Positions 1 to 64,000 of a stretch of 64,000 nucleotides of DNA are shown one piece after another. Made by a program: the position numbers and the translations under genes. The stretch's first letter is position 1; every line of letters starts with the position of its first letter. Source of the stretch: a virus (Duplodnaviria; Caudoviricetes); IMG/VR virus record IMGVR_UViG_3300036802_000112, positions 64,001-128,000 of that record, one strand, 5' to 3'. A model generated the notes under the pieces. The model saw only the letters and a list, made by a program, of their open reading frames with translations, made no database searches and had not been told where the DNA came from.

Positions 1-18
1 TTACATTACGATGAAAAT

Positions 19-642
19 ATGGATTCAGAAGAATTTAAGAAACGTTATGCAGGTCTATACCAAAAAGATACAGGCAAACGACTAGGTGAACGTTCTTTGC
101 GTAAAATCTTCAATAAGTTCATTCGTGAAGAACGAGTTGATTTCTTCACTGCTCACAACACATTCTCATTAGAAGATGTGTTCAGTATTGGTTTCGATAA
201 ATTTGTTTACACAATGGGTTGGACAAAACCAATGCATATAAAGCGTTGGAGAAACAACAAGGTTCGCATTGGTGTATGTTGCCATTGCAACGACCAATTC
301 GTACCACTAATCTTCCAGTACAACCAAGGGTTATGTAACAACTGTAAGCCTAAGTATTCAATCAAAGCGATTCGAAACTATATGATTACACAACTTGAAA
401 ACTCTAAACGCTATTACAAAGCAAAAGAAGATTTATTAATGGACTTCTATATTGTATTCTACAATGACCAGAAGTTACGAGAGTTATTCTTAGTAGGTTC
501 TGAGTTTGCGAAAGAGTATGAGTCTATGGATGTAGAGGTTCCTGCTTGGGCGAAAGACAAACGACTTGGAGGAGATCGAGATGGAGAATCTGAAATCGGT
601 AGTGACTCGAATGATGATTCCGGAGCTTTACGCACTACGTGA
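19..642 (+). CDS. Hypothetical phage protein with a CxxC/CxxC Zn ribbon
   Basis: 207-aa ORF containing CCHC...CNNC. Confidence 0.6.
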   Translation: MDSEEFKKRYAGLYQKDTGKRLGERSLRKIFNKFIREERVDFFTAHNTFSLEDVFSIGFDKFVYTMGWTKPMHIKRWRNNKVRIGVCCHCNDQFVPLIFQYNQGLCNNCKPKYSIKAIRNYMITQLENSKRYYKAKEDLLMDFYIVFYNDQKLRELFLVGSEFAKEYESMDVEVPAWAKDKRLGGDRDGESEIGSDSNDDSGALRTT

Positions 643-1009
643 CGGAACGGTTGTGACAGAAAAAGTTTTTGCACAAGCTTTAGCTGATAAAGGATTGGAA
701 GTTAAAACAGATGAAACATTGAAGTGTAAATACGTCAATGTCACTATTCGCCAAGATGAATTAGGTAATATTATTCAAGAACCAGATATTAATCTCGAAG
801 AAGAAGAACTGAGGCAAGTATTGAACTCTCTTGAATCTAGTAATTTCTACAGTATTGGAGGTACATTAGATGCTACAAACGACACGCAATATCCACGAAA
901 TCGTAAATCCCGAAGGAAAAAAACTCACTCACGCACAGTGGCAAAAGAAAATCAGAGATTACGAAGAAAAGGAAGCAGCAAAAAGAACAGAAAGCGTAGA
1001 AACAAATGA
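581..1009 (+). CDS. Hypothetical protein
   Basis: GGAGGAG RBS before ATG 581; 3' end overlaps the next ORF by 140 nt. Confidence 0.5.
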   Translation: MENLKSVVTRMMIPELYALRDGTVVTEKVFAQALADKGLEVKTDETLKCKYVNVTIRQDELGNIIQEPDINLEEEELRQVLNSLESSNFYSIGGTLDATNDTQYPRNRKSRRKKTHSRTVAKENQRLRRKGSSKKNRKRRNK

Positions 1010-1127
1010 GTTGCGCCCTGGAGTGTGTGAGTGTGGTTGTTCTGATTTTCACTTACGCGCACTAAAGGGCGGAGTGATAGAAAGAATATGTAAGAACGAA
1101 GATTGCAAACAAAAAATACTATTATAA
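870..1127 (+). CDS. Small Zn-ribbon protein
   Basis: GGAGGT RBS; CECGC...CKNEDC motif. Confidence 0.6.
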   Translation: MLQTTRNIHEIVNPEGKKLTHAQWQKKIRDYEEKEAAKRTESVETNELRPGVCECGCSDFHLRALKGGVIERICKNEDCKQKILL

Positions 1128-1140
1128 GGCGGTAGTCAAA

Positions 1141-2040
1141 ATGACTGAAGTAAAAACAGAAGTAACACATACAGAAGAAGTAGAACAAATTGTAGTATTA
1201 CCTGATTTATACGCACCAACGAACGATATGATTCCGGTTGAAACAACATTCTCAGCTGCTATGAAGAATCGCGGATTTGGTTGGGAAGATTTAAACCTGC
1301 AATCTTTAATGCGTATTGTAAAACGTGATGCGGCAGAAGTAGTTCCAGCAGCAGGCGGAGAAAAGATTCGCCAAATGATTGCAAACACAATGGTATTCGA
1401 ATTACCTACTGATGTATTAACACAAATCTCTTATGAGAAGAACGTATTAAAAGAACCAACGTCGTTAGAAAATCTAGTAGCTTTAATTAAAGAGCACGCT
1501 TCATTATTATGTGCTGTTCGTTTAAAGGGTAGCGGTGAGACTCGCCTGCACAATAAACTTTCTTGTGCATTTGGTGGACATAGTGATGTAATCGACTATG
1601 CAACTGCGAAAGTTATTTTAGACCGAGCGGAAAACCAAGACGAAGAACGAGAAATCATTTCTTCATTCTTAGATATCGTCGTGCGAGCTGGTTGTGTAAG
1701 AGAACTATTGGAAGAATTACGAGTGGGTGTTGATACAGAAGCAAACAAACAACTATTCGAGAATTTAGTTAAAACAAGTATAATCCCATTCGGTATTATT
1801 AACTCTAGTGAAACGCCAGTTGAGAGTGTACACATGGGTATGACAAATGTACTAGCTGTTCCAGACCGCTTCGAATTAGAAGTAAATGAAACAGATAAGT
1901 TAGAAATGCGCCGATTCAAATTTAAAGATCTAGTAAAAGCAGAAACGTTCGAAGATTACACATTAGAAACTTGGACGAAGATTTCATTCAAAGAAGAATT
2001 AATGGATCAATACGCTTTAGCAATTTTACGTTCTATCTAA
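1141..2040 (+). CDS. Hypothetical acidic protein
   Basis: 299-aa ORF; no recognisable motif. Confidence 0.7.
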   Translation: MTEVKTEVTHTEEVEQIVVLPDLYAPTNDMIPVETTFSAAMKNRGFGWEDLNLQSLMRIVKRDAAEVVPAAGGEKIRQMIANTMVFELPTDVLTQISYEKNVLKEPTSLENLVALIKEHASLLCAVRLKGSGETRLHNKLSCAFGGHSDVIDYATAKVILDRAENQDEEREIISSFLDIVVRAGCVRELLEELRVGVDTEANKQLFENLVKTSIIPFGIINSSETPVESVHMGMTNVLAVPDRFELEVNETDKLEMRRFKFKDLVKAETFEDYTLETWTKISFKEELMDQYALAILRSI

Positions 2041-2077
2041 TGAAAAATAACAACATGGACTAGGAAGGTTGATTAAA

Positions 2078-2371
2078 ATGACAAAACAGACTACAATGAA
2101 TTTACAACAACTTCAAGGGATTGCTGAGAAGATTACAGGTATCGAACGTCCGAAAGATTTCAAAAATTGCCCAATTGAGTTTACAAAAGAAGAACAAGGC
2201 TTACTTGATGCATTAAAGCCAATCGTCGAGTACTTAGCTTACGATGAGTTATTCCGATTAAACCAAAAGGTATTGAATCACCATCATGTAGTCCTTAGCC
2301 CGCGTCAAAGCATGGAATTCAAAGATCGCTTGTACCAAGAGAAACACGGACAAGACGCATTGAAAAGATAA
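2078..2371 (+). CDS. Hypothetical protein
   Basis: ORF with AGGAAGG RBS. Confidence 0.6.
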   Translation: MTKQTTMNLQQLQGIAEKITGIERPKDFKNCPIEFTKEEQGLLDALKPIVEYLAYDELFRLNQKVLNHHHVVLSPRQSMEFKDRLYQEKHGQDALKR

Positions 2372-2504
2372 TCCCTTTGATGCAGGACGTTCATTTTATT
2401 TGGTATAGGAGTAGCGAAGAGGCATGAACGTTTATATGTAAAAGAAGTAAAAATGATAACTCTTTACTATTCCGTCCGCCCTCGCGCCTATATCAAATGC
2501 ATAC

Positions 2505-2535
2505 AAAAAGGCTATATGTAAATATAGTCTTTTTT
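2505..2535. terminator. Intrinsic terminator, possibly bidirectional
   Basis: AAAAAGGCTATAT-gtaa-ATATAGTCTTTTTT hairpin flanked by A and T tracts. Confidence 0.6.
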
Positions 2536-2538
2536 ATG

Positions 2539-2567
2539 TTGTCATCACTAAACAAATCTCGGATAAT
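2539..2567 (+). promoter_or_regulatory. Sigma-A-like promoter
   Basis: TTGTCA-17 nt-GATAAT upstream of ORF 2609. Confidence 0.45.
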
Positions 2568-2608
2568 AGGATTATAGTTTTTTATTCTTTTGTTAGGTGG
2601 TGATTAAA

Positions 2609-3022
2609 ATGGATTTGTCTACAATGAACCTTTCTGCTTTACCTTGGTATGCTACGGTTGCTATCGCAATATTCTCGTCACTATTAACATTTTTTAGCGC
2701 TCGCCTTACGTCGAAAGATAAGAAGGAATCGGATTTGTTAGCGCAAACTATGCAACGTCAAACACAATTAGATGAAGTACAAGCTAAAATGTTGGACGAC
2801 TTTAAGAGTGATTACGGTAGGTTACGTGATGAACTAGCTCTAGTAAGGCAGGAACAGTTCGAAGAGAAGAAAAAGAATAATGATCTCGAACGGAAGGTTG
2901 ATAAATTGACGGAAGAGAATGCGGAATTACGTCAGGAAAATCGTCGATTAAACAGCCTAGTGGAAAACCTAACGAACCAAATCGAAGAGTCAAAAAAAGA
3001 GAAAGAGAGCGCCAGGGAATAA
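2609..3022 (+). CDS. Membrane-anchored coiled-coil protein
   Basis: N-terminal hydrophobic helix (WYATVAIAIFSSLLTFF) followed by heptad-rich coiled coil. Confidence 0.65.
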   Translation: MDLSTMNLSALPWYATVAIAIFSSLLTFFSARLTSKDKKESDLLAQTMQRQTQLDEVQAKMLDDFKSDYGRLRDELALVRQEQFEEKKKNNDLERKVDKLTEENAELRQENRRLNSLVENLTNQIEESKKEKESARE

Positions 3023-3038
3023 CTGGCGCTCTCTTTTC
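3001..3038 (+). terminator. Intrinsic terminator
   Basis: AAAGAGAGCGCCAG / CTGGCGCTCTCTTT inverted repeat. Confidence 0.65.
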
Positions 3039-3089
3039 AAGTTCAAGCAAGTTATGTATAATGGTTTGAGAGGAAGAGAGGGAGAAGTA

Positions 3090-3818
3090 ATGCAAGTTAC
3101 AGGGCAATTAAAAGACATCAATAAATTACTAACAAAAGCAATTCAAGATTCATCGGCATTTATTTACATGGAGCCGCCTAACAAATCATTGATGATGGAC
3201 TTAGATGGAAATGGATATACATTCTTATCAAATGGTATATTCGTCTCGCATCCTATCGTTTTAAGTTATTCGGCATTCGTTAATTTAAAAACGATGTTAT
3301 CTTTATTTAGAAAGCAACAGAAGAATCATGGTAAAAAATTACCTAACTCTTCTACATTTACGATTACAAATAAAGATATAACACTTTACGGAAACGGAGA
3401 GTCAACATCATTAGAATACGAAACAAATGCAGTTGTGTTATCGTACGACAATCCAATGTCTCGTAGGTTAGCGTCTTTGTCTCAAGGATTACTCGGGAAT
3501 CAAACTGAGTTCATTAAGATGAATACGAATGATTTAAAACAGTATGTCATTAAATCTGAAAACAAAGGCAAAGAATATATACTCACAATCCGAGAAGGTG
3601 ATGTAGTATTTGATGGAACAGAAGTGAAATTCCCAATAGTTTCTAATATAACAGATGGGCATTTTATTATTCCGAAATCGGATTTGGATTACATACTTCG
3701 TGCCGGACATACAATCGCTTCGACAGAAGTTGCATTCATTTTGTCGAAGAAAATGATAGTGATAGAATTATATAGCGGAGAAGAGTTATTGTGCAAAATA
3801 CACAAAAGGCATCTATAG
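3090..3818 (+). CDS. Hypothetical protein, possibly sliding-clamp-like fold
   Basis: About 240 aa with a clamp-like alternating beta/alpha pattern in a replication gene cluster; weak resemblance only. Confidence 0.35.
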   Translation: MQVTGQLKDINKLLTKAIQDSSAFIYMEPPNKSLMMDLDGNGYTFLSNGIFVSHPIVLSYSAFVNLKTMLSLFRKQQKNHGKKLPNSSTFTITNKDITLYGNGESTSLEYETNAVVLSYDNPMSRRLASLSQGLLGNQTEFIKMNTNDLKQYVIKSENKGKEYILTIREGDVVFDGTEVKFPIVSNITDGHFIIPKSDLDYILRAGHTIASTEVAFILSKKMIVIELYSGEELLCKIHKRHL

Positions 3819-3825
3819 CAATATG

Positions 3826-3843
3826 TTGTTATAAGTAAAGTGA
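3826..3843 (+). promoter_or_regulatory. Conserved phage promoter motif, copy 1
   Basis: TTGTTATAAGTAAAGTGA, intergenic, upstream of an RBS. Confidence 0.75.
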
Positions 3844-3889
3844 ATGGAGAGATGTTTCTCTATTCATTATTTTTGAGGAGTGATAGGAG

Positions 3890-4420
3890 ATGTGGAAAGT
3901 AGTCGATTTCTTTGATAAAAACCCAAACGCATCTATTATAGAAGCGGCAAGTTTTTTTGAAGAGGAGCTAGAAATCAAGAAACAAACAACAGCGTTAAAG
4001 GATGAGAGTAGAATCATTGCGAACGCTCGTATGCAAATACGTCCATTATATGCAAAGAAGAAAGATATTGAAGAACAGATGATGTTCATCATTTCTACTA
4101 ATATCGATGTGGAAGTATTTGTTAAATATCCACCTCGAAAGGGCTCGAAAGAAGAACGAGATAAATATCGAGATGAACTGAAACAAGCTAATGTAGAATA
4201 TCAAGAGTTGACAAAACAACTCAAAGACGTCAATATTCAATTAGAGGAGTTAAATGACGAAATGAGCAATGCAGAACGAGATGCAAAGAACGCTCGTCGT
4301 TTAACAGAAATCTTCAATGGTTATATGCAATTAATCATGGCGTATAGAAATGTTCCGATTCCAGTTACGCAGACACAAACTGCTTCTGCACCTGTATCGG
4401 GCAATAGAGAATTATTTTAA
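3890..4420 (+). CDS. Coiled-coil protein, possibly UvsY-like recombination mediator; C-terminus ELF
   Basis: Helical coiled coil near SSB and RuvC genes; ends NRELF. Confidence 0.45.
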   Translation: MWKVVDFFDKNPNASIIEAASFFEEELEIKKQTTALKDESRIIANARMQIRPLYAKKKDIEEQMMFIISTNIDVEVFVKYPPRKGSKEERDKYRDELKQANVEYQELTKQLKDVNIQLEELNDEMSNAERDAKNARRLTEIFNGYMQLIMAYRNVPIPVTQTQTASAPVSGNRELF

Positions 4421-4439
4421 TCGAAAGTAGGGAATTATT

Positions 4440-4805
4440 ATGGCAATCGAAAAAGTATTTGTAAAAGACACATTTGACACAAAAGGATTTTTACTAGAAG
4501 CAGTAAACGAAGCGTTAGGTAAAGCGAAGAAAGAACCTTTCGTAAATTACGAAGCACTAGGAAAAGCATTAGGCTTAACTGAATTGCAGTTAGAACGTGC
4601 TGAGAAATTACACAAAGAAAAAACAGTTGCTCAATTAGAGACATCTGTAGCTGACACTTTACTAGAAGGTAAAGCTGTTGAGTTCAAAGGATTCGTTCAA
4701 TTGTATGTACAAAAATCAGCAAAACGTCTGAACAAGGTGGACAAACCTTTAGAACGATTAGCGATTAGAAACCGTGTAGGATTCAAAGGCCGCTTAAATA
4801 AATAA
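4440..4805 (+). CDS. HU/IHF-like DNA-binding protein (divergent)
   Basis: VADTLLEGKAVEFKGFVQLYVQKSAKR resembles the HU core ITEALxxGxKVxLxGFGxFxVxxRxAR. Confidence 0.55.
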   Translation: MAIEKVFVKDTFDTKGFLLEAVNEALGKAKKEPFVNYEALGKALGLTELQLERAEKLHKEKTVAQLETSVADTLLEGKAVEFKGFVQLYVQKSAKRLNKVDKPLERLAIRNRVGFKGRLNK

Positions 4806-4810
4806 GTTTT

Positions 4811-4845
4811 AAAAGATGGAGACATTGCGTTCTCCATCTTTTTTC
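4811..4845 (+). terminator. Intrinsic terminator
   Basis: AAAAGATGGAGA / TCTCCATCTTTT stem plus T tract. Confidence 0.7.
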
Positions 4846-4891
4846 ATTAGAATAAAAGATATGCTTCTTGAAGTTGAAGGGATAGAATAAG

Positions 4892-5293
4892 ATGAGTAAA
4901 GTGTATTACACAGTAGAAGAAGTAAAAGAAAAGTGTCAAGAAAACGGATGGCTCAAAATTGGAGGGTATGACTTTCAAGATGATCCGGGGATGGAATCGG
5001 ATTATAAATACGGTCTAAAGACATGTGGTTCAATCAAAGAATTAGAAAGTAAACTCGGTTCTGGTGGTTGGGGTATTCGTTCTGCATTTGCGTATGACAG
5101 ACTACTCTTTGTTAATCAAGTCAATGGTGGTGACGAATGGTGGACATGTTACAAACATGAGGATGGTCGTATTGAGGACTTTGAATCCATCACGTTTTAC
5201 AGCATCATCGAAAGAGGCGACTTTGCAAAACTAATAGAGCGTCTACTAAAAGGCCCTAATAATTATTGGGAAAGAGATCAAAAAGAAGCTTAA
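4892..5293 (+). CDS. Hypothetical phage protein
   Basis: 133-aa ORF with RBS. Confidence 0.65.
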   Translation: MSKVYYTVEEVKEKCQENGWLKIGGYDFQDDPGMESDYKYGLKTCGSIKELESKLGSGGWGIRSAFAYDRLLFVNQVNGGDEWWTCYKHEDGRIEDFESITFYSIIERGDFAKLIERLLKGPNNYWERDQKEA

Positions 5294-5317
5294 TTAAAAA
5301 CTAGGAGGAAAATAAAA

Positions 5318-6223
5318 ATGACTAACACAAATGTTGAAGAAAAAGTAAACGAGGTAGCAACACAAGAGGAAGCAGAGAAAAAGCAATACGAGGTTGCCGA
5401 TCAACAAGGTGGAGGATTAGAATTAGACCTTACAGCTTTCGGATTCTCTGCTGAGGAATTAGGAGGGTTATCTGGTTTAAATGAGTTAAACCCAACGGAT
5501 ATCACAATTCCTTATGCATCTATGACTAAGAAAATTAAAACGGATTACGCATTGGGTGATTTCGAATTTGCTGATGGAACAAAAGTTGCATTAGGTGACG
5601 AAGAAACAACGATTGATAATATCTCAATCCTACAAGTAATGAACGTTCGTGTAATGTTCCCTGATAAATTTAAAGCATCCAATTCATTTATCTGCCGTTC
5701 ATTAGATGGGAAAGTTGGAGCGAAGGGATCTGAATATGAAGGTCGTAGCTGTGACACTTGTGAATTCTCTAAGTATCCAGAAGAAGGCGGAGCTTCACCA
5801 TGTCGTGACCAACGCTTATTATTATGCGCTAGAGAAGATGGTAGCATGTTCCACTTACAAGTTCATGGTGTAGATATCAAAGAGTGGAAATCATTCTTGA
5901 GCTCTCAAATTATGCACTTACTTCCTATCGTTAAGCGTAAATTAGGAGTTGAAATGATTGGAGCAATAAAAGTTTCAATCAGTTGCAAGATGGTTACTAC
6001 AGAGTACGGACCATTCCCTGCATTACGATTCAAAGTAGATCCAAAAGATGCATTCTTTGATAACGACACAATTCTTCGTAATGCTCAATCTCTAAGTTCT
6101 TACAATAACTTCTACAAACAAGAAAGCTTAGAGTCTGCGGCACATCAAACACAAGCGAATATGGCAAACGGTGGAGATGTTGTTTCAGAACAAGGAGAAG
6201 GAAAGAACAAAGAATTATTCTAA
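5318..6223 (+). CDS. Probable phage single-stranded DNA-binding protein with Zn site
   Basis: CRSLDG...CDTC...PCRDQRLL Cys pattern typical of a phage SSB-like family; flexible tail ending ELF; next to RuvC and DinG. Confidence 0.55.
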   Translation: MTNTNVEEKVNEVATQEEAEKKQYEVADQQGGGLELDLTAFGFSAEELGGLSGLNELNPTDITIPYASMTKKIKTDYALGDFEFADGTKVALGDEETTIDNISILQVMNVRVMFPDKFKASNSFICRSLDGKVGAKGSEYEGRSCDTCEFSKYPEEGGASPCRDQRLLLCAREDGSMFHLQVHGVDIKEWKSFLSSQIMHLLPIVKRKLGVEMIGAIKVSISCKMVTTEYGPFPALRFKVDPKDAFFDNDTILRNAQSLSSYNNFYKQESLESAAHQTQANMANGGDVVSEQGEGKNKELF

Positions 6224-6237
6224 GTTCTATCTCAACT

Positions 6238-6273
6238 CACCACCGCCCTTTGTGGGTGGTGGTGTTTTATTTT
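6238..6273 (+). terminator. Intrinsic terminator
   Basis: CACCACCGCCC / GGGTGGTGGTG stem plus T tract. Confidence 0.7.
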
Positions 6274-6286
6274 AGGAGGACGCATC

Positions 6287-6982
6287 ATGATTGCAATGAC
6301 TTTTGACTTATCTAGCACATGCATTGGTGTAACATTCGCACAAATAGGCAAAGCTAGAAATATTAAATATGGGAAGACTCTTCCTATTGTTCCAGTTAAA
6401 CCTACAGGATTAGATGTTGGATATACAACAAAACAACCAAAGAAGATAACAGCAAGAGGTAATACATATTCAGCGTTCCTTAAACCAGGGGAGATTCTGA
6501 TTTCTAAAGCAGAAGCAGAAAAACGCAAAAAAGATTTCAAAAACCTATCGCATAATTTCTTATTGCGAAACATAGGAGAACAATGTGGGAAGTTCTTAAA
6601 TCAAATTAAACCAGATGTTGTAGCAATAGAACAAAATAAAGCTGGCGGATTTAACGGAGTGCTAACAACGAAACTTCTTTCTGAAATAGCTGGCGGTATT
6701 TATTTTTATTGTGGAGCGCAGGATATGCCATTATACGACTGGGATGAGTCCACAGTACGCGCTAAGATACGAAGGGATATAAAGGCATTCGACAGAACGA
6801 GAGATGGTTCTGAAGGGAATGAGGTGGCTCTAGATACGAAGTGGGAAATTTACTGTAGACTTCGGGAGTATTTCACAACGCATCATAAAGGTATATTTGA
6901 TTTTACAAACATGACATTTGATGAATCTGATTCATTGGCAATCTTTTATTATTTATACACAACCGTTATTAAAGGAGAATAA
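6287..6982 (+). CDS. RuvC-like Holliday junction resolvase
   Basis: N-terminal FDLSSTCIGV, central PDVVAIEQ and C-terminal DESDSLAI acidic catalytic motifs. Confidence 0.8.
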   Translation: MIAMTFDLSSTCIGVTFAQIGKARNIKYGKTLPIVPVKPTGLDVGYTTKQPKKITARGNTYSAFLKPGEILISKAEAEKRKKDFKNLSHNFLLRNIGEQCGKFLNQIKPDVVAIEQNKAGGFNGVLTTKLLSEIAGGIYFYCGAQDMPLYDWDESTVRAKIRRDIKAFDRTRDGSEGNEVALDTKWEIYCRLREYFTTHHKGIFDFTNMTFDESDSLAIFYYLYTTVIKGE

Positions 6983-6985
6983 GAT

Positions 6986-9082
6986 ATGAGAGCAACTATG
7001 GACCTTGTGGAAGCAACATTTAAAGAAGATGGTATTTTATCGAAGAAGTTCGATGGGTATTCTGTAAGGCCGCAACAAGTCGAGTTATCAAAGAAGATTC
7101 AAGAGAGTTTACATGAAAAGCAAACTCTTCTTGGAGAAGCGCCGACTGGTGTAGGTAAATCATTAGCAGCATTAGTGCCGGTATACGAATATATTATGAA
7201 AACAGGTAAACCAGTAGTGGTTGTTACATCTAACATCGTCTTACAAGAACAATACTTTTACAAAGACATCCCATTATTACAGGAGTTATTCGGGTATGAT
7301 GCTTCTCCTACATTAATCAAAGGAAGAAGTAATTACCTTTGCCCTTTGAAGTATGTAGAGTACAAAGCAAGTAACGCAAACAAAAAAGCAGATCTAGACT
7401 TAACAAGCGAAATTATGGATTGGGTTAAGGTTACACAAACGGGCGATGTGTCAGAACTTTCTAGAGTTCCTGATGGATACACTTGGGGACAGTTCGCAGT
7501 ACAGAATAACTTCGAGTGCCTACGTAAACAATGCCCTTTGCTTGATAAGTGTTTCTATTACAAACAAAGAGCAAAGGTTCCAGCGTCTAAGTTGATTGTT
7601 TGTAACTACCATTATTATTTCAATGCACTAGAAACACCAGGATTACTACCTGACGAAATTGGTGCAGTGATTATGGATGAAGGTCACGAGATTGCACATA
7701 TCGCTCGTTCATTCCAAGAGAGACGATATAATAAGTACTCTATCCAAAACATTATGAATACGTATGCGAAAACGTGCCAGTTAGTAAAACAGCATCATAC
7801 ACAAATGGATGTTGATTCTCTTTTAGAAGATTTAGATTACACATCTATTAAATTCTCTCTCGATAATATGTTGATTGACCTATCGCATGTATTTAAACAA
7901 AAGCAACCACAAGGTCGTGATGCATGGGTAATCGAGACGAAGGAAGATAGAGCGTTAATAGAAGAAGTAATTAATCATCACATAAAAGAAGTGAAACGTG
8001 GTGAATCGTCAGTCTTACATTCCTTAATCGCATATGGTTTGCCTGATGATGAGAGAGCATCTTGGCATCATTTGTATTCCGATGCAGATGTTCGTCTTCA
8101 AACGGCAACAGAAAGTGTTTACGAGCAACTAGGAGAACATAGAATGTGGCTTGAAGCATTCGTGAGTGGAGAATTTGTTGAAGGTGACGATGAGAATGAA
8201 ATCATCCAGTGGATCCAAACGTCATCATCGCAAACAGAAATAGAACTCGTTTCTAAACCAACAAAAGCAAAAGGTATTACAGAAAATATCTTTGCAGATA
8301 ACAAAACTTTATATGGTAATACATCTATGGTAGCACCACCTAACACACCAGTTATTGTTTTATCTGCTACATTAACGGTAGGTTCTAACTTTGAACATAT
8401 TAAGAAGGATTTAGGGATTACCGAGAACTATGATGAATTAACAGTTACATCACCATTTGATTTAACAAGTAACATGCTATGGTATTTACCAAGTGATATC
8501 CCTGCCGGACCATCACAAGACCATCCTGAAGCTGCATTTAGATACATGAGTAAGATAGGTGAAACATTAGGAGGTAAAACATTATGCCTGTTTACATCAA
8601 ACAGAAATTTAGTGGCGGGTACGAACTACTTACGAAACGCTTTAGCAGGTAAAGGTATTGAAGTTATCAGTCAACAAGAATTACCGAAACAAAAGATTAT
8701 CAAACGGATGAAAGAAAATCCGAATGTAGTCGTTACAGCTACAAAGAGTTTCTTTACTGGAGTAGACATCCAAGGGCAAAACTTATCAGCTGTATTAATT
8801 GATAAAATTCCATTCCCGATGATAGGCGACCCAGTGAATGACCACTTAACGTCTAAACCTCATGGATTCTGGCGTTATGCTTTACCTGAGGCGATTATCA
8901 CACTCAAACAGGGTTTTGGTCGATTGAATCGTACATCGTCTGACAGAGGCATTGTAGCTGTTCTAGATGGACGTCTTTCTACATCGAATTATAAGAATGT
9001 GATTTTTGATTCATTTGATTTCGATGTATCAGCAACTCGTGATTGGGAAAGAGTAGAAGCTTATTTAAAAGAACTGTGCTAA
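6986..9082 (+). CDS. dinG: DinG/XPD-family Fe-S helicase
   Basis: RPQQ Q-motif, EAPTGVGKS, KGRSNYLC with Fe-S cysteines, DEGH, SAT, QGFGRLNR. Confidence 0.9.
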   Translation: MRATMDLVEATFKEDGILSKKFDGYSVRPQQVELSKKIQESLHEKQTLLGEAPTGVGKSLAALVPVYEYIMKTGKPVVVVTSNIVLQEQYFYKDIPLLQELFGYDASPTLIKGRSNYLCPLKYVEYKASNANKKADLDLTSEIMDWVKVTQTGDVSELSRVPDGYTWGQFAVQNNFECLRKQCPLLDKCFYYKQRAKVPASKLIVCNYHYYFNALETPGLLPDEIGAVIMDEGHEIAHIARSFQERRYNKYSIQNIMNTYAKTCQLVKQHHTQMDVDSLLEDLDYTSIKFSLDNMLIDLSHVFKQKQPQGRDAWVIETKEDRALIEEVINHHIKEVKRGESSVLHSLIAYGLPDDERASWHHLYSDADVRLQTATESVYEQLGEHRMWLEAFVSGEFVEGDDENEIIQWIQTSSSQTEIELVSKPTKAKGITENIFADNKTLYGNTSMVAPPNTPVIVLSATLTVGSNFEHIKKDLGITENYDELTVTSPFDLTSNMLWYLPSDIPAGPSQDHPEAAFRYMSKIGETLGGKTLCLFTSNRNLVAGTNYLRNALAGKGIEVISQQELPKQKIIKRMKENPNVVVTATKSFFTGVDIQGQNLSAVLIDKIPFPMIGDPVNDHLTSKPHGFWRYALPEAIITLKQGFGRLNRTSSDRGIVAVLDGRLSTSNYKNVIFDSFDFDVSATRDWERVEAYLKELC

Positions 9083-9116
9083 CGTACAGTTCTTTTTCTA
9101 TTTAGGAGGAGTAATA

Positions 9117-9497
9117 GTGGACGAAGAGAAGAAAGTTGAATTAGAAGTTGGGCAAACGTTATACATTCATGCGCGTTGGACGTTTCAGGTATCAGATAAT
9201 TTACGAGAATATGTTATCACTAACATCGATGATACAAATATTGATGTTAGCGAAAAGAACGGTAATTACGAAATGCGTCTTATTAGAAAAACTCTAAGTA
9301 AGCCAGGTATAGATATTAGTTATCAAGCTTACCTGACTGCTGAAGAGTATTGGGATGGAGTGAATAGAAAGAAAAAAACAAAAGAACTTCGTAAAAAAGT
9401 AACGAAGTATTTACAATCACTAGATTTAGAAGAATTAACAGCAATCGAAAAACAAATAGAAAAATTAAACCAAGGAGATGGAGGACAAGGACAATGA
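9117..9497 (+). CDS. Hypothetical protein
   Basis: AGGAGG RBS, GTG start. Confidence 0.65.
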   Translation: MDEEKKVELEVGQTLYIHARWTFQVSDNLREYVITNIDDTNIDVSEKNGNYEMRLIRKTLSKPGIDISYQAYLTAEEYWDGVNRKKKTKELRKKVTKYLQSLDLEELTAIEKQIEKLNQGDGGQGQ

Positions 9498-10255
9498 CAG
9501 AACAAAAACAAGTAAACTTAGAGGAAAGAATCCAAGAAACGGTAGCGCAAGTCTTCAATGATGGAACGGTAGAAAACTTAATTAAAGAGCGTTTAACACA
9601 AGGAGTCGATAAAGCTTTGGATCATGCACTTGGTTCGTATGGCGATGTAACGAAAATGATTGAGAAGCAAATTAAATCAGTATTAGTTCCGTACTTAGAG
9701 AGCTATGACTATTCAAGTTATATTGTGAAATTAGATGATGTGTTAACAGAAGTTCTGACTCACGCAACATTAGATAACAAGAAGATGCTAGAGAATTTCC
9801 AAACATTAATGATTCCTGAAAAAGATATGAAGCGAATTAAAATGTCTGAGCTATTCGAGAGATGGATGAAGTATGTAGAAGGGAATGTAGAAACAGATGG
9901 CCTTGAAGTTGTTTATGATGATGAACCTACTTATGAATATGTAGGGGTAAGATTCGAAGTGAAGAAGGAAGATAAAGAACGTTGGTCTTCTATTCAATAC
10001 GCTACAATCATATTTGAATGTGACCATGACGAGGAAATGAATTTCATCGTTAAAATCCATCAATGGGACTACGATAAAGAAGGTTGGAAAATTGACTACG
10101 ACAGAATACCTGATATGAGTTCTTTACGCTATATCAATGAATTTGATGTTTTCCTTATGAAGTTAAAACAACAACACATCGACCTTATCTTGGATGAAGA
10201 AGAAGGAAGTGAAGAAGTAGAACCAGAACAAAAACCAGAAGCTACGTTCGAATAA
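9494..10255 (+). CDS. Hypothetical acidic phage protein
   Basis: 253 aa; ATGA overlap with the upstream ORF. Confidence 0.7.
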   Translation: MTEQKQVNLEERIQETVAQVFNDGTVENLIKERLTQGVDKALDHALGSYGDVTKMIEKQIKSVLVPYLESYDYSSYIVKLDDVLTEVLTHATLDNKKMLENFQTLMIPEKDMKRIKMSELFERWMKYVEGNVETDGLEVVYDDEPTYEYVGVRFEVKKEDKERWSSIQYATIIFECDHDEEMNFIVKIHQWDYDKEGWKIDYDRIPDMSSLRYINEFDVFLMKLKQQHIDLILDEEEGSEEVEPEQKPEATFE

Positions 10256-10347
10256 ATAATATACGAAGAAGGAGGGAGATGATACACTAATCTGTAGGAC
10301 TTGAGCGTGTTAAAATATATTAAAAACATAAGATCGGAGAAATCATA

Positions 10348-10710
10348 ATGAATACAATTATACCACTTATCAATCAACTAGAGATTTCAGCAGAAGAACG
10401 TGATTTAACCATCCAGAAAGTAAATGCTATTTTACACACACATCAAACGCAACAGTTCGATAGAGAGATTATGAAAAGATTTTTCAAAGAGTGGAAGTTT
10501 ATCGCAGAACGAGTAAAAGCAGGCGGAGAGATGTTAGATAGATCTTTCGCTATTGGCAAAGAAAACGATAAGAATCATTTAGGAAAGTTAAATGATTTAT
10601 ATGTCTTACAACTGCAATTGCTAGGGTTTTATGAAATGATATTCAAAGAAGCTTTACCAGAAGAGGATTTCGAAAATACATTGAATTCTATCTTTGTTGC
10701 TGTTGTATAA
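10348..10710 (+). CDS. Hypothetical protein
   Basis: 120-aa ORF with GGAG RBS. Confidence 0.6.
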   Translation: MNTIIPLINQLEISAEERDLTIQKVNAILHTHQTQQFDREIMKRFFKEWKFIAERVKAGGEMLDRSFAIGKENDKNHLGKLNDLYVLQLQLLGFYEMIFKEALPEEDFENTLNSIFVAVV

Positions 10711-10741
10711 AAATAAGCGCCCTTCGGGGCGCTTATTTTTT
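10709..10741. terminator. Bidirectional terminator at a convergent junction
   Basis: AAAAATAAGCGCCC-TTCG-GGGCGCTTATTTTT perfect stem between convergent genes. Confidence 0.85.
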
Positions 10742-11143
10742 CTTTTTCTTTTCGTCATCTTTTGCTTTTAAGTATAAATACTCTGTTTCAGATATTTCTA
10801 CTTCAGCCTTTTCACGAAGGGCAGGAGAAAATTCAACACGTATACGCTGATGGAACATTGTCTTTTCGCTTTTACGTTTCTCATTCGTCTTAGACGGAGT
10901 TGAAAACCCTACACGTTTAACAGCCTTCCTGAAAAAACTACCGATGCCATACAAAGTAACTTTGTAACCTTGAGATAAAACATACGCTAACATTTCCCAA
11001 AAGATAGGAATAAATTCACGAATGTCATCTTCTGTTAAGTTTTTTAGATTATTATTATCGGTTTTTTGTAGTGCTTTTTCTACCTTACCGGAAAATTCTT
11101 TTAAGTACATAATTTTGTTATCCATATTCAAAATCCTCATCAT
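10733..11143 (-). CDS. HU/IHF-like DNA-binding protein (start possibly 11125)
   Basis: LAYVLSQGYKVTLYGIGSF...RIRVEFSPALRE matches the HU fold signature. Confidence 0.7.
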   Translation of the reverse strand: MMRILNMDNKIMYLKEFSGKVEKALQKTDNNNLKNLTEDDIREFIPIFWEMLAYVLSQGYKVTLYGIGSFFRKAVKRVGFSTPSKTNEKRKSEKTMFHQRIRVEFSPALREKAEVEISETEYLYLKAKDDEKKKKK

Positions 11144-11149
11144 TTATTT

Positions 11150-11340
11150 ACAAGAAAGGCAACACCATCTACTTTGGGGATAATGTTGCAAAAGCAAGTT
11201 GGACAGTTCCCTTCAACTAACGATTGTATCCGCGCTTTATAGCCTTCTTGTAGGAAGAAACAAAGCCCTCTGCTTCTATTTATATCCAAAGAAAATAAAA
11301 AGTAGGAGAAGCGAACGACTCCTAAGAAGTCGATGTTTCT
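11150..11340 (-). ncRNA. Candidate structured RNA or leader between the RNAP and HU-like genes
   Basis: Three-way junction at 11189-11278 and 11-bp hairpin at 11159-11189, with G-U pairs that form only on the - strand; upstream TAGACG-18-TATAAT. Confidence 0.45.
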
Positions 11341-11346
11341 CCTACC
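11290..11346 (-). terminator. Terminator after the RNAP gene
   Basis: GGTAGGAGAA...TTCTCCTACT stem with inner CGACT/AGTCG stem, followed by TTTTATTTTC. Confidence 0.6.
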
Positions 11347-11376
11347 ATTATAGTTCAAAACAAGTTGTTACGTCTA
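11347..11376 (-). promoter_or_regulatory. Sigma-A-like promoter
   Basis: TAGACG-18 nt-TATAAT on the - strand. Confidence 0.5.
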
Positions 11377-11380
11377 GGGG

Positions 11381-14300
11381 TCAGACGAAATCAGAATACT
11401 TATTCTGTACGGTATTCTTAAATTTCTCAAACTCAGTTCCAAAGTTGCCCTGTAATCCAGCCATTTGACGAGATAATGGGTTGTCTAGTTTATCAACTAA
11501 CATACGTCCTGAAGCTTCAGCAAGGACTTGCGACGCATGAGAAGAACCTGTGCTATCAAACCAGTTGTTATCTGATTTGTATCGTTGCGCTTCTATACCT
11601 TGGATACCTTGTTCAGCATTTACGCGTTGTTTGTATACTTTGATGAACTTACGTCCCTCTTTACGAAGCTTTTCCCAAATGTCATCAGTAATCACTTCGT
11701 TTTCTCTTACGATAATCTTCTTGTTAATCAGACTACCTTTTTCTGTATACTCAACCGCAGACTTAGAACCAACTACATTGATTTTGTTTCCATAATCAAG
11801 AGCAGCCGTTACGATCTCGCGCTTACCTTTGTTGTATTCTTGAACAGCTTTCATTGGAACTTGTTGTCCTGGATTCATCTTAGATGTTCCACCACCACGA
11901 ACGACACCAGTATTGAACATGTTCGATACCGCTACCTCATAGTGACGTCTATCTGTTCCTTTAATGCCCCCAGCTTCGAATGCTTTGTTAATACTAGTTA
12001 ACATATATTCTTTTGCTGCATCGACACCTTGATACTTAATTACATCACGAGGGTTTCGGAACGTAACTTGTTCACCATCAGCGCCCCATTCTTGCGTTAA
12101 TGCTTCCCCAGCTTGTACTTTCATACCCACTTTAATTTGTTCGTTTTTAGGTTTGTTATTTAGTTGATACTTCTTGCGGTCGATTGTAATAACCCAACCT
12201 TTCAGTGGGTCTTTCGTAATATCTTTTACAACGCCATCTTTCTCAACAATAACTGCTTGGTTAACCATCGTTTCAGGAACTTTTAATACCTGATCGATTT
12301 GTTTGAAAGCATTACCTAAGTTGCTTCCGCTAGAACCGACGTGGAATGTTTTCATGATAGCCTGTGTAGAAGGCTCACCAATCGCTTGTCCCGCAACAGA
12401 ACCTACAGCTTCACCAATTGGAACAAGTTCCGCTTGCATTGCACCTGGCTTAGAACCGTAACATACTTGGCATACACCTTTGGTAGATTCACAAGTCATC
12501 GGGCTACGCACTTCAATGCTTTTGTTTGTTGCCGAAACTTCAATCTTAGCCGCTTGTGCCTCTGTTAATGGTTGCTTCTTACTCGGTTGAATTGTGCTCA
12601 TTCCATGCTCATCTTTAATTTGAACTGCTTTTAATAACATACGGCCACGAAGGTTTCGTCTGTCACTATCTAAGTTCATGTTTAAAGTGATACCATGTGT
12701 TGTACCACAATCGTGTTCCGTAATGATTGTTTGTTTATTAGACATCCAAACACGTCTACTTAGAGCACCCGGTTCTGCTGTAGCAACCGAACGGTCATAG
12801 ATACCTTTACGTGAATCGTCTGCTTGATCCCAGAACTCATCAGGAGATAAACCTTCTAGTAATGAAGAGTTAACCGAACGTGTACGTTCTCCGCCAACTT
12901 TCTTACCTACACCGACGATACCTGCCATTGCAGTAATCTGACCTGCGTTACCACGGGCACCTGAGTTGCGCATGATTTCAACAGGGTTATCAGCATCAAA
13001 CAGGTTTTTCACTTCATTCTTAATTGTGTCTTGAACAAAGTCTGTTTTCGCTTGTTCAAACGCTTCTCGGCGATCAATGAAGTTCGCAACCGCCTTTTCC
13101 GTTTTGTCCAACACGTCTTGGTTCGTTGCAGCTTCTTCGAACAATTTACCTTTATCAACTTTCGATACAGGGTCAAAGTCTTTTACACCAATACTGATAG
13201 ATGAAATCGTAGAAGCTTTGAAACTTAACTTTTGAAGTTTATTCATTGTTAATGATGTTTTCATAGGTCCGACTTTCGGATCTTTAATCATCTTATCTAA
13301 CAGTGCTGTTAACTTCTCTTCGTTCAAGTTCTCATTTTCTTTGTAGTTTTGGTATCCGACAGGAAGACATAAGTTAAACAAATGTTTACCTGCTGTAGCA
13401 GTTACTATCCCTTTGTTCATAACTTGCATTTGTACTGCATCATACGTTGTTACATCGCCTTTTTCATAAGCTTTTTGTAAATCAGCGTAATTCTTGAATT
13501 TCTTAGGGCTACCTGACGGAATTTTATCACGAGTCATGTAGTAGATACCTAACTGCATTTCGTGTTTCAATTCCATAATCAATCTATTGTTCGTTGGGTT
13601 CAATAGATTCTTAGAAGGAAGAAGTTTCTCTTTCGCTTCTTGTTTTGCCTTCTCTGTTATCGGTACATAAACAGCCATTGTATCACCATCGAAATCGGCG
13701 TTGAAACCAGATGTAACCATTGGGTTTAATCCGATTGCTCTTGATGATGCCCCATCTTCATTCCAACGAATCTTAGGGATAAATGCTTGTAACGAGTGAC
13801 GGTGTAATGATGGCTGACGGTTCAAGATAACAGGCGGCTTTTCGTTGATAATGCGTTTAAGAGCGCCTTGGTAACTGTCATTACGAGTTTTGATAGCTGT
13901 CTTCGCTTGGGAAGAATCTAATCCATCATTCATCAGTTTACCAATCAATTGAGGTTTGAACATTTCTGCTGCCATATCTTCAGGAATTGTTACCTCGTCC
14001 ATTCCTAGTTCTGGATCAACGATGATTACTGAGCGACCTGAGTAATCTTGCGTTTTACTTTGCATCTTACCACGAATGAAACCATGCTTACTCTTCAGTG
14101 TATGAAGAATACCATTGAACTCTTGTTTACGAACAGGATCTACGTAAGGCTTAGAAGTTGTACCGAAAATTTGAGTTAACGATGTAGCTGTGTTTCTATC
14201 GATAGCTGATTGGTACTCAGGAGGTAAGAAACTCATATCTGCTCCAGCTTGTTGTAATTGGTCTAAAGATTTATCAGCTTGTGTTTTAGAGTTCAGATAA

Positions 14301-17300
14301 CGTTGGTATAACTTTGTGATACCGTCATCTGTCATAGACATACCGTCAGGACTCTTCACTGGCTCACGATATTTAACAGGAAGTACAGGAATGAAATCTA
14401 ACAGATAATCCTGCGGTTTCATATTGTTATCAAGAGCTGCAGCTATGATTTCATAATCACGTTGTGCTTTCGAACGATCTTGAAGTCTCTTAGCGTTTTT
14501 CAACTTATCTTCAGCGAAAGTAAACTCTTTCTTTAAATCCACATCTTTCAGTAATTCATTTAACGCTGTAGCACCTGTTTCCCCTACAACATGCTTTTTG
14601 TCGATATAAAGAAGTCTTTCGTAATCATTACTGCTAATAACTTCATACTTACTTAATTCAGAATCACCTGGATTCGTAATAATGAAGTGACCGTTGTTAA
14701 TGACGTTTCTGATATCTTTGTTTGAAATACCTTTAGATGCTAACATTGCTGCATAAACAGGAGGTCCTTGTCCGTCTGTCATATACATTGGATTTGGAAC
14801 AGGTTGTTTCAGTTGGATTTTACCCCACTGATCTCCATCTGCTCCGAAGACGTCTTCATCATACAATCCGCCTTTTTCAAACTTCTTCTTCTTAGCAGAT
14901 AATGTTTTCGGGCTATTCACAACACCCATGCCATCAGCTTCTTTTGCTCCACTACCGATAGGTTTCAACATTAAAGAATTGAATTGGTGTTCTAAATCTG
15001 TTGGGTCACCATCTTTAAGTGGTACCATTCGAATACCAATACCGTATAATTTGTCGCTGAAGATTTTCATCGTTTCAGGCGTTACTGGTTCTTTAATCTT
15101 TTCGCCGTTTCGGATAGCGTTGTAAATTTGCATACGACCTTTATAGTCACCTGCGCCATCACTCTTCAATGTGTTCATCTCATGAATGTTATGAACCGCA
15201 CCAGCAGAAGTTAATGACCAAAACTCCATCGCACCGATACTCTGAGGGTTACGACGTTCCCCGTCAATGCTTCCTGACACTTTCTTAGGTTGGTGGGTCA
15301 TTTTATCATCTTGCCACGTACTACGGCTTGTGATTTTACCCTCAACCTTATGTTTTAATTTCATGATGTACATCGGGCCGACAGTTACTTTATTCTCGAA
15401 AGGTTTTCCAGTAGAAGGATTGATTAAGGTTTGCTTACCATCCGCCATACCTAAGTCTTCCATTTCTTTTAATAGACGATCTTTCTCTTTCTTATCAAAG
15501 TTATTCACTTTGTAAGATGGTAGACCTTTCTTCGTTGCCACCGCACCAGCGTTAACCTCTAGCAACTGACCTAAGTTCTTACGACTCGGAACAGCTAGTG
15601 GAGAGAAGATTAATTCTACAGGCTTCCCGTCCTCTGTATGAGGCATTTCGCTATCAGGTAATATCTTAGTAATCGTACCTTTGTTACCATGTCTACCGGA
15701 AAGCTTATCACCCTCACCCATAGGTTTGAACGAAAGTAATTTAATGACGTATTTCGTTTTACCGTCTCCTTGAGGAAGTACTTTCACGTCGATGATTTTA
15801 CCTTTTTGGTAACCTGCAGCTCGTTTACTTCGGTCAGAATATCTAGTCGTTGCTGTATCAACCATAGACATTTCTAGGAACTTCGCTACTAAACCTTCTG
15901 CATCATTACCTGCTTGTGGCTTCTCTTTTACCGCGGCAATTAAAACATCACCAGCAGATATCTTTTCTGTACGTTTTACAATCCCGTTTTCATCAAGTTT
16001 ATCCAGGATGCCTCTACTCACACCTAATTCTTGAAGTTTTTCACGAGCAACTTTACCTGTGATTACATTTTCATCTGTTTCGAATTCGATTAGTTTTACT
16101 TCTTCAGAAACCATCTTATTCGCAAACGATTCAGATACAACCACACCATCCTCGAAGTTGTAACCTTCATACGGCATGTAAGCAACTAAAGTGTTTTTAC
16201 CTAACGCTAGGCTACCCTTTTTAGATTGCCATCCATCAGCTAGTAAATCATTTACACCAACTTTATCTCCCACATTTACGACAGGTTTGTGATTGATGTA
16301 ACCACCTGCTTTACCAGTAGAGAAGTAGTTGAGTTTTTTTACTTTCGTTTCATGGCCATCGTCTTCCTTGATCTTAATGAAATCATCACCAATTTGAGTA
16401 ACTTCACCAGAAACAGGAGAACGTAGTAAGTGAGATGAATTATCCGCGATTTCTTCTTCAATCGTTTTATCGCCAGACACACTTTGTACTAACGGAACAT
16501 CTGGATCTTCAAGCGGAAGGGCTTGTCGTTGCATCGAACCACCCATCAGCATACGAGCACCATCATTATGCGCACCAAACGGAATTAAGTTCGTTGCGTA
16601 CCCTAAGTGAGAAGTAGGACTCTTATCCATCAATGTAACTTTGTCTTTGCTTACAGTTTCAAATTTACCTTTATGACGAACACGAACTTCGTTCTTCGTA
16701 ATAGAAGTAGTACCATCTTTCTTCTCAACGTATTCAGGATTATTGAATGCAATGTATTCCTCGAATTCATCTAACGGGTCGATATCATCTACTGTTTTAG
16801 AAGTATCTACAACACCATTATTTACTCGGTAGAATTTAGAGAAGATTTTACCATCTTTGATTTCCGCGTCGCGAGCAAGATGCTGAATTAATCCCATTGA
16901 TAAACTCTGCGGAGTTTCTACAGGGTCAATCTTTGCGAATCCAGTGTCTTGTAGTTCACGGTTTTGGTCTTTCGCTGTACGTTTTGTTAAACCATCTAAA
17001 CCTAATAGAGTAAGCTGTTGTTTCTTTTGCTGTAAGTCTAATGGGTTCGGAGAATCTACGAATTGACATAAGTTACTGTTGTACATTTGGCTTGTGCCTT
17101 TATAGATTTCATCCTTCGGTTTAATGTGAGTAGCGATATCCCCAAATTTAAAGTTACCATTTTTCAATGAGCGTTTTATACGGTTTGTCCATGCATCGAT
17201 TCCGTTTTCCACACCGATAGTAATCATATCTTCTCCGCTATCGACTTGTTTGAATCGAATATCATCTACACTTGGAGTAGAGTTAGGTCGTTTATACTCT

Positions 17301-18115
17301 TTGAACATTTGAGTGATAGTAGCTAGAATCGCATCTTTATTAAAAGAATCGAAACCTTTGCCAATGACTTGTTCGGAAACTTGCTTCGCACGTTTATCAA
17401 ACGTTACATCTCTTTCTAAGTACGTTTTGATTTCGTTTTTAGCTTCATCATCAGTTTCTACAACTTCTCCGCCTAATGCAGATAAAAGCCCTTTAGGTGA
17501 CTGAGCTTTTTGGTGACGTTTTAAAGAATCAAAAATACCATCATCGCGAACAGCAGCTTTAATCTCAGCGTCCGATGCACCTATCGCACTAAGTAACGAA
17601 AGGACATCAACTGTTTTCGTATCGCCCCAGTGCCCCATCTTTAATCCATCAATCTTTAAAGATGCTTTCTTTGTATCGAAAGTAATAACTGCACGACGTT
17701 TACCGAATCTGACTTCTGATTTTAATGTTGCGCCCGTCTCCTTGTCCTGCTCTGTACGATGAACAAAAATACCAGGACGTAATTTCATTTGGTTTAAGAA
17801 AACATTCTCATTACCATTCAAGATATAAGTCCCACGATCTGTTACAGCAGGAACACGAGAGAATACGATATTCTTGAACTCTTTCTTATCTGTCCCTTTT
17901 TCAACAGTTAATGTACCTCGAATGATTTCTTCTACCGTTTCATTATTCGCAAAAGCATTTTCTTGTGCCTCTAAACCAACGTCAGGCATTTCAAAGTTAA
18001 TGTCTTTTACATCAACTGTGTACCCGTTAGCTTCATAAGGGAAACGATCTTTAAAAATTTGAATTACTTTATCATGTACCTTTTGGGTAGATTGCGTTTG
18101 GTCAAAAACAGCCAT
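11381..18115 (-). CDS. rpoBC: Fused beta/beta-prime bacterial-type DNA-directed RNA polymerase (single 2244-aa chain)
   Basis: Beta motifs in order: GTYILNG, PVETP, MQRQALP, GYNFED, GDKLSGRHGNKG, VPSRKNLGQ, YIMKLKH. Beta-prime motifs in order: DYSGRSVI, NRQPSLH, NADFDGD (13682-13702), SGARG, bridge helix, trigger loop QAIGEPSTQAIMKTFH. Confidence 0.97.
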   Translation of the reverse strand: MAVFDQTQSTQKVHDKVIQIFKDRFPYEANGYTVDVKDINFEMPDVGLEAQENAFANNETVEEIIRGTLTVEKGTDKKEFKNIVFSRVPAVTDRGTYILNGNENVFLNQMKLRPGIFVHRTEQDKETGATLKSEVRFGKRRAVITFDTKKASLKIDGLKMGHWGDTKTVDVLSLLSAIGASDAEIKAAVRDDGIFDSLKRHQKAQSPKGLLSALGGEVVETDDEAKNEIKTYLERDVTFDKRAKQVSEQVIGKGFDSFNKDAILATITQMFKEYKRPNSTPSVDDIRFKQVDSGEDMITIGVENGIDAWTNRIKRSLKNGNFKFGDIATHIKPKDEIYKGTSQMYNSNLCQFVDSPNPLDLQQKKQQLTLLGLDGLTKRTAKDQNRELQDTGFAKIDPVETPQSLSMGLIQHLARDAEIKDGKIFSKFYRVNNGVVDTSKTVDDIDPLDEFEEYIAFNNPEYVEKKDGTTSITKNEVRVRHKGKFETVSKDKVTLMDKSPTSHLGYATNLIPFGAHNDGARMLMGGSMQRQALPLEDPDVPLVQSVSGDKTIEEEIADNSSHLLRSPVSGEVTQIGDDFIKIKEDDGHETKVKKLNYFSTGKAGGYINHKPVVNVGDKVGVNDLLADGWQSKKGSLALGKNTLVAYMPYEGYNFEDGVVVSESFANKMVSEEVKLIEFETDENVITGKVAREKLQELGVSRGILDKLDENGIVKRTEKISAGDVLIAAVKEKPQAGNDAEGLVAKFLEMSMVDTATTRYSDRSKRAAGYQKGKIIDVKVLPQGDGKTKYVIKLLSFKPMGEGDKLSGRHGNKGTITKILPDSEMPHTEDGKPVELIFSPLAVPSRKNLGQLLEVNAGAVATKKGLPSYKVNNFDKKEKDRLLKEMEDLGMADGKQTLINPSTGKPFENKVTVGPMYIMKLKHKVEGKITSRSTWQDDKMTHQPKKVSGSIDGERRNPQSIGAMEFWSLTSAGAVHNIHEMNTLKSDGAGDYKGRMQIYNAIRNGEKIKEPVTPETMKIFSDKLYGIGIRMVPLKDGDPTDLEHQFNSLMLKPIGSGAKEADGMGVVNSPKTLSAKKKKFEKGGLYDEDVFGADGDQWGKIQLKQPVPNPMYMTDGQGPPVYAAMLASKGISNKDIRNVINNGHFIITNPGDSELSKYEVISSNDYERLLYIDKKHVVGETGATALNELLKDVDLKKEFTFAEDKLKNAKRLQDRSKAQRDYEIIAAALDNNMKPQDYLLDFIPVLPVKYREPVKSPDGMSMTDDGITKLYQRYLNSKTQADKSLDQLQQAGADMSFLPPEYQSAIDRNTATSLTQIFGTTSKPYVDPVRKQEFNGILHTLKSKHGFIRGKMQSKTQDYSGRSVIIVDPELGMDEVTIPEDMAAEMFKPQLIGKLMNDGLDSSQAKTAIKTRNDSYQGALKRIINEKPPVILNRQPSLHRHSLQAFIPKIRWNEDGASSRAIGLNPMVTSGFNADFDGDTMAVYVPITEKAKQEAKEKLLPSKNLLNPTNNRLIMELKHEMQLGIYYMTRDKIPSGSPKKFKNYADLQKAYEKGDVTTYDAVQMQVMNKGIVTATAGKHLFNLCLPVGYQNYKENENLNEEKLTALLDKMIKDPKVGPMKTSLTMNKLQKLSFKASTISSISIGVKDFDPVSKVDKGKLFEEAATNQDVLDKTEKAVANFIDRREAFEQAKTDFVQDTIKNEVKNLFDADNPVEIMRNSGARGNAGQITAMAGIVGVGKKVGGERTRSVNSSLLEGLSPDEFWDQADDSRKGIYDRSVATAEPGALSRRVWMSNKQTIITEHDCGTTHGITLNMNLDSDRRNLRGRMLLKAVQIKDEHGMSTIQPSKKQPLTEAQAAKIEVSATNKSIEVRSPMTCESTKGVCQVCYGSKPGAMQAELVPIGEAVGSVAGQAIGEPSTQAIMKTFHVGSSGSNLGNAFKQIDQVLKVPETMVNQAVIVEKDGVVKDITKDPLKGWVITIDRKKYQLNNKPKNEQIKVGMKVQAGEALTQEWGADGEQVTFRNPRDVIKYQGVDAAKEYMLTSINKAFEAGGIKGTDRRHYEVAVSNMFNTGVVRGGGTSKMNPGQQVPMKAVQEYNKGKREIVTAALDYGNKINVVGSKSAVEYTEKGSLINKKIIVRENEVITDDIWEKLRKEGRKFIKVYKQRVNAEQGIQGIEAQRYKSDNNWFDSTGSSHASQVLAEASGRMLVDKLDNPLSRQMAGLQGNFGTEFEKFKNTVQNKYSDFV

Positions 18116-18136
18116 CTATTTCTCTCCCTTCGTTGT

Positions 18137-18454
18137 TTAAAATTCATAATCTAACACGATTATAACACCATTTTCACTGAAAAAGTCGTTTTTGTTAATC
18201 ACGCTTATACTAGGGTCTTCGAGTAATTCATCTAACCTCGGATTCGAACCATCGAATATAATAAGGCGTTCTAGTTTGCGACGTCTTTTCCGTTCTAACT
18301 TTTCTTTAACACGAGTATACCTTACAGATACAGTTGTATATCCGCTTTCTGAACAAGCAACATTTAAAGATATCAAAGAAACATAAGGGTCGTTAAGCAA
18401 TTGCTCAACGACCTCCTGGTTGATAGATAAATCATAGACTCGAAACATTATCAA
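18137..18454 (-). CDS. Hypothetical protein with two short internal repeats
   Basis: EQLLNDPYVSLI and DELLEDPSISVI repeats; between portal and RNAP. Confidence 0.55.
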   Translation of the reverse strand: MIMFRVYDLSINQEVVEQLLNDPYVSLISLNVACSESGYTTVSVRYTRVKEKLERKRRRKLERLIIFDGSNPRLDELLEDPSISVINKNDFFSENGVIIVLDYEF

Positions 18455-20343
18455 ACTCCTCCTTGTCTTCTAGGTGGAAGTTTCTCCGGGTAAGGAGACA
18501 TATCCACTCCGTCACCATTCTCCGCTTTTTCTTGCTCCGAAATTTGTTGTATATACATCATCACTCGTCTAGACATATCAGGGCCTAATTTACGAACGAT
18601 TGCACCTTGTTCTTCTGGAGTAGCATTTGCAAGTTGTTGTGCAATCTTAAACGCTTCTACATCACTAACTCCTTGTTGTCCTCCATGACCTTGCTCTTGT
18701 TCTTGCCCCTGTCCTTCTTGTTGTTGTGGTTCTCCACCTTCTGGTGGTTGTTCACCTTGTTGCATCGGCGCACCTTCTGGAGCACCTTGCATCGCTGGAT
18801 CTCCACCCATTTGTTCAGGCGGTGGGCCGAACTTTTCTTGTAATTCCTGTTGTTTAGCTTGTAATTCGTATTGATTCTCCAGTTGCTCTATCTGTTCGTT
18901 TAGAAGCATCTTCTTAACATTCTTAGCTTCTAGGCCGAATACTTTTTCGTATAGAACTTCATCAGGTAATTTACCTTGCGCATTTAACTGAATCATTAAT
19001 TGCTTTTGTTGGATATCATCTTGCATCTTTAATTCTGTGAATTCGATGTAAGGTAACTTCTTATCATCACCTAGAGCTTCCCAATCACCACGTAACTTCG
19101 CTAGTCCTTTAATTAAGAACTCATTGATGTAATCTAACAGTAAGTTTCGATACGTCATAAAGTTATTCTCTAAGATACGAAGTGACGTTGTAGATCCACT
19201 ATATGATACACCGCCGAATACGAATTCTCTCGGAACACCCATCGCTGCTAAGATTGTATTTTGTAACTGTTCAATCTCGGGCACTAAGAGTAATGTACGA
19301 CCTTGACCACCATGTTGAATCTGTTGAATCGGAATTGGTGAGATTACTTGGTAGTTCGGGTCATTTAATTGTTTCTGTAATTCGAATGCAAAGTCGTCTG
19401 CGATTTGAGAGAAATTAAACTCTGGTGCAAAGTTCTTTGTTTCGTTAAAGAAGTAAATACGTCTAGGAACGATGTGTTCGTACGCTATTGCCTCTTGCGC
19501 TTGTCGTAATACATTTGTGTATAAAATCAATTTCAAAGCGTGTAGCGTAGGTGGAGTAGCCCATAAACCAGAGTCTCCTGATTCAGAAGGCATTGCTAAG
19601 TGGTAAATGTACTTAGAATTTAATTTTACCAATCCTTTTTTCTCCACTGCTTTCTTGAATACGTTCGGGATTTTGTCGTATTTCTCTTTCGGACTCTTCT
19701 TTTGAATGATTGCTTTTAGTTCAGGTGGAACATCATAATAATAAATCTTTTCTTTCGTTTTAGGATCTTTATCGATACGAACACGAGTTACATCTAAACG
19801 TTCAACGTTTTTCCAAACTAACTCTTGTCGTTGCTTAATCTCACCTGAATCGTCGTCTCGGTAATCGACTGTCTTAACACCTGGTTCAGCAAAGATAATA
19901 CAGTTACCATATAGATAGTAGTCATAGCCGATTTCGATTAAATGCTTGTGCAGTTTTAAATCATCTAATTGCTGATCGTAGAACTCAAACAAATCACTTC
20001 GTTCGTCCATCTCCAGTTCTTCTGAATCTTCCGCTTCTTCTGAGTCATTCAATACCCAATCAGTAATAGGGAACGTCGCTAGTGCCCTTACAGCAGGACC
20101 TACTAGAGAATCAAATTTAAAGAAGTAACGACACCATCTGAAGATATCACGATAATCATCAGGGATTTGAAAATCACTTAATGTTAAGAATGAGGAACGA
20201 TATGCGCGGTAAGAAGTGTTACTCATCTCAGAACTTGGATGAGCAACCTTTACCATACCGTCCTCTCTACCCATTAGGTTATCGGCTAATTTATTCATTT
20301 CTTTCCGCAGTCGAGCTGCTACATCTTTATCGCTTTGCGTCAT
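18451..20343 (-). CDS. Portal protein
   Basis: 630 aa; CRYFFKFDSLVGPAVRALATFP, YYLYGNC, ILAAMGVPREFVFGG portal-like segments; Q/P/G-rich tail; same operon as terminase. Confidence 0.75.
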   Translation of the reverse strand: MTQSDKDVAARLRKEMNKLADNLMGREDGMVKVAHPSSEMSNTSYRAYRSSFLTLSDFQIPDDYRDIFRWCRYFFKFDSLVGPAVRALATFPITDWVLNDSEEAEDSEELEMDERSDLFEFYDQQLDDLKLHKHLIEIGYDYYLYGNCIIFAEPGVKTVDYRDDDSGEIKQRQELVWKNVERLDVTRVRIDKDPKTKEKIYYYDVPPELKAIIQKKSPKEKYDKIPNVFKKAVEKKGLVKLNSKYIYHLAMPSESGDSGLWATPPTLHALKLILYTNVLRQAQEAIAYEHIVPRRIYFFNETKNFAPEFNFSQIADDFAFELQKQLNDPNYQVISPIPIQQIQHGGQGRTLLLVPEIEQLQNTILAAMGVPREFVFGGVSYSGSTTSLRILENNFMTYRNLLLDYINEFLIKGLAKLRGDWEALGDDKKLPYIEFTELKMQDDIQQKQLMIQLNAQGKLPDEVLYEKVFGLEAKNVKKMLLNEQIEQLENQYELQAKQQELQEKFGPPPEQMGGDPAMQGAPEGAPMQQGEQPPEGGEPQQQEGQGQEQEQGHGGQQGVSDVEAFKIAQQLANATPEEQGAIVRKLGPDMSRRVMMYIQQISEQEKAENGDGVDMSPYPEKLPPRRQGGV

Positions 20344-20345
20344 TC

Positions 20346-22172
20346 TTATTCACCAGCCTCATCTTTTGCTTCAAGAGCAATCATAGATGCTTCGAAATCA
20401 TCACGTTTTAACTCCAGGAACATACCAGTCATGAAATGACGTCTTACTGTTTCTGATGCTACGTTTAACACGATGTCTCGTTTTCCGTCAGGAGCGCTAT
20501 CTACAATGTGCTCATTGATTAATATCGATCTAATATTTGAAGAGATATCCTTGCCGTTGTAAATTTGTTCAGCGAACCCAGTTAATACTTTCTCCGAACA
20601 AGATACAATGCTTTCTGTGAATCTATGGTGTAATGAGATTTCACCTTCATCGTAAATGTTCTTAGCATCTAAGTCTTTCCACTTACGCATTAGGTACCCA
20701 TTTACTGTTTTGAAGAATTCTCTTTCTCCTTCGTTAGCTTCATTATACAGTTGATCAGATACAAAGCGAACATCATCTTGATATAACTCTTCTGCAATGT
20801 ATTCGGCAATTGTAATCGGGAATGTTAAATACACATCTTCACTTTCGTACGCTTGTGCAATTTCTAATGCAAACATAATCTCATCGAAGGTAATGTTACC
20901 TTGGAATTCATCAAAGAATATATCTTTATTATTCACAACACGAACGAATTTTTCAAATGTAAACGATGAATCAAATAATCCAGTGTTCGAACTACCCATC
21001 GTATGCATCATAGCGATTTTATTTAGGACCATTCCGGATAAACCTTCTTTTAATTTAAAATCAACTTCTATCTGTTTAACGATAGCTTCTAGTTCGTAAT
21101 CAATCCAATTCTTACCGTATTTGTTAGAAAGAACACGATCATACACTAAAGGATGTACGTTTCCATCTTTAAAAATATCGATACCTGCTTTGTCAGGAAG
21201 TTCTTCCGTTAACTCTTCCACGACTTCTTCTAGTGTTGCAGCAGTCTTTTCGGATTGGTCTTTGTTGTATAGCGCTTGTGTTAAGTCCGAAGTGTCTTTC
21301 GCTTTTTCATTAAATACGTTGAAGAAGAACTCTTTATTTTTTTCTTGGAAAGCGTTGTATGCAGTCTCATCCATTTCCATGACAGACATCTGCTCAAGTA
21401 ACTGTCCTTGATATAAGAAAATAACTCTATCAGGAAGGAATCCGATTTTAACGTTTGCCTTCAGGTCACCTAAATCTAACGCTTCATGTGGATCACGTTT
21501 AAAGTAATCAAAAATTCCAGCTACCTTTTCAATTTCTTCCATTACGGAAGCGTGTTTGTGTAAAGGACGAATAGATTCGAAATCGATAGGTAACGGAATA
21601 CCTGAGATACCACTTAATCGTTCAGTTGTGTCAGAAGCAATTTTTTCGAACACTTCTTTCTCTATTCCTAACAATTCAGATTGATGTGTTACATAACTTG
21701 CTTCCTTCATCTGTTGCGCTCCATTTGCTTTCAGTAAGCGTTGAGCGAATACTTGTTCAGCCATCTGTAATTCCATGTTAATTTTGTTCATAAGTAGTTT
21801 TTTGAAGTATTCTCCGTCCTTTTGAACAAATGCTTCTCTCATTGAAGGAGACATCTCATTCACTTTGATGATTTCAAAAACCTGACCATTCACACTGAAA
21901 ATAACATTGATAGGCGTGAAGACGATTTTTAGATTAGACATTAAGTTTTGCACTTGTTGGTAAGAACCGTCTTCTATGCTAGGTTTCTGTTGTTCTTGTA
22001 AATCATTCATCTTATTTTGATAATGACGAGTTGCTGCATAACTACCTGCAATAGCACCCGTTACACTCGCGGGATCAATGTTCACTTGGAACGCAACCTT
22101 ATCCGTTAATTCTGCAAATACACGACTTCCTTCTTTGGAAATAAATTTATCAATTGTTATCAAACCGTTCAC
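20346..22172 (-). CDS. Putative virion/head protein with internal duplication
   Basis: KIVFTPINVIFSVNGQ and KIGFLPDRVIFLYQGQ repeats; several K-x-A motifs. Confidence 0.55.
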   Translation of the reverse strand: MNGLITIDKFISKEGSRVFAELTDKVAFQVNIDPASVTGAIAGSYAATRHYQNKMNDLQEQQKPSIEDGSYQQVQNLMSNLKIVFTPINVIFSVNGQVFEIIKVNEMSPSMREAFVQKDGEYFKKLLMNKINMELQMAEQVFAQRLLKANGAQQMKEASYVTHQSELLGIEKEVFEKIASDTTERLSGISGIPLPIDFESIRPLHKHASVMEEIEKVAGIFDYFKRDPHEALDLGDLKANVKIGFLPDRVIFLYQGQLLEQMSVMEMDETAYNAFQEKNKEFFFNVFNEKAKDTSDLTQALYNKDQSEKTAATLEEVVEELTEELPDKAGIDIFKDGNVHPLVYDRVLSNKYGKNWIDYELEAIVKQIEVDFKLKEGLSGMVLNKIAMMHTMGSSNTGLFDSSFTFEKFVRVVNNKDIFFDEFQGNITFDEIMFALEIAQAYESEDVYLTFPITIAEYIAEELYQDDVRFVSDQLYNEANEGEREFFKTVNGYLMRKWKDLDAKNIYDEGEISLHHRFTESIVSCSEKVLTGFAEQIYNGKDISSNIRSILINEHIVDSAPDGKRDIVLNVASETVRRHFMTGMFLELKRDDFEASMIALEAKDEAGE

Positions 22173-22219
22173 CTGCTTTATTTATATTTTGTTCTGTTTC
22201 CATTTTAGCAGAAGAAATA

Positions 22220-22249
22220 ACAAAAAGGCACTCTATCGCGCCTTTTTGT
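22220..22249 (-). terminator. Intrinsic terminator
   Basis: CAAAAAGGC / GCCTTTTTG stem. Confidence 0.55.
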
Positions 22250-22581
22250 TATTCGACCATAGCGGACTCATAATCACCGAAACATTGATTGCCTATCATA
22301 TAGTCATATTTAGTTGAAGCTGTCTTCTTCATTTCTTCATTAATCTTCACTGGATACTTAGGCATATACGTGTATTGCGTCTCTTTCACAGAATTCATTT
22401 TATTCATATCGAACCTACGAATTCCTTTTCGTTTTCTACAATACGCAAATAAGTGATCACCACGGATTTCATAAGGCTCTACGTTTCGTATACTGTCATC
22501 ATCTTTACGGTCAGTATATTGAATACGAAGAACCTTATTGTTTTTTGCCGCCTTTTGTATGGTTTTCAACTTGTCCTCCAT
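22249..22581 (-). CDS. Stand-alone WYL-domain protein 1
   Basis: LRIQYTD...RNVEPYEI...LFAYCRKRKGIRRFDMNKM matches the WYL fold pattern. Confidence 0.8.
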   Translation of the reverse strand: MEDKLKTIQKAAKNNKVLRIQYTDRKDDDSIRNVEPYEIRGDHLFAYCRKRKGIRRFDMNKMNSVKETQYTYMPKYPVKINEEMKKTASTKYDYMIGNQCFGDYESAMVE

Positions 22582-22828
22582 GAATAATCACTCCTTCGAT
22601 TTGAACAGGATAACGAGGGGCATAATCCATATCTGTTTGTTTCACTGCTGTGATATTCGATAAACTAAAACCACGAATTGCATTACGTGTGCGGCAATAA
22701 GCGAATAACTTACCATCTTTAATTTCGTAAGGTTCTACTGTTCGTACAGAAATTTTACCCTTCGCATCAACGTAAGTCATTGTGATTAACTTTTTAGACA
22801 TCATTGCTTGTTCGATTTGTTCATGCAT
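22535..22828 (-). CDS. Stand-alone WYL-domain protein 2 (tandem paralog)
   Basis: ITMTYVD...RTVEPYEI...LFAYCRTRNAIRGFSLSNI. Confidence 0.8.
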   Translation of the reverse strand: MHEQIEQAMMSKKLITMTYVDAKGKISVRTVEPYEIKDGKLFAYCRTRNAIRGFSLSNITAVKQTDMDYAPRYPVQIEGVIIHGGQVENHTKGGKKQ

Positions 22829-24212
22829 CCTTCTTATCATCCTTTCCCATTGAGCCAATTAACGTGCCTGTTGTACCTAAACCTGCTAGACTACCAATAC
22901 CCTTCATTCTAGCAGTAGCTACCTCGTCTTTGATTTGCTCTAATTTCGCTTGGTCATTACGTTTTAATAGATTTGCTTCGCTATCTAGTAATTCTCGTTT
23001 AAAGAAGTCTTGACCACCATGATACGGCATATCGTTTTGACTTTTATGGATTAAGTTCCCATACTTTTTATCTGCCATTTCATTAATGTTTTTACCTTTT
23101 AAACTGTTAGCAGCTTCATCACGATAGTTTACAGTTTGACCACTGATACGTCTTTCTAAATTCGTAACCTCGCCACCTCGTCCGCCGAGGTTCTTTAGGA
23201 ATGAACCCGCACCAGCAGTCTTTTGTAGGTCTTTGTATTTCGGAAGCATGCTTAGACTTGTATTTCTTGTAGCGTGTGAAGCATTATCATCTTGTGCTTC
23301 ATGGCCTAATTCGATAATAATACGAGAATTATTTTTAGCAGGCTCAACTTTCTCTTCTTTCTTCTTTTGTTGGTCATTCAGTAACTTAGCAGTCCCTAAA
23401 GATACACCTGTATACCCTAGACCTGTAGCAACAGCTTTCGGTGCATTACCTGCAACTCCTGCTAAACCATCGTATACTTCTCGAACACCAGCGGTCTTTT
23501 TCATATTGCCATTCCCTTTCCCTAGAAAACTTCCTGCAATTTCGTAGCTTGTCTCTTTACTTTTGTTACGCTCGTTTGGATTCAATGCACGTTCTAAAGA
23601 ATGGAAGGCCGTTACGCCAGCACCTAGTCCTAGCCCTGTTATAGCTGAAGCAGAAAAATTAGCTTTAGCCGCTTCGAAACGACCAGTTTTTTTCTCTTTA
23701 TTCTTATTGGACGTACTTTCAGAACGCTTTGTTCTAACTCGTTCCATTTCGATATCGAGTTGATCTTGCGTAGGAACTTCAATGCCTCTACTTCTTAAAT
23801 TACGAACCGCTTCATCCTCGACACGCTTCTTAATAACAGGGTTATCGAGTGTAGATTGGTATTTCTTACTGATCGTACCGAATTCACTCTTCGCAAAATC
23901 ATCTAAAGTTCTTTCCATTGTATCAGCTTCGTTACGAAGATTTTTAACAGTCTTCATCCCTACGTTCTTCATGAACTTCTGACCTGGAGTTCCTTTTTTT
24001 CCGATGTATCGATTTAATCCTCCGCCGATTGCTTTGATTGCATCCTTACCACCGTTGACAAAAGCGGTTGGGTTACCTTTGATAATTGTATCAGCAGCCC
24101 CAGCTATGATTGCTCCACCTATCGCCATTTCAACAGATGTTCTTTTCCACGAGTCACTAAAAGACATTTCATCTTCTTTCGAACGTTTTTTATCTTCATT
24201 CATATCGAACAC
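22821..24212 (-). CDS. Putative internal virion/ejection protein with Gly-rich hydrophobic segments
   Basis: Several GxxxG/AxxxG segments; KKTAG and QKTAG motifs. Confidence 0.5.
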   Translation of the reverse strand: MFDMNEDKKRSKEDEMSFSDSWKRTSVEMAIGGAIIAGAADTIIKGNPTAFVNGGKDAIKAIGGGLNRYIGKKGTPGQKFMKNVGMKTVKNLRNEADTMERTLDDFAKSEFGTISKKYQSTLDNPVIKKRVEDEAVRNLRSRGIEVPTQDQLDIEMERVRTKRSESTSNKNKEKKTGRFEAAKANFSASAITGLGLGAGVTAFHSLERALNPNERNKSKETSYEIAGSFLGKGNGNMKKTAGVREVYDGLAGVAGNAPKAVATGLGYTGVSLGTAKLLNDQQKKKEEKVEPAKNNSRIIIELGHEAQDDNASHATRNTSLSMLPKYKDLQKTAGAGSFLKNLGGRGGEVTNLERRISGQTVNYRDEAANSLKGKNINEMADKKYGNLIHKSQNDMPYHGGQDFFKRELLDSEANLLKRNDQAKLEQIKDEVATARMKGIGSLAGLGTTGTLIGSMGKDDKKDA

Positions 24213-24213
24213 C

Positions 24214-24414
24214 TCACCTTTCGTTGTAAGGAGAATTTAATTTCAATTCCCCTGTTTTAATCGGTTTAACCTTTCCTTTATTAGTATAATTCATTTTCTT
24301 CACAAAAGCGTTAGGTTGTGTAGATTGTTGCTTAGCTGGATAAACTTTTTGTTGATTTCCAGTTTGGATATCTAATTGAGCTTGTTTGTACATCGTTTCA
24401 ATTAAATTAAACAT
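24214..24414 (-). CDS. Small putative virion protein
   Basis: AGGAGTG RBS; MYKQA motif. Confidence 0.5.
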   Translation of the reverse strand: MFNLIETMYKQAQLDIQTGNQQKVYPAKQQSTQPNAFVKKMNYTNKGKVKPIKTGELKLNSPYNER

Positions 24415-24430
24415 TCTTCTTCACTCCTAT

Positions 24431-24471
24431 AGAAAAAAGAGTAGACATCACAACGATGCCTACTCTTTTTG
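24431..24471 (-). terminator. Intrinsic terminator
   Basis: AAAAAGAGTAG / CTACTCTTTTT stem. Confidence 0.6.
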
Positions 24472-24485
24472 TTTTGCAATGCTTA

Positions 24486-26261
24486 TTATTTAGTATATTG
24501 GTCGATAACCGCTTGAGCTTCATTGAAAGTTTTAACAGCAGCTTGTTTCATCATTACAGCTTCTTCTACGATTTCAGAAGCAGTTTTGTCAACGTTGTAT
24601 TTACCAGGGTTATTGATTACTGCATAACCTTCCGTACCACCAACTAATTGACCGCCTACTTTACCAGACTTGTCAGTGTCACCTACATATTCGCGACCTT
24701 CAGCTTCAGTAGATTTTTTGTCTTCTTTGATTGTAGCTTGGATGTTAGAAGCTGCATCAGTTAATGCACCCGCAACACCTTTCGCCGCAACGCTACCTGC
24801 ATCTGCAACTTTTTCTAATTCAGAAGCAGACATTTCATTGAAAGCTAAAACATGAGCAACTTTATCTAGTAATAGTCCAGTATGTTGACCAGAAACAATT
24901 GCAGTTAACTCATCTTCTGAGTAGATTTCTTGAGCAACTTTAACTAAGTTTGCGTCCATTTCAGAACGTCCCATGTTTGCAATTGCATCGAAACGATCTG
25001 AAGCTTCTTTACGAAGTTCGATAGCCGCCTCTTCGTTATTTGCGATTGAAATTAATCCTGCTGCACCTGCAACCTTTAAAAAGTCTTTTACTAATGATTT
25101 TGTATTAGCCATTCTTTCCGTACCTCCAGTAATTTTATTTTGATTTCCTGCCTCTAGTGTATCACTAGGCATTTCTTCATTCAACTGTTCTTGACGATTT
25201 TGAAGCGTATCATAGATTTTTTTACCACCTGCATAAGCACCAGCGCCCGCTAAAGCTAGACCGCCGATAACTCCTGCTTGGCCCAAACGTTTTTTATCTT
25301 GAAGTTCATTAACCAATTCAGAAGCCGCGGTTTGTTTTGCTATAAGATCTTTAACTTCCCCTGGATTACCAACTGTATTCCTTACAAGTTGATCCGCTTC
25401 TTGAGTAACAGTATTGAACGTTGATTGTGCTTTTTCTAATTCTGTTTTAATTGCACCTAAATTTTTCATAGAGTCAACAAAGTTAGAAACTGACTTCACA
25501 ACTTTACCAGAGAAACTTTCGCCAGTGTCATCAGCTGTTTTCTCAATTTCATAAGAATCAACAAATGAAGAAAGTTTTTCTACAACGAATTGAATACCCG
25601 CTGGAGAATTTAAATCAGCTAGGTTAGCCTCTTGTGTGAATAACTCATTAGAAGTTTTTTCAATAACCTCTACATAATTTTCGAAGTCCGTCATAGCCAT
25701 AACTAAACGTTCAGTAGCTTCTTGTTGTACGCTTGGTGGAACTTCATTAGATGAAGCTAGTTCTGTTAATTTAGCAAGTGCACCATACTCAGGTAATTGC
25801 TGTGCAATCTCTGGTGGAACGTCACTCGGAATTGCTGGAGCAACAGGTTCAGCCGCTACAGGAACAGCTTCCGTTGGAGCAACAGGTTGTTCAGCTACCA
25901 CTTGTGTAGAATCTACCGGAACTCCTATTACTGGTTCAGCAGGAACAGCTGGAGTAGATTCTTGAGCAACAATGTTTTCTGCTGCTGATTGAATTGCCGC
26001 TTGTTCTTGTGCTTCCGCTGATACTTGAGCAGCCGCTTGATTTGCTTCTTCTTGTACAGCTTGTGCAACCGCTGCTTCTTCTTCAGGTTGAACGCCTGCT
26101 TGTTCAGCTTCTTGTGCAGCTACTTCTTCAGCTTTCGCTGCGTCTACTTCTTCAGAAGTAATGACAGGAGATGGATCAGGATTCATTTCTTCCTGCGTTT
26201 CATCAAGCCCTTCATTCGCAATTTTATTTAATTGCTCATAAAATGCATTTCCTTTCAACAT
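24486..26261 (-). CDS. Acidic Ala/Glu/Pro-rich head protein (scaffold or internal protein candidate)
   Basis: Low-complexity A/E/Q/P N-terminus; about 10 K-x-A motifs; Gly-zipper segment. Confidence 0.5.
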   Translation of the reverse strand: MLKGNAFYEQLNKIANEGLDETQEEMNPDPSPVITSEEVDAAKAEEVAAQEAEQAGVQPEEEAAVAQAVQEEANQAAAQVSAEAQEQAAIQSAAENIVAQESTPAVPAEPVIGVPVDSTQVVAEQPVAPTEAVPVAAEPVAPAIPSDVPPEIAQQLPEYGALAKLTELASSNEVPPSVQQEATERLVMAMTDFENYVEVIEKTSNELFTQEANLADLNSPAGIQFVVEKLSSFVDSYEIEKTADDTGESFSGKVVKSVSNFVDSMKNLGAIKTELEKAQSTFNTVTQEADQLVRNTVGNPGEVKDLIAKQTAASELVNELQDKKRLGQAGVIGGLALAGAGAYAGGKKIYDTLQNRQEQLNEEMPSDTLEAGNQNKITGGTERMANTKSLVKDFLKVAGAAGLISIANNEEAAIELRKEASDRFDAIANMGRSEMDANLVKVAQEIYSEDELTAIVSGQHTGLLLDKVAHVLAFNEMSASELEKVADAGSVAAKGVAGALTDAASNIQATIKEDKKSTEAEGREYVGDTDKSGKVGGQLVGGTEGYAVINNPGKYNVDKTASEIVEEAVMMKQAAVKTFNEAQAVIDQYTK

Positions 26262-26278
26262 GCATATCCCTCACTTTC

Positions 26279-27178
26279 CTACGCATTTAATTTCATAGAT
26301 TGTTCTTGTTGTTGTTGAATCTTCTTCGCCAGACTAAGTAGTTGTTCGTAATCTGAAATACCACCAACTGGAGAAACTTTAGGTGTTTCTTTCTTGTTTG
26401 ACTTTTGATTCAACAAGCTTTGTTCACCAAGAACGTTACTAGCAATTTTTTGCATGCAATCCTCTTTCAAGGATACCACAAAACCACTTCGAGCGCGCCC
26501 TGTTTCTGTTAGTTGGGTAGAAATGTCATAACTTCTTTTCTCGATTAATTCCTTCACATCATCATGAAGATCAATATCAGATAAGATTGTGTTATAAATC
26601 GTGTTTGCATTCTTATTCATTTGCTCTGTGCGTACTAAGCAATTTGCGAGTTTGAAGATATCACTCTTCATCGTAATCGCTAAACGTTTTTGTTCTTTTT
26701 CTTTTGCGAAACTCTCTTGTGCAGCACGTTTTTCCATCATACGTTGACGACCTGCTTCTAAATTAGAATACGGATTGTGTATCATTCTTGTGCTCGCCTC
26801 TTTCTTAATTTCCCCTTCGCCTACTTTACCAGTTACGAAGTTTGGGTTATCTACTTTAGGAGGCGCATCAGAACCCATCGTATTTAGAACATCCTCTAAA
26901 CTAGCGATTTCGTAAGTTAAACGACGATCTTTACCACCTTTAACAGTAGCGTACTTTTTGTTGTAAGCAATTGTGTTCGACTCTTCTACTAGTCGTTGGA
27001 TTTGGATTTGTGTGTACTTCTCACGCTTTGCTACATCAGCAATAGCATCAGATAAACTTTCCCCATCCATAAAACGATTTGTTACTTCTTCAACAAGTTT
27101 TAACAAACGTCTACGAAACTCTTGCCCTTTTGTGATTTCATTCGTAATGTCTGTATCCTTTGTTCTTTTTGGAATCAA
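26279..27178 (-). CDS. Putative head morphogenesis protein
   Basis: AGGAGG RBS, TTG start; KKEAS, EKRAA and QKIAS motifs. Confidence 0.55.
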   Translation of the reverse strand: MIPKRTKDTDITNEITKGQEFRRRLLKLVEEVTNRFMDGESLSDAIADVAKREKYTQIQIQRLVEESNTIAYNKKYATVKGGKDRRLTYEIASLEDVLNTMGSDAPPKVDNPNFVTGKVGEGEIKKEASTRMIHNPYSNLEAGRQRMMEKRAAQESFAKEKEQKRLAITMKSDIFKLANCLVRTEQMNKNANTIYNTILSDIDLHDDVKELIEKRSYDISTQLTETGRARSGFVVSLKEDCMQKIASNVLGEQSLLNQKSNKKETPKVSPVGGISDYEQLLSLAKKIQQQQEQSMKLNA

Positions 27179-27201
27179 AGTAAAAACCTCCTTTTTGATT
27201 T

Positions 27202-27213
27202 TATTTTACCACG
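27202..27213 (-). promoter_or_regulatory. Extended -10-like late promoter element CGTGGTAAAATA
   Basis: Identical 12-mer also upstream of the holin (60966-60977). Confidence 0.45.
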
Positions 27214-27214
27214 C

Positions 27215-28873
27215 TTACGCACCATATGTTCCTCTAAATATAGAACCAGGACGATTTGCATTGCTAGCGCTAAAGTTAGTTGTATCAAATATCTTAGATG
27301 CAAACCACATGTAAATACAAGCATGAACAGCATCATCAGGAGAACTTGAAGGATGTCCATAGAATAACTCTTCTGATAAACCATTCTTTGTTGCGCGGTA
27401 TTCAGAGTAAACACCTAAGAAGTTATCGCGAATCCACTTTTCGTTTTCGTTACCGTCACCAGCAAACTCAAGTAAGTGAGCTGAGCAGAATTCGATAAAC
27501 TCAGTCATCCAACGAGAACGAGGAATTTTATATTTAAATAAATCCTTTTCGTAAGCAATCATTTCACGTTGTCTTCCGATGTATTGACACTGAACAATTC
27601 GGTTCCCTAACGCTTTACGAAGACGCATGTTTTCTTTTTGACCTGCACCATAGTCACAGACTACTAAGTTTACGTTGAATGCATTTACCATAGACATAAT
27701 GTAGCTGATTTGGTAATCAGGATCTAACTCGTCACCACGTTCAAAACGTTTAGAAAATAAGACTTGTAACTTACCTTGTTGGTTGTAAGCACCTATCATA
27801 ATTACTGTATACCCAGTTCCTTGTTGACCTGACTTTTCACCTTCACCCCAGTCAACTCCCATGAATACAGGAACGTTGGCGAACTCAGATTGCATACCTG
27901 CTAAACTAGCATACGTCTTCTTTTCTCTATTCGTGATTTGTTCCAGTAACGCTTCCGAAAACGGTTTGTCCGCTTTCTCGTAAGAACGACCTAATACCTC
28001 ATTGTACAGTCGGTTGATCGGATAGGTTTGTATCTTATCATAAATAGAACCGACATCAATATCAGGAATCATCATTTGTGTGATACGGAAACCTTTCATA
28101 GCTGCATTAGGTTTACGGTGTTCCCATCTACCCATAGCACGTACGATATCAGGTAACACTCTTCCGCAACGTGGATTACGACAAACAAACGCTGTTTTCG
28201 TTACACTTTCTACACCTAATATCTGGTGTTTACGACAAGCAGGACAAACGATTACCCAGTCAGCTTGAGAGGAAATATCCCACTGTTGCTGAATCGTGTT
28301 ACTAAATGTTTTAGGAGTACCCGTTAAGAATAAATGTTTATTCTTAGAACGTGTTTGTGTCTCCATAATAACCGGAAGGGCTTCTACAAGAATGTCCTGC
28401 ACCTCATCGATAAAGATATCATCAATGGAAAGACCACGGATGTTATCGGCCTCTTCATAACAGTTACGTAAATATATCTCTGAACCGTTTTTAAATTCCT
28501 TATGGAATACTTGGTTCGATAACTCAGCAGACATATAACGTTTACGAACTAAATCCTTTTGACTGTAACGGAACAACTTATCCAAACGACCACGACTGAA
28601 TGTTTTTACCTGTTCGTTCATAGGAGCTACATACAAGGAGCGTGAGAAGTTACGTAACAATACGTTGTTACCGATTTTGACGGAAACGGTTGTCGATTTC
28701 TCTACCTGCCGCCCTGTCATAAGTAATACTTTTTCTAAAGACGCATTATGAATAGGCTTTAGATAGTTACGTCCTTGAGTGAATCGGAAAGGACGACCTT
28801 CCAATTGATACATCGCTTCAGAGAATACCCAAGGAGTTATGTTTAAATCACTTAAATTTGCCATAAACTTCAC
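27215..28873 (-). CDS. terL: Terminase large subunit
   Basis: GRQVEKST Walker A variant, IFIDEVQD Walker B, TGTP motif III, CPAC Zn ribbon, GVDWG and DDAVHA nuclease motifs. Confidence 0.88.
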   Translation of the reverse strand: MKFMANLSDLNITPWVFSEAMYQLEGRPFRFTQGRNYLKPIHNASLEKVLLMTGRQVEKSTTVSVKIGNNVLLRNFSRSLYVAPMNEQVKTFSRGRLDKLFRYSQKDLVRKRYMSAELSNQVFHKEFKNGSEIYLRNCYEEADNIRGLSIDDIFIDEVQDILVEALPVIMETQTRSKNKHLFLTGTPKTFSNTIQQQWDISSQADWVIVCPACRKHQILGVESVTKTAFVCRNPRCGRVLPDIVRAMGRWEHRKPNAAMKGFRITQMMIPDIDVGSIYDKIQTYPINRLYNEVLGRSYEKADKPFSEALLEQITNREKKTYASLAGMQSEFANVPVFMGVDWGEGEKSGQQGTGYTVIMIGAYNQQGKLQVLFSKRFERGDELDPDYQISYIMSMVNAFNVNLVVCDYGAGQKENMRLRKALGNRIVQCQYIGRQREMIAYEKDLFKYKIPRSRWMTEFIEFCSAHLLEFAGDGNENEKWIRDNFLGVYSEYRATKNGLSEELFYGHPSSSPDDAVHACIYMWFASKIFDTTNFSASNANRPGSIFRGTYGA

Positions 28874-28875
28874 TC

Positions 28876-30045
28876 CTATTCATCGATACCCATGATTTCA
28901 TTTTGATCCACATTTCCACCAAGAACTTCTTGATATTCGCCTCTCGCTTCTTTCTCTTCTTCTTCAAGACGTTCAAGACTTGGCATAACAACCTCAAGCA
29001 TTTCATCCACAACGCTTTTCTTAGATGTTTCGCGTACGACTTCATCAAGTTCCATGATTCGTTTACTCGATTTATCTAACATACCAACAAGCTGATTTAG
29101 TGGTTGAATTACATCATCTTCTGTTCGTTCATCCATGCGTTGGTATCGTCTGTGAGTACGGATCATAACGTCAGCGAAGATTTCCCTCATTTGAGCGAAT
29201 TCTAAAATACCTTCATTGTATGCGGCATTAGAATAATGACTTGTTAATCGTTTGATTTGTAAGTCTAATTCTTGAATTTGACTCTTCGTGATTGTAATCG
29301 CATGCGTTCGCTCACCTATAGATAATTCAGTTTCAGAAGTGTTACGAATTTGTTCTAATGTAGATTCTAGATGACTCTTTTCTGTTTCTAATTCATCTAT
29401 CGTTCTTTCTAAATCACGTCGCTTTGTTTTAAAGAATGCTTTCGCATAGTAAGAAACATGATTAGCTGGCAACTGAATGTCATAAGCTATATCTAGGTGT
29501 TCTGACACACTCTTAGGAGACTTACCATCCACTAACATACCATCAATGATATGTCGCTTTGAATGAGTCAGTAGGTCTGTCCATTCAGGCATTTTCTCTG
29601 TTGTGATAATTCGTTCCCCTAGATCATCTGTTGGAACTTTGCTAGCAGAACCATAAAACGCTATAACTTCCTTAGAGAAGAAATAGTCGATTTCCATATG
29701 TTTCAAACACAAGCAGAAAGACTGTCTATCAACTTCAGAAGATTCAAATGTACTTTCTACACTTAATCTTCCAGTTGTAACACCTCGTAAGTATGGTTTG
29801 TAGTATTTTCCGAGTTTGCATTCCGTTAAAACTGGATACAACACTTTTTCAAAATATAATTTCAAATCCTCTTTAGGAACGGAGGACAATCCTAATCGCA
29901 TTAATTCTGCTGGAATGTCTCCGAAAGGAATTCTTCGCATTAGTAGATATCTAACATATCCAATGTGAGCGCGGTTATCTATAGTCCGAATCGAATCTCT
30001 CACACTAGGTTCTAGTTTGTTATATTTAATAATCATTTCGCTCAT
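28876..30045 (-). CDS. Probable terminase small subunit or DNA-binding protein
   Basis: Immediately upstream of terL; HTH-like segment plus C-terminal coiled coil. Confidence 0.4.
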   Translation of the reverse strand: MSEMIIKYNKLEPSVRDSIRTIDNRAHIGYVRYLLMRRIPFGDIPAELMRLGLSSVPKEDLKLYFEKVLYPVLTECKLGKYYKPYLRGVTTGRLSVESTFESSEVDRQSFCLCLKHMEIDYFFSKEVIAFYGSASKVPTDDLGERIITTEKMPEWTDLLTHSKRHIIDGMLVDGKSPKSVSEHLDIAYDIQLPANHVSYYAKAFFKTKRRDLERTIDELETEKSHLESTLEQIRNTSETELSIGERTHAITITKSQIQELDLQIKRLTSHYSNAAYNEGILEFAQMREIFADVMIRTHRRYQRMDERTEDDVIQPLNQLVGMLDKSSKRIMELDEVVRETSKKSVVDEMLEVVMPSLERLEEEEKEARGEYQEVLGGNVDQNEIMGIDE

Positions 30046-30067
30046 TAATCTCCTTCCCGAAAAAATA

Positions 30068-30096
30068 TAGACCTAGAGAATAGTCTCTAGGTCTAG
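30068..30096 (-). terminator. Intrinsic terminator
   Basis: TAGACCTAGAGA / TCTCTAGGTCTA stem, A tract on + strand. Confidence 0.65.
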
Positions 30097-30114
30097 TATA
30101 CATGAGATTAGCGA

Positions 30115-31389
30115 TTAACGGTCAAAACGAATTCGATTCATCGGGTCGTTATATTTCGCAACTTTTTCCATTGGTTGATTTAAAATTTCATGAGCAGCTT
30201 CTTTGTATAAGCCATTCATTACTGCTTGTGTAGAAGCTTGTTTTTCTTGCGTTTCGCCTTTGTTAGAATCTTTGTTAGATAATGCTTTGATTCCTGCACC
30301 AATTGCAGTTGCACCTGCTGCACCAGCACCAACCGCTTTTAATTGGTTTTGCGCTTGTGTTTTCGCTGTACGAGTTGTTTTGCCTGCAAGGTCATTCTTG
30401 AATCCCATAGCAGCATCTTTCATTCCTGATGGGCTTGGGATTTTTAATCCTGCTGCAACTTTTTCTAAGCGATCCATTAATTCACTTGCTTCTTTTTCCG
30501 CTTCTTTGTCATCTTTCTTCTCATCTTTTTTTACGTCTTTTTTATCATCTTTGCAATTCTCATCGCAATTTTCGTCTTTTTTATCTTCTTTCTTTTTGAA
30601 GAAGAATTCTTCTGCTGTTTTTTCAAGATGATCCATTAACTCACTAGCAGTCTTATCTTCTCCTGCCGGAGCGTTAGATACGCTACGAGCACCTTGAGGT
30701 GATGTTTCTTCTTCAGCACCTTCTTCAGCCGCATTAATCATTTTTTCATCTTGTCGTTTATCGAAGTAGTTCGCTGCACCTTGAAGTCCAGCGCCAGCAA
30801 GTGCACCTGCACCTAAACCAGCTAAAGCGCCACCAGCAGTACCAACAGCATGACCAACAGCACCTAAAGCGGGATTAGCTTTAGCTAACCCGTTACCTAC
30901 AACACCGCCACCAACAGCACCCATTCCGCCATAAAGAGCAGGAGAAATTTTAGAAGCTAGTGAACGTTGACCATCTTTAAGGGTTTGATAATTTTCGGCG
31001 TTAAATTCACCTGTAGGACCACCAGCTTCATCTACACCACCTTGTGCTTTTACTTGATTAATCATCATTTCATCGACAGCAGGAGCGATAGCATTACCCG
31101 CTCTATTACCTAAATAACTTCCTAACCCACTAGCAACTGCACCTACACCAGCGCCAACTAAAGGATTGTATCCTAACGCTTTACCACCAAAACCACCAAT
31201 TCCAGCCCCAATCAAACTATTAACCGCTGCAACAGGAACAGCTTGACTATCTCGTGCTTCTTGCATTCCATCGCGATATGCTTGTTCATCAAACACACCA
31301 TTCGCAACTTTCTCTAAACGCCCCATCAAATCTTCTTTGCCATAAGTTGCTTGAGCAACCTTTTCTAATCGTCCCATTAATTCAGTCAT
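30115..31389 (-). CDS. Gly-zipper virion protein with repeated (E/D)LMxxLEK(V/T)A units
   Basis: Four LMxxLEKxA repeats; long GAGxGA segments. Confidence 0.6.
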   Translation of the reverse strand: MTELMGRLEKVAQATYGKEDLMGRLEKVANGVFDEQAYRDGMQEARDSQAVPVAAVNSLIGAGIGGFGGKALGYNPLVGAGVGAVASGLGSYLGNRAGNAIAPAVDEMMINQVKAQGGVDEAGGPTGEFNAENYQTLKDGQRSLASKISPALYGGMGAVGGGVVGNGLAKANPALGAVGHAVGTAGGALAGLGAGALAGAGLQGAANYFDKRQDEKMINAAEEGAEEETSPQGARSVSNAPAGEDKTASELMDHLEKTAEEFFFKKKEDKKDENCDENCKDDKKDVKKDEKKDDKEAEKEASELMDRLEKVAAGLKIPSPSGMKDAAMGFKNDLAGKTTRTAKTQAQNQLKAVGAGAAGATAIGAGIKALSNKDSNKGETQEKQASTQAVMNGLYKEAAHEILNQPMEKVAKYNDPMNRIRFDR

Positions 31390-31430
31390 AATAAAATTCC
31401 TCCTTAAATTTTGTCTACTTATAGAATACG

Positions 31431-32054
31431 TTATTTCCCGCTTGTTAAAAAGTCATTCACAACTTTTTTTATTTCTTCATGTCGTTCATCTTCATGTCGT
31501 TTCGCTAATTCAGCCTCAATCGCATCTTGTTTTTTGTCATACAACATCTTACTCAGCAAACCACCACCAACAGCACCTGCAATCGCAGTACCCTTTACTA
31601 AAGGATTTTTTATATGTTCGCCCCATTCGGCATACATCTGTTTATCAGGTAGTACATTTTGAGAAATGAAGTTAGGAGAGTGAGGTAAATGCACAACAGG
31701 AGCAGGACCTTTTTCTCTCAATCTCGCCGCAACATCAGCAGGGTTAGCGAAGAACTCTTTGTTCTCTTTGTAAGAGTCCTCTAACATTCCTCTCATTGAA
31801 CTAGGAACATCATCCCAACTCATTTGCCTTTTGTGGATTTTGTTTAAGATGGATACCGCTTCTGTTTCTTCTGCAAAGTCTTTGTATGCTTTGTTAGCAC
31901 CTTCTTCAGCTTGCATGTTCTTTAATACTTCCAAAGGCTTTAAAGCGTAGAATCCAGCAGTACCGCCGAGTAAAGCGCCTGCTGCCATTCCTCCACCAGT
32001 AGAGAGTGTTCTACCATCATCACCACCGCTAGCCATTAACATCATATCGAGCAT
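31431..32054 (-). CDS. Gly-zipper membrane-type protein
   Basis: GGGMAAGALLGGTAG and GTAIAGAVGGGLL segments. Confidence 0.55.
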   Translation of the reverse strand: MLDMMLMASGGDDGRTLSTGGGMAAGALLGGTAGFYALKPLEVLKNMQAEEGANKAYKDFAEETEAVSILNKIHKRQMSWDDVPSSMRGMLEDSYKENKEFFANPADVAARLREKGPAPVVHLPHSPNFISQNVLPDKQMYAEWGEHIKNPLVKGTAIAGAVGGGLLSKMLYDKKQDAIEAELAKRHEDERHEEIKKVVNDFLTSGK

Positions 32055-32057
32055 GGA

Positions 32058-32891
32058 CTATTTCTCCTCCTCTCCATTTACCATTTTTCTGAAGTCTTTA
32101 ACTCTGTTTGCTACTGTAGAACTTGAGGTACCATGAGTTAATGCAACAGAAGCGATTGGGTTTTTGTGTACAAGGACATCTTCAACTATTTTGTTATCCT
32201 TGTCGGTGAAGTTAAGTTGTTTCTTTGCAAGATCTTTGAGGTCTTGGAATCCAACATCAAAGCTATTTTCCGCATCATAATCACCAGAGTTATCTCGGAA
32301 CATTTCTTTGAATTCCATTTGTTTATCTTCATCTTCACCGTGAGTCGCATCACCAATGTAAGATTTAACATCCGTTCGTTTCAAATCTTCAAATCGGTTA
32401 TGGAGTACAGGTTGTAGATGTTTCTTAACTTGTTCATCAGTTGGGTTTGGACCGAATTCCATTTTCGCCATTTTAACTGCATCTTGATATTTACGGAGAT
32501 TGTATTTTTCCGTACGGTCAACGAACACGCCATCCATAAACTCACCGGAAAGGTTAGTAAGATTACCAGAGATGCTAGGTGTTAAGAATGTGTTCAACTG
32601 AGTGCCTGCTGTCGGATCGAATTTTTTAATATGACCAGGTAACCTACTGTAAGCATCTAGTCCGAAAACCTCTCTCGGTACATGTTTGTGTTTTTGAGCA
32701 GCTTTATTTATTTCACTTTCCACCATAGGGCGAAGGGACATTAATAATTTTTGATAAACTAATTTATCCCCTGTCTTTTGGTATTCTAAAGCCAAGTTTT
32801 TTTCTTCTTCCCTAGATAGGGTCTGACTGTTATCGAAAGCTTGTTTTTCAATAACATCTTTATTACCGTTCATGATATCTAATAAGCCCAT
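32058..32891 (-). CDS. Divergent sigma70-family RNA polymerase sigma factor
   Basis: Region 1.2 LSREEEKNLA..GD, region 2 LRPMV...IKKFDPTAGTQLNTFL, region 3 NPTDEQV, region 4 HTH IASVALTHGTSSSTV. Confidence 0.8.
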   Translation of the reverse strand: MGLLDIMNGNKDVIEKQAFDNSQTLSREEEKNLALEYQKTGDKLVYQKLLMSLRPMVESEINKAAQKHKHVPREVFGLDAYSRLPGHIKKFDPTAGTQLNTFLTPSISGNLTNLSGEFMDGVFVDRTEKYNLRKYQDAVKMAKMEFGPNPTDEQVKKHLQPVLHNRFEDLKRTDVKSYIGDATHGEDEDKQMEFKEMFRDNSGDYDAENSFDVGFQDLKDLAKKQLNFTDKDNKIVEDVLVHKNPIASVALTHGTSSSTVANRVKDFRKMVNGEEEK

Positions 32892-32930
32892 GACCACTTC
32901 TCCTTTCATGTAAAAACATGAAGAGTATTT

Positions 32931-35624
32931 CTACTCTCCACGGTTTTTACTTGCTTCTCGCGCACCGAGTCCAGCCATTGCTAACGAGCTTAAACCGACC
33001 ATAGCACCAGATGTTTTCTTGTAATCATTTTGTTCTACAGAAGATTTGTTATCAAGAATCGAATTTAATTCCGTTTCTTTCTGTTCAATTTTACCCTTGA
33101 TAGAGTCAACTTTCACTTGAGCAGATGTTTGTTTTGTTTGACTAGGCTTCGGAGAATTCTTGAACGCTCTAAGTTCGATGTTAGCTTCTTGGAACTGTTT
33201 CATCAAATTACCTAGTTCACGTTTTTTCGTTTCAGCTACGTCGCCAATTTCTTTAATTTGTTTAGAGTTGAATAACCCTGCTTCTTTTTCGATACCGCCA
33301 TTTAACTTTTCATTGAAATGAGCGTACGCATAAAGACCTTCTAATTGAGAGATAGCTTGTTTTACAAGTGCAGGTTTAACTACCGGTCTAGCATGTTTCG
33401 TTAATTGCAGACGGTTTAACTGAATTAATTCGTTTGTAGCATCAGCAATATGGCCTTTTACAGAAGCTACTTTTTCTAACGTTTCATTATCAAGTTTAAC
33501 AAATGAACCCTTAGAAATTTCGTGAGCCATTTTATCTAATTGGTATTTCATATTCGTCATCATAGCTAACTCGAACCAATTCGGGCCCGATAACTCATTC
33601 GCTACCTTTTCGATATCCCTTGCAGTTTCGAATGATGTTTTTAAGAAATCATCCCACTCTTTAATCTTACCTGGGACGCTTGGAGCTGCACTGCTAATGA
33701 ATGAAGATAATGTACCAGATACCATGTTTTCAAAGATTGGCATAAAGTTATTAGCGTTTAATGTATGGTTAGCTAACCCCTGGAACTTCTTCTTTCTTTG
33801 TTCTTTTGCAATATCTTCTGGTGTAGTGTTCTGTGCTTTTTGTTTACTTGGCAAATTGAATGTAGCTGATCTACCATTACGCTTCGTAATTTCGAAGAAT
33901 TGTTCGATACGGCGCATATCAAATCCTAACAGTTGTAAAGTCTGTCTAGCGCTATCTTCTGATAAGCTATTCATATTCTTTGTTTGGATTTTGTATTGCG
34001 CTTTTCCATCAGGAGAATCAACCATATCAGTGTATGTCCACTTTATATCATACATTCTTGGTCTAGAATCCTTCTTCACATATAACGTTACTTTGTCCGC
34101 TTGTTCGTAAGCCGCAACTTTATTCATGTGATCTAGGTATCCAGTAGGTTTTTGGAATGAACCTTCAATACGTTTTTTCATTGGATACACTTTGTGATGT
34201 TTAGACATCAGAATATATTCTTCTGCATAGTGAGAAGAGATAAACATATTCGCACGTTTTAAATCGATGTTATCTTTCGCTACATCAACAATCATTGTTT
34301 CTAATTCATCACGAGTAATAACAGAAGGACCTTTAAACGATTCATCTTGCATAATGAAGAAGCATACATCTTTATTACCCTTCACGCCCACGTATCTAGC
34401 GCAGATTACATCTTCGAAAATAGAATTACAGTAATCTGACTTAGAAGGGTTTTTACCACGCTCTGCGCGTTCAGGGACACTAATTACAATACCATTACGT
34501 ACTTCGCTTTGTTTTTGTGAATAACTAATCGTAAACGGATGTACAAGTGTATCTTCTTCTAATTCGTAAGAATACATAGAGCCTTCAGCCATTGACTTCG
34601 CTTCAACAGTTGCAGGTTCAAAGAATCTATCAGCTTCTTGTAATGTTGTCATAAACTTTTCAGTAGTTTTTAACATGCTGTATTCTTTTTTATTATCCAG
34701 AACAACAGCTGCAAAACCAGAATTAACACTATCACCAGTTGCAGTTACTAATTTGTGATATACACGACCTGGACGGTATTCGAATTGGCCTTGATCTAAG
34801 AGAGGGAATACGATATTGTTTCCACTTTTTACACGATTAATCCCTACTAATTTGTCATCATCAAGCTTTTTGAATTCACGTCTAACATCTACTCTTTCAG
34901 CAGTGTCAGGCATTGTTTCAGCTGTTTTCACTTGTTCTACAGCCTTTGTGAATGCTTCTTTCTCTACAGTTTCTAAGAATCCATCTACAACACTTTCTTT
35001 GTAAATTTCAGCACTCGCTAGTTTTTCAGATACGTCACTAAACACTTCTGCAACGTCTACATTTGCACTAGCACGTTTCATCATACGTTCATCATCTAAA
35101 TGACCGAACTCTAATCCATCCCATAACCCTGCGCCTGTAGCGTCCGTAGCTCTATGAGAATCACGAATATCCATAATCGTTCCTAAGAATCCGTTGTGTG
35201 TAGGGATATCTTTGAAATCAACCACTTCTGCAATTTCTCCATCAGAACTATCAGCTTGACTTTCTACCTTTTGTTTAAGCGCGAAAGCTAACTTTTGTAA
35301 TTTACCAATATCATAAGGAACTTCTTGATCACCTAGACGAATCACATCGAACGGGATTAAGTTTTTGTCTTGGATAATGAATGGTAAGTAAAACTTCACA
35401 CCTTTCACATCTAGTTCGATATTACCGAATGCATGTGTGATATTACCTGATAAGTCACCATCTTCTGTATCCACTCGTAACACTGGTCTGATAGTTACGA
35501 ACTCCGCTGCGTCACCTAAATCACTGCGTACTTTATCGACTAAGAATTTTTCAACAGCTGCAGGTCCGGTCTGTTTCAACGGAATCCCAACGATTGTATT
35601 GCTAATCTTATTCAAACTTTCCAC
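32931..35624 (-). CDS. Large putative virion protein
   Basis: 897 aa; more than 10 K-x-A motifs; C-terminal Gly-rich hydrophobic helix; first gene of the head operon. Confidence 0.55.
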   Translation of the reverse strand: MESLNKISNTIVGIPLKQTGPAAVEKFLVDKVRSDLGDAAEFVTIRPVLRVDTEDGDLSGNITHAFGNIELDVKGVKFYLPFIIQDKNLIPFDVIRLGDQEVPYDIGKLQKLAFALKQKVESQADSSDGEIAEVVDFKDIPTHNGFLGTIMDIRDSHRATDATGAGLWDGLEFGHLDDERMMKRASANVDVAEVFSDVSEKLASAEIYKESVVDGFLETVEKEAFTKAVEQVKTAETMPDTAERVDVRREFKKLDDDKLVGINRVKSGNNIVFPLLDQGQFEYRPGRVYHKLVTATGDSVNSGFAAVVLDNKKEYSMLKTTEKFMTTLQEADRFFEPATVEAKSMAEGSMYSYELEEDTLVHPFTISYSQKQSEVRNGIVISVPERAERGKNPSKSDYCNSIFEDVICARYVGVKGNKDVCFFIMQDESFKGPSVITRDELETMIVDVAKDNIDLKRANMFISSHYAEEYILMSKHHKVYPMKKRIEGSFQKPTGYLDHMNKVAAYEQADKVTLYVKKDSRPRMYDIKWTYTDMVDSPDGKAQYKIQTKNMNSLSEDSARQTLQLLGFDMRRIEQFFEITKRNGRSATFNLPSKQKAQNTTPEDIAKEQRKKKFQGLANHTLNANNFMPIFENMVSGTLSSFISSAAPSVPGKIKEWDDFLKTSFETARDIEKVANELSGPNWFELAMMTNMKYQLDKMAHEISKGSFVKLDNETLEKVASVKGHIADATNELIQLNRLQLTKHARPVVKPALVKQAISQLEGLYAYAHFNEKLNGGIEKEAGLFNSKQIKEIGDVAETKKRELGNLMKQFQEANIELRAFKNSPKPSQTKQTSAQVKVDSIKGKIEQKETELNSILDNKSSVEQNDYKKTSGAMVGLSSLAMAGLGAREASKNRGE

Positions 35625-35677
35625 CTCATTTATCGTCTTATTTTTACTGTCTTTAGTATATCATGACACCTTAAAAA

Positions 35678-35695
35678 TAGTTATAAGAAAAGTGA
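35678..35695 (+). promoter_or_regulatory. Conserved phage promoter motif, copy 2 (2 mismatches)
   Basis: TAGTTATAAGAAAAGTGA at the start of the + strand block. Confidence 0.65.
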
Positions 35696-35745
35696 AGGTA
35701 GGAAAGCGTGTGCTTCCCTCTCTTTTTATATAAGGAGGAATTGAA

Positions 35746-36336
35746 ATGAAGATGAAAATAACGGAAGGACAAAAGCGATTATCTAAGCATGTGGAAGAGA
35801 ACTATATGAAGTATATCAATTACAATGACAAAAACTTAGATTACGATGCAATTGTCAGCAGAGATAAAGTACTAAGACACTTGAAGAAATTGTACAAGGA
35901 GTTAGACGTTTCATTAACAGATGAGGACTTACCGAACATGTTTTATGCGTACCGAGAATATGCGATAGCTAAGGACAGATACGAGATCTTAAATTTGAAA
36001 TACTATTTAAGAACAGCTTTCTTTTCGTTATTCGAAGGGGAAACATCAGCGGAAGATACATTGGAATGGTGCATGAGATTGTTCGACGGAACTTGGTTTA
36101 GACCGTTCATTGATGAAATGAAGGAGTCAAAAGCATTCCCTGAACTAAAGATCTTCTATGACTATGGGAGAGCATATGTCGATAGAACAGAAGATTGGGT
36201 TTCATACGGTCATTTGTATGAGTACTCAAAGATGGGCGGAAGGATGGATGCGTTTCGTCAAAATGAATTTCAAAGAGTACAAAATGATTATAAAAACGTT
36301 TTAGAAATGTTAGCAGACGAAGGAGGGTCTTTGTAA
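35746..36336 (+). CDS. Hypothetical protein
   Basis: AAGGAGG RBS; 196 aa. Confidence 0.7.
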   Translation: MKMKITEGQKRLSKHVEENYMKYINYNDKNLDYDAIVSRDKVLRHLKKLYKELDVSLTDEDLPNMFYAYREYAIAKDRYEILNLKYYLRTAFFSLFEGETSAEDTLEWCMRLFDGTWFRPFIDEMKESKAFPELKIFYDYGRAYVDRTEDWVSYGHLYEYSKMGGRMDAFRQNEFQRVQNDYKNVLEMLADEGGSL

Positions 36337-36686
36337 TGAGTAGAATGTCATTACACAACTATGTGTGTTTAGCTATGGTAAGGCCGATTACGGAAAAGGA
36401 TAGAGAACCTTTACGTAAACTTTCTTTTGAACCATACGAGTTAATTGAATTGAAGAACATGAATACAAAAGATTTAAGAGGTCTTATGTGTTTTTGCGGA
36501 ATAAGAGTGTACGAGGATATGCCTGTTATTGCTTGCGAGGATGACGAATTACGTATGGCTTATTTAGTTTGGCGTTCTTACTATTCAAGAGAAAAACGAG
36601 TGGAGTTAAACAAGAAATTAGCGAAGGTGCAAAAGTATGGATTTAAAATATTCGATGAAATTAAAGAAAATTTATCTATCATTTAA
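36336..36686 (+). CDS. Hypothetical protein
   Basis: TAATG overlap with the upstream gene. Confidence 0.65.
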   Translation: MSRMSLHNYVCLAMVRPITEKDREPLRKLSFEPYELIELKNMNTKDLRGLMCFCGIRVYEDMPVIACEDDELRMAYLVWRSYYSREKRVELNKKLAKVQKYGFKIFDEIKENLSII

Positions 36687-36699
36687 AGGAGTGAATGCA

Positions 36700-36903
36700 A
36701 TGGTTGGAGATAAAACATTGGAAGAAATGGGTCAGTTTGTATTAGTTTATGACAAGAGAGAAGGCCACGATCATTTAAGAATGGTTTCTTGCCCGAATGA
36801 ATATTGCGAGCATCGTATTGTTGTGTACATCTCGGATAAAACTGAATACGTGGACTGCGTGGGTTGTGATAACAGAATCAAATTAAAAGAGAAAGGGGAA
36901 TAA
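36700..36903 (+). CDS. Small Zn-ribbon protein
   Basis: AAGGAG RBS; CPNEYC...CVGC. Confidence 0.6.
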   Translation: MVGDKTLEEMGQFVLVYDKREGHDHLRMVSCPNEYCEHRIVVYISDKTEYVDCVGCDNRIKLKEKGE

Positions 36904-36906
36904 AAA

Positions 36907-37509
36907 ATGTCAGAAGAAGTATTACCTTTACGAGTTTTATCTTCGGAGGAAGCAGAAAAGATATTAAAGATATCCGTTCCTAAGGCAAAGAAAGTATCAG
37001 AGTTAGTTTCAGCTTCTCAAGCACCTTTAGATGTATACTTAACAACTCCTGTCGATAATGAGGGTACAGAATCGATATTCCAAGAAGGTTTAGCGAAAGC
37101 AGTTACGACACCTCACTTGAGAGCGTCCATTTTGCTTACGTTCGGCGCAGAAGGAACTTGTATGTTTTTATATGAAGCATCAGAACAAAAGTTGTCAGCA
37201 CAAGAAATAAGAGGGGCTTTGATATCTTCCTATGAAAGTTTGAAAGACAACGACAACAGGAAGTTTGTTATACCATGCAGAGAGTTAAATCAAACGCATA
37301 TGATTCATGGTTCTAGTTTTTCTCAGTATCTCATAACGAAGAGAGAAGATATAAAAGATTGCGAGATTGTTATTATTAACATCCACCACGATTACATAAG
37401 AGGCTATGCTAGCTTAGGTGACGAAGAGTTGTTACTACACGCTTTTTACGAATTACATCAATTCCTTCTTAAAGGTACTGATGAGGTCATAGTGTTAGAA
37501 GAAAAGTGA
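36907..37509 (+). CDS. Hypothetical protein
   Basis: 200-aa ORF. Confidence 0.65.
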   Translation: MSEEVLPLRVLSSEEAEKILKISVPKAKKVSELVSASQAPLDVYLTTPVDNEGTESIFQEGLAKAVTTPHLRASILLTFGAEGTCMFLYEASEQKLSAQEIRGALISSYESLKDNDNRKFVIPCRELNQTHMIHGSSFSQYLITKREDIKDCEIVIINIHHDYIRGYASLGDEELLLHAFYELHQFLLKGTDEVIVLEEK

Positions 37510-37561
37510 GGGAGAAGAAGCTATTTCTTCTCTTTACATTTTCTAGGATAGAGGTTGATGA

Positions 37562-37807
37562 GTGTTGGATTATGTAACACCGAAGGTATGGTTAACTACA
37601 AATTGGAAAACATCTTTGCCGACAGCAGTTTATGTAGGGGCAATTACATTTGGTGTGTTCCTACGTAATATTTTACAGAAGGGGGAGAAGTGGACAGTAT
37701 TAATTTCGAATACTAACAAAGTACCAATGGCTGTAAAGGTAGTCTTATGGTTGCCACTTATTTACATCGTTACGCCATATACGGATATTTCATTGTTAGG
37801 CATGTAA
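37562..37807 (+). CDS. Small two-TM membrane protein
   Basis: Two hydrophobic segments. Confidence 0.55.
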   Translation: MLDYVTPKVWLTTNWKTSLPTAVYVGAITFGVFLRNILQKGEKWTVLISNTNKVPMAVKVVLWLPLIYIVTPYTDISLLGM

Positions 37808-37810
37808 AAC

Positions 37811-37828
37811 TTGTTATAAGTAAAGTGA
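37811..37828 (+). promoter_or_regulatory. Conserved phage promoter motif, copy 3
   Basis: TTGTTATAAGTAAAGTGA exact match. Confidence 0.75.
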
Positions 37829-37866
37829 TAAACAAATACATATCACTTAAAAAGGAGAGAATAAAA

Positions 37867-38199
37867 ATGACAACAGAACAAAACAAGAATACAGGAAAAA
37901 CAAATACAGAAGTAACGGAGGGTAAAGTAATGCAAAAGGATAACGAAGTATTATCAGCAACAAATCAGTTCGACGTAGAAAGACAAAGATTGATTGTAGA
38001 ACATGAAAAAGCAAAAGAAGCATCATGGGAACAAGTACAAAAGATGAAATTACAAACAGAAGAAAGAATGAACAGATTCAATAAAGTAACAAATATTGTG
38101 GAAAAAGCAGTAGTAGGTGGATTAATATCATTAGTATGCATCAAGAGTTTTGAATACAGTGCAGAAGTACAAAAACATAAGTCGCAATTTGGTGAGTAA
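37867..38199 (+). CDS. A-rich early gene, protein with a C-terminal TM helix
   Basis: AAGGAG RBS; AVVGGLISLVCI hydrophobic segment. Confidence 0.6.
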   Translation: MTTEQNKNTGKTNTEVTEGKVMQKDNEVLSATNQFDVERQRLIVEHEKAKEASWEQVQKMKLQTEERMNRFNKVTNIVEKAVVGGLISLVCIKSFEYSAEVQKHKSQFGE

Positions 38200-38207
38200 A
38201 TATGCCA

Positions 38208-38249
38208 AAATATAATAGGACCATTAGGTCCTATTATATTTGTTTTTTT
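38208..38249 (+). terminator. 15-bp perfect hairpin terminator
   Basis: AAATATAATAGGACC-atta-GGTCCTATTATATTT plus T tract. Confidence 0.75.
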
Positions 38250-38270
38250 GAAGAGGAGAGGAATATAGAA

Positions 38271-38942
38271 ATGGGATTCGAGTTAAAAGAATTTGATTAC
38301 AAAGAGCATGTTCTATCATTAATGTATTTACATACAGGGGAGGAAAAAGTCGAAAAAGAAATTCGAGTTTCTTTTAAATTCGAATGGGAACAACCGCAAG
38401 AATTTTTCAACAAGCATTTTATGGAAGTGAAAACAGGAAAAGAAGATCAAGCGGCCGATGCATTAAAAGGCGTTTCTTTTGTAGAAGGACAAGTGAGTCA
38501 CGAAGAAATCAAAAAGTTATTATTGGATGCTGTTACAATCCATGTTCCGACTTCTGATACTTTCGGTTTACTTTGGACGATACTTGAAACGTGGAAGAAA
38601 TTAAAAATGTGTCCGTTTCACATTCAAGATTTAGACCACCCTGCTTATCCCGTTATGACTATCGTATACAATAAAGAGGTTTTCCCTTGTATGCGTAAAT
38701 TAGTAGAAACTGTATTAGTAGCAATTGGGAATGCGGAGGTTACAGAGGTTGCGAAGCAGGAAGAAGAAACAAAAGAAGAAGAGATTGATATCTTAAATGA
38801 TGAGGATGCAGAAGTTATCGAACACGAAGTAGATGACGAAGTTGCAGCATTTATGAAGCAAAAGGGAGTAAAGAAGGAAGTAAAGATTGAGCCATTAAAA
38901 GAAGCGATGCCTACATTCGAGCCAGGAGGAGACGAAGAATGA
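38271..38942 (+). CDS. Hypothetical acidic protein
   Basis: GAGGAG RBS before ATG 38271. Confidence 0.65.
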   Translation: MGFELKEFDYKEHVLSLMYLHTGEEKVEKEIRVSFKFEWEQPQEFFNKHFMEVKTGKEDQAADALKGVSFVEGQVSHEEIKKLLLDAVTIHVPTSDTFGLLWTILETWKKLKMCPFHIQDLDHPAYPVMTIVYNKEVFPCMRKLVETVLVAIGNAEVTEVAKQEEETKEEEIDILNDEDAEVIEHEVDDEVAAFMKQKGVKKEVKIEPLKEAMPTFEPGGDEE

Positions 38943-39937
38943 TTAGTTATTTATATTTCACAGATCCACATGCAAAAGGGAAATCTCCATCAACAAGAAC
39001 AGATGACTTCCCTGAAACAATCCTAAGAAAAATTGCGAAAGGTTTTGAAATTGGTCATGAGAATAACGTCGATTTCTTTATGTGCGGCGGTGACTTCGTA
39101 GATAGTGCTTATGTATCACCTAAGTTCGTTAGACGTTTAGGGAGGGTTATCAAGGAGAATTTAAAAGGAAAGAAACTCTTCTTCGTTTGGGGCAACCACG
39201 ATATCATCGCATGGAATCCAAAAACCGCAGAAGACACAGCTTTCGGTCTATTCGAAGAATTCTTTGACGATATGATTCCTTTAACACGAGAGCCAACGAG
39301 ATACACATTCAACGGTGAAGATATTTTATTATCGGGTGTTCATTCTTATGCAAACTTAGATAGACATATATTAGATGCAGAAGGAAATATCTTAGAACAT
39401 CGTAGTCGTGATTATGTTATTACAGAAGATTACGACGCTCCAGTTATTCATACAGTGCATGGATATTTATCACCGAAAGCAATCTTAGAAGATATCCCTC
39501 ACACTGTAATTGCAGAGATGTCACATACAAAAGCAACAATTACACAAACAGGTCATGAGCATACTGGATTTGCTCCTATTACACTACCAAATGGTATCGT
39601 TGTAAATCCAGGTGCATTAGGTCGTGTATTTGCATCGCATACAGAAATGAACCGTATGCCTCAGTATACTTTGAATAAAGTGCATGGCATTGGTAACGCA
39701 GAGGTTATCCCTATTCAGTGTCCAATCGCTGAAAAAGGTGATGTGGTTATGGACAGAACTGCACTGGATGAAAAGAAAGCAAGACAAGAAATTCTGTTAC
39801 AAGCAAAAGCAAATATGAACGAAGTGTTAAGTGAAATTAATATTCAAGCTGTTGAGTTACATATTGTTATGCAACGTTTTAAAGACAAAGTTGACGATGA
39901 TGTATATGCAGAAGCGAAACGAAGATTAGGAGTGTGA
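38939..39937 (+). CDS. sbcD: SbcD/Mre11-like metallophosphoesterase nuclease
   Basis: TDPH, GGDFVD, GNHD, GHEH, NPGAL motifs. Confidence 0.88.
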   Translation: MISYLYFTDPHAKGKSPSTRTDDFPETILRKIAKGFEIGHENNVDFFMCGGDFVDSAYVSPKFVRRLGRVIKENLKGKKLFFVWGNHDIIAWNPKTAEDTAFGLFEEFFDDMIPLTREPTRYTFNGEDILLSGVHSYANLDRHILDAEGNILEHRSRDYVITEDYDAPVIHTVHGYLSPKAILEDIPHTVIAEMSHTKATITQTGHEHTGFAPITLPNGIVVNPGALGRVFASHTEMNRMPQYTLNKVHGIGNAEVIPIQCPIAEKGDVVMDRTALDEKKARQEILLQAKANMNEVLSEINIQAVELHIVMQRFKDKVDDDVYAEAKRRLGV

Positions 39938-39971
39938 TATACACTCCTTTTTCTATTGAGGAGGAAATGAC

Positions 39972-40997
39972 ATGGAAAAGGAAATTATTAACTTTTATGA
40001 AGTATTAGGTATTAAAACAACTGCGGATGCAAAAGAAATTAAGAAAGCATACAGAGATTTAGCGAAGAAATATCACCCTGATGTTAGTGATGTTGTAGAT
40101 GCGAAAGAGAAGTTCCAAGAAATTCAGGAAGCTTATGAGATTCTAGGGAACGAAGAGAGCAGAGAAGATTATGATGCTGCACTAAAGGATCATGAAGCAA
40201 GAGTGGAAAGAAGCAAAGTGAAGTTTACTGATGTATTCCGTTCTTTCTTCACGAGTTCTGCTAATGCATTAAAAGCGTTAGATGGAAAGGATGTTGAAGT
40301 TACCGTACTCTTTACAGTAGAAGATGCATTCAAAGGAACTGAAAAAACCTTTGAATACAATCGTTTTAAATCTTGCCCTGATTGCAAAGGACACGGCGTT
40401 ATCAGTGAAAACTTAACTCCTTGTTCTGATTGTGATGGAAAAGGCGTAACACCAAAAATGATTTTAACACCGTTTGGTAAACTACAGTCTTCCGAAGAAT
40501 GTAAAAAATGCAAAGGTACCACGTATAAGAAACATTCTCCTTGTGAAACATGCATGAGAACAGGGAAAGTAACAAACAAGTCTAAAATCAAAATAGAAGT
40601 TCCAGCGGATGTTTATCATGGCAAGCAAATGATTATACATGGTCGAGGTGAATTAGGTATTCGTGGTGGATCAACAGGAGACTTAATCATCACATTCGAA
40701 CATTCACCAAGCGATGTGTATAAATTGGAATATGATTACGACATTGTTAAGAAGTTGACGATTCCTTTAAAGACAGCACTTTTAGGAGGTGAGGCTCAAG
40801 TAATAAAACCGAATGGCGAAAAAGAAACCGTTAAAATACCAAAGGCTACGTCAAATGGTTCTCGACTTGGACTAGGTAACATGGGATTATTGAATGAGAA
40901 AACAAAGCAGAGAGGGCTATGCTACGCTGAATTGGTAGTAGCGATGCCTACAGATTTATCACAATCGGAACTGAATAAGATTGGTGATATCTTGTGA
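39972..40997 (+). CDS. dnaJ: DnaJ (Hsp40) co-chaperone
   Basis: J-domain with HPD; four CxxCx(G)xG-type Zn repeats; C-terminal substrate-binding domain. Confidence 0.92.
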   Translation: MEKEIINFYEVLGIKTTADAKEIKKAYRDLAKKYHPDVSDVVDAKEKFQEIQEAYEILGNEESREDYDAALKDHEARVERSKVKFTDVFRSFFTSSANALKALDGKDVEVTVLFTVEDAFKGTEKTFEYNRFKSCPDCKGHGVISENLTPCSDCDGKGVTPKMILTPFGKLQSSEECKKCKGTTYKKHSPCETCMRTGKVTNKSKIKIEVPADVYHGKQMIIHGRGELGIRGGSTGDLIITFEHSPSDVYKLEYDYDIVKKLTIPLKTALLGGEAQVIKPNGEKETVKIPKATSNGSRLGLGNMGLLNEKTKQRGLCYAELVVAMPTDLSQSELNKIGDIL

Positions 40998-41013
40998 TAG
41001 GAGGAAGAGAATC

Positions 41014-42294
41014 TTGACTACAACTTATTTGACGGGTGTGGAATTATATGATTTCCGCACCCACTCTAAAACAAAAATGAAATTCACAAGAGATATGAAT
41101 GCTCTTGTTGGTTCTAGTAGTGCTGGTAAGAGTAATGTTATACGTGGAATCATTTGGAATATTTTGAATGAACCTGCTGGTAATGACTTCATTAAACAAG
41201 GGAAGTCAGAAGCTTGTGTTATTACACATTGGTCCAATGGTTACTCTATTGAACGAGCTAGAAATAAAAGCGGAACAAAAAACGTATACATCGTACACAA
41301 AGATGGTGAAGTAGTTAACGAGTACACTGGTTTCGGAACTGGCGTACCACCTGAGGTTACAGACATTCATGGTATTAGACCTTTAGCGAACGGTGTGTAT
41401 TTCAACTATGCAAACCAATTAGAATCAGCATTCTTATTATCTGAGTCTCCAAAGGTTCGTGCTGAAGTTATTGGTAACTTAGAAGAATTGGGTCGTATTG
41501 ATGAAGAGTTAACGAAAATCAATAGTGACATTAAAGCTGATAAAAAGTTATACAAAGTAATATCAGAAGAAGTTGCTAGTTACAATACTTCTATAGAAGA
41601 GTTAGAAAAGAAAATCGAATTAAAAGCACAGAAAATCGAAGTGCTCAAAGAGTTTTGTGGTAGCGTAGAAGAACAAGAACGCATTCAAAATACGTTATCA
41701 AAACACAACGAACGCTTAGCAACATTAACAGAAGAAATTAATCAAGCAGCTCGCACAGTCATGACAGCGAATAAGATATTAGAAAACTGGGATGACAACT
41801 TAGAGAGCAATATTCAAACGTATCGTAAATTAGAAGGTTACGTAAGTCGATTAGGAGAAATACAAGTTGAAATGAGTTCTATTTCATTCTTAAAAGATGA
41901 GGCATTATCAGAACTAATTAGATTATGCGAGGAAACAGAAGGCTCCATGCAATCGTTCCAAGCATTCTCTAATTACGCAAAACGCTTAGAAGGTATTCAT
42001 GATTCCAGACAACGAATAGAATCTCAAATGCCTTCTGAGAGAATTGCGAGTATGAATTTTGATGCATTAGATAAAGATATCGAACATTTCCGATATGTAC
42101 AAAAACACCTGAGTCGATTACAAGACATCGATTCGGAAGTAGTGCGTAATAAACAAGAAACAGAAAAGGCTACAAACGAAATCGTCAACCTAGTAGATAA
42201 ATTAGTGGAACTACTACATGATGAAAAAGTATGCCCAACTTGTACGCAAACAACAGAAAACATTACAACAGAACAAATCAAACAATTAGTATAA
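41014..42294 (+). CDS. SbcC/Rad50 N-terminal half (Walker A, coiled coil, Zn hook)
   Basis: DFRTH, GSSSAGKS Walker A, Q-loop, coiled coil ending in CPTC; TTG start with AGGAGG. Confidence 0.85.
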   Translation: MTTTYLTGVELYDFRTHSKTKMKFTRDMNALVGSSSAGKSNVIRGIIWNILNEPAGNDFIKQGKSEACVITHWSNGYSIERARNKSGTKNVYIVHKDGEVVNEYTGFGTGVPPEVTDIHGIRPLANGVYFNYANQLESAFLLSESPKVRAEVIGNLEELGRIDEELTKINSDIKADKKLYKVISEEVASYNTSIEELEKKIELKAQKIEVLKEFCGSVEEQERIQNTLSKHNERLATLTEEINQAARTVMTANKILENWDDNLESNIQTYRKLEGYVSRLGEIQVEMSSISFLKDEALSELIRLCEETEGSMQSFQAFSNYAKRLEGIHDSRQRIESQMPSERIASMNFDALDKDIEHFRYVQKHLSRLQDIDSEVVRNKQETEKATNEIVNLVDKLVELLHDEKVCPTCTQTTENITTEQIKQLV

Positions 42295-42312
42295 ACTAGG
42301 AGGAATTTTATA

Positions 42313-42564
42313 ATGGCTACAGAATATGCAAAAATCAAACAAGCGGTGGAATTACAAAAGACAAAGAAAGCAACAGGAGAAGCTAGACTAGTTTCGTTAA
42401 GTGAAGAAGAAACTCGTATTTATGCAGATATCGAACGTGAAACAGGAAAGAAAGTAACATCGAAAGAAGAATTAGAAGTAATGAACGAACAATCACAAAA
42501 GGACATCGCAGATAAGATTCGTAAAATGAAAGAAATCTTAGATGCGGAAGGAGTGGCGTATTAA
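42313..42564 (+). CDS. Small coiled-coil protein, probable middle piece of split SbcC
   Basis: 83-aa helical ORF between the two SbcC halves. Confidence 0.55.
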   Translation: MATEYAKIKQAVELQKTKKATGEARLVSLSEEETRIYADIERETGKKVTSKEELEVMNEQSQKDIADKIRKMKEILDAEGVAY

Positions 42565-43217
42565 TGGAGGTTGCGACGTTACCAACCAACAAGGAAGTGA
42601 TTCGTGCTGCCAAGGATATGATCCAGCAGCACGAACAAGATTTAGTTGAGTTAGAACGATTAAAAGTGGAGTTAGTTAGAAAGACAGCGCAACGTGACGA
42701 AATCACACCTCGTATTGAATTACTAGAAAAGGTACGAGTATTCATGCAATCATTAGCGGAAGCGACTCGTGATGAAATCATGTCAGGTTTACAACACGTT
42801 GTTACGATATGCTTACAAAGTGTATTCGGGCCACACCTTCGCTTTGAAATAGAAGTAGAAACAAAACGAAACAATACAGGAATCGAGTTCTACATTGTGG
42901 ATGAATCAGGAGATGTGCCAGTACGATTAAAACCAGAAGGTAACATGGCTGGTGGAGAATTAGATACAATCTCTATTGGTTTACGATTCGGATTACTGAA
43001 AGTATTAAACCCTTCTCCAGAAGGACCAGTATTCCTTGACGAACCAGCTAAGATGATTTCGGGAGATAGAGTACATTCTATTGCGAATCTCTTAAAAGAG
43101 CTGTCTAAGATGTTTGATAAACAAATCATCATGGTATCTCACCACGAAGCATTAATTGATGTTGTAGACAATTCTATTTATTTCAAAAGAGAAAACGGCG
43201 TAACGGTCTGCGAATAA
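42564..43217 (+). CDS. SbcC/Rad50 C-terminal half (ABC signature, Walker B)
   Basis: MAGGE signature, VFLDEP, MVSHH. Confidence 0.85.
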   Translation: MEVATLPTNKEVIRAAKDMIQQHEQDLVELERLKVELVRKTAQRDEITPRIELLEKVRVFMQSLAEATRDEIMSGLQHVVTICLQSVFGPHLRFEIEVETKRNNTGIEFYIVDESGDVPVRLKPEGNMAGGELDTISIGLRFGLLKVLNPSPEGPVFLDEPAKMISGDRVHSIANLLKELSKMFDKQIIMVSHHEALIDVVDNSIYFKRENGVTVCE

Positions 43218-43230
43218 AGGGAGTGCGAAT

Positions 43231-43608
43231 ATGAAGGTCAACGAAACGAAACATTATTATGAAAAAGAAATCGGGGAAGTAAAGGAGTTACTTTCCCGGT
43301 TATTAAAAGGTCAAGCGTTCATAGAGAAAGCTGCAAAAGAAGGTTCAGTTGTTAAATCTTTAGAAGCAGTTCAGTTATACAATAAAATTTCGAAGGAAGT
43401 TTTTGAGAAACTTGAGTTATGTCAATTCTATCACGAATTCTTATGTATGGATAAAACAGTCGTGATTAATAGAAGGGGACGGGCTATTAACTTAGACCCG
43501 TTAATAAGCCAAAGGGAGGTAGAGATTAGTCCTTACCACCTTCGAAGCATGGAAGTTTTAAAAGATGTATTTGGAGAAAACTTCGAAGAGATGGTGGAGT
43601 TTAGGTAG
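43231..43608 (+). CDS. Hypothetical protein
   Basis: GGGAG RBS; 125 aa. Confidence 0.65.
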   Translation: MKVNETKHYYEKEIGEVKELLSRLLKGQAFIEKAAKEGSVVKSLEAVQLYNKISKEVFEKLELCQFYHEFLCMDKTVVINRRGRAINLDPLISQREVEISPYHLRSMEVLKDVFGENFEEMVEFR

Positions 43609-43661
43609 TGAAGAGTGATGATAAAATCACTCTTTTTATTTTGTGGAAATGAGTCGAAAAG

Positions 43662-43679
43662 TTGTTATAAGTAAAGTGA
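43662..43679 (+). promoter_or_regulatory. Conserved phage promoter motif, copy 4
   Basis: TTGTTATAAGTAAAGTGA exact match. Confidence 0.75.
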
Positions 43680-43721
43680 AGAAAGAAACTATACATAAAT
43701 AAAAAATTGGAGGAACAAAAA

Positions 43722-44216
43722 ATGACAAACAATACAATGGATTACAACGAGGAAGTAGTAGAAATGGTAGAAAATGAAGAAGTAGCAGCAACAACAAATA
43801 ACGAAGATGGAGTTGAAGAAGTAGTGGAAACAGGAAACAATAACCAAGGATTAAAATTAATCGGAACAGCAATTGGTTCAGCAGTAGCAGGAGCAGTAAC
43901 AGGATGGTTTGGAAGAGGTGCATTAGAAAAACGCAAAAGAGAAAAAATGTTTGATGAAATACAAAAACAATTATATCTAATTGAAGCATCAGCGCAAGGA
44001 CACGAAGAAGTAGAATGGGATGGAAAACTTTATACAACAAAAGGGATTCATGTAATGACAACAGAAGAATTAAAAGCTTATATCATGGATAGAATTTTAG
44101 GAAACATGAAAGTGAAAGATTACGAAAGACAATTATGGAACAATCTATTAACAACAATAGTGACAGTTGAAGAAAGAATTATTATCAACAGCAAAATTGT
44201 AGTAGACGAGAAATAA
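43722..44216 (+). CDS. A-rich early gene, single-TM protein
   Basis: GGAGG RBS; LIGTAIGSAVAGAVTGWFG helix. Confidence 0.65.
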   Translation: MTNNTMDYNEEVVEMVENEEVAATTNNEDGVEEVVETGNNNQGLKLIGTAIGSAVAGAVTGWFGRGALEKRKREKMFDEIQKQLYLIEASAQGHEEVEWDGKLYTTKGIHVMTTEELKAYIMDRILGNMKVKDYERQLWNNLLTTIVTVEERIIINSKIVVDEK

Positions 44217-44220
44217 TACG

Positions 44221-44260
44221 AAACAACAGATACAGTAATGTATCTGTTGTTTACTTTTTT
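44221..44260 (+). terminator. 14-bp perfect hairpin terminator
   Basis: AAACAACAGATACA-gtaa-TGTATCTGTTGTTT plus T tract. Confidence 0.75.
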
Positions 44261-44294
44261 AGACCAAAAAAATAAATGAACATATAAAAGGAGA

Positions 44295-45338
44295 ATGAAA
44301 ATGGAACGAGTTAAAGGACTATTATTTGAGGTAGCAAAGAGTAATATGGATACGAGATTACAAGGGTTCTTCATTGATCCAGATAAAGGTATGGCACTTG
44401 CAGGGCACAGAAGAATTTACGGTCATGGCGATTGCTTAGTACGTGCAATGGGTGATTTTGATATGCCACAAAAATACGGATACCGTCCAGGATACTATGA
44501 TTATAGTAAAGATGATTTCTATGCAGATCAACCAGGTCTTTACGGAAAGCAAGTTGAGGGAGACAGATACATGGTTGGACCAGAAGAATCTGATATGATT
44601 TTCGGTCAAGCATTCGAAAAAATCGAAGACGGTTTCTCTGTATTAGTAAACCCAAAAATCATTTGTGAGTTCATTGAGAATTTCACAAAATTCAATGGCT
44701 TTGCAAATAAGAAATTAAATATGCAAGTATTTAACGGAATGTCAAATGTAGGTCATTTCACTGGAAGAATCGAAACGAATCCAAATACAGGTGAAATCGG
44801 AATTGTTATCGCCAATAAATACTTCTGCCATATTGATAAAAAGTACTCTTTACTTAACCCTGACCACATCAGAGAAGGTGCTTATGTAGTTGCGGAAATG
44901 GTAGGAGTTGTGGAAGAGAAACGTGTAGTTAGATTACTTCGTATGTTCAAAAGTGGCATCCGACTTGCGATTCAGGATTTCAGAAATGGATTGATGTTAG
45001 ATAATGCTGCACCGTATTCTTTACATGAAGAAACAGATAACGGAATCACAAAACAAGGAATTATGGATGTTCCGTTCTTAGAAAGACAGTTTGACCCTAA
45101 TGATCCACAAAGCCAAAATGCATACTTGAAAGCTCCTGTATTACATTTTGACTTAGATACATTCTACCGTGCATTAAAACCAATGGAAATGCATAGAGTA
45201 GCTGAAATCCATTTTAAAGATTGTATCTCTCCAGTTATGATGCGAACAATTAACGAAGGAGAACCAGGAGAAATTGCGGTAGAGTCGTTGATAGGAACGT
45301 CGTCTCCGTATAGAAGAGGAAAGGTGTGGACTCCGTGA
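44295..45338 (+). CDS. Putative beta-sliding-clamp-like protein
   Basis: C-terminus LHFDLDTFYRALKPM...EIHFKDCISPVMMRT...ESLI resembles DnaN domain III; 347 aa. Confidence 0.45.
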   Translation: MKMERVKGLLFEVAKSNMDTRLQGFFIDPDKGMALAGHRRIYGHGDCLVRAMGDFDMPQKYGYRPGYYDYSKDDFYADQPGLYGKQVEGDRYMVGPEESDMIFGQAFEKIEDGFSVLVNPKIICEFIENFTKFNGFANKKLNMQVFNGMSNVGHFTGRIETNPNTGEIGIVIANKYFCHIDKKYSLLNPDHIREGAYVVAEMVGVVEEKRVVRLLRMFKSGIRLAIQDFRNGLMLDNAAPYSLHEETDNGITKQGIMDVPFLERQFDPNDPQSQNAYLKAPVLHFDLDTFYRALKPMEMHRVAEIHFKDCISPVMMRTINEGEPGEIAVESLIGTSSPYRRGKVWTP

Positions 45339-45694
45339 TGAGGTATCAATTAATAACAGGAGAAGGAGATATAAACCGCAAGCTCGGCGTAGACTTACAT
45401 AAAGTCTATAGCCGGGCTTGCGCGGGTTTTAACCCGTTAACGTATCTACCTTCAGATTATGTACCGAATTTTGAATCTCTGTATGAGGAATATTGTGATA
45501 TGTATATCCAAAAAGTAACCGATGCAGATTCATTTTTCGAATCAATCAAAGAGATGGCTACCTCGGAAGGGGGTGATAATGTAAGTGGTAGTATTGTAGG
45601 GAAAGCAGAATTCCTGAACATTTTATTTATGACCAATCACTTGTTTTTCTTAGATGGCGAATTGATGAATTCGATAGTACTGGAGGTATGGTAG
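45338..45694 (+). CDS. EVW-family paralog 1
   Basis: MRYQL...LMNSIVLEVW. Confidence 0.8.
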   Translation: MRYQLITGEGDINRKLGVDLHKVYSRACAGFNPLTYLPSDYVPNFESLYEEYCDMYIQKVTDADSFFESIKEMATSEGGDNVSGSIVGKAEFLNILFMTNHLFFLDGELMNSIVLEVW

Positions 45695-45697
45695 GAG

Positions 45698-46066
45698 ATG
45701 GTAAGGAACGATGAGTTAGCGGAATATATGTATGGAATAGAAGAAGCAGAAGCAATAACAATGTTAATTGATATTTATAGAAATATAGCAATATCATCAG
45801 AAATAACAATTCCTGATATTGACATTCTATACAATATTTTTAGAGAGCGATGGGTGGATAAAACATATGACTTCGTGGTTGCAAATGCAGATGCATATGC
45901 ACTCGATTTAACTGAATTTACAAAGACAAATTACATTTACAAACTCGAAGAAGTTGGTTTTGTAATATTAAAAGTAGACGATGTGCACGACATATTGAAT
46001 CGGATGCAATTTTCGTTTCGTAGTAAAGAAGAAATATGGAATACAGCGGTGATAGAAGTATGGTAA
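45698..46066 (+). CDS. EVW-family paralog 2
   Basis: Ends IWNTAVIEVW. Confidence 0.8.
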   Translation: MVRNDELAEYMYGIEEAEAITMLIDIYRNIAISSEITIPDIDILYNIFRERWVDKTYDFVVANADAYALDLTEFTKTNYIYKLEEVGFVILKVDDVHDILNRMQFSFRSKEEIWNTAVIEVW

Positions 46067-46461
46067 GTTATGGACTTTCAACAAGAATTGATGAAGAAAT
46101 AAGCTCGAAGATTGACTTCGAGCTTATTTCTTCTATTTACAAAGAATTAACAGCTATGTATTACGTACCTAGTTCCGAGGCTATTTTTAATCATTATAAT
46201 ATGGTATTGGAACATAGATTAACAGAACTACAGGCCACGTTATATCCAGATGATGTTTATGAAGGGAAGCCAGGACAAGCGTATTCTCCAACCGTCCTTC
46301 CTGATTACGTGACAGCAGATTTACAGCAATACATACATATGGAGCCTGTAACTTTAGAAGACGTAGAATCATGTTTAGAATGTTATCACTTGTTCTTCAT
46401 TAGGGAAGAAAGAGATTATCAAAATGAATATATTAACCCAATTATATTAGAGGTGTGGTAG
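46060..46461 (+). CDS. EVW-family paralog 3
   Basis: MVSYGL...YINPIILEVW. Confidence 0.8.
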   Translation: MVSYGLSTRIDEEISSKIDFELISSIYKELTAMYYVPSSEAIFNHYNMVLEHRLTELQATLYPDDVYEGKPGQAYSPTVLPDYVTADLQQYIHMEPVTLEDVESCLECYHLFFIREERDYQNEYINPIILEVW

Positions 46462-46473
46462 GGAGAGAATATT

Positions 46474-46875
46474 ATGTTGCCAAACGTGTTAGTTGAACAT
46501 TCGGAGTTGTTAATTAATGATATGCAAATGTTTATATTTCAAGAATATAAATTGATTTGGGATGAATGTATATCGAAACGAAGAACGGAAGTTCCTTCAA
46601 TATATACGATTGCAGAACGCATTTACGAGGTTCTACAAGACAAAATCACAAAGCTGCTACAGGCTAAGTATACATTTAATATCGATAACTTCAACGAAGA
46701 AGATTTCCAAAAAACCGTGGCAATATATTCATTTTGGTTTGACCAAAAGACAGAAGGTAATGATTACATATTTGAATCTTTACTTCATGAAATGACTAAA
46801 TTTTTCTGTTTGCATCAATTATTTCACGAAAGGGATGGGGAGTTAATAAATCAACCTATCTTGGAGGTGTGGTGA
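46474..46875 (+). CDS. EVW-family paralog 4
   Basis: Ends LINQPILEVW. Confidence 0.8.
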   Translation: MLPNVLVEHSELLINDMQMFIFQEYKLIWDECISKRRTEVPSIYTIAERIYEVLQDKITKLLQAKYTFNIDNFNEEDFQKTVAIYSFWFDQKTEGNDYIFESLLHEMTKFFCLHQLFHERDGELINQPILEVW

Positions 46876-46877
46876 TA

Positions 46878-47243
46878 TTGTATGAACTGATAAACCCATT
46901 GGATGTTATCGGTAACTTAGCTTATGTAGCGCTTAATTCAACGTATTTATTTATCGTTTCGGAAAGATGTTATAACCCAAATCATATACCTACGATTGAA
47001 ATGATTCACAATCACTTTGTGGATCATTTCATTCAAGAGTTAGTGTTAGAAGTTATACAAAGAGAAAGTTTCGAAACATTAGGTGCTGATGATTTAGACG
47101 ACTTCTTACATCAAGTTAAGAACAAAAAATACCATCCGTTTATACCTGACATTATTGAACTACGAAATATGTTAGAAGCATGTTATATGACTTTTATAGA
47201 GGACGGTGAAGTTCATAATCCAATTATTGTGGAGGTGTGGTGA
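46878..47243 (+). CDS. EVW-family paralog 5 (start may be 46869-46878)
   Basis: (M)YEL...VHNPIIVEVW. Confidence 0.8.
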   Translation: MYELINPLDVIGNLAYVALNSTYLFIVSERCYNPNHIPTIEMIHNHFVDHFIQELVLEVIQRESFETLGADDLDDFLHQVKNKKYHPFIPDIIELRNMLEACYMTFIEDGEVHNPIIVEVW

Positions 47244-47662
47244 TGTATCAACTTATACATCAGAATGACCGGAAAAAGAGCGCTTTAGAAGAATCAGCAG
47301 AAGCCATATTTTATTCAGTATACGGAGAGTTAGGAGAAGCAATACTGGATGAATTGTTTGGAGATTACCCGTATATCTTTATAGGGGATTTAGTAGATAA
47401 AGTGTATCAAGAATTGTATTTCGAGGAATACACAAACTTAATAGATGAATCAATCTTGAGAGGTGATCACGAAATATATGCACTATCAAAAGATGATTAT
47501 ACATTACAAGTATACGGAGGAAATATCGGTTTATATTATGAACCTGCTTTTGAAGTGTCTGATATAAAAACAATGATAAGTCAAATGTTGTGCGAACAGA
47601 ACATAGCATACTTAGATTATGACTTCACGATGCAAAATGAAATTATATTAGAGGTGTGGTAA
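47243..47662 (+). CDS. EVW-family paralog 6
   Basis: MYQL...MQNEIILEVW. Confidence 0.8.
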   Translation: MYQLIHQNDRKKSALEESAEAIFYSVYGELGEAILDELFGDYPYIFIGDLVDKVYQELYFEEYTNLIDESILRGDHEIYALSKDDYTLQVYGGNIGLYYEPAFEVSDIKTMISQMLCEQNIAYLDYDFTMQNEIILEVW

Positions 47663-48126
47663 TGGTCAATGTAAATGAATTAATGCTTATGAATCCAGAT
47701 GACATTGTAGGTATTATGGATGCTATGAATTTAATAACAAAGGAGACATTCGATAGGTTCGTCACGTTATTAACACATTGGTACAAAAGAGAATCACTGA
47801 TGGAAGATAACATTCCAAATTTATTTCCAATCTTCCAGATGACAGATCCAATCATAGACGACTTATGCGAAATATTTATAGAGAGTATAGGGTGGAGGGA
47901 GTTGGGAGAACAACAGATGACTCATGAATTCGAACGGAATCCGGAAGACAAACTAATTATCAAGAATCAATTTGTCGATGGTTACGATTCGGTATATTCA
48001 ACAAACATGGTCAGGGATACAGAACGAGTTTTTAATTCTATGAACCTTGTACATAGATGGGATTCTACATATGTAGGAGGTAAAGATAACTTAGTAACAG
48101 GAGGAGTTGTATTAGAAGTATGGTAG
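47662..48126 (+). CDS. EVW-family paralog 7
   Basis: Ends TGGVVLEVW. Confidence 0.8.
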   Translation: MVNVNELMLMNPDDIVGIMDAMNLITKETFDRFVTLLTHWYKRESLMEDNIPNLFPIFQMTDPIIDDLCEIFIESIGWRELGEQQMTHEFERNPEDKLIIKNQFVDGYDSVYSTNMVRDTERVFNSMNLVHRWDSTYVGGKDNLVTGGVVLEVW

Positions 48127-48557
48127 GTACATATGCATTATCAGTAGAAACGGAAGAAATAGAATACGATGTAATCAAACCACAATACGTATCATGGTTT
48201 GAAAGGGTAATTATGAATTGGTATCAAGAGTTCGGTAGGTTAACCCCCAAATACCTACCGACTGTTGTGGATATTTTAGATGATAGCCTTCATCCAATAG
48301 GTGGAACTGCATCAGAAGCATTCGCTCTTTTAGAACAATCTGTTCAAGTTGAGTTTTGTGGTATTGATACATTTCCAGAAGACTTAGGGAATTGGACAGA
48401 TGACCACTACTTATACTTTGAAGACCAAGTGGATTTAACTGATTACGAAGTAGATTTATTTAAAGATATAGAGAAACTGTTAGAAACGAAAGGATTAACA
48501 TACTCTAGATATAACCCCGAAACAGCGCAAGTATCAAGTGTAATCGAGGTGTGGTAA
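48120..48557 (+). CDS. EVW-family paralog 8
   Basis: MVGTYAL...VSSVIEVW. Confidence 0.8.
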   Translation: MVGTYALSVETEEIEYDVIKPQYVSWFERVIMNWYQEFGRLTPKYLPTVVDILDDSLHPIGGTASEAFALLEQSVQVEFCGIDTFPEDLGNWTDDHYLYFEDQVDLTDYEVDLFKDIEKLLETKGLTYSRYNPETAQVSSVIEVW

Positions 48558-49001
48558 ATGTATCAATTAGCGGTTAATAATTACAGTGAAGTGCCATTTA
48601 AAATAGTAGATAAGGACCCGGGAACCGTGCAAGAATTCTTCTTTTTAATTTCTGGATTGTATCATGACTATTGTATGTGCAGAGAAGACCTCCCTAGTCC
48701 AAAAGACATGCTAGAAGAAGATCGTAATTTTTATCCAAAATCAAACGAAACAGTAAACGGATTTTTAGATGGTATGATTCATGAAATGATGCATAGACGA
48801 AATACTTTCTTAGATGATTTTATAGAAGTATTACCAGAAGACGCGGACACTGATTCTTTAGCTGATTTTTTAGATGGATGTTGGGATGATATGAAGCCTT
48901 ACTATGAGGATGAAATACGTATCGCATTAGAAGTACTAGGATACGCATATAAAGGCGAATGGGGAGAAGTAAGAAATACTTATGTAATCGAGGTGTGGTA
49001 A
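48558..49001 (+). CDS. EVW-family paralog 9
   Basis: MYQL...VRNTYVIEVW. Confidence 0.8.
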   Translation: MYQLAVNNYSEVPFKIVDKDPGTVQEFFFLISGLYHDYCMCREDLPSPKDMLEEDRNFYPKSNETVNGFLDGMIHEMMHRRNTFLDDFIEVLPEDADTDSLADFLDGCWDDMKPYYEDEIRIALEVLGYAYKGEWGEVRNTYVIEVW

Positions 49002-49370
49002 ATGTACGAGATACAAAAGACAGAGGTAGAATTCATCTTTGTGCCGGATGATTTCTACCACACTTTTAAAGATGTTATAAAAACGTGGTATGAAAATTTC
49101 GAATACTGTTTCCCGACACGGATACCAGAGGCACAAATATTTAGTATGGACTACCAAATTGGTTTCGAATTTGAAAGTGGCTTAATATGGTTTGCAGGTG
49201 CAATATTAGAAATTGCGGAACCAGACAATGAATTTGCTTCCATGCATGATTTAAGTGTAATGGAACAGATGTGGTTCGAAGAGGATATGCGTACATTATT
49301 AGATGCAGAAAGTATCACTTATATGTACGACGGTGAACTTAAAAATAGTGTTATTTTGGAGGTATGGTAG
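49002..49370 (+). CDS. EVW-family paralog 10
   Basis: MYEI...LKNSVILEVW. Confidence 0.8.
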   Translation: MYEIQKTEVEFIFVPDDFYHTFKDVIKTWYENFEYCFPTRIPEAQIFSMDYQIGFEFESGLIWFAGAILEIAEPDNEFASMHDLSVMEQMWFEEDMRTLLDAESITYMYDGELKNSVILEVW

Positions 49371-49372
49371 GT

Positions 49373-49906
49373 ATGTATTTAAGTACAGAAGTAGCAAATC
49401 ATGAATTTCAATTTTTCTGTTTAGAAACAAATTCAATAGAAGAAATCACGAAAGATCTTAGAGAAGTTTATAAGGCGATTGTGAAAGAGACTGATAATGT
49501 ACCAAACTTATTCGATATCAGATTGTATAGTTCAAACTTAATCAACTACGTCTTTTTTGAAAGAATCGCCTTAGGGAAGGAAAGTGCCTTAGATTATTAT
49601 ACAGACGGAGAAGGTATTATAGAACACATACAAGATATCATGAAAAGCTATTCGAAAGAAGAATTTCATCATGGAATCGAAAGGTGTATACAAGAATTCC
49701 CAACATTAGAATCTACCGAGGATATAATAGAACTTTTCATGGTTGACGCTTTATATATATTCAATCTGAATCAGTGGAGGTACCACGATATAGAATGGTA
49801 TCCTGCTTACAACATGTTGCTGCTATCGGATAAATTAGGAGACATTTTGAATTCGCAGGGTAAGGTAGAATTCGATGTTAACAATCCAATGATAGAGGTG
49901 TGGTGA
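49373..49906 (+). CDS. EVW-family paralog 11
   Basis: MYLS...VNNPMIEVW. Confidence 0.8.
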   Translation: MYLSTEVANHEFQFFCLETNSIEEITKDLREVYKAIVKETDNVPNLFDIRLYSSNLINYVFFERIALGKESALDYYTDGEGIIEHIQDIMKSYSKEEFHHGIERCIQEFPTLESTEDIIELFMVDALYIFNLNQWRYHDIEWYPAYNMLLLSDKLGDILNSQGKVEFDVNNPMIEVW

Positions 49907-49907
49907 A

Positions 49908-50393
49908 ATGAATCAATTAACATTACTTTCGGATGTTAATCAAGTTATAGACTTCGACTTTTTCGAACACAAAGGAAATAAGTTGGAAGAATTCAAAGAA
50001 GAATTGTTGGGTTCCTATGAACAAGCTTGTGAGTATTGGGTTTATGATGAAGGAGAAGAACAACTTCCCACGCTTTCTGTTATAGGCGATATAGCTTGCA
50101 GGATGTATGTAGAAGAAATTGTGTTTAAATGTTATGCAGATGGATCTATAGCAGGGAATATAGATGTCAGAGAAAATATAGATGAACATCAATGCGACCA
50201 ATTAGATGAAATACAAGACTCTATCCATGATGAGTTCCATCATAATAGAAGTTTCGGAATGGGTATCGGTAACATAAGAGATTACTTCAATGACATCGAA
50301 AAGTTATTGAACTTATGTAACTTAACATATAGAAAGGATGATGATAGAGCGAATATATGCAACGTTAATTCACATGTTGTGGAGGTTTGGTGA
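49908..50393 (+). CDS. EVW-family paralog 12
   Basis: MNQL...VNSHVVEVW. Confidence 0.8.
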   Translation: MNQLTLLSDVNQVIDFDFFEHKGNKLEEFKEELLGSYEQACEYWVYDEGEEQLPTLSVIGDIACRMYVEEIVFKCYADGSIAGNIDVRENIDEHQCDQLDEIQDSIHDEFHHNRSFGMGIGNIRDYFNDIEKLLNLCNLTYRKDDDRANICNVNSHVVEVW

Positions 50394-50860
50394 TGTATCA
50401 ATTACAGACTGATGTAAAGGAGTTTCCGTTACATTTTATACCGAAAGAAAAAACAGAAGCATTCATTAAGGCAATACTGTCTGCATACAAACGTATATAT
50501 ACAGTTATGAGTAAAGTGAGTGGAGTGAATTCATTCCATTACATAGAACCCTGGGGAGACATTGGCGTCTTTCTAGGGGATTTTTATGTAATGGGATGTT
50601 GCTATTACGAGACAGGAGAAGAGTATGCATACGAAAAAGCAGTAGCAAAAATAGATGCTATGGGAGATGATGGCGCATTCGAGTTAAGTGCAATGTATAA
50701 CGACGAGTGTTTTGAAGATTGGAGAAGTGAGTTCATTGATGATATCACAGCGGTTCTAGATATGCACAACTATTCATATTTCGATCCAGCTTCCGACCCG
50801 TACGCTGTCAATCTTGATTGTGTAGAAGTGAACAATACTCATATTATATCAGTATGGTAA
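50393..50860 (+). CDS. EVW-family paralog 13
   Basis: MYQL...VNNTHIISVW. Confidence 0.8.
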   Translation: MYQLQTDVKEFPLHFIPKEKTEAFIKAILSAYKRIYTVMSKVSGVNSFHYIEPWGDIGVFLGDFYVMGCCYYETGEEYAYEKAVAKIDAMGDDGAFELSAMYNDECFEDWRSEFIDDITAVLDMHNYSYFDPASDPYAVNLDCVEVNNTHIISVW

Positions 50861-50874
50861 AGGAGAAGATAAAG

Positions 50875-51348
50875 ATGCAACAATTTATGTTACCACAAAA
50901 CTATGTTAGAGGTTATGATAACGCCCCTTATCGTTTGATATTCAATGTTCCAGAAGATGAGTTTAGAAAAGTTATGCGAGATATTTATATAGCTACTCAC
51001 ACAACGAACAGACCACCATACTTCGAAAGAATTTTATCGGAGCTTATTGAGATAGGTATGTTCTCTCGTGTGTTCTTAGAATACGCCAAAGAGAATCCTG
51101 AAAAATTCGATATGTCTATAAAACGCATAGATGAATTATATTATTGGGTGGTGGAGAAAGGTGTGAATGATGAATCAATTACACAAGAATTATTAAGTTT
51201 TGCAGGGTATTACTTCTGCGAAGAGTTCGAAAACGATATCCGTATCTTCTTGAACGATTTTAATTACAGTTTTTTAGAAAGAGATTATCACCATCAACAT
51301 GCGGATGAAGCTGCAATTAGAAACTCATGTATTATCCCTGTTTGGTGA
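50875..51348 (+). CDS. EVW-family paralog 14
   Basis: AGGAG RBS; ends IRNSCIIPVW. Confidence 0.8.
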   Translation: MQQFMLPQNYVRGYDNAPYRLIFNVPEDEFRKVMRDIYIATHTTNRPPYFERILSELIEIGMFSRVFLEYAKENPEKFDMSIKRIDELYYWVVEKGVNDESITQELLSFAGYYFCEEFENDIRIFLNDFNYSFLERDYHHQHADEAAIRNSCIIPVW

Positions 51349-51397
51349 TATGTGAGTTTTTCTTTTTTAGTAGTGCACAGAGAAGGGGTCTTGCAAA

Positions 51398-52189
51398 ATG
51401 ACATTAGCAATTAAAGACAGTAAATGGATTAAGCGTTTTGACGTCGCTAAACTATTAGAGGATTCTTTAGACATGTCGTATTGGAAAGGGGATGATTGTA
51501 CAAAAGGAGTTTTCTTTACAGATGAATACGGTTACGCATTAAATAAAGTAGTAGCTATACGAGTTCATCATGACGAAGATGCTCCAGAAGTCTTCTACTC
51601 ATTTAATGAGAAGGATGACGAAGAATGTGGACCAGTCGTAACAGAGTATCCATATGAAGAGTTATCGTTATTACCTCGTAAACATCATTTACTATTTGAG
51701 GATACAAAAGTAGAGAAGAAAAATCTAGACAAAGTATTCGAAAGAAAAGAGGTGTTAAAATCAATTCAAATTGAACCGAAAACAATTGTGGAGAAGATCG
51801 AAGAGGAAATTCCAAATAAACGTCAACGTGATCGAACACAGTTGAAAATAAAGGTTCGGGATAACGAAGTGTTGTTTGAAGCACATAAGAAAAAGAAAGT
51901 TACTTTTTCGGAAATCATTAAGTATGATACAATTACAACGCGAGACATTATTGAACTACAACAACCTACATATGATTTAAGTCATTGGGAGACAGATAAA
52001 AAGACCAATGAAATAAACGGGGCAATCAATGCACATACGTTATGCTATTTACTTCATGTGTTTCAGGATTTTAATTCTGTATTTTTGCACTTTGAAGAAA
52101 ATAGAGTTTTTATCGTAGGTAATCCAAATGATGTTAATATAAATGGAACGCCTACAATAGAAGTCGTTGTTAGTTTAATGAAGCTTTAA
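51398..52189 (+). CDS. Second putative sliding-clamp-like protein
   Basis: KGVFFTDEYGYALNKVVAIRV and AINAHTLCYLLHVF..VFLHF..VVVSLMKL resemble DnaN domain II/III patterns. Confidence 0.4.
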   Translation: MTLAIKDSKWIKRFDVAKLLEDSLDMSYWKGDDCTKGVFFTDEYGYALNKVVAIRVHHDEDAPEVFYSFNEKDDEECGPVVTEYPYEELSLLPRKHHLLFEDTKVEKKNLDKVFERKEVLKSIQIEPKTIVEKIEEEIPNKRQRDRTQLKIKVRDNEVLFEAHKKKKVTFSEIIKYDTITTRDIIELQQPTYDLSHWETDKKTNEINGAINAHTLCYLLHVFQDFNSVFLHFEENRVFIVGNPNDVNINGTPTIEVVVSLMKL

Positions 52190-52212
52190 TGTGTTTTAGA
52201 GGAGGAAATGGT

Positions 52213-55200
52213 GTGAGTTGGTACAGTAAGGTTAATAAATATATAGATGATAACTTAATGGATTTCATCAAAGAGTTCTTCGGAGCGAATGCAAATACAG
52301 AGAAAATCGCCAGAGCTATTCGTGTTAGTCCTGCGCCATGTTGTGGTCATAACGATTGTTTCTCATTCGCAACTGAGAAAAATGCATTCAACTGTTTCTC
52401 TTGTAGAAAAAGCGGCAACAGAATTAAATCGTTGCAATACTTATTCGGTAATGAAAAAGACGCGAATAAGGCACTTTCTAAATGGGCAGGCGTTGAGTAC
52501 CTAGAAGATCGTGTATATGACGAACAAACGAGAAAGAAAATGGAGAAGGAAGAAAGACTGCAAGAGTTATATAGAATTGCTATTCTCCATTACACGTTCC
52601 AAATGCAAGACGAAACGGAATCTACGGCTTTAGCTATGCAAACAGGGAAAGAGCATGGTTGTCGTAAACACCAACTTGATTTCCTAAAGAAATATAAAGT
52701 TGGGTATTCAAGTGGTTGGGACTTCCTTCGCAATGCATTAGAAAAATCACCGAAGGGCTTCACAAAAGAAGAAATAGAAGAAGCGAAAAGTTTCATCTCT
52801 ATTCCAGAAGGATACTTTGTTTACCCTTATTATGATAAAGCAGGAAACTTAATTCGTATCAATACTAAATTGTTCGAAAGAAAATGTTTAGGTTCTTACG
52901 ATAGAGATACAGGAAGGTATGGTTACGATTGTGGCTATAGAACAAAAGACCTTTCCAAGAAATCACGAGAAACACATGAGCATCTAAAGAAACATAAGAT
53001 GGCCGGAGATGGTTTTTCACGCGGTGAGAAAACAAATGCATTTTACTTTGATCCAGAATCTATACAAAGAAAGCGATTCGCTATTCTTGTGGAAGGTGAA
53101 AATGATGTAATCTCGGCTGACGAAGAAATGGCAAATCTCCCTGAAAGTTATCGAAGAGATTTCGCTATCATCGGTTTAGGCGGTCAAATGGATGAAGAAA
53201 GTTTTGAGAGTCTATTCCTTCGTCAATTCGAAAAGATTTATGAGTGTTTCGACCACGACGATGCAGGAGATAAATACAGAAATTTGTTAGATGAAAAACT
53301 ACCTGACGTTCCTGTATACTCTATCCTATTCGATGACGATATCAATGATATCGATGCATGGCTTAAATCTCATTTGTATAATCCAGGTGATTTCAAAGAT
53401 GCTATTGATAATGCAGCGTACAGAGATACAAAGCATTATATCATCGAACGAGAAACATCAAAGCACCATTGGAGATTAAAGAACAGACAATTCGAAATTA
53501 CTTTCGATGTTTCCAAAGCGAATCATCAGAAAGGTACCATTGATGGAACAATCAGTGTTTACAAAGGCGGTCAACCTACGTTCAAGAAAACTGGAGATTT
53601 AATGAACACGAAGATTGACCCAGCTTTAAACACAACAAAATTGTTATTCGCAGAAGAAGTAGATAAGTATTACAACGATGTTGAGATGGTAGCGGATAAA
53701 CCGAAGCGTTCGTATTGGGAACTGATTAATATATTTAAATACACAAGTAAACAAAACCAAGTCATTAGACAGTTAGCTTGGTACTTACATCAGAAAGATA
53801 TAAAAGAATTCCAAGCTGCAGCATCAAAACTAGGTGCGTTAGGTCAAGAAGTGAAGGCACAAATTCTACAAGAAGTAAATTCTATAGAAAACCAACAGTT
53901 CGACCCAAACATTACACCGCCAATTATTACGTTATCTCAGTTCTTTAACATTCCAAACAATGACGCTTTCTTCTACTTCTCGAAAATTATTAATGAAGAA
54001 GATGTTACGAAAGCTGTTCCTTGTTTAATAACAAACAAGAAAGAAGAAATCCGTTTGGACCTGATGAAGAAGAGTGATCCGCAAAGTATCTTGCTGATTA
54101 AAAATAAATATCAACTTCCAACTGAAGTTCCGATAACAATCATGAACCAAAATGAAGTTTCTTTACAACGTTATTGGGTAGAACGTTGGAAGAATGAACA
54201 ATTAGATCCTGCGGAGTATGACCCGTCTAAATTAATTAAAGAAATTGAAGATTTCATTAGAGGTTCGTATTACCTGCATGATGATACGTTAAAAGTATTA
54301 TCGTTATGGATCTATTCAACATATTTCTATATGTTATTCCAAAGCGGATTCCCTTACTTATTAATCACCGGGGAAAAAGGAACGGGTAAATCAACTGCCG
54401 ATTTCCTAATCTACTTGTTATCTCTTAATCCTAAGTTTGCACTGCACATGTCGGAATCATCATTATTCCGTGCAATCAGTCAGCAGGGCGGAACGTTTAT
54501 CCTGGATGAGTTAGAGAACCTAACAGACAAGAAATCAGTTGATGGAAATGCATTTGCGACAATCCTAAAAGGTGGGTATTCTAACTTCGGTAGAATTTAC
54601 AGAACAAATATGGAAAACGGTATTGCGATGATTGAGGAACATTCAGCGTTTGGCCCGAAAGTAATTTCAAACATCAACGGATTAGATGATGTAATCGGTG
54701 ACCGTTGTATCTTCATTAAAACTGCGCGTGCACCGGAATCGAAATTGAAATTCTTGAAAGACCCGCAAATTTATAGAGAGCAAGAACGTTCCAAAGCACA
54801 CTCAATCACTTCGAGATGTGTAATATCAGCGTTAGAATACTTCCAAACTGTAAACGAAATTTACAACGATGCAAATAACAAAGTAATGACTGGTAATGCT
54901 CGTCTATCGCAAATCATCTTACCGTTAGTAGCGATGGCTAAATTTGTAGGTGGAGATTACGAAGAAGCTTTAATGCGATTCTACCGCGACGATATCGCAC
55001 CTGTAAAAGAAGAGTTATCTGTTTCTACACAAGAGGGTATGGTTAAGAACATCTTGAAAATTGTTGCACAAGAGCTTACAGGTATCAGAGAATCGAAATG
55101 GGCAACGAATGAAAAGATACACACGCATACTGTTCCAATCACATATCATCGTGAAACTGGCATATTTGAAATGGACTTACTGCACTTTATGGTACTTGGT

Positions 55201-55461
55201 GAAGAATCGAATGACGGTATAGAACTTGAATTGAAATCTTTACGCAATACAATTAAGATGATATTCAAAAGCGCAACCGACTTTAAAAACAGTGCGACAC
55301 CAAAGAATTTAACCATCCATGATGAGTCATTACAAAGAAGGTTAAATAATCAGAAGAACATCAGAACAACGTTATTTAGATTTAACGTCAACGATTATCT
55401 GAGTGAATCAGAAAAGCAAACGTTGCATAATAACTCTGTTCCAGAAACATCACTATTCTAA
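52213..55461 (+). CDS. DnaG-type primase fused to a P-loop NTPase/helicase
   Basis: N-terminal Zn finger (CCGH...CFSC), TOPRIM LVEGEND and CFDHDDAG, GEKGTGKST Walker A, ILDE Walker B. Confidence 0.85.
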   Translation: MSWYSKVNKYIDDNLMDFIKEFFGANANTEKIARAIRVSPAPCCGHNDCFSFATEKNAFNCFSCRKSGNRIKSLQYLFGNEKDANKALSKWAGVEYLEDRVYDEQTRKKMEKEERLQELYRIAILHYTFQMQDETESTALAMQTGKEHGCRKHQLDFLKKYKVGYSSGWDFLRNALEKSPKGFTKEEIEEAKSFISIPEGYFVYPYYDKAGNLIRINTKLFERKCLGSYDRDTGRYGYDCGYRTKDLSKKSRETHEHLKKHKMAGDGFSRGEKTNAFYFDPESIQRKRFAILVEGENDVISADEEMANLPESYRRDFAIIGLGGQMDEESFESLFLRQFEKIYECFDHDDAGDKYRNLLDEKLPDVPVYSILFDDDINDIDAWLKSHLYNPGDFKDAIDNAAYRDTKHYIIERETSKHHWRLKNRQFEITFDVSKANHQKGTIDGTISVYKGGQPTFKKTGDLMNTKIDPALNTTKLLFAEEVDKYYNDVEMVADKPKRSYWELINIFKYTSKQNQVIRQLAWYLHQKDIKEFQAAASKLGALGQEVKAQILQEVNSIENQQFDPNITPPIITLSQFFNIPNNDAFFYFSKIINEEDVTKAVPCLITNKKEEIRLDLMKKSDPQSILLIKNKYQLPTEVPITIMNQNEVSLQRYWVERWKNEQLDPAEYDPSKLIKEIEDFIRGSYYLHDDTLKVLSLWIYSTYFYMLFQSGFPYLLITGEKGTGKSTADFLIYLLSLNPKFALHMSESSLFRAISQQGGTFILDELENLTDKKSVDGNAFATILKGGYSNFGRIYRTNMENGIAMIEEHSAFGPKVISNINGLDDVIGDRCIFIKTARAPESKLKFLKDPQIYREQERSKAHSITSRCVISALEYFQTVNEIYNDANNKVMTGNARLSQIILPLVAMAKFVGGDYEEALMRFYRDDIAPVKEELSVSTQEGMVKNILKIVAQELTGIRESKWATNEKIHTHTVPITYHRETGIFEMDLLHFMVLGEESNDGIELELKSLRNTIKMIFKSATDFKNSATPKNLTIHDESLQRRLNNQKNIRTTLFRFNVNDYLSESEKQTLHNNSVPETSLF

Positions 55462-55463
55462 CG

Positions 55464-55496
55464 AAAAGACCGCTAAGTATACTTAGTGGTCTTTTT
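55464..55496 (+). terminator. Intrinsic terminator
   Basis: AAAAGACCGCTAAG / CTTAGTGGTCTTTT stem. Confidence 0.65.
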
Positions 55497-55517
55497 ATAT
55501 TTTAGGAGGATAAAAAT

Positions 55518-55781
55518 ATGAAAAGAAGAACACGATTAGTATACGACGATGCGAGTTTTATCGAGGCGGAATACCTAGACGGAACATGCCCGGGGTGTAA
55601 GATATGGGAAGCACCTACAACTGTAGAAGATTTACGTAAAAGCAAAGAGCTACATGCACACGTAGGTTCAGGTCCTATCTTACAAGAAAAGAACGTTCGG
55701 TATAGAAAGTTAGTTTGGAAAGAATATTTCAAATGCCCTATATGCCAAATGAAATTCTCTATTAAATTTAATGACTTTTAA
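55518..55781 (+). CDS. Small Zn-ribbon protein
   Basis: AGGAGG RBS; CPGC...CPIC. Confidence 0.65.
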   Translation: MKRRTRLVYDDASFIEAEYLDGTCPGCKIWEAPTTVEDLRKSKELHAHVGSGPILQEKNVRYRKLVWKEYFKCPICQMKFSIKFNDF

Positions 55782-55801
55782 TGTCGTTTATAGGCGAAAA
55801 C

Positions 55802-55819
55802 TTGTTATAAGTAAAGTGA
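55802..55819 (+). promoter_or_regulatory. Conserved phage promoter motif, copy 5
   Basis: TTGTTATAAGTAAAGTGA exact match. Confidence 0.75.
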
Positions 55820-55870
55820 GAGAAGGAAAGAAAAACAAATAAAATATATATAATAAAGGAGAAATGAAAA

Positions 55871-56068
55871 ATGAATGGATTATTAAAAGTAGGTTTACAA
55901 ATAGTAAAAGGTGCAGGGAAATTAATGACAATGGGAGCAATTTATACAGTGTCAAATGAATTACAAAGTATTAACAAACAACAATCAAAACAATTCAATA
56001 GAGATATTAAAGATGGTGTTGAACATTCGGTAAGAAAGTTTAAGTTAATCAAAAACGATGAACAATAA
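55871..56068 (+). CDS. A-rich early gene, small amphipathic protein
   Basis: AAAGGAG RBS; amphipathic N-terminal helix. Confidence 0.6.
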   Translation: MNGLLKVGLQIVKGAGKLMTMGAIYTVSNELQSINKQQSKQFNRDIKDGVEHSVRKFKLIKNDEQ

Positions 56069-56098
56069 TAGTAGCGTATGCTACTATTATTGTTTTTC
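56061..56098 (+). terminator. 15-bp perfect hairpin terminator
   Basis: AACAATAATAGTAGC-gtat-GCTACTATTATTGTT plus T tract. Confidence 0.75.
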
Positions 56099-56120
56099 TA
56101 TTTAAGGAGGAAAAAATACA

Positions 56121-56897
56121 ATGACAGAATTTGCAGTAATCACACCGTTCTCATTAAATTGGAAGTTTGTTGTTCCGCATGATTATGAGAGGTTAGAATA
56201 TTTCGTTACACCTCGTGTATCTTTATTATTCCACGAGATCACAAATGGGAAACAAGATTTCGTTATCGGTTCATTCCTTATTAACGAAAGTAACAAAGAT
56301 AAGTTTATGAACGAGATTCTCCCGCAACGTTCTAATCAAAGAATTCAAAAGGCCTTTGAAGATGAAAATGTTTCTGCTTTTCTAAACAGAGAAGATGCAG
56401 AAATTTGCGAACAACTATTTAGAAACGAAGGTTTCTTTTGTCATCGATTAAGTATCTTGTTAGACGGGACACCTGTTGATTTAAGAACATTACCAGCAGA
56501 TGAGTTTTACGAAACGATAGAAACGTTATCTGCATTGAAGGTTGTGTCTGTTATGGACTTTGAAGAGAATGCAACTGAAATAGCTGATATGGTAACAGAA
56601 ACAAGAAAACTCATCGAAGAAGGAATTAGAAAGGAAGAGAGCAGAAAACGTTCGGAGAAAAAGGGATTCACAAAAAGAGTCGCGAACATTCGAGGAGCAT
56701 TAGGAACAGCATCAATGGTTGCATCAGTCGCATGTGGGATAGGAGCAAAGAAGATGGTAAGAAAAGGTGGGTTATTAGGTTTTGCAATAGCAAGCGTTTG
56801 TACAATATTAGGTTTCGGGTTTGCTTCAATTGGTAAGAGTCTAGCCGGAGATAGTATTCAATATTACATGCAAGGGATGGTGAGATTCGGTGTCTAA
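56121..56897 (+). CDS. Membrane protein with two C-terminal TM helices
   Basis: AAGGAGG RBS; C-terminal hydrophobic hairpin. Confidence 0.65.
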   Translation: MTEFAVITPFSLNWKFVVPHDYERLEYFVTPRVSLLFHEITNGKQDFVIGSFLINESNKDKFMNEILPQRSNQRIQKAFEDENVSAFLNREDAEICEQLFRNEGFFCHRLSILLDGTPVDLRTLPADEFYETIETLSALKVVSVMDFEENATEIADMVTETRKLIEEGIRKEESRKRSEKKGFTKRVANIRGALGTASMVASVACGIGAKKMVRKGGLLGFAIASVCTILGFGFASIGKSLAGDSIQYYMQGMVRFGV

Positions 56898-57867
56898 TGA
56901 AATCGTAACAGCTGGACATTACAGCGAAAAGTATTTTAAACGTCCGAACAACAAAAAGAATAGTCCAAATGATTGTCACAAAACGAATGAAGAATTAAAG
57001 TTCATGTGCGATACCGCTTTCGATGCACATATTTCTGCGTTCTTCGGTATAGAAGGTGGGCTTGAAGCATTGACAGATGACAGTGTAGAGTTAACACAAG
57101 CGGCTCAACAAGAAGTTAAGAGTCAAGTCATGCAGGAAAAAGAGTTAAAAACAACAGATGACGCTTTCCACCAAAAGAAATTCGAAAGAGGTAAGGCTAC
57201 TATTACACGAGAATATATCGAGGAAAAGTATGCAGAAGAAAAGGAGAAGATAGCACGAGGTGAATCTATTTCGAATTCAACAGATTTCGTTGTAGAAGAA
57301 CCTAAATCTCCTTATCCTGATGGTTCTCCTTGGAACAGAGATAAACAATCTGGCCCAAGAACTCAAAGTTACTTCGGAGGGAAAGAAAAAGGAATCAACG
57401 GCGAGCGTGTGTATTATAACGATAGAGAAAGAAAAGATACAACTAGCCGTTCAACATCTTCTTATCAAACAGGATCAACAACTAAGGATAGAAGAAAGTT
57501 AGATTCTGTATATGATCATATGGGGCGCATTGCAGATAACACACAAAACGTAGCGATGAAAACGAAACGTTGGAAAGACTACGAAAAAGAAGAAGCAAGA
57601 AACAACACTTCTTGGTCATCAGGAAATGGCAAGCAATCATTATTAGGGCGCATTAAACGTTTCGTACGTAAGCCAAAGTTTAGAGTAACAGCAAAAGTCG
57701 GTATGCTAATGACTCTACAACTCGGAATGGCAATGGTAGGTAAGAAGTACGAATTTGAAGGAATGGGACAAGCTGCTGCATTCCTAGCAATGATGATGGG
57801 AGTATTCTACTTAACAAAAGAATTACAGAACGATGATTTCGATGTTAAGAGTTTCGGAATCTTATAG
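56890..57867 (+). CDS. Membrane protein with two C-terminal TM helices
   Basis: Hydrophilic N-terminus; hydrophobic hairpin near the C-terminus. Confidence 0.65.
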   Translation: MSNEIVTAGHYSEKYFKRPNNKKNSPNDCHKTNEELKFMCDTAFDAHISAFFGIEGGLEALTDDSVELTQAAQQEVKSQVMQEKELKTTDDAFHQKKFERGKATITREYIEEKYAEEKEKIARGESISNSTDFVVEEPKSPYPDGSPWNRDKQSGPRTQSYFGGKEKGINGERVYYNDRERKDTTSRSTSSYQTGSTTKDRRKLDSVYDHMGRIADNTQNVAMKTKRWKDYEKEEARNNTSWSSGNGKQSLLGRIKRFVRKPKFRVTAKVGMLMTLQLGMAMVGKKYEFEGMGQAAAFLAMMMGVFYLTKELQNDDFDVKSFGIL

Positions 57868-57868
57868 G

Positions 57869-57897
57869 TTGCAATACCGACCTCCTTATTATATAAT
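57869..57897 (+). promoter_or_regulatory. Near-consensus sigma-A promoter with an anti-SD sequence in its spacer
   Basis: TTGCAA-17 nt-TATAAT; spacer contains CGACCTCCTTA, complementary to TAAGGAGGTCG at 57910-57920. Confidence 0.7.
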
Positions 57898-57926
57898 AGC
57901 CCCATAAGGTAAGGAGGTCGTTGAAC

Positions 57927-58085
57927 ATGAAGGAAGTAGCAAAGAAGGCATTAAAGGAAGTAGCAGTACAAGTTGTAATATTGGTGTGTCAAAAAGCAAT
58001 TGAAGTAGCTGGAAATATACATACAAATAAAACAACAACAGAAGTACCGACACGAGCGTTACCAACACAATCAAAAATTAACTGA
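57927..58085 (+). CDS. Unannotated 52-aa peptide (MKEVAKKALKEVAVQVVILVCQKAIEVAG...)
   Basis: AAGGAGG RBS, own promoter, open frame to TGA 58083-58085; below the ORF-track cutoff. Confidence 0.65.
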   Translation: MKEVAKKALKEVAVQVVILVCQKAIEVAGNIHTNKTTTEVPTRALPTQSKIN

Positions 58086-58122
58086 TTGTGTTTTCATAAC
58101 ATAAATGAACGAAAAAATAGGC

Positions 58123-58165
58123 AAAGATTATGAGTTCCCTTCGGGGAGCTCATAATCTTTCTTTT
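58123..58165 (+). terminator. Intrinsic terminator with UUCG loop
   Basis: AAAGATTATGAGTTCCC-TTCG-GGGAGCTCATAATCTTT. Confidence 0.8.
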
Positions 58166-58186
58166 GCATAAGAGGGTGGATTATAT

Positions 58187-60184
58187 ATGAGACTGGATTT
58201 AAAGAATAACGAACTTGTCTTCTCGTACATAGAAAAGAATAAGTTAGCGTTATTCCTAGCAGCTTTAGAGAATGGAAAGGGTTTAAAGTACAGAAACTAC
58301 AAAGGAACGATTTACATTCCGTTGAGACACTTTGACGTAGCAAGACAAGTATTAAAAGAGTTTAAAAACGAATTAACTTTCACGCTTAGATACGAAAAGT
58401 TTGCTAGCTTATTCGTATTGAACAAAGATGTTATTAAGATAAAATGGTACCCTTGTGAATGTATCATTACAGGGAGAGTGCCATTTGATTTAATCATTCC
58501 GAATACATCTTACTTTAACAAAGCCGCTTTGCAATCTAAAGCGTACGAGAAGGGGCAATGGGACGGGTTAACGCACATGTTTGATACAATGACAGGTAAG
58601 TTCCCTTCTGGTCTTTTAGAAAGAATTGTGACAGGTCTGAATGAACGCGGTATGCAGTATGATATTGAGAGAATGTTTAATTACCCTGCACCTGAATTAA
58701 CACTGCGTCCTAAATTCGAATTCACGCCTTCTGACGACCAAATAAAAGCGGTTGATGCGTTAGACAGAAGTAACAACGGAATCGCAAAATGCCCAACTGG
58801 ATTCGGTAAAACATCTTACGTAGCAGCTAAGTTAATCAGCCAAAAGGGTGTTAAATCATTATTCTTAGCGAACCAACGTGTACTTATCAATGATGCAAAA
58901 GACGATTTCAAAAAGGTCTTTGCTGATTGTGATATTAAAATCGGAACAATTGGTGACGGTGAGTTTGATCCAGGTGATATTACAGTAGCATCTATCCAAG
59001 GTGTAATTGCAGCACTAACTCCACCATCCCAATTAGAGAAAGATAAGATAGCAAAAGAGTTAATGTTTGCTGAACAACAAGATGACCAACGAACGGTAAA
59101 ACGATTAAAGACAAGAATGAAGAAATTACTAGAAAGAGAAGAAAAATCTCGTTTAATTAAACCATTCCTAGAAGAGGTAGAGTTATTCGTTGTCGATGAA
59201 GGACAAGCGTTAGGCACAGATATGTGGAATAAGTTTTTAAAAGCATGTCCTGCACCTTATCGCTATACATTGTCAGCAACCCCTATCCGTACGGACGGTG
59301 GCGCTTTAGCTATTATAGGAGCAACTGGTGAGCGTAGATTTGAATCTTCTGCTGATGAACAAATTCAAAAAGGAAGACTTTCAGAGTTTAGAAGTTACTT
59401 CCGTAAGTTTGATCATAAAGTTTCTAAAGATGTACAGAAAACATTAACGATGGATTACCACCAAGCATACGAACTATTCATCGTTAACAACAAACCACGA
59501 AACGAATACCTATGTAGTCTTGTGGTTGATTTAGCAAAACAAGGATTCAGTGTGTTAGCCCTTGTTACACGAAAAGCTCATGCTGCAATCATACAACAGA
59601 CACTGTTAGAAATGGGTATGCCTGAGGGAACATTCGCATATGTAGATGGAGATACAGGGAAGAAGAAAAGGAAAACAGCAATCGAAGATTTCCGAGCAAG
59701 TAAGTTCCCTATATTAATCGGTACATCTATTTTCGACGTAGGATTCAATGCTAAGAACGCATCTAAAATTGTCAGATTTAACGGTGGTGGCTCAGAGGTA
59801 CGTGAACCACAAAGGGCAGGACGTACTGTTCGTATGCGTGATGATGGAAGTATAGGGGAAAGTTTCGACTTACTAGACATCAATGTTCCTTTCTTTGAAA
59901 CACAATCTTACAAACGAATTAAAATATTAAAAGAAGAGTTTGGTAATCATCGTGTAGAAGTTATGAGAGATTTACCAATCGAAGGCGAACTAGATATCGT
60001 TGCATTACAAGAGTTCGCAACAAAAGTATCTGAAACAGATGAGCAACGAGGCAAAGAAATCTTAGAACAATTAACGTTTATCAATACAGAATTCGAAGCA
60101 CCGGATGAATTTAGTGAATTAAAAGATGCCTTTGCGGATAGAGATCTACAAGGTATGCTTGCTCAATTAGAATTTAAAGGATAA
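58187..60184 (+). CDS. Superfamily 2 helicase (UvsW/XPB-like)
   Basis: CPTGFGKT, VVDEGQ, LSAT, GFNA, QRAGRTVR motifs. Confidence 0.85.
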   Translation: MRLDLKNNELVFSYIEKNKLALFLAALENGKGLKYRNYKGTIYIPLRHFDVARQVLKEFKNELTFTLRYEKFASLFVLNKDVIKIKWYPCECIITGRVPFDLIIPNTSYFNKAALQSKAYEKGQWDGLTHMFDTMTGKFPSGLLERIVTGLNERGMQYDIERMFNYPAPELTLRPKFEFTPSDDQIKAVDALDRSNNGIAKCPTGFGKTSYVAAKLISQKGVKSLFLANQRVLINDAKDDFKKVFADCDIKIGTIGDGEFDPGDITVASIQGVIAALTPPSQLEKDKIAKELMFAEQQDDQRTVKRLKTRMKKLLEREEKSRLIKPFLEEVELFVVDEGQALGTDMWNKFLKACPAPYRYTLSATPIRTDGGALAIIGATGERRFESSADEQIQKGRLSEFRSYFRKFDHKVSKDVQKTLTMDYHQAYELFIVNNKPRNEYLCSLVVDLAKQGFSVLALVTRKAHAAIIQQTLLEMGMPEGTFAYVDGDTGKKKRKTAIEDFRASKFPILIGTSIFDVGFNAKNASKIVRFNGGGSEVREPQRAGRTVRMRDDGSIGESFDLLDINVPFFETQSYKRIKILKEEFGNHRVEVMRDLPIEGELDIVALQEFATKVSETDEQRGKEILEQLTFINTEFEAPDEFSELKDAFADRDLQGMLAQLEFKG

Positions 60185-60196
60185 GGAGAATGCACA

Positions 60197-60643
60197 GTGA
60201 AAAACACAAAGGTTATTTCAGGATTCCCGGGAGTAGGTAAGACAGTATTATCGAACAAAGAGGGCTTAGTTATCTTAGATTCAGATAGTAGTAATTTTTC
60301 TTGGATTGAAAAAGGAGTAAGAAATCCACACTTCCCTCTAAATTACATGCGACATATCGAAGCAAACTTAGGTGTGGCTGATTACATCTTCGTATCTTCT
60401 CATGATAATGTTCGAAAAGCATTAGAAGACCGCGAGATTGAATACACATTGGTATATCCAAGAATGGATTTAAAAGAGGAATACATTGAACGATATCGAA
60501 ACAGAGGGAATGAAGCAGCATTTATTAACTTCATCGATTCTAAATGGGATGAGTTTATTTCGAACATCGAAAAAGAAACATTCCCTAAACTAGTTGAATT
60601 AACAAATGGAGAATACCTTTCTGACGTTTTAGATACAATATAA
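60197..60643 (+). CDS. P-loop NTPase / nucleotide-kinase-like phage protein
   Basis: ISGFPGVGKT followed by LDSDSS. Confidence 0.7.
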   Translation: MKNTKVISGFPGVGKTVLSNKEGLVILDSDSSNFSWIEKGVRNPHFPLNYMRHIEANLGVADYIFVSSHDNVRKALEDREIEYTLVYPRMDLKEEYIERYRNRGNEAAFINFIDSKWDEFISNIEKETFPKLVELTNGEYLSDVLDTI

Positions 60644-60670
60644 AAAGAGTGCCCTCGGGCACTCTTTTTA
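60641..60670. terminator. Bidirectional terminator
   Basis: TAAAAAGAGTGCCC / GGGCACTCTTTTTA between convergent genes. Confidence 0.85.
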
Positions 60671-60931
60671 TTGTTTGTTTGAAGTTTGCTTAATAACTTG
60701 ATGACCAAGTACAGAAGCACCGCAAACCAAAATACCTTGGATAACAGCTTGAACAGTGAAGCCCATTAATCCTAATGATCCAGCGATACCTAGAACAATT
60801 AGAATCCAAGGAATAATCCAATCAGCAACTTTAGCAGATTGTTTTAAGAAGAAACCAACAACCCATAAAGCGGGAATTAAGATAAGTGCTTCGTCTACGA
60901 TAAATTGTGAAACCATTTCCATTCCATCCAT
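60668..60931 (-). CDS. Holin (Firmicutes three-TM type)
   Basis: LILIPALWVVGFFLK...DWIIPWILIVLG...AVIQGILVCGASV pattern; GGGAGG RBS. Confidence 0.8.
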   Translation of the reverse strand: MDGMEMVSQFIVDEALILIPALWVVGFFLKQSAKVADWIIPWILIVLGIAGSLGLMGFTVQAVIQGILVCGASVLGHQVIKQTSNKQ

Positions 60932-60965
60932 AATCAAAAACCTCCCTTTTCTTTTGGTATGGTTA

Positions 60966-60977
60966 TATTTTACCACG
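60966..60977 (-). promoter_or_regulatory. Extended -10-like late promoter element CGTGGTAAAATA
   Basis: Same 12-mer as at 27202-27213. Confidence 0.45.
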
Positions 60978-60997
60978 AGAAAAAGGAGGTTGCCTAT

Positions 60998-61876
60998 TTA
61001 TTCTTTTGCACTTTGTAAGCCGCCATCTTTATTGATAGTCAACTTGAAGGTAGAACCATCAGAAGCTTGCATCCGAATATAGTCCACGCCCACTTCTGTT
61101 GTTTTCGATGTTGCGATTGAACCTTTATCATCTATCCCAATTAAATAGTTACCATTAGGAGAATTTAGAATTTTAGGTTTCATATCAATACCAGTTACAT
61201 CTTTCGCAAGAGAAGTTACAATTTCACCCTTATTGTTAATTTCGACAAGGTATGCTTGTTTACCAGGAGAAGTAACACCCCAGTTCGTTTTATTAACAAG
61301 AGTTGACCAAAGGGCACCATCATCATCTACAGTGATTTCGAATGACGGACCATCTTCAGTAGTAGGTAAAACCCAAGGGCCTGTTTCTGTTTGGTATGTC
61401 GAATCCGTCCAAATACGTCCATCATCATCTACAGATAAACCAAAGCGTTTCAACTGCGGACTCTTCAATATTACAGTAAATGTAGAAGGCGCAAAGCTTG
61501 TTACTGAAGTGCTTAAAATGCCATCTTGGTCTATAAAAATTTCATAATTAATACCGCTTGGAGAGCGTAAAATAAGTTTATCTTTGTAACTTTGTACGAC
61601 TCCAATATCCTCACTAACCACTTGTCCTCTATCTGTAATCGTTAATTCGAAGATGGTTCCGTTAGGAGAAATTAAAACAGGTTTACCATTTTGTAATCCA
61701 CTTGCATCTCGGAATTGACCATCAACGTAAAATCTTGTTTGTCGTGTTGCAGGAGAATACCACATGACACCTTCACGAACACCCGTTACTGGTTCGGTAT
61801 TACTTTTTAAAATTCGAAGATGGCTGCCTGATGACAAACCATGACTACGTAAAATATCTTCCACACTAAAAGACAT
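60998..61876 (-). CDS. Tail-fibre-associated beta-repeat protein
   Basis: About seven copies of L-x-S-P-x-G-x-x-[FY]-x-[LI]-x-[IV]-x-D-x-G. Confidence 0.55.
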   Translation of the reverse strand: MSFSVEDILRSHGLSSGSHLRILKSNTEPVTGVREGVMWYSPATRQTRFYVDGQFRDASGLQNGKPVLISPNGTIFELTITDRGQVVSEDIGVVQSYKDKLILRSPSGINYEIFIDQDGILSTSVTSFAPSTFTVILKSPQLKRFGLSVDDDGRIWTDSTYQTETGPWVLPTTEDGPSFEITVDDDGALWSTLVNKTNWGVTSPGKQAYLVEINNKGEIVTSLAKDVTGIDMKPKILNSPNGNYLIGIDDKGSIATSKTTEVGVDYIRMQASDGSTFKLTINKDGGLQSAKE

Positions 61877-61894
61877 AAAATTTCAACTCCTTTC

Positions 61895-62587
61895 CTATTT
61901 CGTCGGTCCTTCTGGAACTGTACTAGCTTGTATTAATTGGTCCACTTTATCACTTAGTGTTTTAAGTAATGTTTTATCTGTTGCAGTCATAAATCCTGCT
62001 TTATTAACAGTGGCATAAGAAGAACGGTGAACCGAACCTGATAACTTTACTTCACCTGCTATGTCAACAATACCCCCAACATACACATCACCATGTATCG
62101 TAGCATTACCTTCAACCTTCAATTCTTTCAAACCGTTATTCAAAGGTTTTAAGTGTTCTTCTAGTAACATACGATTAGTAGAAGGAGCGAAAACATAACC
62201 TAATAATGTGTGTGTTTCTTCCGGTTTTACAGGAGCAGCTTCTCCTGTTTCCGCATTACCCGAAACTACAATGTAACTCACAACGTCATTACCGTGTATA
62301 TGAACAGCATATATTGAATCGATACGGTCATTTGTCGCATGATCATTAGGATGAATGTAAATTTCATTCATTTTATCCTCATCTTCAATCATAATACCAC
62401 CATGAGTAACAAGTAGATTCTTCTCATCTGTACCCTTAATCAAACTCACATAACCACTTTTATCACTGACGCCAAATCGGAAGCCCTTCATAATAGAACC
62501 TCCGAAAAAATCAGCGAAGCGATGGTTAAAATCACGAGAAACTAAGTCTGCTTTATATGGGAAACTTATTTTTGCAGTAGACGTCAT
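61895..62587 (-). CDS. Tail/baseplate protein, paralog of the upstream gene
   Basis: NHRFADFFGGSIMKGFR...RIDSIY...HTLLGYV; KAGFMTATDK fibre motif. Confidence 0.55.
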   Translation of the reverse strand: MTSTAKISFPYKADLVSRDFNHRFADFFGGSIMKGFRFGVSDKSGYVSLIKGTDEKNLLVTHGGIMIEDEDKMNEIYIHPNDHATNDRIDSIYAVHIHGNDVVSYIVVSGNAETGEAAPVKPEETHTLLGYVFAPSTNRMLLEEHLKPLNNGLKELKVEGNATIHGDVYVGGIVDIAGEVKLSGSVHRSSYATVNKAGFMTATDKTLLKTLSDKVDQLIQASTVPEGPTK

Positions 62588-63420
62588 AGGTCATCACCAC
62601 TGTCTAGGTTAGTGATTTTCTTAGCGAACACCCCGCCATAATCGTCGTATTGAAGTTCCCATTGCATAGTAGATTTAACTCGTTTTCCTGTCGGATCAAA
62701 GTACTTAGCTTCAAGATACTTGTATCGTTTCTCTCCACCTGTTGTATATTCTGGATTTAGTAACCTCGTTTCCATGTGTACAATTTCTTCTGGTGTTGTG
62801 TAGCCTACGTTTGTATAGACACCGATATCTTTATCGTAATCAGAACCAACGATATTTAACTTACCATCTAATGTACCGCCCTGGAATGATACCATTTCGT
62901 TAAATACAACAGGACCATTAAATTCAGCAGTGCCATTAAATTGAGCATGACCAGCTACGTTTAATTTGCTAAATCCGTAAGGTGTAGACTTGATATCTTC
63001 TTCTAAAATATAGTCCGCTCTCTGGCGAATTTTCACATGACCTAATAATAAATGAGTTTTAGGATTAGGGTTAGCAGGTGGAACGTGGGTACCAGTAACA
63101 ATAACGTATCGTGCATTAGATGTTTCACCAAAGATATACTCTAAATAAACTGCATCAATACGTTCTCTCGGGTTATTTTTATTCGATGTAATATTTAGAA
63201 CATCGATTAAATCTTCTGTTTCAGTAACTTTAGCACCAGAAGGAGTTACTGCGGCACTACTCGTAAACTTATCACGAATCAGGTTAAGTGATAGTTTTGT
63301 AGAACCTCTTTTAACACGGAAACCTCTTATGATAGAGGGCCCAGTTATATCTAAATAGCGTTGATTGACAACATCTGACTCAGCTTTTGCTCTATAACGA
63401 ATATCGATATATTGTGTCAT
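62584..63420 (-). CDS. Tail/baseplate protein
   Basis: NQRYLDITGPSIIRGFR...RIDAVY...HLLLGHV. Confidence 0.55.
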   Translation of the reverse strand: MTQYIDIRYRAKAESDVVNQRYLDITGPSIIRGFRVKRGSTKLSLNLIRDKFTSSAAVTPSGAKVTETEDLIDVLNITSNKNNPRERIDAVYLEYIFGETSNARYVIVTGTHVPPANPNPKTHLLLGHVKIRQRADYILEEDIKSTPYGFSKLNVAGHAQFNGTAEFNGPVVFNEMVSFQGGTLDGKLNIVGSDYDKDIGVYTNVGYTTPEEIVHMETRLLNPEYTTGGEKRYKYLEAKYFDPTGKRVKSTMQWELQYDDYGGVFAKKITNLDSGDDL

Positions 63421-63433
63421 GTACGACTCCCCC

Positions 63434-64000
63434 TTAGATTACTGTGCCAACAGGGAAAGGTTCCTCTGTCGCTTGATTGAAGTTAAAGCGCCAAATAATT
63501 TCAATTCCAGTTCCTTTATCAACTGTTAAACGAACTGTAGGGAAAGTAATTCGAGCAAACATCATAAGTTTGTTCGTTACATCTTCTTCGAACATCATTG
63601 CAGCTTCGTTTACATCGTCATTGATTTCGTCACAAATTAATGTTTCTCTGTACTCTAATTCAGTACGAGATAACTTTTTAGGCGTTGATAATACTTTGTC
63701 TTTCAAAAAGATACCGATATCGATGTCACTATCTTGCACCGGGATAGCATCTAGTGGATCACCTTTAGGGAATTTTAATGCGCCACCTTGTCCATAGCGG
63801 ATATATTTAAGATGCATCTTTTTAGCACCACTTAAAATATCCAGTAAACCTTCTCGTCCTTGCATAACAATTAAATTGTTTTTCTTAAAATCATCAAAGT
63901 ATTGCTTCTCCCCGTCTACCATCTTAAACTGACGGATACATACCGAACCAACTGCTCGGAAACTTTCTTTTCGAGTTAGAACAGAACCTACTTTTTCTGT
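63434..64000 (-). CDS. Tail-collar/baseplate protein (5' end beyond the window)
   Basis: NLIVMQGR...YGQGG...NEAAM...MFARITFPTV pattern; frame stays open to position 64000. Confidence 0.6.
   Translation of the reverse strand, partial: TEKVGSVLTRKESFRAVGSVCIRQFKMVDGEKQYFDDFKKNNLIVMQGREGLLDILSGAKKMHLKYIRYGQGGALKFPKGDPLDAIPVQDSDIDIGIFLKDKVLSTPKKLSRTELEYRETLICDEINDDVNEAAMMFEEDVTNKLMMFARITFPTVRLTVDKGTGIEIIWRFNFNQATEEPFPVGTVI

Follow-up and report, generated by a model that had tools for sequence, protein, structure and literature searches.

A conserved array of 14 acidic phage paralogues with a common V-W C-terminus: candidate adaptors for a single hub

The phage T4 proteins gp43, gp55 and the 112 amino acid gp33 carry interchangeable C-terminal clamp-binding tails, hydrophobic and acidic in character, on flexible linkers (PMC2988020). 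Clients of PCNA carry the PIP-box (Q-x-x-[ILM]-x-x-[FY]-[FY], consensus QxxIxxFF), which in archaea and viruses is often found at the extreme C-terminus (PMC3201878). Acidic tails with a hydrophobic or aromatic end, bearing some likeness to those described below, are also present at the SSB tip (D-D-D-I-P-F-COOH), in T7 gp2.5 and in Hsp70 (I-E-E-V-D-COOH). In each of these proteins the carboxylate and the side chain at the free end fit into pockets on partner proteins. A constant element joined to a variable body is likewise a feature of the T4 Ip loci, where the constant part acts as an address.

Here, we describe an array of 14 back-to-back open reading frames (ORFs) in an uncultured 174-kb phage, the products of which all end in V-W (Table 1). 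The window analysed is a 64,000-nucleotide stretch of this genome, in which ORF calling places the array at 45338-51348, as the initial annotation had proposed, entirely on the plus strand. The tally of tails given there (12 EVW, one SVW in g13 and one PVW in g14) is also correct, whilst the proposed size range of 118-180 amino acids holds at its lower end but not at its upper, the products being 118-177 amino acids long after refinement of start codons. All 14 proteins are acidic (net charge -10 to -23) and rich in aromatic residues (F, W and Y together making up 10-19%). Of the 472 ORFs of at least 60 amino acids in the complete 174,193-bp genome, 14 end in VW, all of them in the array, against a chance expectation of ~0.27 (P ~1e-19).

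Table 1 Features of the array and its surroundings (positions within the window)
Feature	Position	Strand	Remarks
DnaJ/Hsp40, full-length	39972..40997	+	Pfam DnaJ 1.7e-24, DnaJ_CXXCXGXG 8.6e-10, DnaJ_C 2.2e-28
Promoter-like motif AAAAnTTGTTATAAGTAAAGTGA	43657..43679	+	One of five intergenic copies; 18 invariant columns in alignment
169-aa ORF, no assigned function	43707..44216	+	Followed by hairpin at 44221-44252
p347	44295..45338	+	Conserved 347-aa protein; stop overlaps g01 start (TGATG)
g01	45338..45694	+	118 aa, ends LEVW
g02	45698..46066	+	122 aa, ends IEVW
g03	46060..46461	+	133 aa, ends LEVW; ATG within g02 V-W codons
g04	46474..46875	+	133 aa, ends LEVW
g05	46878..47243	+	121 aa, probable TTG start, ends VEVW
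g06	47243..47662	+	139 aa, ends LEVW; overlaps g05 by TGATG
g07	47662..48126	+	154 aa, ends LEVW; largest orthogroup, 11 external members
g08	48120..48557	+	145 aa, ends IEVW; member folded with AF2
g09	48558..49001	+	147 aa, ends IEVW
g10	49002..49370	+	122 aa, ends LEVW
g11	49373..49906	+	177 aa, ends IEVW; longest linker
g12	49908..50393	+	161 aa, ends VEVW
g13	50393..50860	+	155 aa, ends ISVW; Shine-Dalgarno for g14 (AGGAGAA) 3' of g13 stop
g14	50875..51348	+	157 aa, ends IPVW; final gene of array, no coupled gene downstream
Terminator-like hairpin and T-run	51319..51361	+	Overlaps g14 tail codons and stop; 18 pairs, 3 G-C, weak
p263	51398..52189	+	Conserved 263-aa protein; stop overlaps primase start; 74% identical in related phage
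Primase, 1090 aa	52189..55461	+	Zinc ribbon and Toprim; ends E-[TK]-S-L-F-COOH; terminator 55463-55496

The array operon is located between genes for SbcCD-like nucleases and those for a primase and helicase, within the replication module, and the transcription unit is likely to start at the promoter-like motif upstream of the 169 amino acid ORF. The p263 protein encoded between the array and the primase gene has no Pfam, PHROG or PDB match and, by hhalign, no relationship either to p347 or to the VW proteins.

The bodies of the 14 proteins have diverged to the point where the identity between paralogues is ~17-30% and the best pairwise E-value without the tail is 0.003, which agrees with the low central identity initially noted. 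When the last 12 residues were cut and each protein left out in turn, the profile HMM built from the others placed the missing member at the top of ~452 ORFs of the genome for 12 of the 14 proteins (E 2e-7 to 0.06); the bodies are thus homologous even without the tail. The alignment bears out a common skeleton comprising an N-terminal M-[YN]-[QE]-L strand, an invariant tyrosine in helix 1, then a proline, a last helix and the terminal N-x-x-[IV]-[ILV]-E-V-W. Pfam scans of all 14 proteins gave nothing below E 0.007 and no match common to two members, PHROG scans gave a single match in one member (E 0.0074) and the best match of the family profile to PDB sequences was at E 0.085. The family, which has ~40 metagenomic members beyond this phage, is undescribed, with no Pfam or PHROG entry. 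Taken together with the fold search of one member described below, these results agree with the initial annotation, in which no known family was recognised: no characterised domain was matched, and the bodies are related to one another by profile rather than sharing the tail alone.

A profile built from the array identifies exactly 14 genes in a single array in an independent 175-kb phage (E 7e-21 to 5e-8). The genes are in the same order, and each has a one-to-one positional orthologue that is 37-62% identical; the primases of the two phages are 58% identical, similar to the VW orthologues. Metagenomic VW proteins sort into the same orthogroups, with ~20-60% identity. From the fixed order, number and orthology in the two phages and these shared orthogroups, we conclude that the array is an old, stable, non-redundant set that is not currently turning over. 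The search for copy-number variation suggested in the initial annotation thus returned 14 copies in the same order, and its description of the family as expanded and diversifying is not supported, given the constant copy number, the one-to-one orthology and a divergence like that of the primase.

Conservation is strong in the tail, for which the consensus is N-x-x-[IV]-[ILV]-[E/G/S]-V-W-COOH, with E, G, S or P at position -3. Across 56 members, the tryptophan is present in all, the valine in 55, the asparagine at -8 in 53 and I/V at -5 in 47. The valine codons are synonymous variants (GTG, GTA and GTT) that differ in 4 of 14 orthologue pairs, the asparagine lies 24 nt 5' of the stop codon, beyond the reach of any ribosome-binding site, and VW is retained in g13 and g14, the tails of which contain no Shine-Dalgarno sequence, g14 doing so in both phages with no coupled gene downstream. 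Because W, V and N are kept under these circumstances, the tail residues W, V and Asn -8 can be said to be conserved at the level of the protein. The stretch that precedes the motif varies in length from ~6 to 33 residues between paralogues, and a search of the whole phage genome with the strict motif N..[IVL][IVLC].[VI]W found no occurrence outside the array.

Motif positions 1, 4, 7 and 8 are spaced as in the PIP-box, and the two share a length of eight residues, a location at the very C-terminus, a polar residue at position 1, an aliphatic residue at 4 and hydrophobic or aromatic residues at 7 and 8. The PIP consensus itself is not matched, however: the VW tail has N in place of Q, I/V at position 4, V-W in place of two aromatics and a further aliphatic residue at position 5. 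On these grounds the tail would be at best a non-canonical PIP-box variant.

One member, g08, was modelled with AF2 (pLDDT 82, pTM 0.73). Helices are predicted at residues 21-41, 49-53, 63-80, 94-103 and 106-123, whilst the tail (131-145) has a pLDDT of 57 falling to 49 and no secondary structure, so that the protein is modelled as a compact helical core with an exposed flexible tail. Fold searches with this confident model gave no clear match: Foldseek searches of PDB and BFVD gave nothing at E <=1e-3 and the best VIA-align hit (the Stn1 winged-helix domain, Z 5.1) is within noise for helical proteins. The proposal that a variable body is joined to a constant tail resembling a docking peptide is supported by the conservation across 56 members, the low pLDDT of the tail and the variable length of the linker.

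The tail codons have a second use that was missed in the first reading of the sequence. At most array junctions GGAGGTG is found 5-9 nt ahead of the next start, the tail glutamate is encoded by GAG in 14 of 19 cases (24% genome-wide, p 7e-6) and the tail valine by GTG in 13 of 28 (16% genome-wide, p 1e-4), and S or P occupies position -3 where the tail holds no Shine-Dalgarno sequence. The E-V codons thus also serve as the Shine-Dalgarno sequence of the following gene, making the locus a clear example of dual coding, in which one set of nucleotides specifies both a conserved peptide motif and a ribosome-binding site for the gene downstream.

Directly upstream of g01 lies the gene for p347, one of an undescribed family of 13 members; the orthologue in the related phage is 62% identical and is also upstream of the array. 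JGI contigs of 5,468 bp are recorded both for a p347 homologue and for VW members, and the same holds for a second pair at 108,099 bp, which suggests that p347 homologues and VW members share those two contigs. Profiles from Pfam, PHROG, NCBIfam and PDB sequences gave no match to p347, nor was it detected in genome-limited scans with four clamp HMMs. In an ESM Atlas model (pTM 0.64), ~200 residues align to PCNA and viral clusters with TM scores, by row, of 0.59-0.63 (0.38-0.45 for the beta-clamp, Hus1 and Rad9 rows), and the nearest Pfam-named feature matches in the Atlas are gp45, beta and PCNA clusters. The AF2 model has a pLDDT of 34 and its sole semi-ordered part (150-220) is OB-barrel-like, with a Z of 5-6 that does not reach the noise level. 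Sliding clamps (DNA_clamp clan) are rings built from two or three beta-alpha-beta-beta-beta repeat domains, and when the two halves of p347 were compared by hhalign the alignment carried no information on such a repeat. With the ESM Atlas as the single source, p347 may tentatively be regarded as clamp-like. Neither a clamp loader nor a DNA polymerase was recognised in the phage genome.

The explanation we favour, with a probability of roughly 45%, is that the 14 proteins are specialised adaptors or ligands that share one docking peptide for one hub, with p347 as the most likely receptor. The 14 genes form a tightly coupled chain in translation, the tail E-V codons doubling as the next Shine-Dalgarno sequence. 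Each body would have its own specificity, conserved among orthologues: 14 distinct specificities are suggested by the higher identity of orthologues than of paralogues, by orthogroups shared with distant phages and by the 14 copies in both genomes. After a linker of variable length, the common motif would enter a hydrophobic pocket of one shared receptor, for which the 14 proteins would compete or on which they would exchange. The SSB, gp2.5 and Hsp70 tails, which are not homologous to this one, allow one hub to reach many partners, whereas here many proteins have one tail, and this implies one receptor; we infer that all 14 tails dock to it. That this receptor is p347, translationally coupled to g01, is a more tentative proposal.

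If p347 is a clamp, 14 partners or activities would be tethered to it on phage DNA in the manner of T4 gp33, gp55 and gp43. The likeness to the gp45 clients lies in a short hydrophobic and acidic free C-terminal peptide, a variable linker, differing bodies, a single hub (proposed in the present case), the similarly small size of gp33 and the location of the genes in phage replication or transcription modules. The differences are also clear. The T4 clients are three unrelated proteins rather than 14 paralogues in one array, the motif here ends in V-W, and no resemblance to gp33 was found in sequence or, for g08, in fold. In T4 the polymerase has the same motif as gp33 and gp55, whereas the VW motif is confined to the array, and gp45 is a clamp whereas p347 is a candidate clamp. 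The full hub-and-spoke picture, in which p347 is a divergent clamp and the array an ancient toolbox of 14 acidic adaptors that attach via a PIP-like V-W-COOH peptide, each bringing or excluding a different phage or host factor at phage DNA, is on balance doubtful.

The same tail might dock elsewhere, an arrangement we consider unlikely: to the client-binding C-terminal domain of the phage DnaJ (and thereby to host DnaK), the host beta-clamp, the primase-helicase or a host protease or adaptor, with the bodies acting as clients, decoys or adaptors. A full-length DnaJ is encoded 4.3 kb upstream of the array in a genome in which DnaK and GrpE were not found, and the related phage likewise has a DnaJ-like ORF ahead of its nuclease genes. 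The C-terminal domains of DnaJ proteins recognise short peptides of hydrophobic or aromatic character, and the Hsp70 tail, with which the family tail I-[L]-E-V-W-COOH has I, E and V in register (I-x-E-V), is a ligand of class B J-proteins. The tentative clamp assignment of p347 also speaks for this alternative. The phage DnaJ is, however, class A-like, with a zinc-finger domain, and both the translational coupling and the apparent co-residence on short contigs belong to p347.

Somewhat less likely again is a panel of anti-defence or host-takeover proteins, possibly DNA mimics, with one host target each and the tail as a packaging or injection address. The proteins are small, strongly acidic and lack known relatives, the operon is of an early or middle type, and the weak structural rows for g08 include the acidic immunity protein Tsi2 (Z 4.3). 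The T4 proteins IPI-III and Alt, with their capsid-targeting sequence, follow the same logic, as products of a multigene phage locus in which a short constant address is joined to bodies that vary. In T4, however, this address stands at the N-terminus and the prohead protease cuts it off, whereas the VW motif stands directly before the stop codon and is uncleaved in design. Arms-race panels usually vary in content and copy number, and Ip loci differ from one phage to another; this array, by contrast, has the same number, order and orthology in diverged phages, evolves about as fast as the primase and lies in the replication module rather than the head module. In the structure searches the g08 model matched none of the DNA mimics, Ocr and ArdA included, and the Pfam scan of the 14 proteins gave no sequence match to them either. 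An anti-defence role would in any case be compatible with the adaptor explanation.

We see only a slim chance that the 14 paralogues form one defined hetero-oligomer, in which the M-Y-Q-L strand pairs with the tail between subunits and coupling sets equal stoichiometry. Both termini are conserved and, in the g08 monomer model, extended and unpaired, neighbouring genes are spaced by -7 to +14 nt at every junction and the subunits of an ordered assembly would be expected to be fixed in number and order; tight coupling is, however, common in phage operons, and a tail of very low model confidence behind long variable linkers suits a tether more than a subunit interface. Very improbable, finally, is that the tail is a mere by-product of the ribosome-binding site and start of the next gene being embedded in the 3' end, since nucleotide constraint accounts for the GGAGGTG, the over-use of GAG and GTG and part of the choice at -3 (S or P) but as sole cause of the motif is largely refuted by the invariant W and nearly invariant V, the synonymous valine codons, the position of Asn -8 and I/V -5 5' of the Shine-Dalgarno sequence and the VW of g14.

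Returning to the adaptor explanation, if the tail docks as proposed, the array would provide 14 natural ligands that can replace one another in a single pocket, and with them a clean study system for the sharing of a hub among many clients, as well as a portable tag with which to tether proteins to that hub. Were the hub a clamp, a new clamp-binding motif would be defined, with hints as to how the replisome is organised in a phage lineage in which neither polymerase nor clamp loader can be recognised. If the hub-and-spoke picture is true, the array would exceed by a wide margin every other known family of dedicated clamp clients, and replication, repair and transcription would be coupled through it in a lineage where hardly any replisome genes can be recognised.

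The genome analysed here is a complete IMG/VR virus record of 174,193 bp with terminal repeats, the window being its bases 64001-128000. Start codons for g01-g14, the 14 consecutive genes of the array, were chosen by an upstream Shine-Dalgarno sequence together with a shared N-terminal M-[YN]-[QE]-L, giving products of 118-177 amino acids with a net charge of -10 to -23, in which phenylalanine, tryptophan or tyrosine make up 10-19% of residues. The 14 acidic ORFs described in the initial annotation were recovered with the ends that it listed: 12 proteins end in EVW, with SVW in g13 and PVW in g14. Among 472 genome ORFs of at least 60 amino acids, a VW C-terminus is found in exactly these 14 (~0.27 expected by chance; P about 1e-19), and outside the array the genome contains no further copy of the strict VW tail motif. 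The array is thus a real feature, far beyond chance.

Outside the tail, pairwise similarity between the 14 proteins is almost nil (best E 0.003), in keeping with the low central identity noted at the outset. Nonetheless, when profile HMMs were built with the last 12 residues cut off and one member left out at a time, in 12 of the 14 trials the omitted protein came top among ~452 ORFs from the genome. When the profile built from the window proteins was run against a related phage of 175,348 bp (IMGVR_UViG_3300036783_000180), exactly 14 genes were found, in a single array, with E values of 7e-21 to 5e-8. Among 1.84 billion representatives, a profile search produced 55 matches, ~40 of them from outside the window; one of the 55, a 468 amino acid repeat protein, is a false positive. 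The homologues from outside the window are 114-177 amino acids long; the alignments extend to their final residue, and their tails read [E/G/S]VW. No relative was found in Pfam, PHROG or PDB sequences, in keeping with the initial annotation, which recognised no known family, and no description of such an array was found in the literature. The neighbouring proteins p347 (347 amino acids, directly upstream of g01) and p263 (263 amino acids, downstream of g14) were ruled out as distant members (hhalign probability ≤0.2%), and neither p263 nor the 254 amino acid ORF at 3054-3818 shows any signal of relatedness to p347. The VW proteins form an undescribed family whose 14-gene architecture is unusual and fixed.

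The tail lies where one gene meets the next, raising the question of whether it is there for the protein or for the ribosome. Most array junctions read ..GGAGGTGTGG-TGA-TG.., such that the E-V codons form a Shine-Dalgarno sequence 5-9 nt ahead of the next start. That start codon often overlaps the preceding stop, and at every junction the distance from stop to next start falls between -7 and +14 nt, with an overlap of the same kind between p347 and g01. Since the E-V codons do this double duty, codon choice is biased: across the two phages the tail glutamate is GAG in 14 of 19 cases (24% genome-wide; p 7e-6) and the tail valine GTG in 13 of 28 (16% genome-wide; p 1e-4). The residue at -3 (counting the terminal W as -1) is E, G, S or P, of which G preserves a purine-rich Shine-Dalgarno sequence, whilst S or P is found in g13, where that sequence comes downstream of the stop codon, and in g14, which is not coupled to a following gene. 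A pure ribosome-binding-site artefact can nevertheless be rejected as the sole cause of the tail. Across 56 members, W is conserved in 56, V in 55, asparagine at -8 in 53 and I/V at -5 in 47; the asparagine is too far upstream to form part of any ribosome-binding site, the valine codons vary synonymously, and the final gene of the array retains VW in both phages. Taken together, these sequence patterns show that the tail motif is selected at the protein level.

The remainder of the protein was modelled for one paralogue, g08, using AlphaFold2 on a 54-sequence family alignment (pLDDT 82, pTM 0.73). The predicted core is helical (helices 21-41, 49-53, 63-80, 94-103 and 106-123), and the last 15 residues, at pLDDT 57 then 49, are without secondary structure. 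Across the family alignment, ~6 to 33 residues separate the final core helix from the asparagine at -8. Foldseek searches with the model against PDB and BFVD returned nothing at E 1e-3 or better, and the top Z of 5.1 from an independent structure aligner is noise for a helical protein. Because the model combines a helical core with an unstructured tail, and the stretch between them varies in length across the alignment, the predicted anatomy of a VW protein is that of a body, a variable linker and a terminal short linear motif, which supports the earlier proposal that a variable body carries a constant docking tail.

Upstream of the array lie SbcD-like and SbcC-like nuclease genes together with a full-length DnaJ gene; two helicases are encoded downstream. 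The related phage has a DnaJ-like ORF at the equivalent position, and neither DnaK nor GrpE was found in the phage genome. The SbcC-like gene appears split, with an identical arrangement in the related phage. A motif of ~23 nt, AAAAnTTGTTATAAGTAAAGTGA, is present in five intergenic copies about 40-50 nt ahead of start codons and is a candidate promoter for the phage's own transcription machinery. Between the copies at ~43657 and ~55800 lie a 169 amino acid ORF, p347, g01-g14, a weak hairpin, p263, the primase gene and a strong terminator; the hairpin may act as an attenuator at the end of the array, ahead of p263 and the primase. Within the structural gene block, on the opposite strand, a 2244 amino acid ORF matches cellular rpoB then rpoC (26-31% identity over 70-84% of length), identifying it by sequence as an RNA polymerase with fused beta and beta-prime subunits. 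Records filed under phages that match this polymerase and DnaJ appear mostly to be cellular-type genes. The remainder of the genome comprises a myovirus structural module, with most proteins lacking a library match.

Features of the array and its surroundings (window coordinates unless marked genome)
Feature	Position	Strand	Remarks
Promoter-like motif (approximate starts)	3826, 35678, 37811, 43662, 55802	+	five copies
254 amino acid ORF	3054-3818
RNA polymerase ORF	11381-18115	-	2244 amino acids
DnaJ, class A-type	39972-40997		J domain, CXXCXGXG zinc finger, DnaJ_C; between SbcD-like and SbcC-like genes
SbcC-like nuclease ATPase	40981-42294, 42564-43217		437 amino acid N-terminal and 217 amino acid C-terminal ATPase pieces; small ORF between
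p347	44295-45338	+
VW array, g01-g14	45338-51348	+	14 consecutive genes
Terminator-like hairpin with T-run, weak	51319-51361		over g14 stop; formed partly from g14 tail and stop codons
p263	51398-52189	+
Primase, 1090 amino acids	52189-55461		11823-15086 in the related phage
Paralogous ORFs with LLMQ[RN][YF] ends	genome 134259-140498		two, adjacent; outside window
RAYLK-ending ORF	genome 153568-154245		225 amino acids; outside window
ORFs ending (R/S)-[AY]-Y-L-E-G	genome 164423-173816	+	three, adjacent; 356, 608 and 2017 amino acids; outside window

What might such a tail bind? The VW tail keeps the 1-4-7-8 spacing of the PIP-box, and viral polymerases carry QxxIxxFF at their extreme C-terminus (PMC3201878). 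In T4, gp43, gp55 and the 112-residue gp33 have interchangeable hydrophobic and acidic clamp-binding C-terminal tails on flexible linkers (PMC2988020). By structure, the nearest ESM Atlas entries to p347 are sliding clamps (archaeal PCNA and viral clusters, TM by row 0.59-0.63 over ~200 residues), whilst rows for beta-clamp, Hus1 and Rad9 score 0.38-0.45. Ranked by features, the closest clusters with a Pfam name are those of gp45, beta-clamp and PCNA. The p347 gene is translationally coupled to g01 and lies upstream of the array in the related phage also. One p347 homologue is reported on a 5,468-bp JGI contig and three VW members on a contig of the same 5,468 bp; another is reported on a 108,099-bp contig, as is a g01-like member, which suggests that the two families are co-resident on those contigs.

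Against a p347 clamp as receptor, however, p347 is detected by none of the HMM libraries or clamp models, and the clamp HMMs PF00712, PF09116, PF00705 and PF02916 find no match in the genome at E thresholds of 1 or 10. The AlphaFold2 model of p347 (5-sequence MSA) has a pLDDT of 34, and fold searches with it gave local OB-like rows only (Z ≤6), the semi-ordered part being OB-barrel-like at Z 5-6, below noise. In addition, no clamp loader was recognised in the phage genome, no DNA polymerase A or B was found there and the VW motif is present in no other protein. Weighing both sides together, what we infer as to function and receptor is that the VW tail is likely a shared docking peptide, for which a p347 clamp is the leading candidate receptor.

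Other C-terminal motifs are present in the same phage. In both phages the C-terminus of the primase reads E-[TK]-S-L-F, which resembles the bacterial clamp-binding pentapeptide Q-L-[SD]-L-F and may be a second kind of tail that docks on a hub. In an alignment of 13 sequences, the p347 family carries an invariant C-terminal motif of its own, G-[PT]-T-S-P-[YF]-[KR]-x-G-[KM]-V-[WYC]-T-x-COOH, and the 'KVWTP' end is therefore a feature of this family rather than a relic of a VW tail. Elsewhere, the (R/S)-[AY]-Y-L-E-G and RAYLK ends constitute another shared C-terminal motif. The two LLMQ[RN][YF] paralogues (~1035 amino acids) carry different lytic domains, amidase/endolysin and L-Ala-D-Glu peptidase in one and an M23-type metallo-endopeptidase in the other, and are probably tail-associated lysins.

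Scans of viral contigs, metagenomes and genomes for further related loci returned only the one related phage, and no cultured-phage relatives of the array, primase, p347 or p263 were found. That phage has the same 14 genes in identical order with the same neighbours. For every window gene there is a single clear positional orthologue in that phage (37-62% identity), with runner-up scores five- to tenfold lower, and the flanking primase, p347 and p263 are 58, 62 and 74% identical, respectively. Members from metagenomes can be assigned to these same orthogroups (eleven g07-like, six g02-like, five g13-like, four g03-like and four g10-like; ~20-60% identity). The suggestion that the family is diversifying is not borne out, and ongoing diversification or copy-number variation can be rejected for the two available genomes. 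Instead, the one-to-one orthology and the metagenomic orthogroups indicate that the 14-way split is older than this phage clade and that every paralogue has been retained, a pattern that points to 14 non-redundant functions and away from an array now undergoing expansion or diversification.
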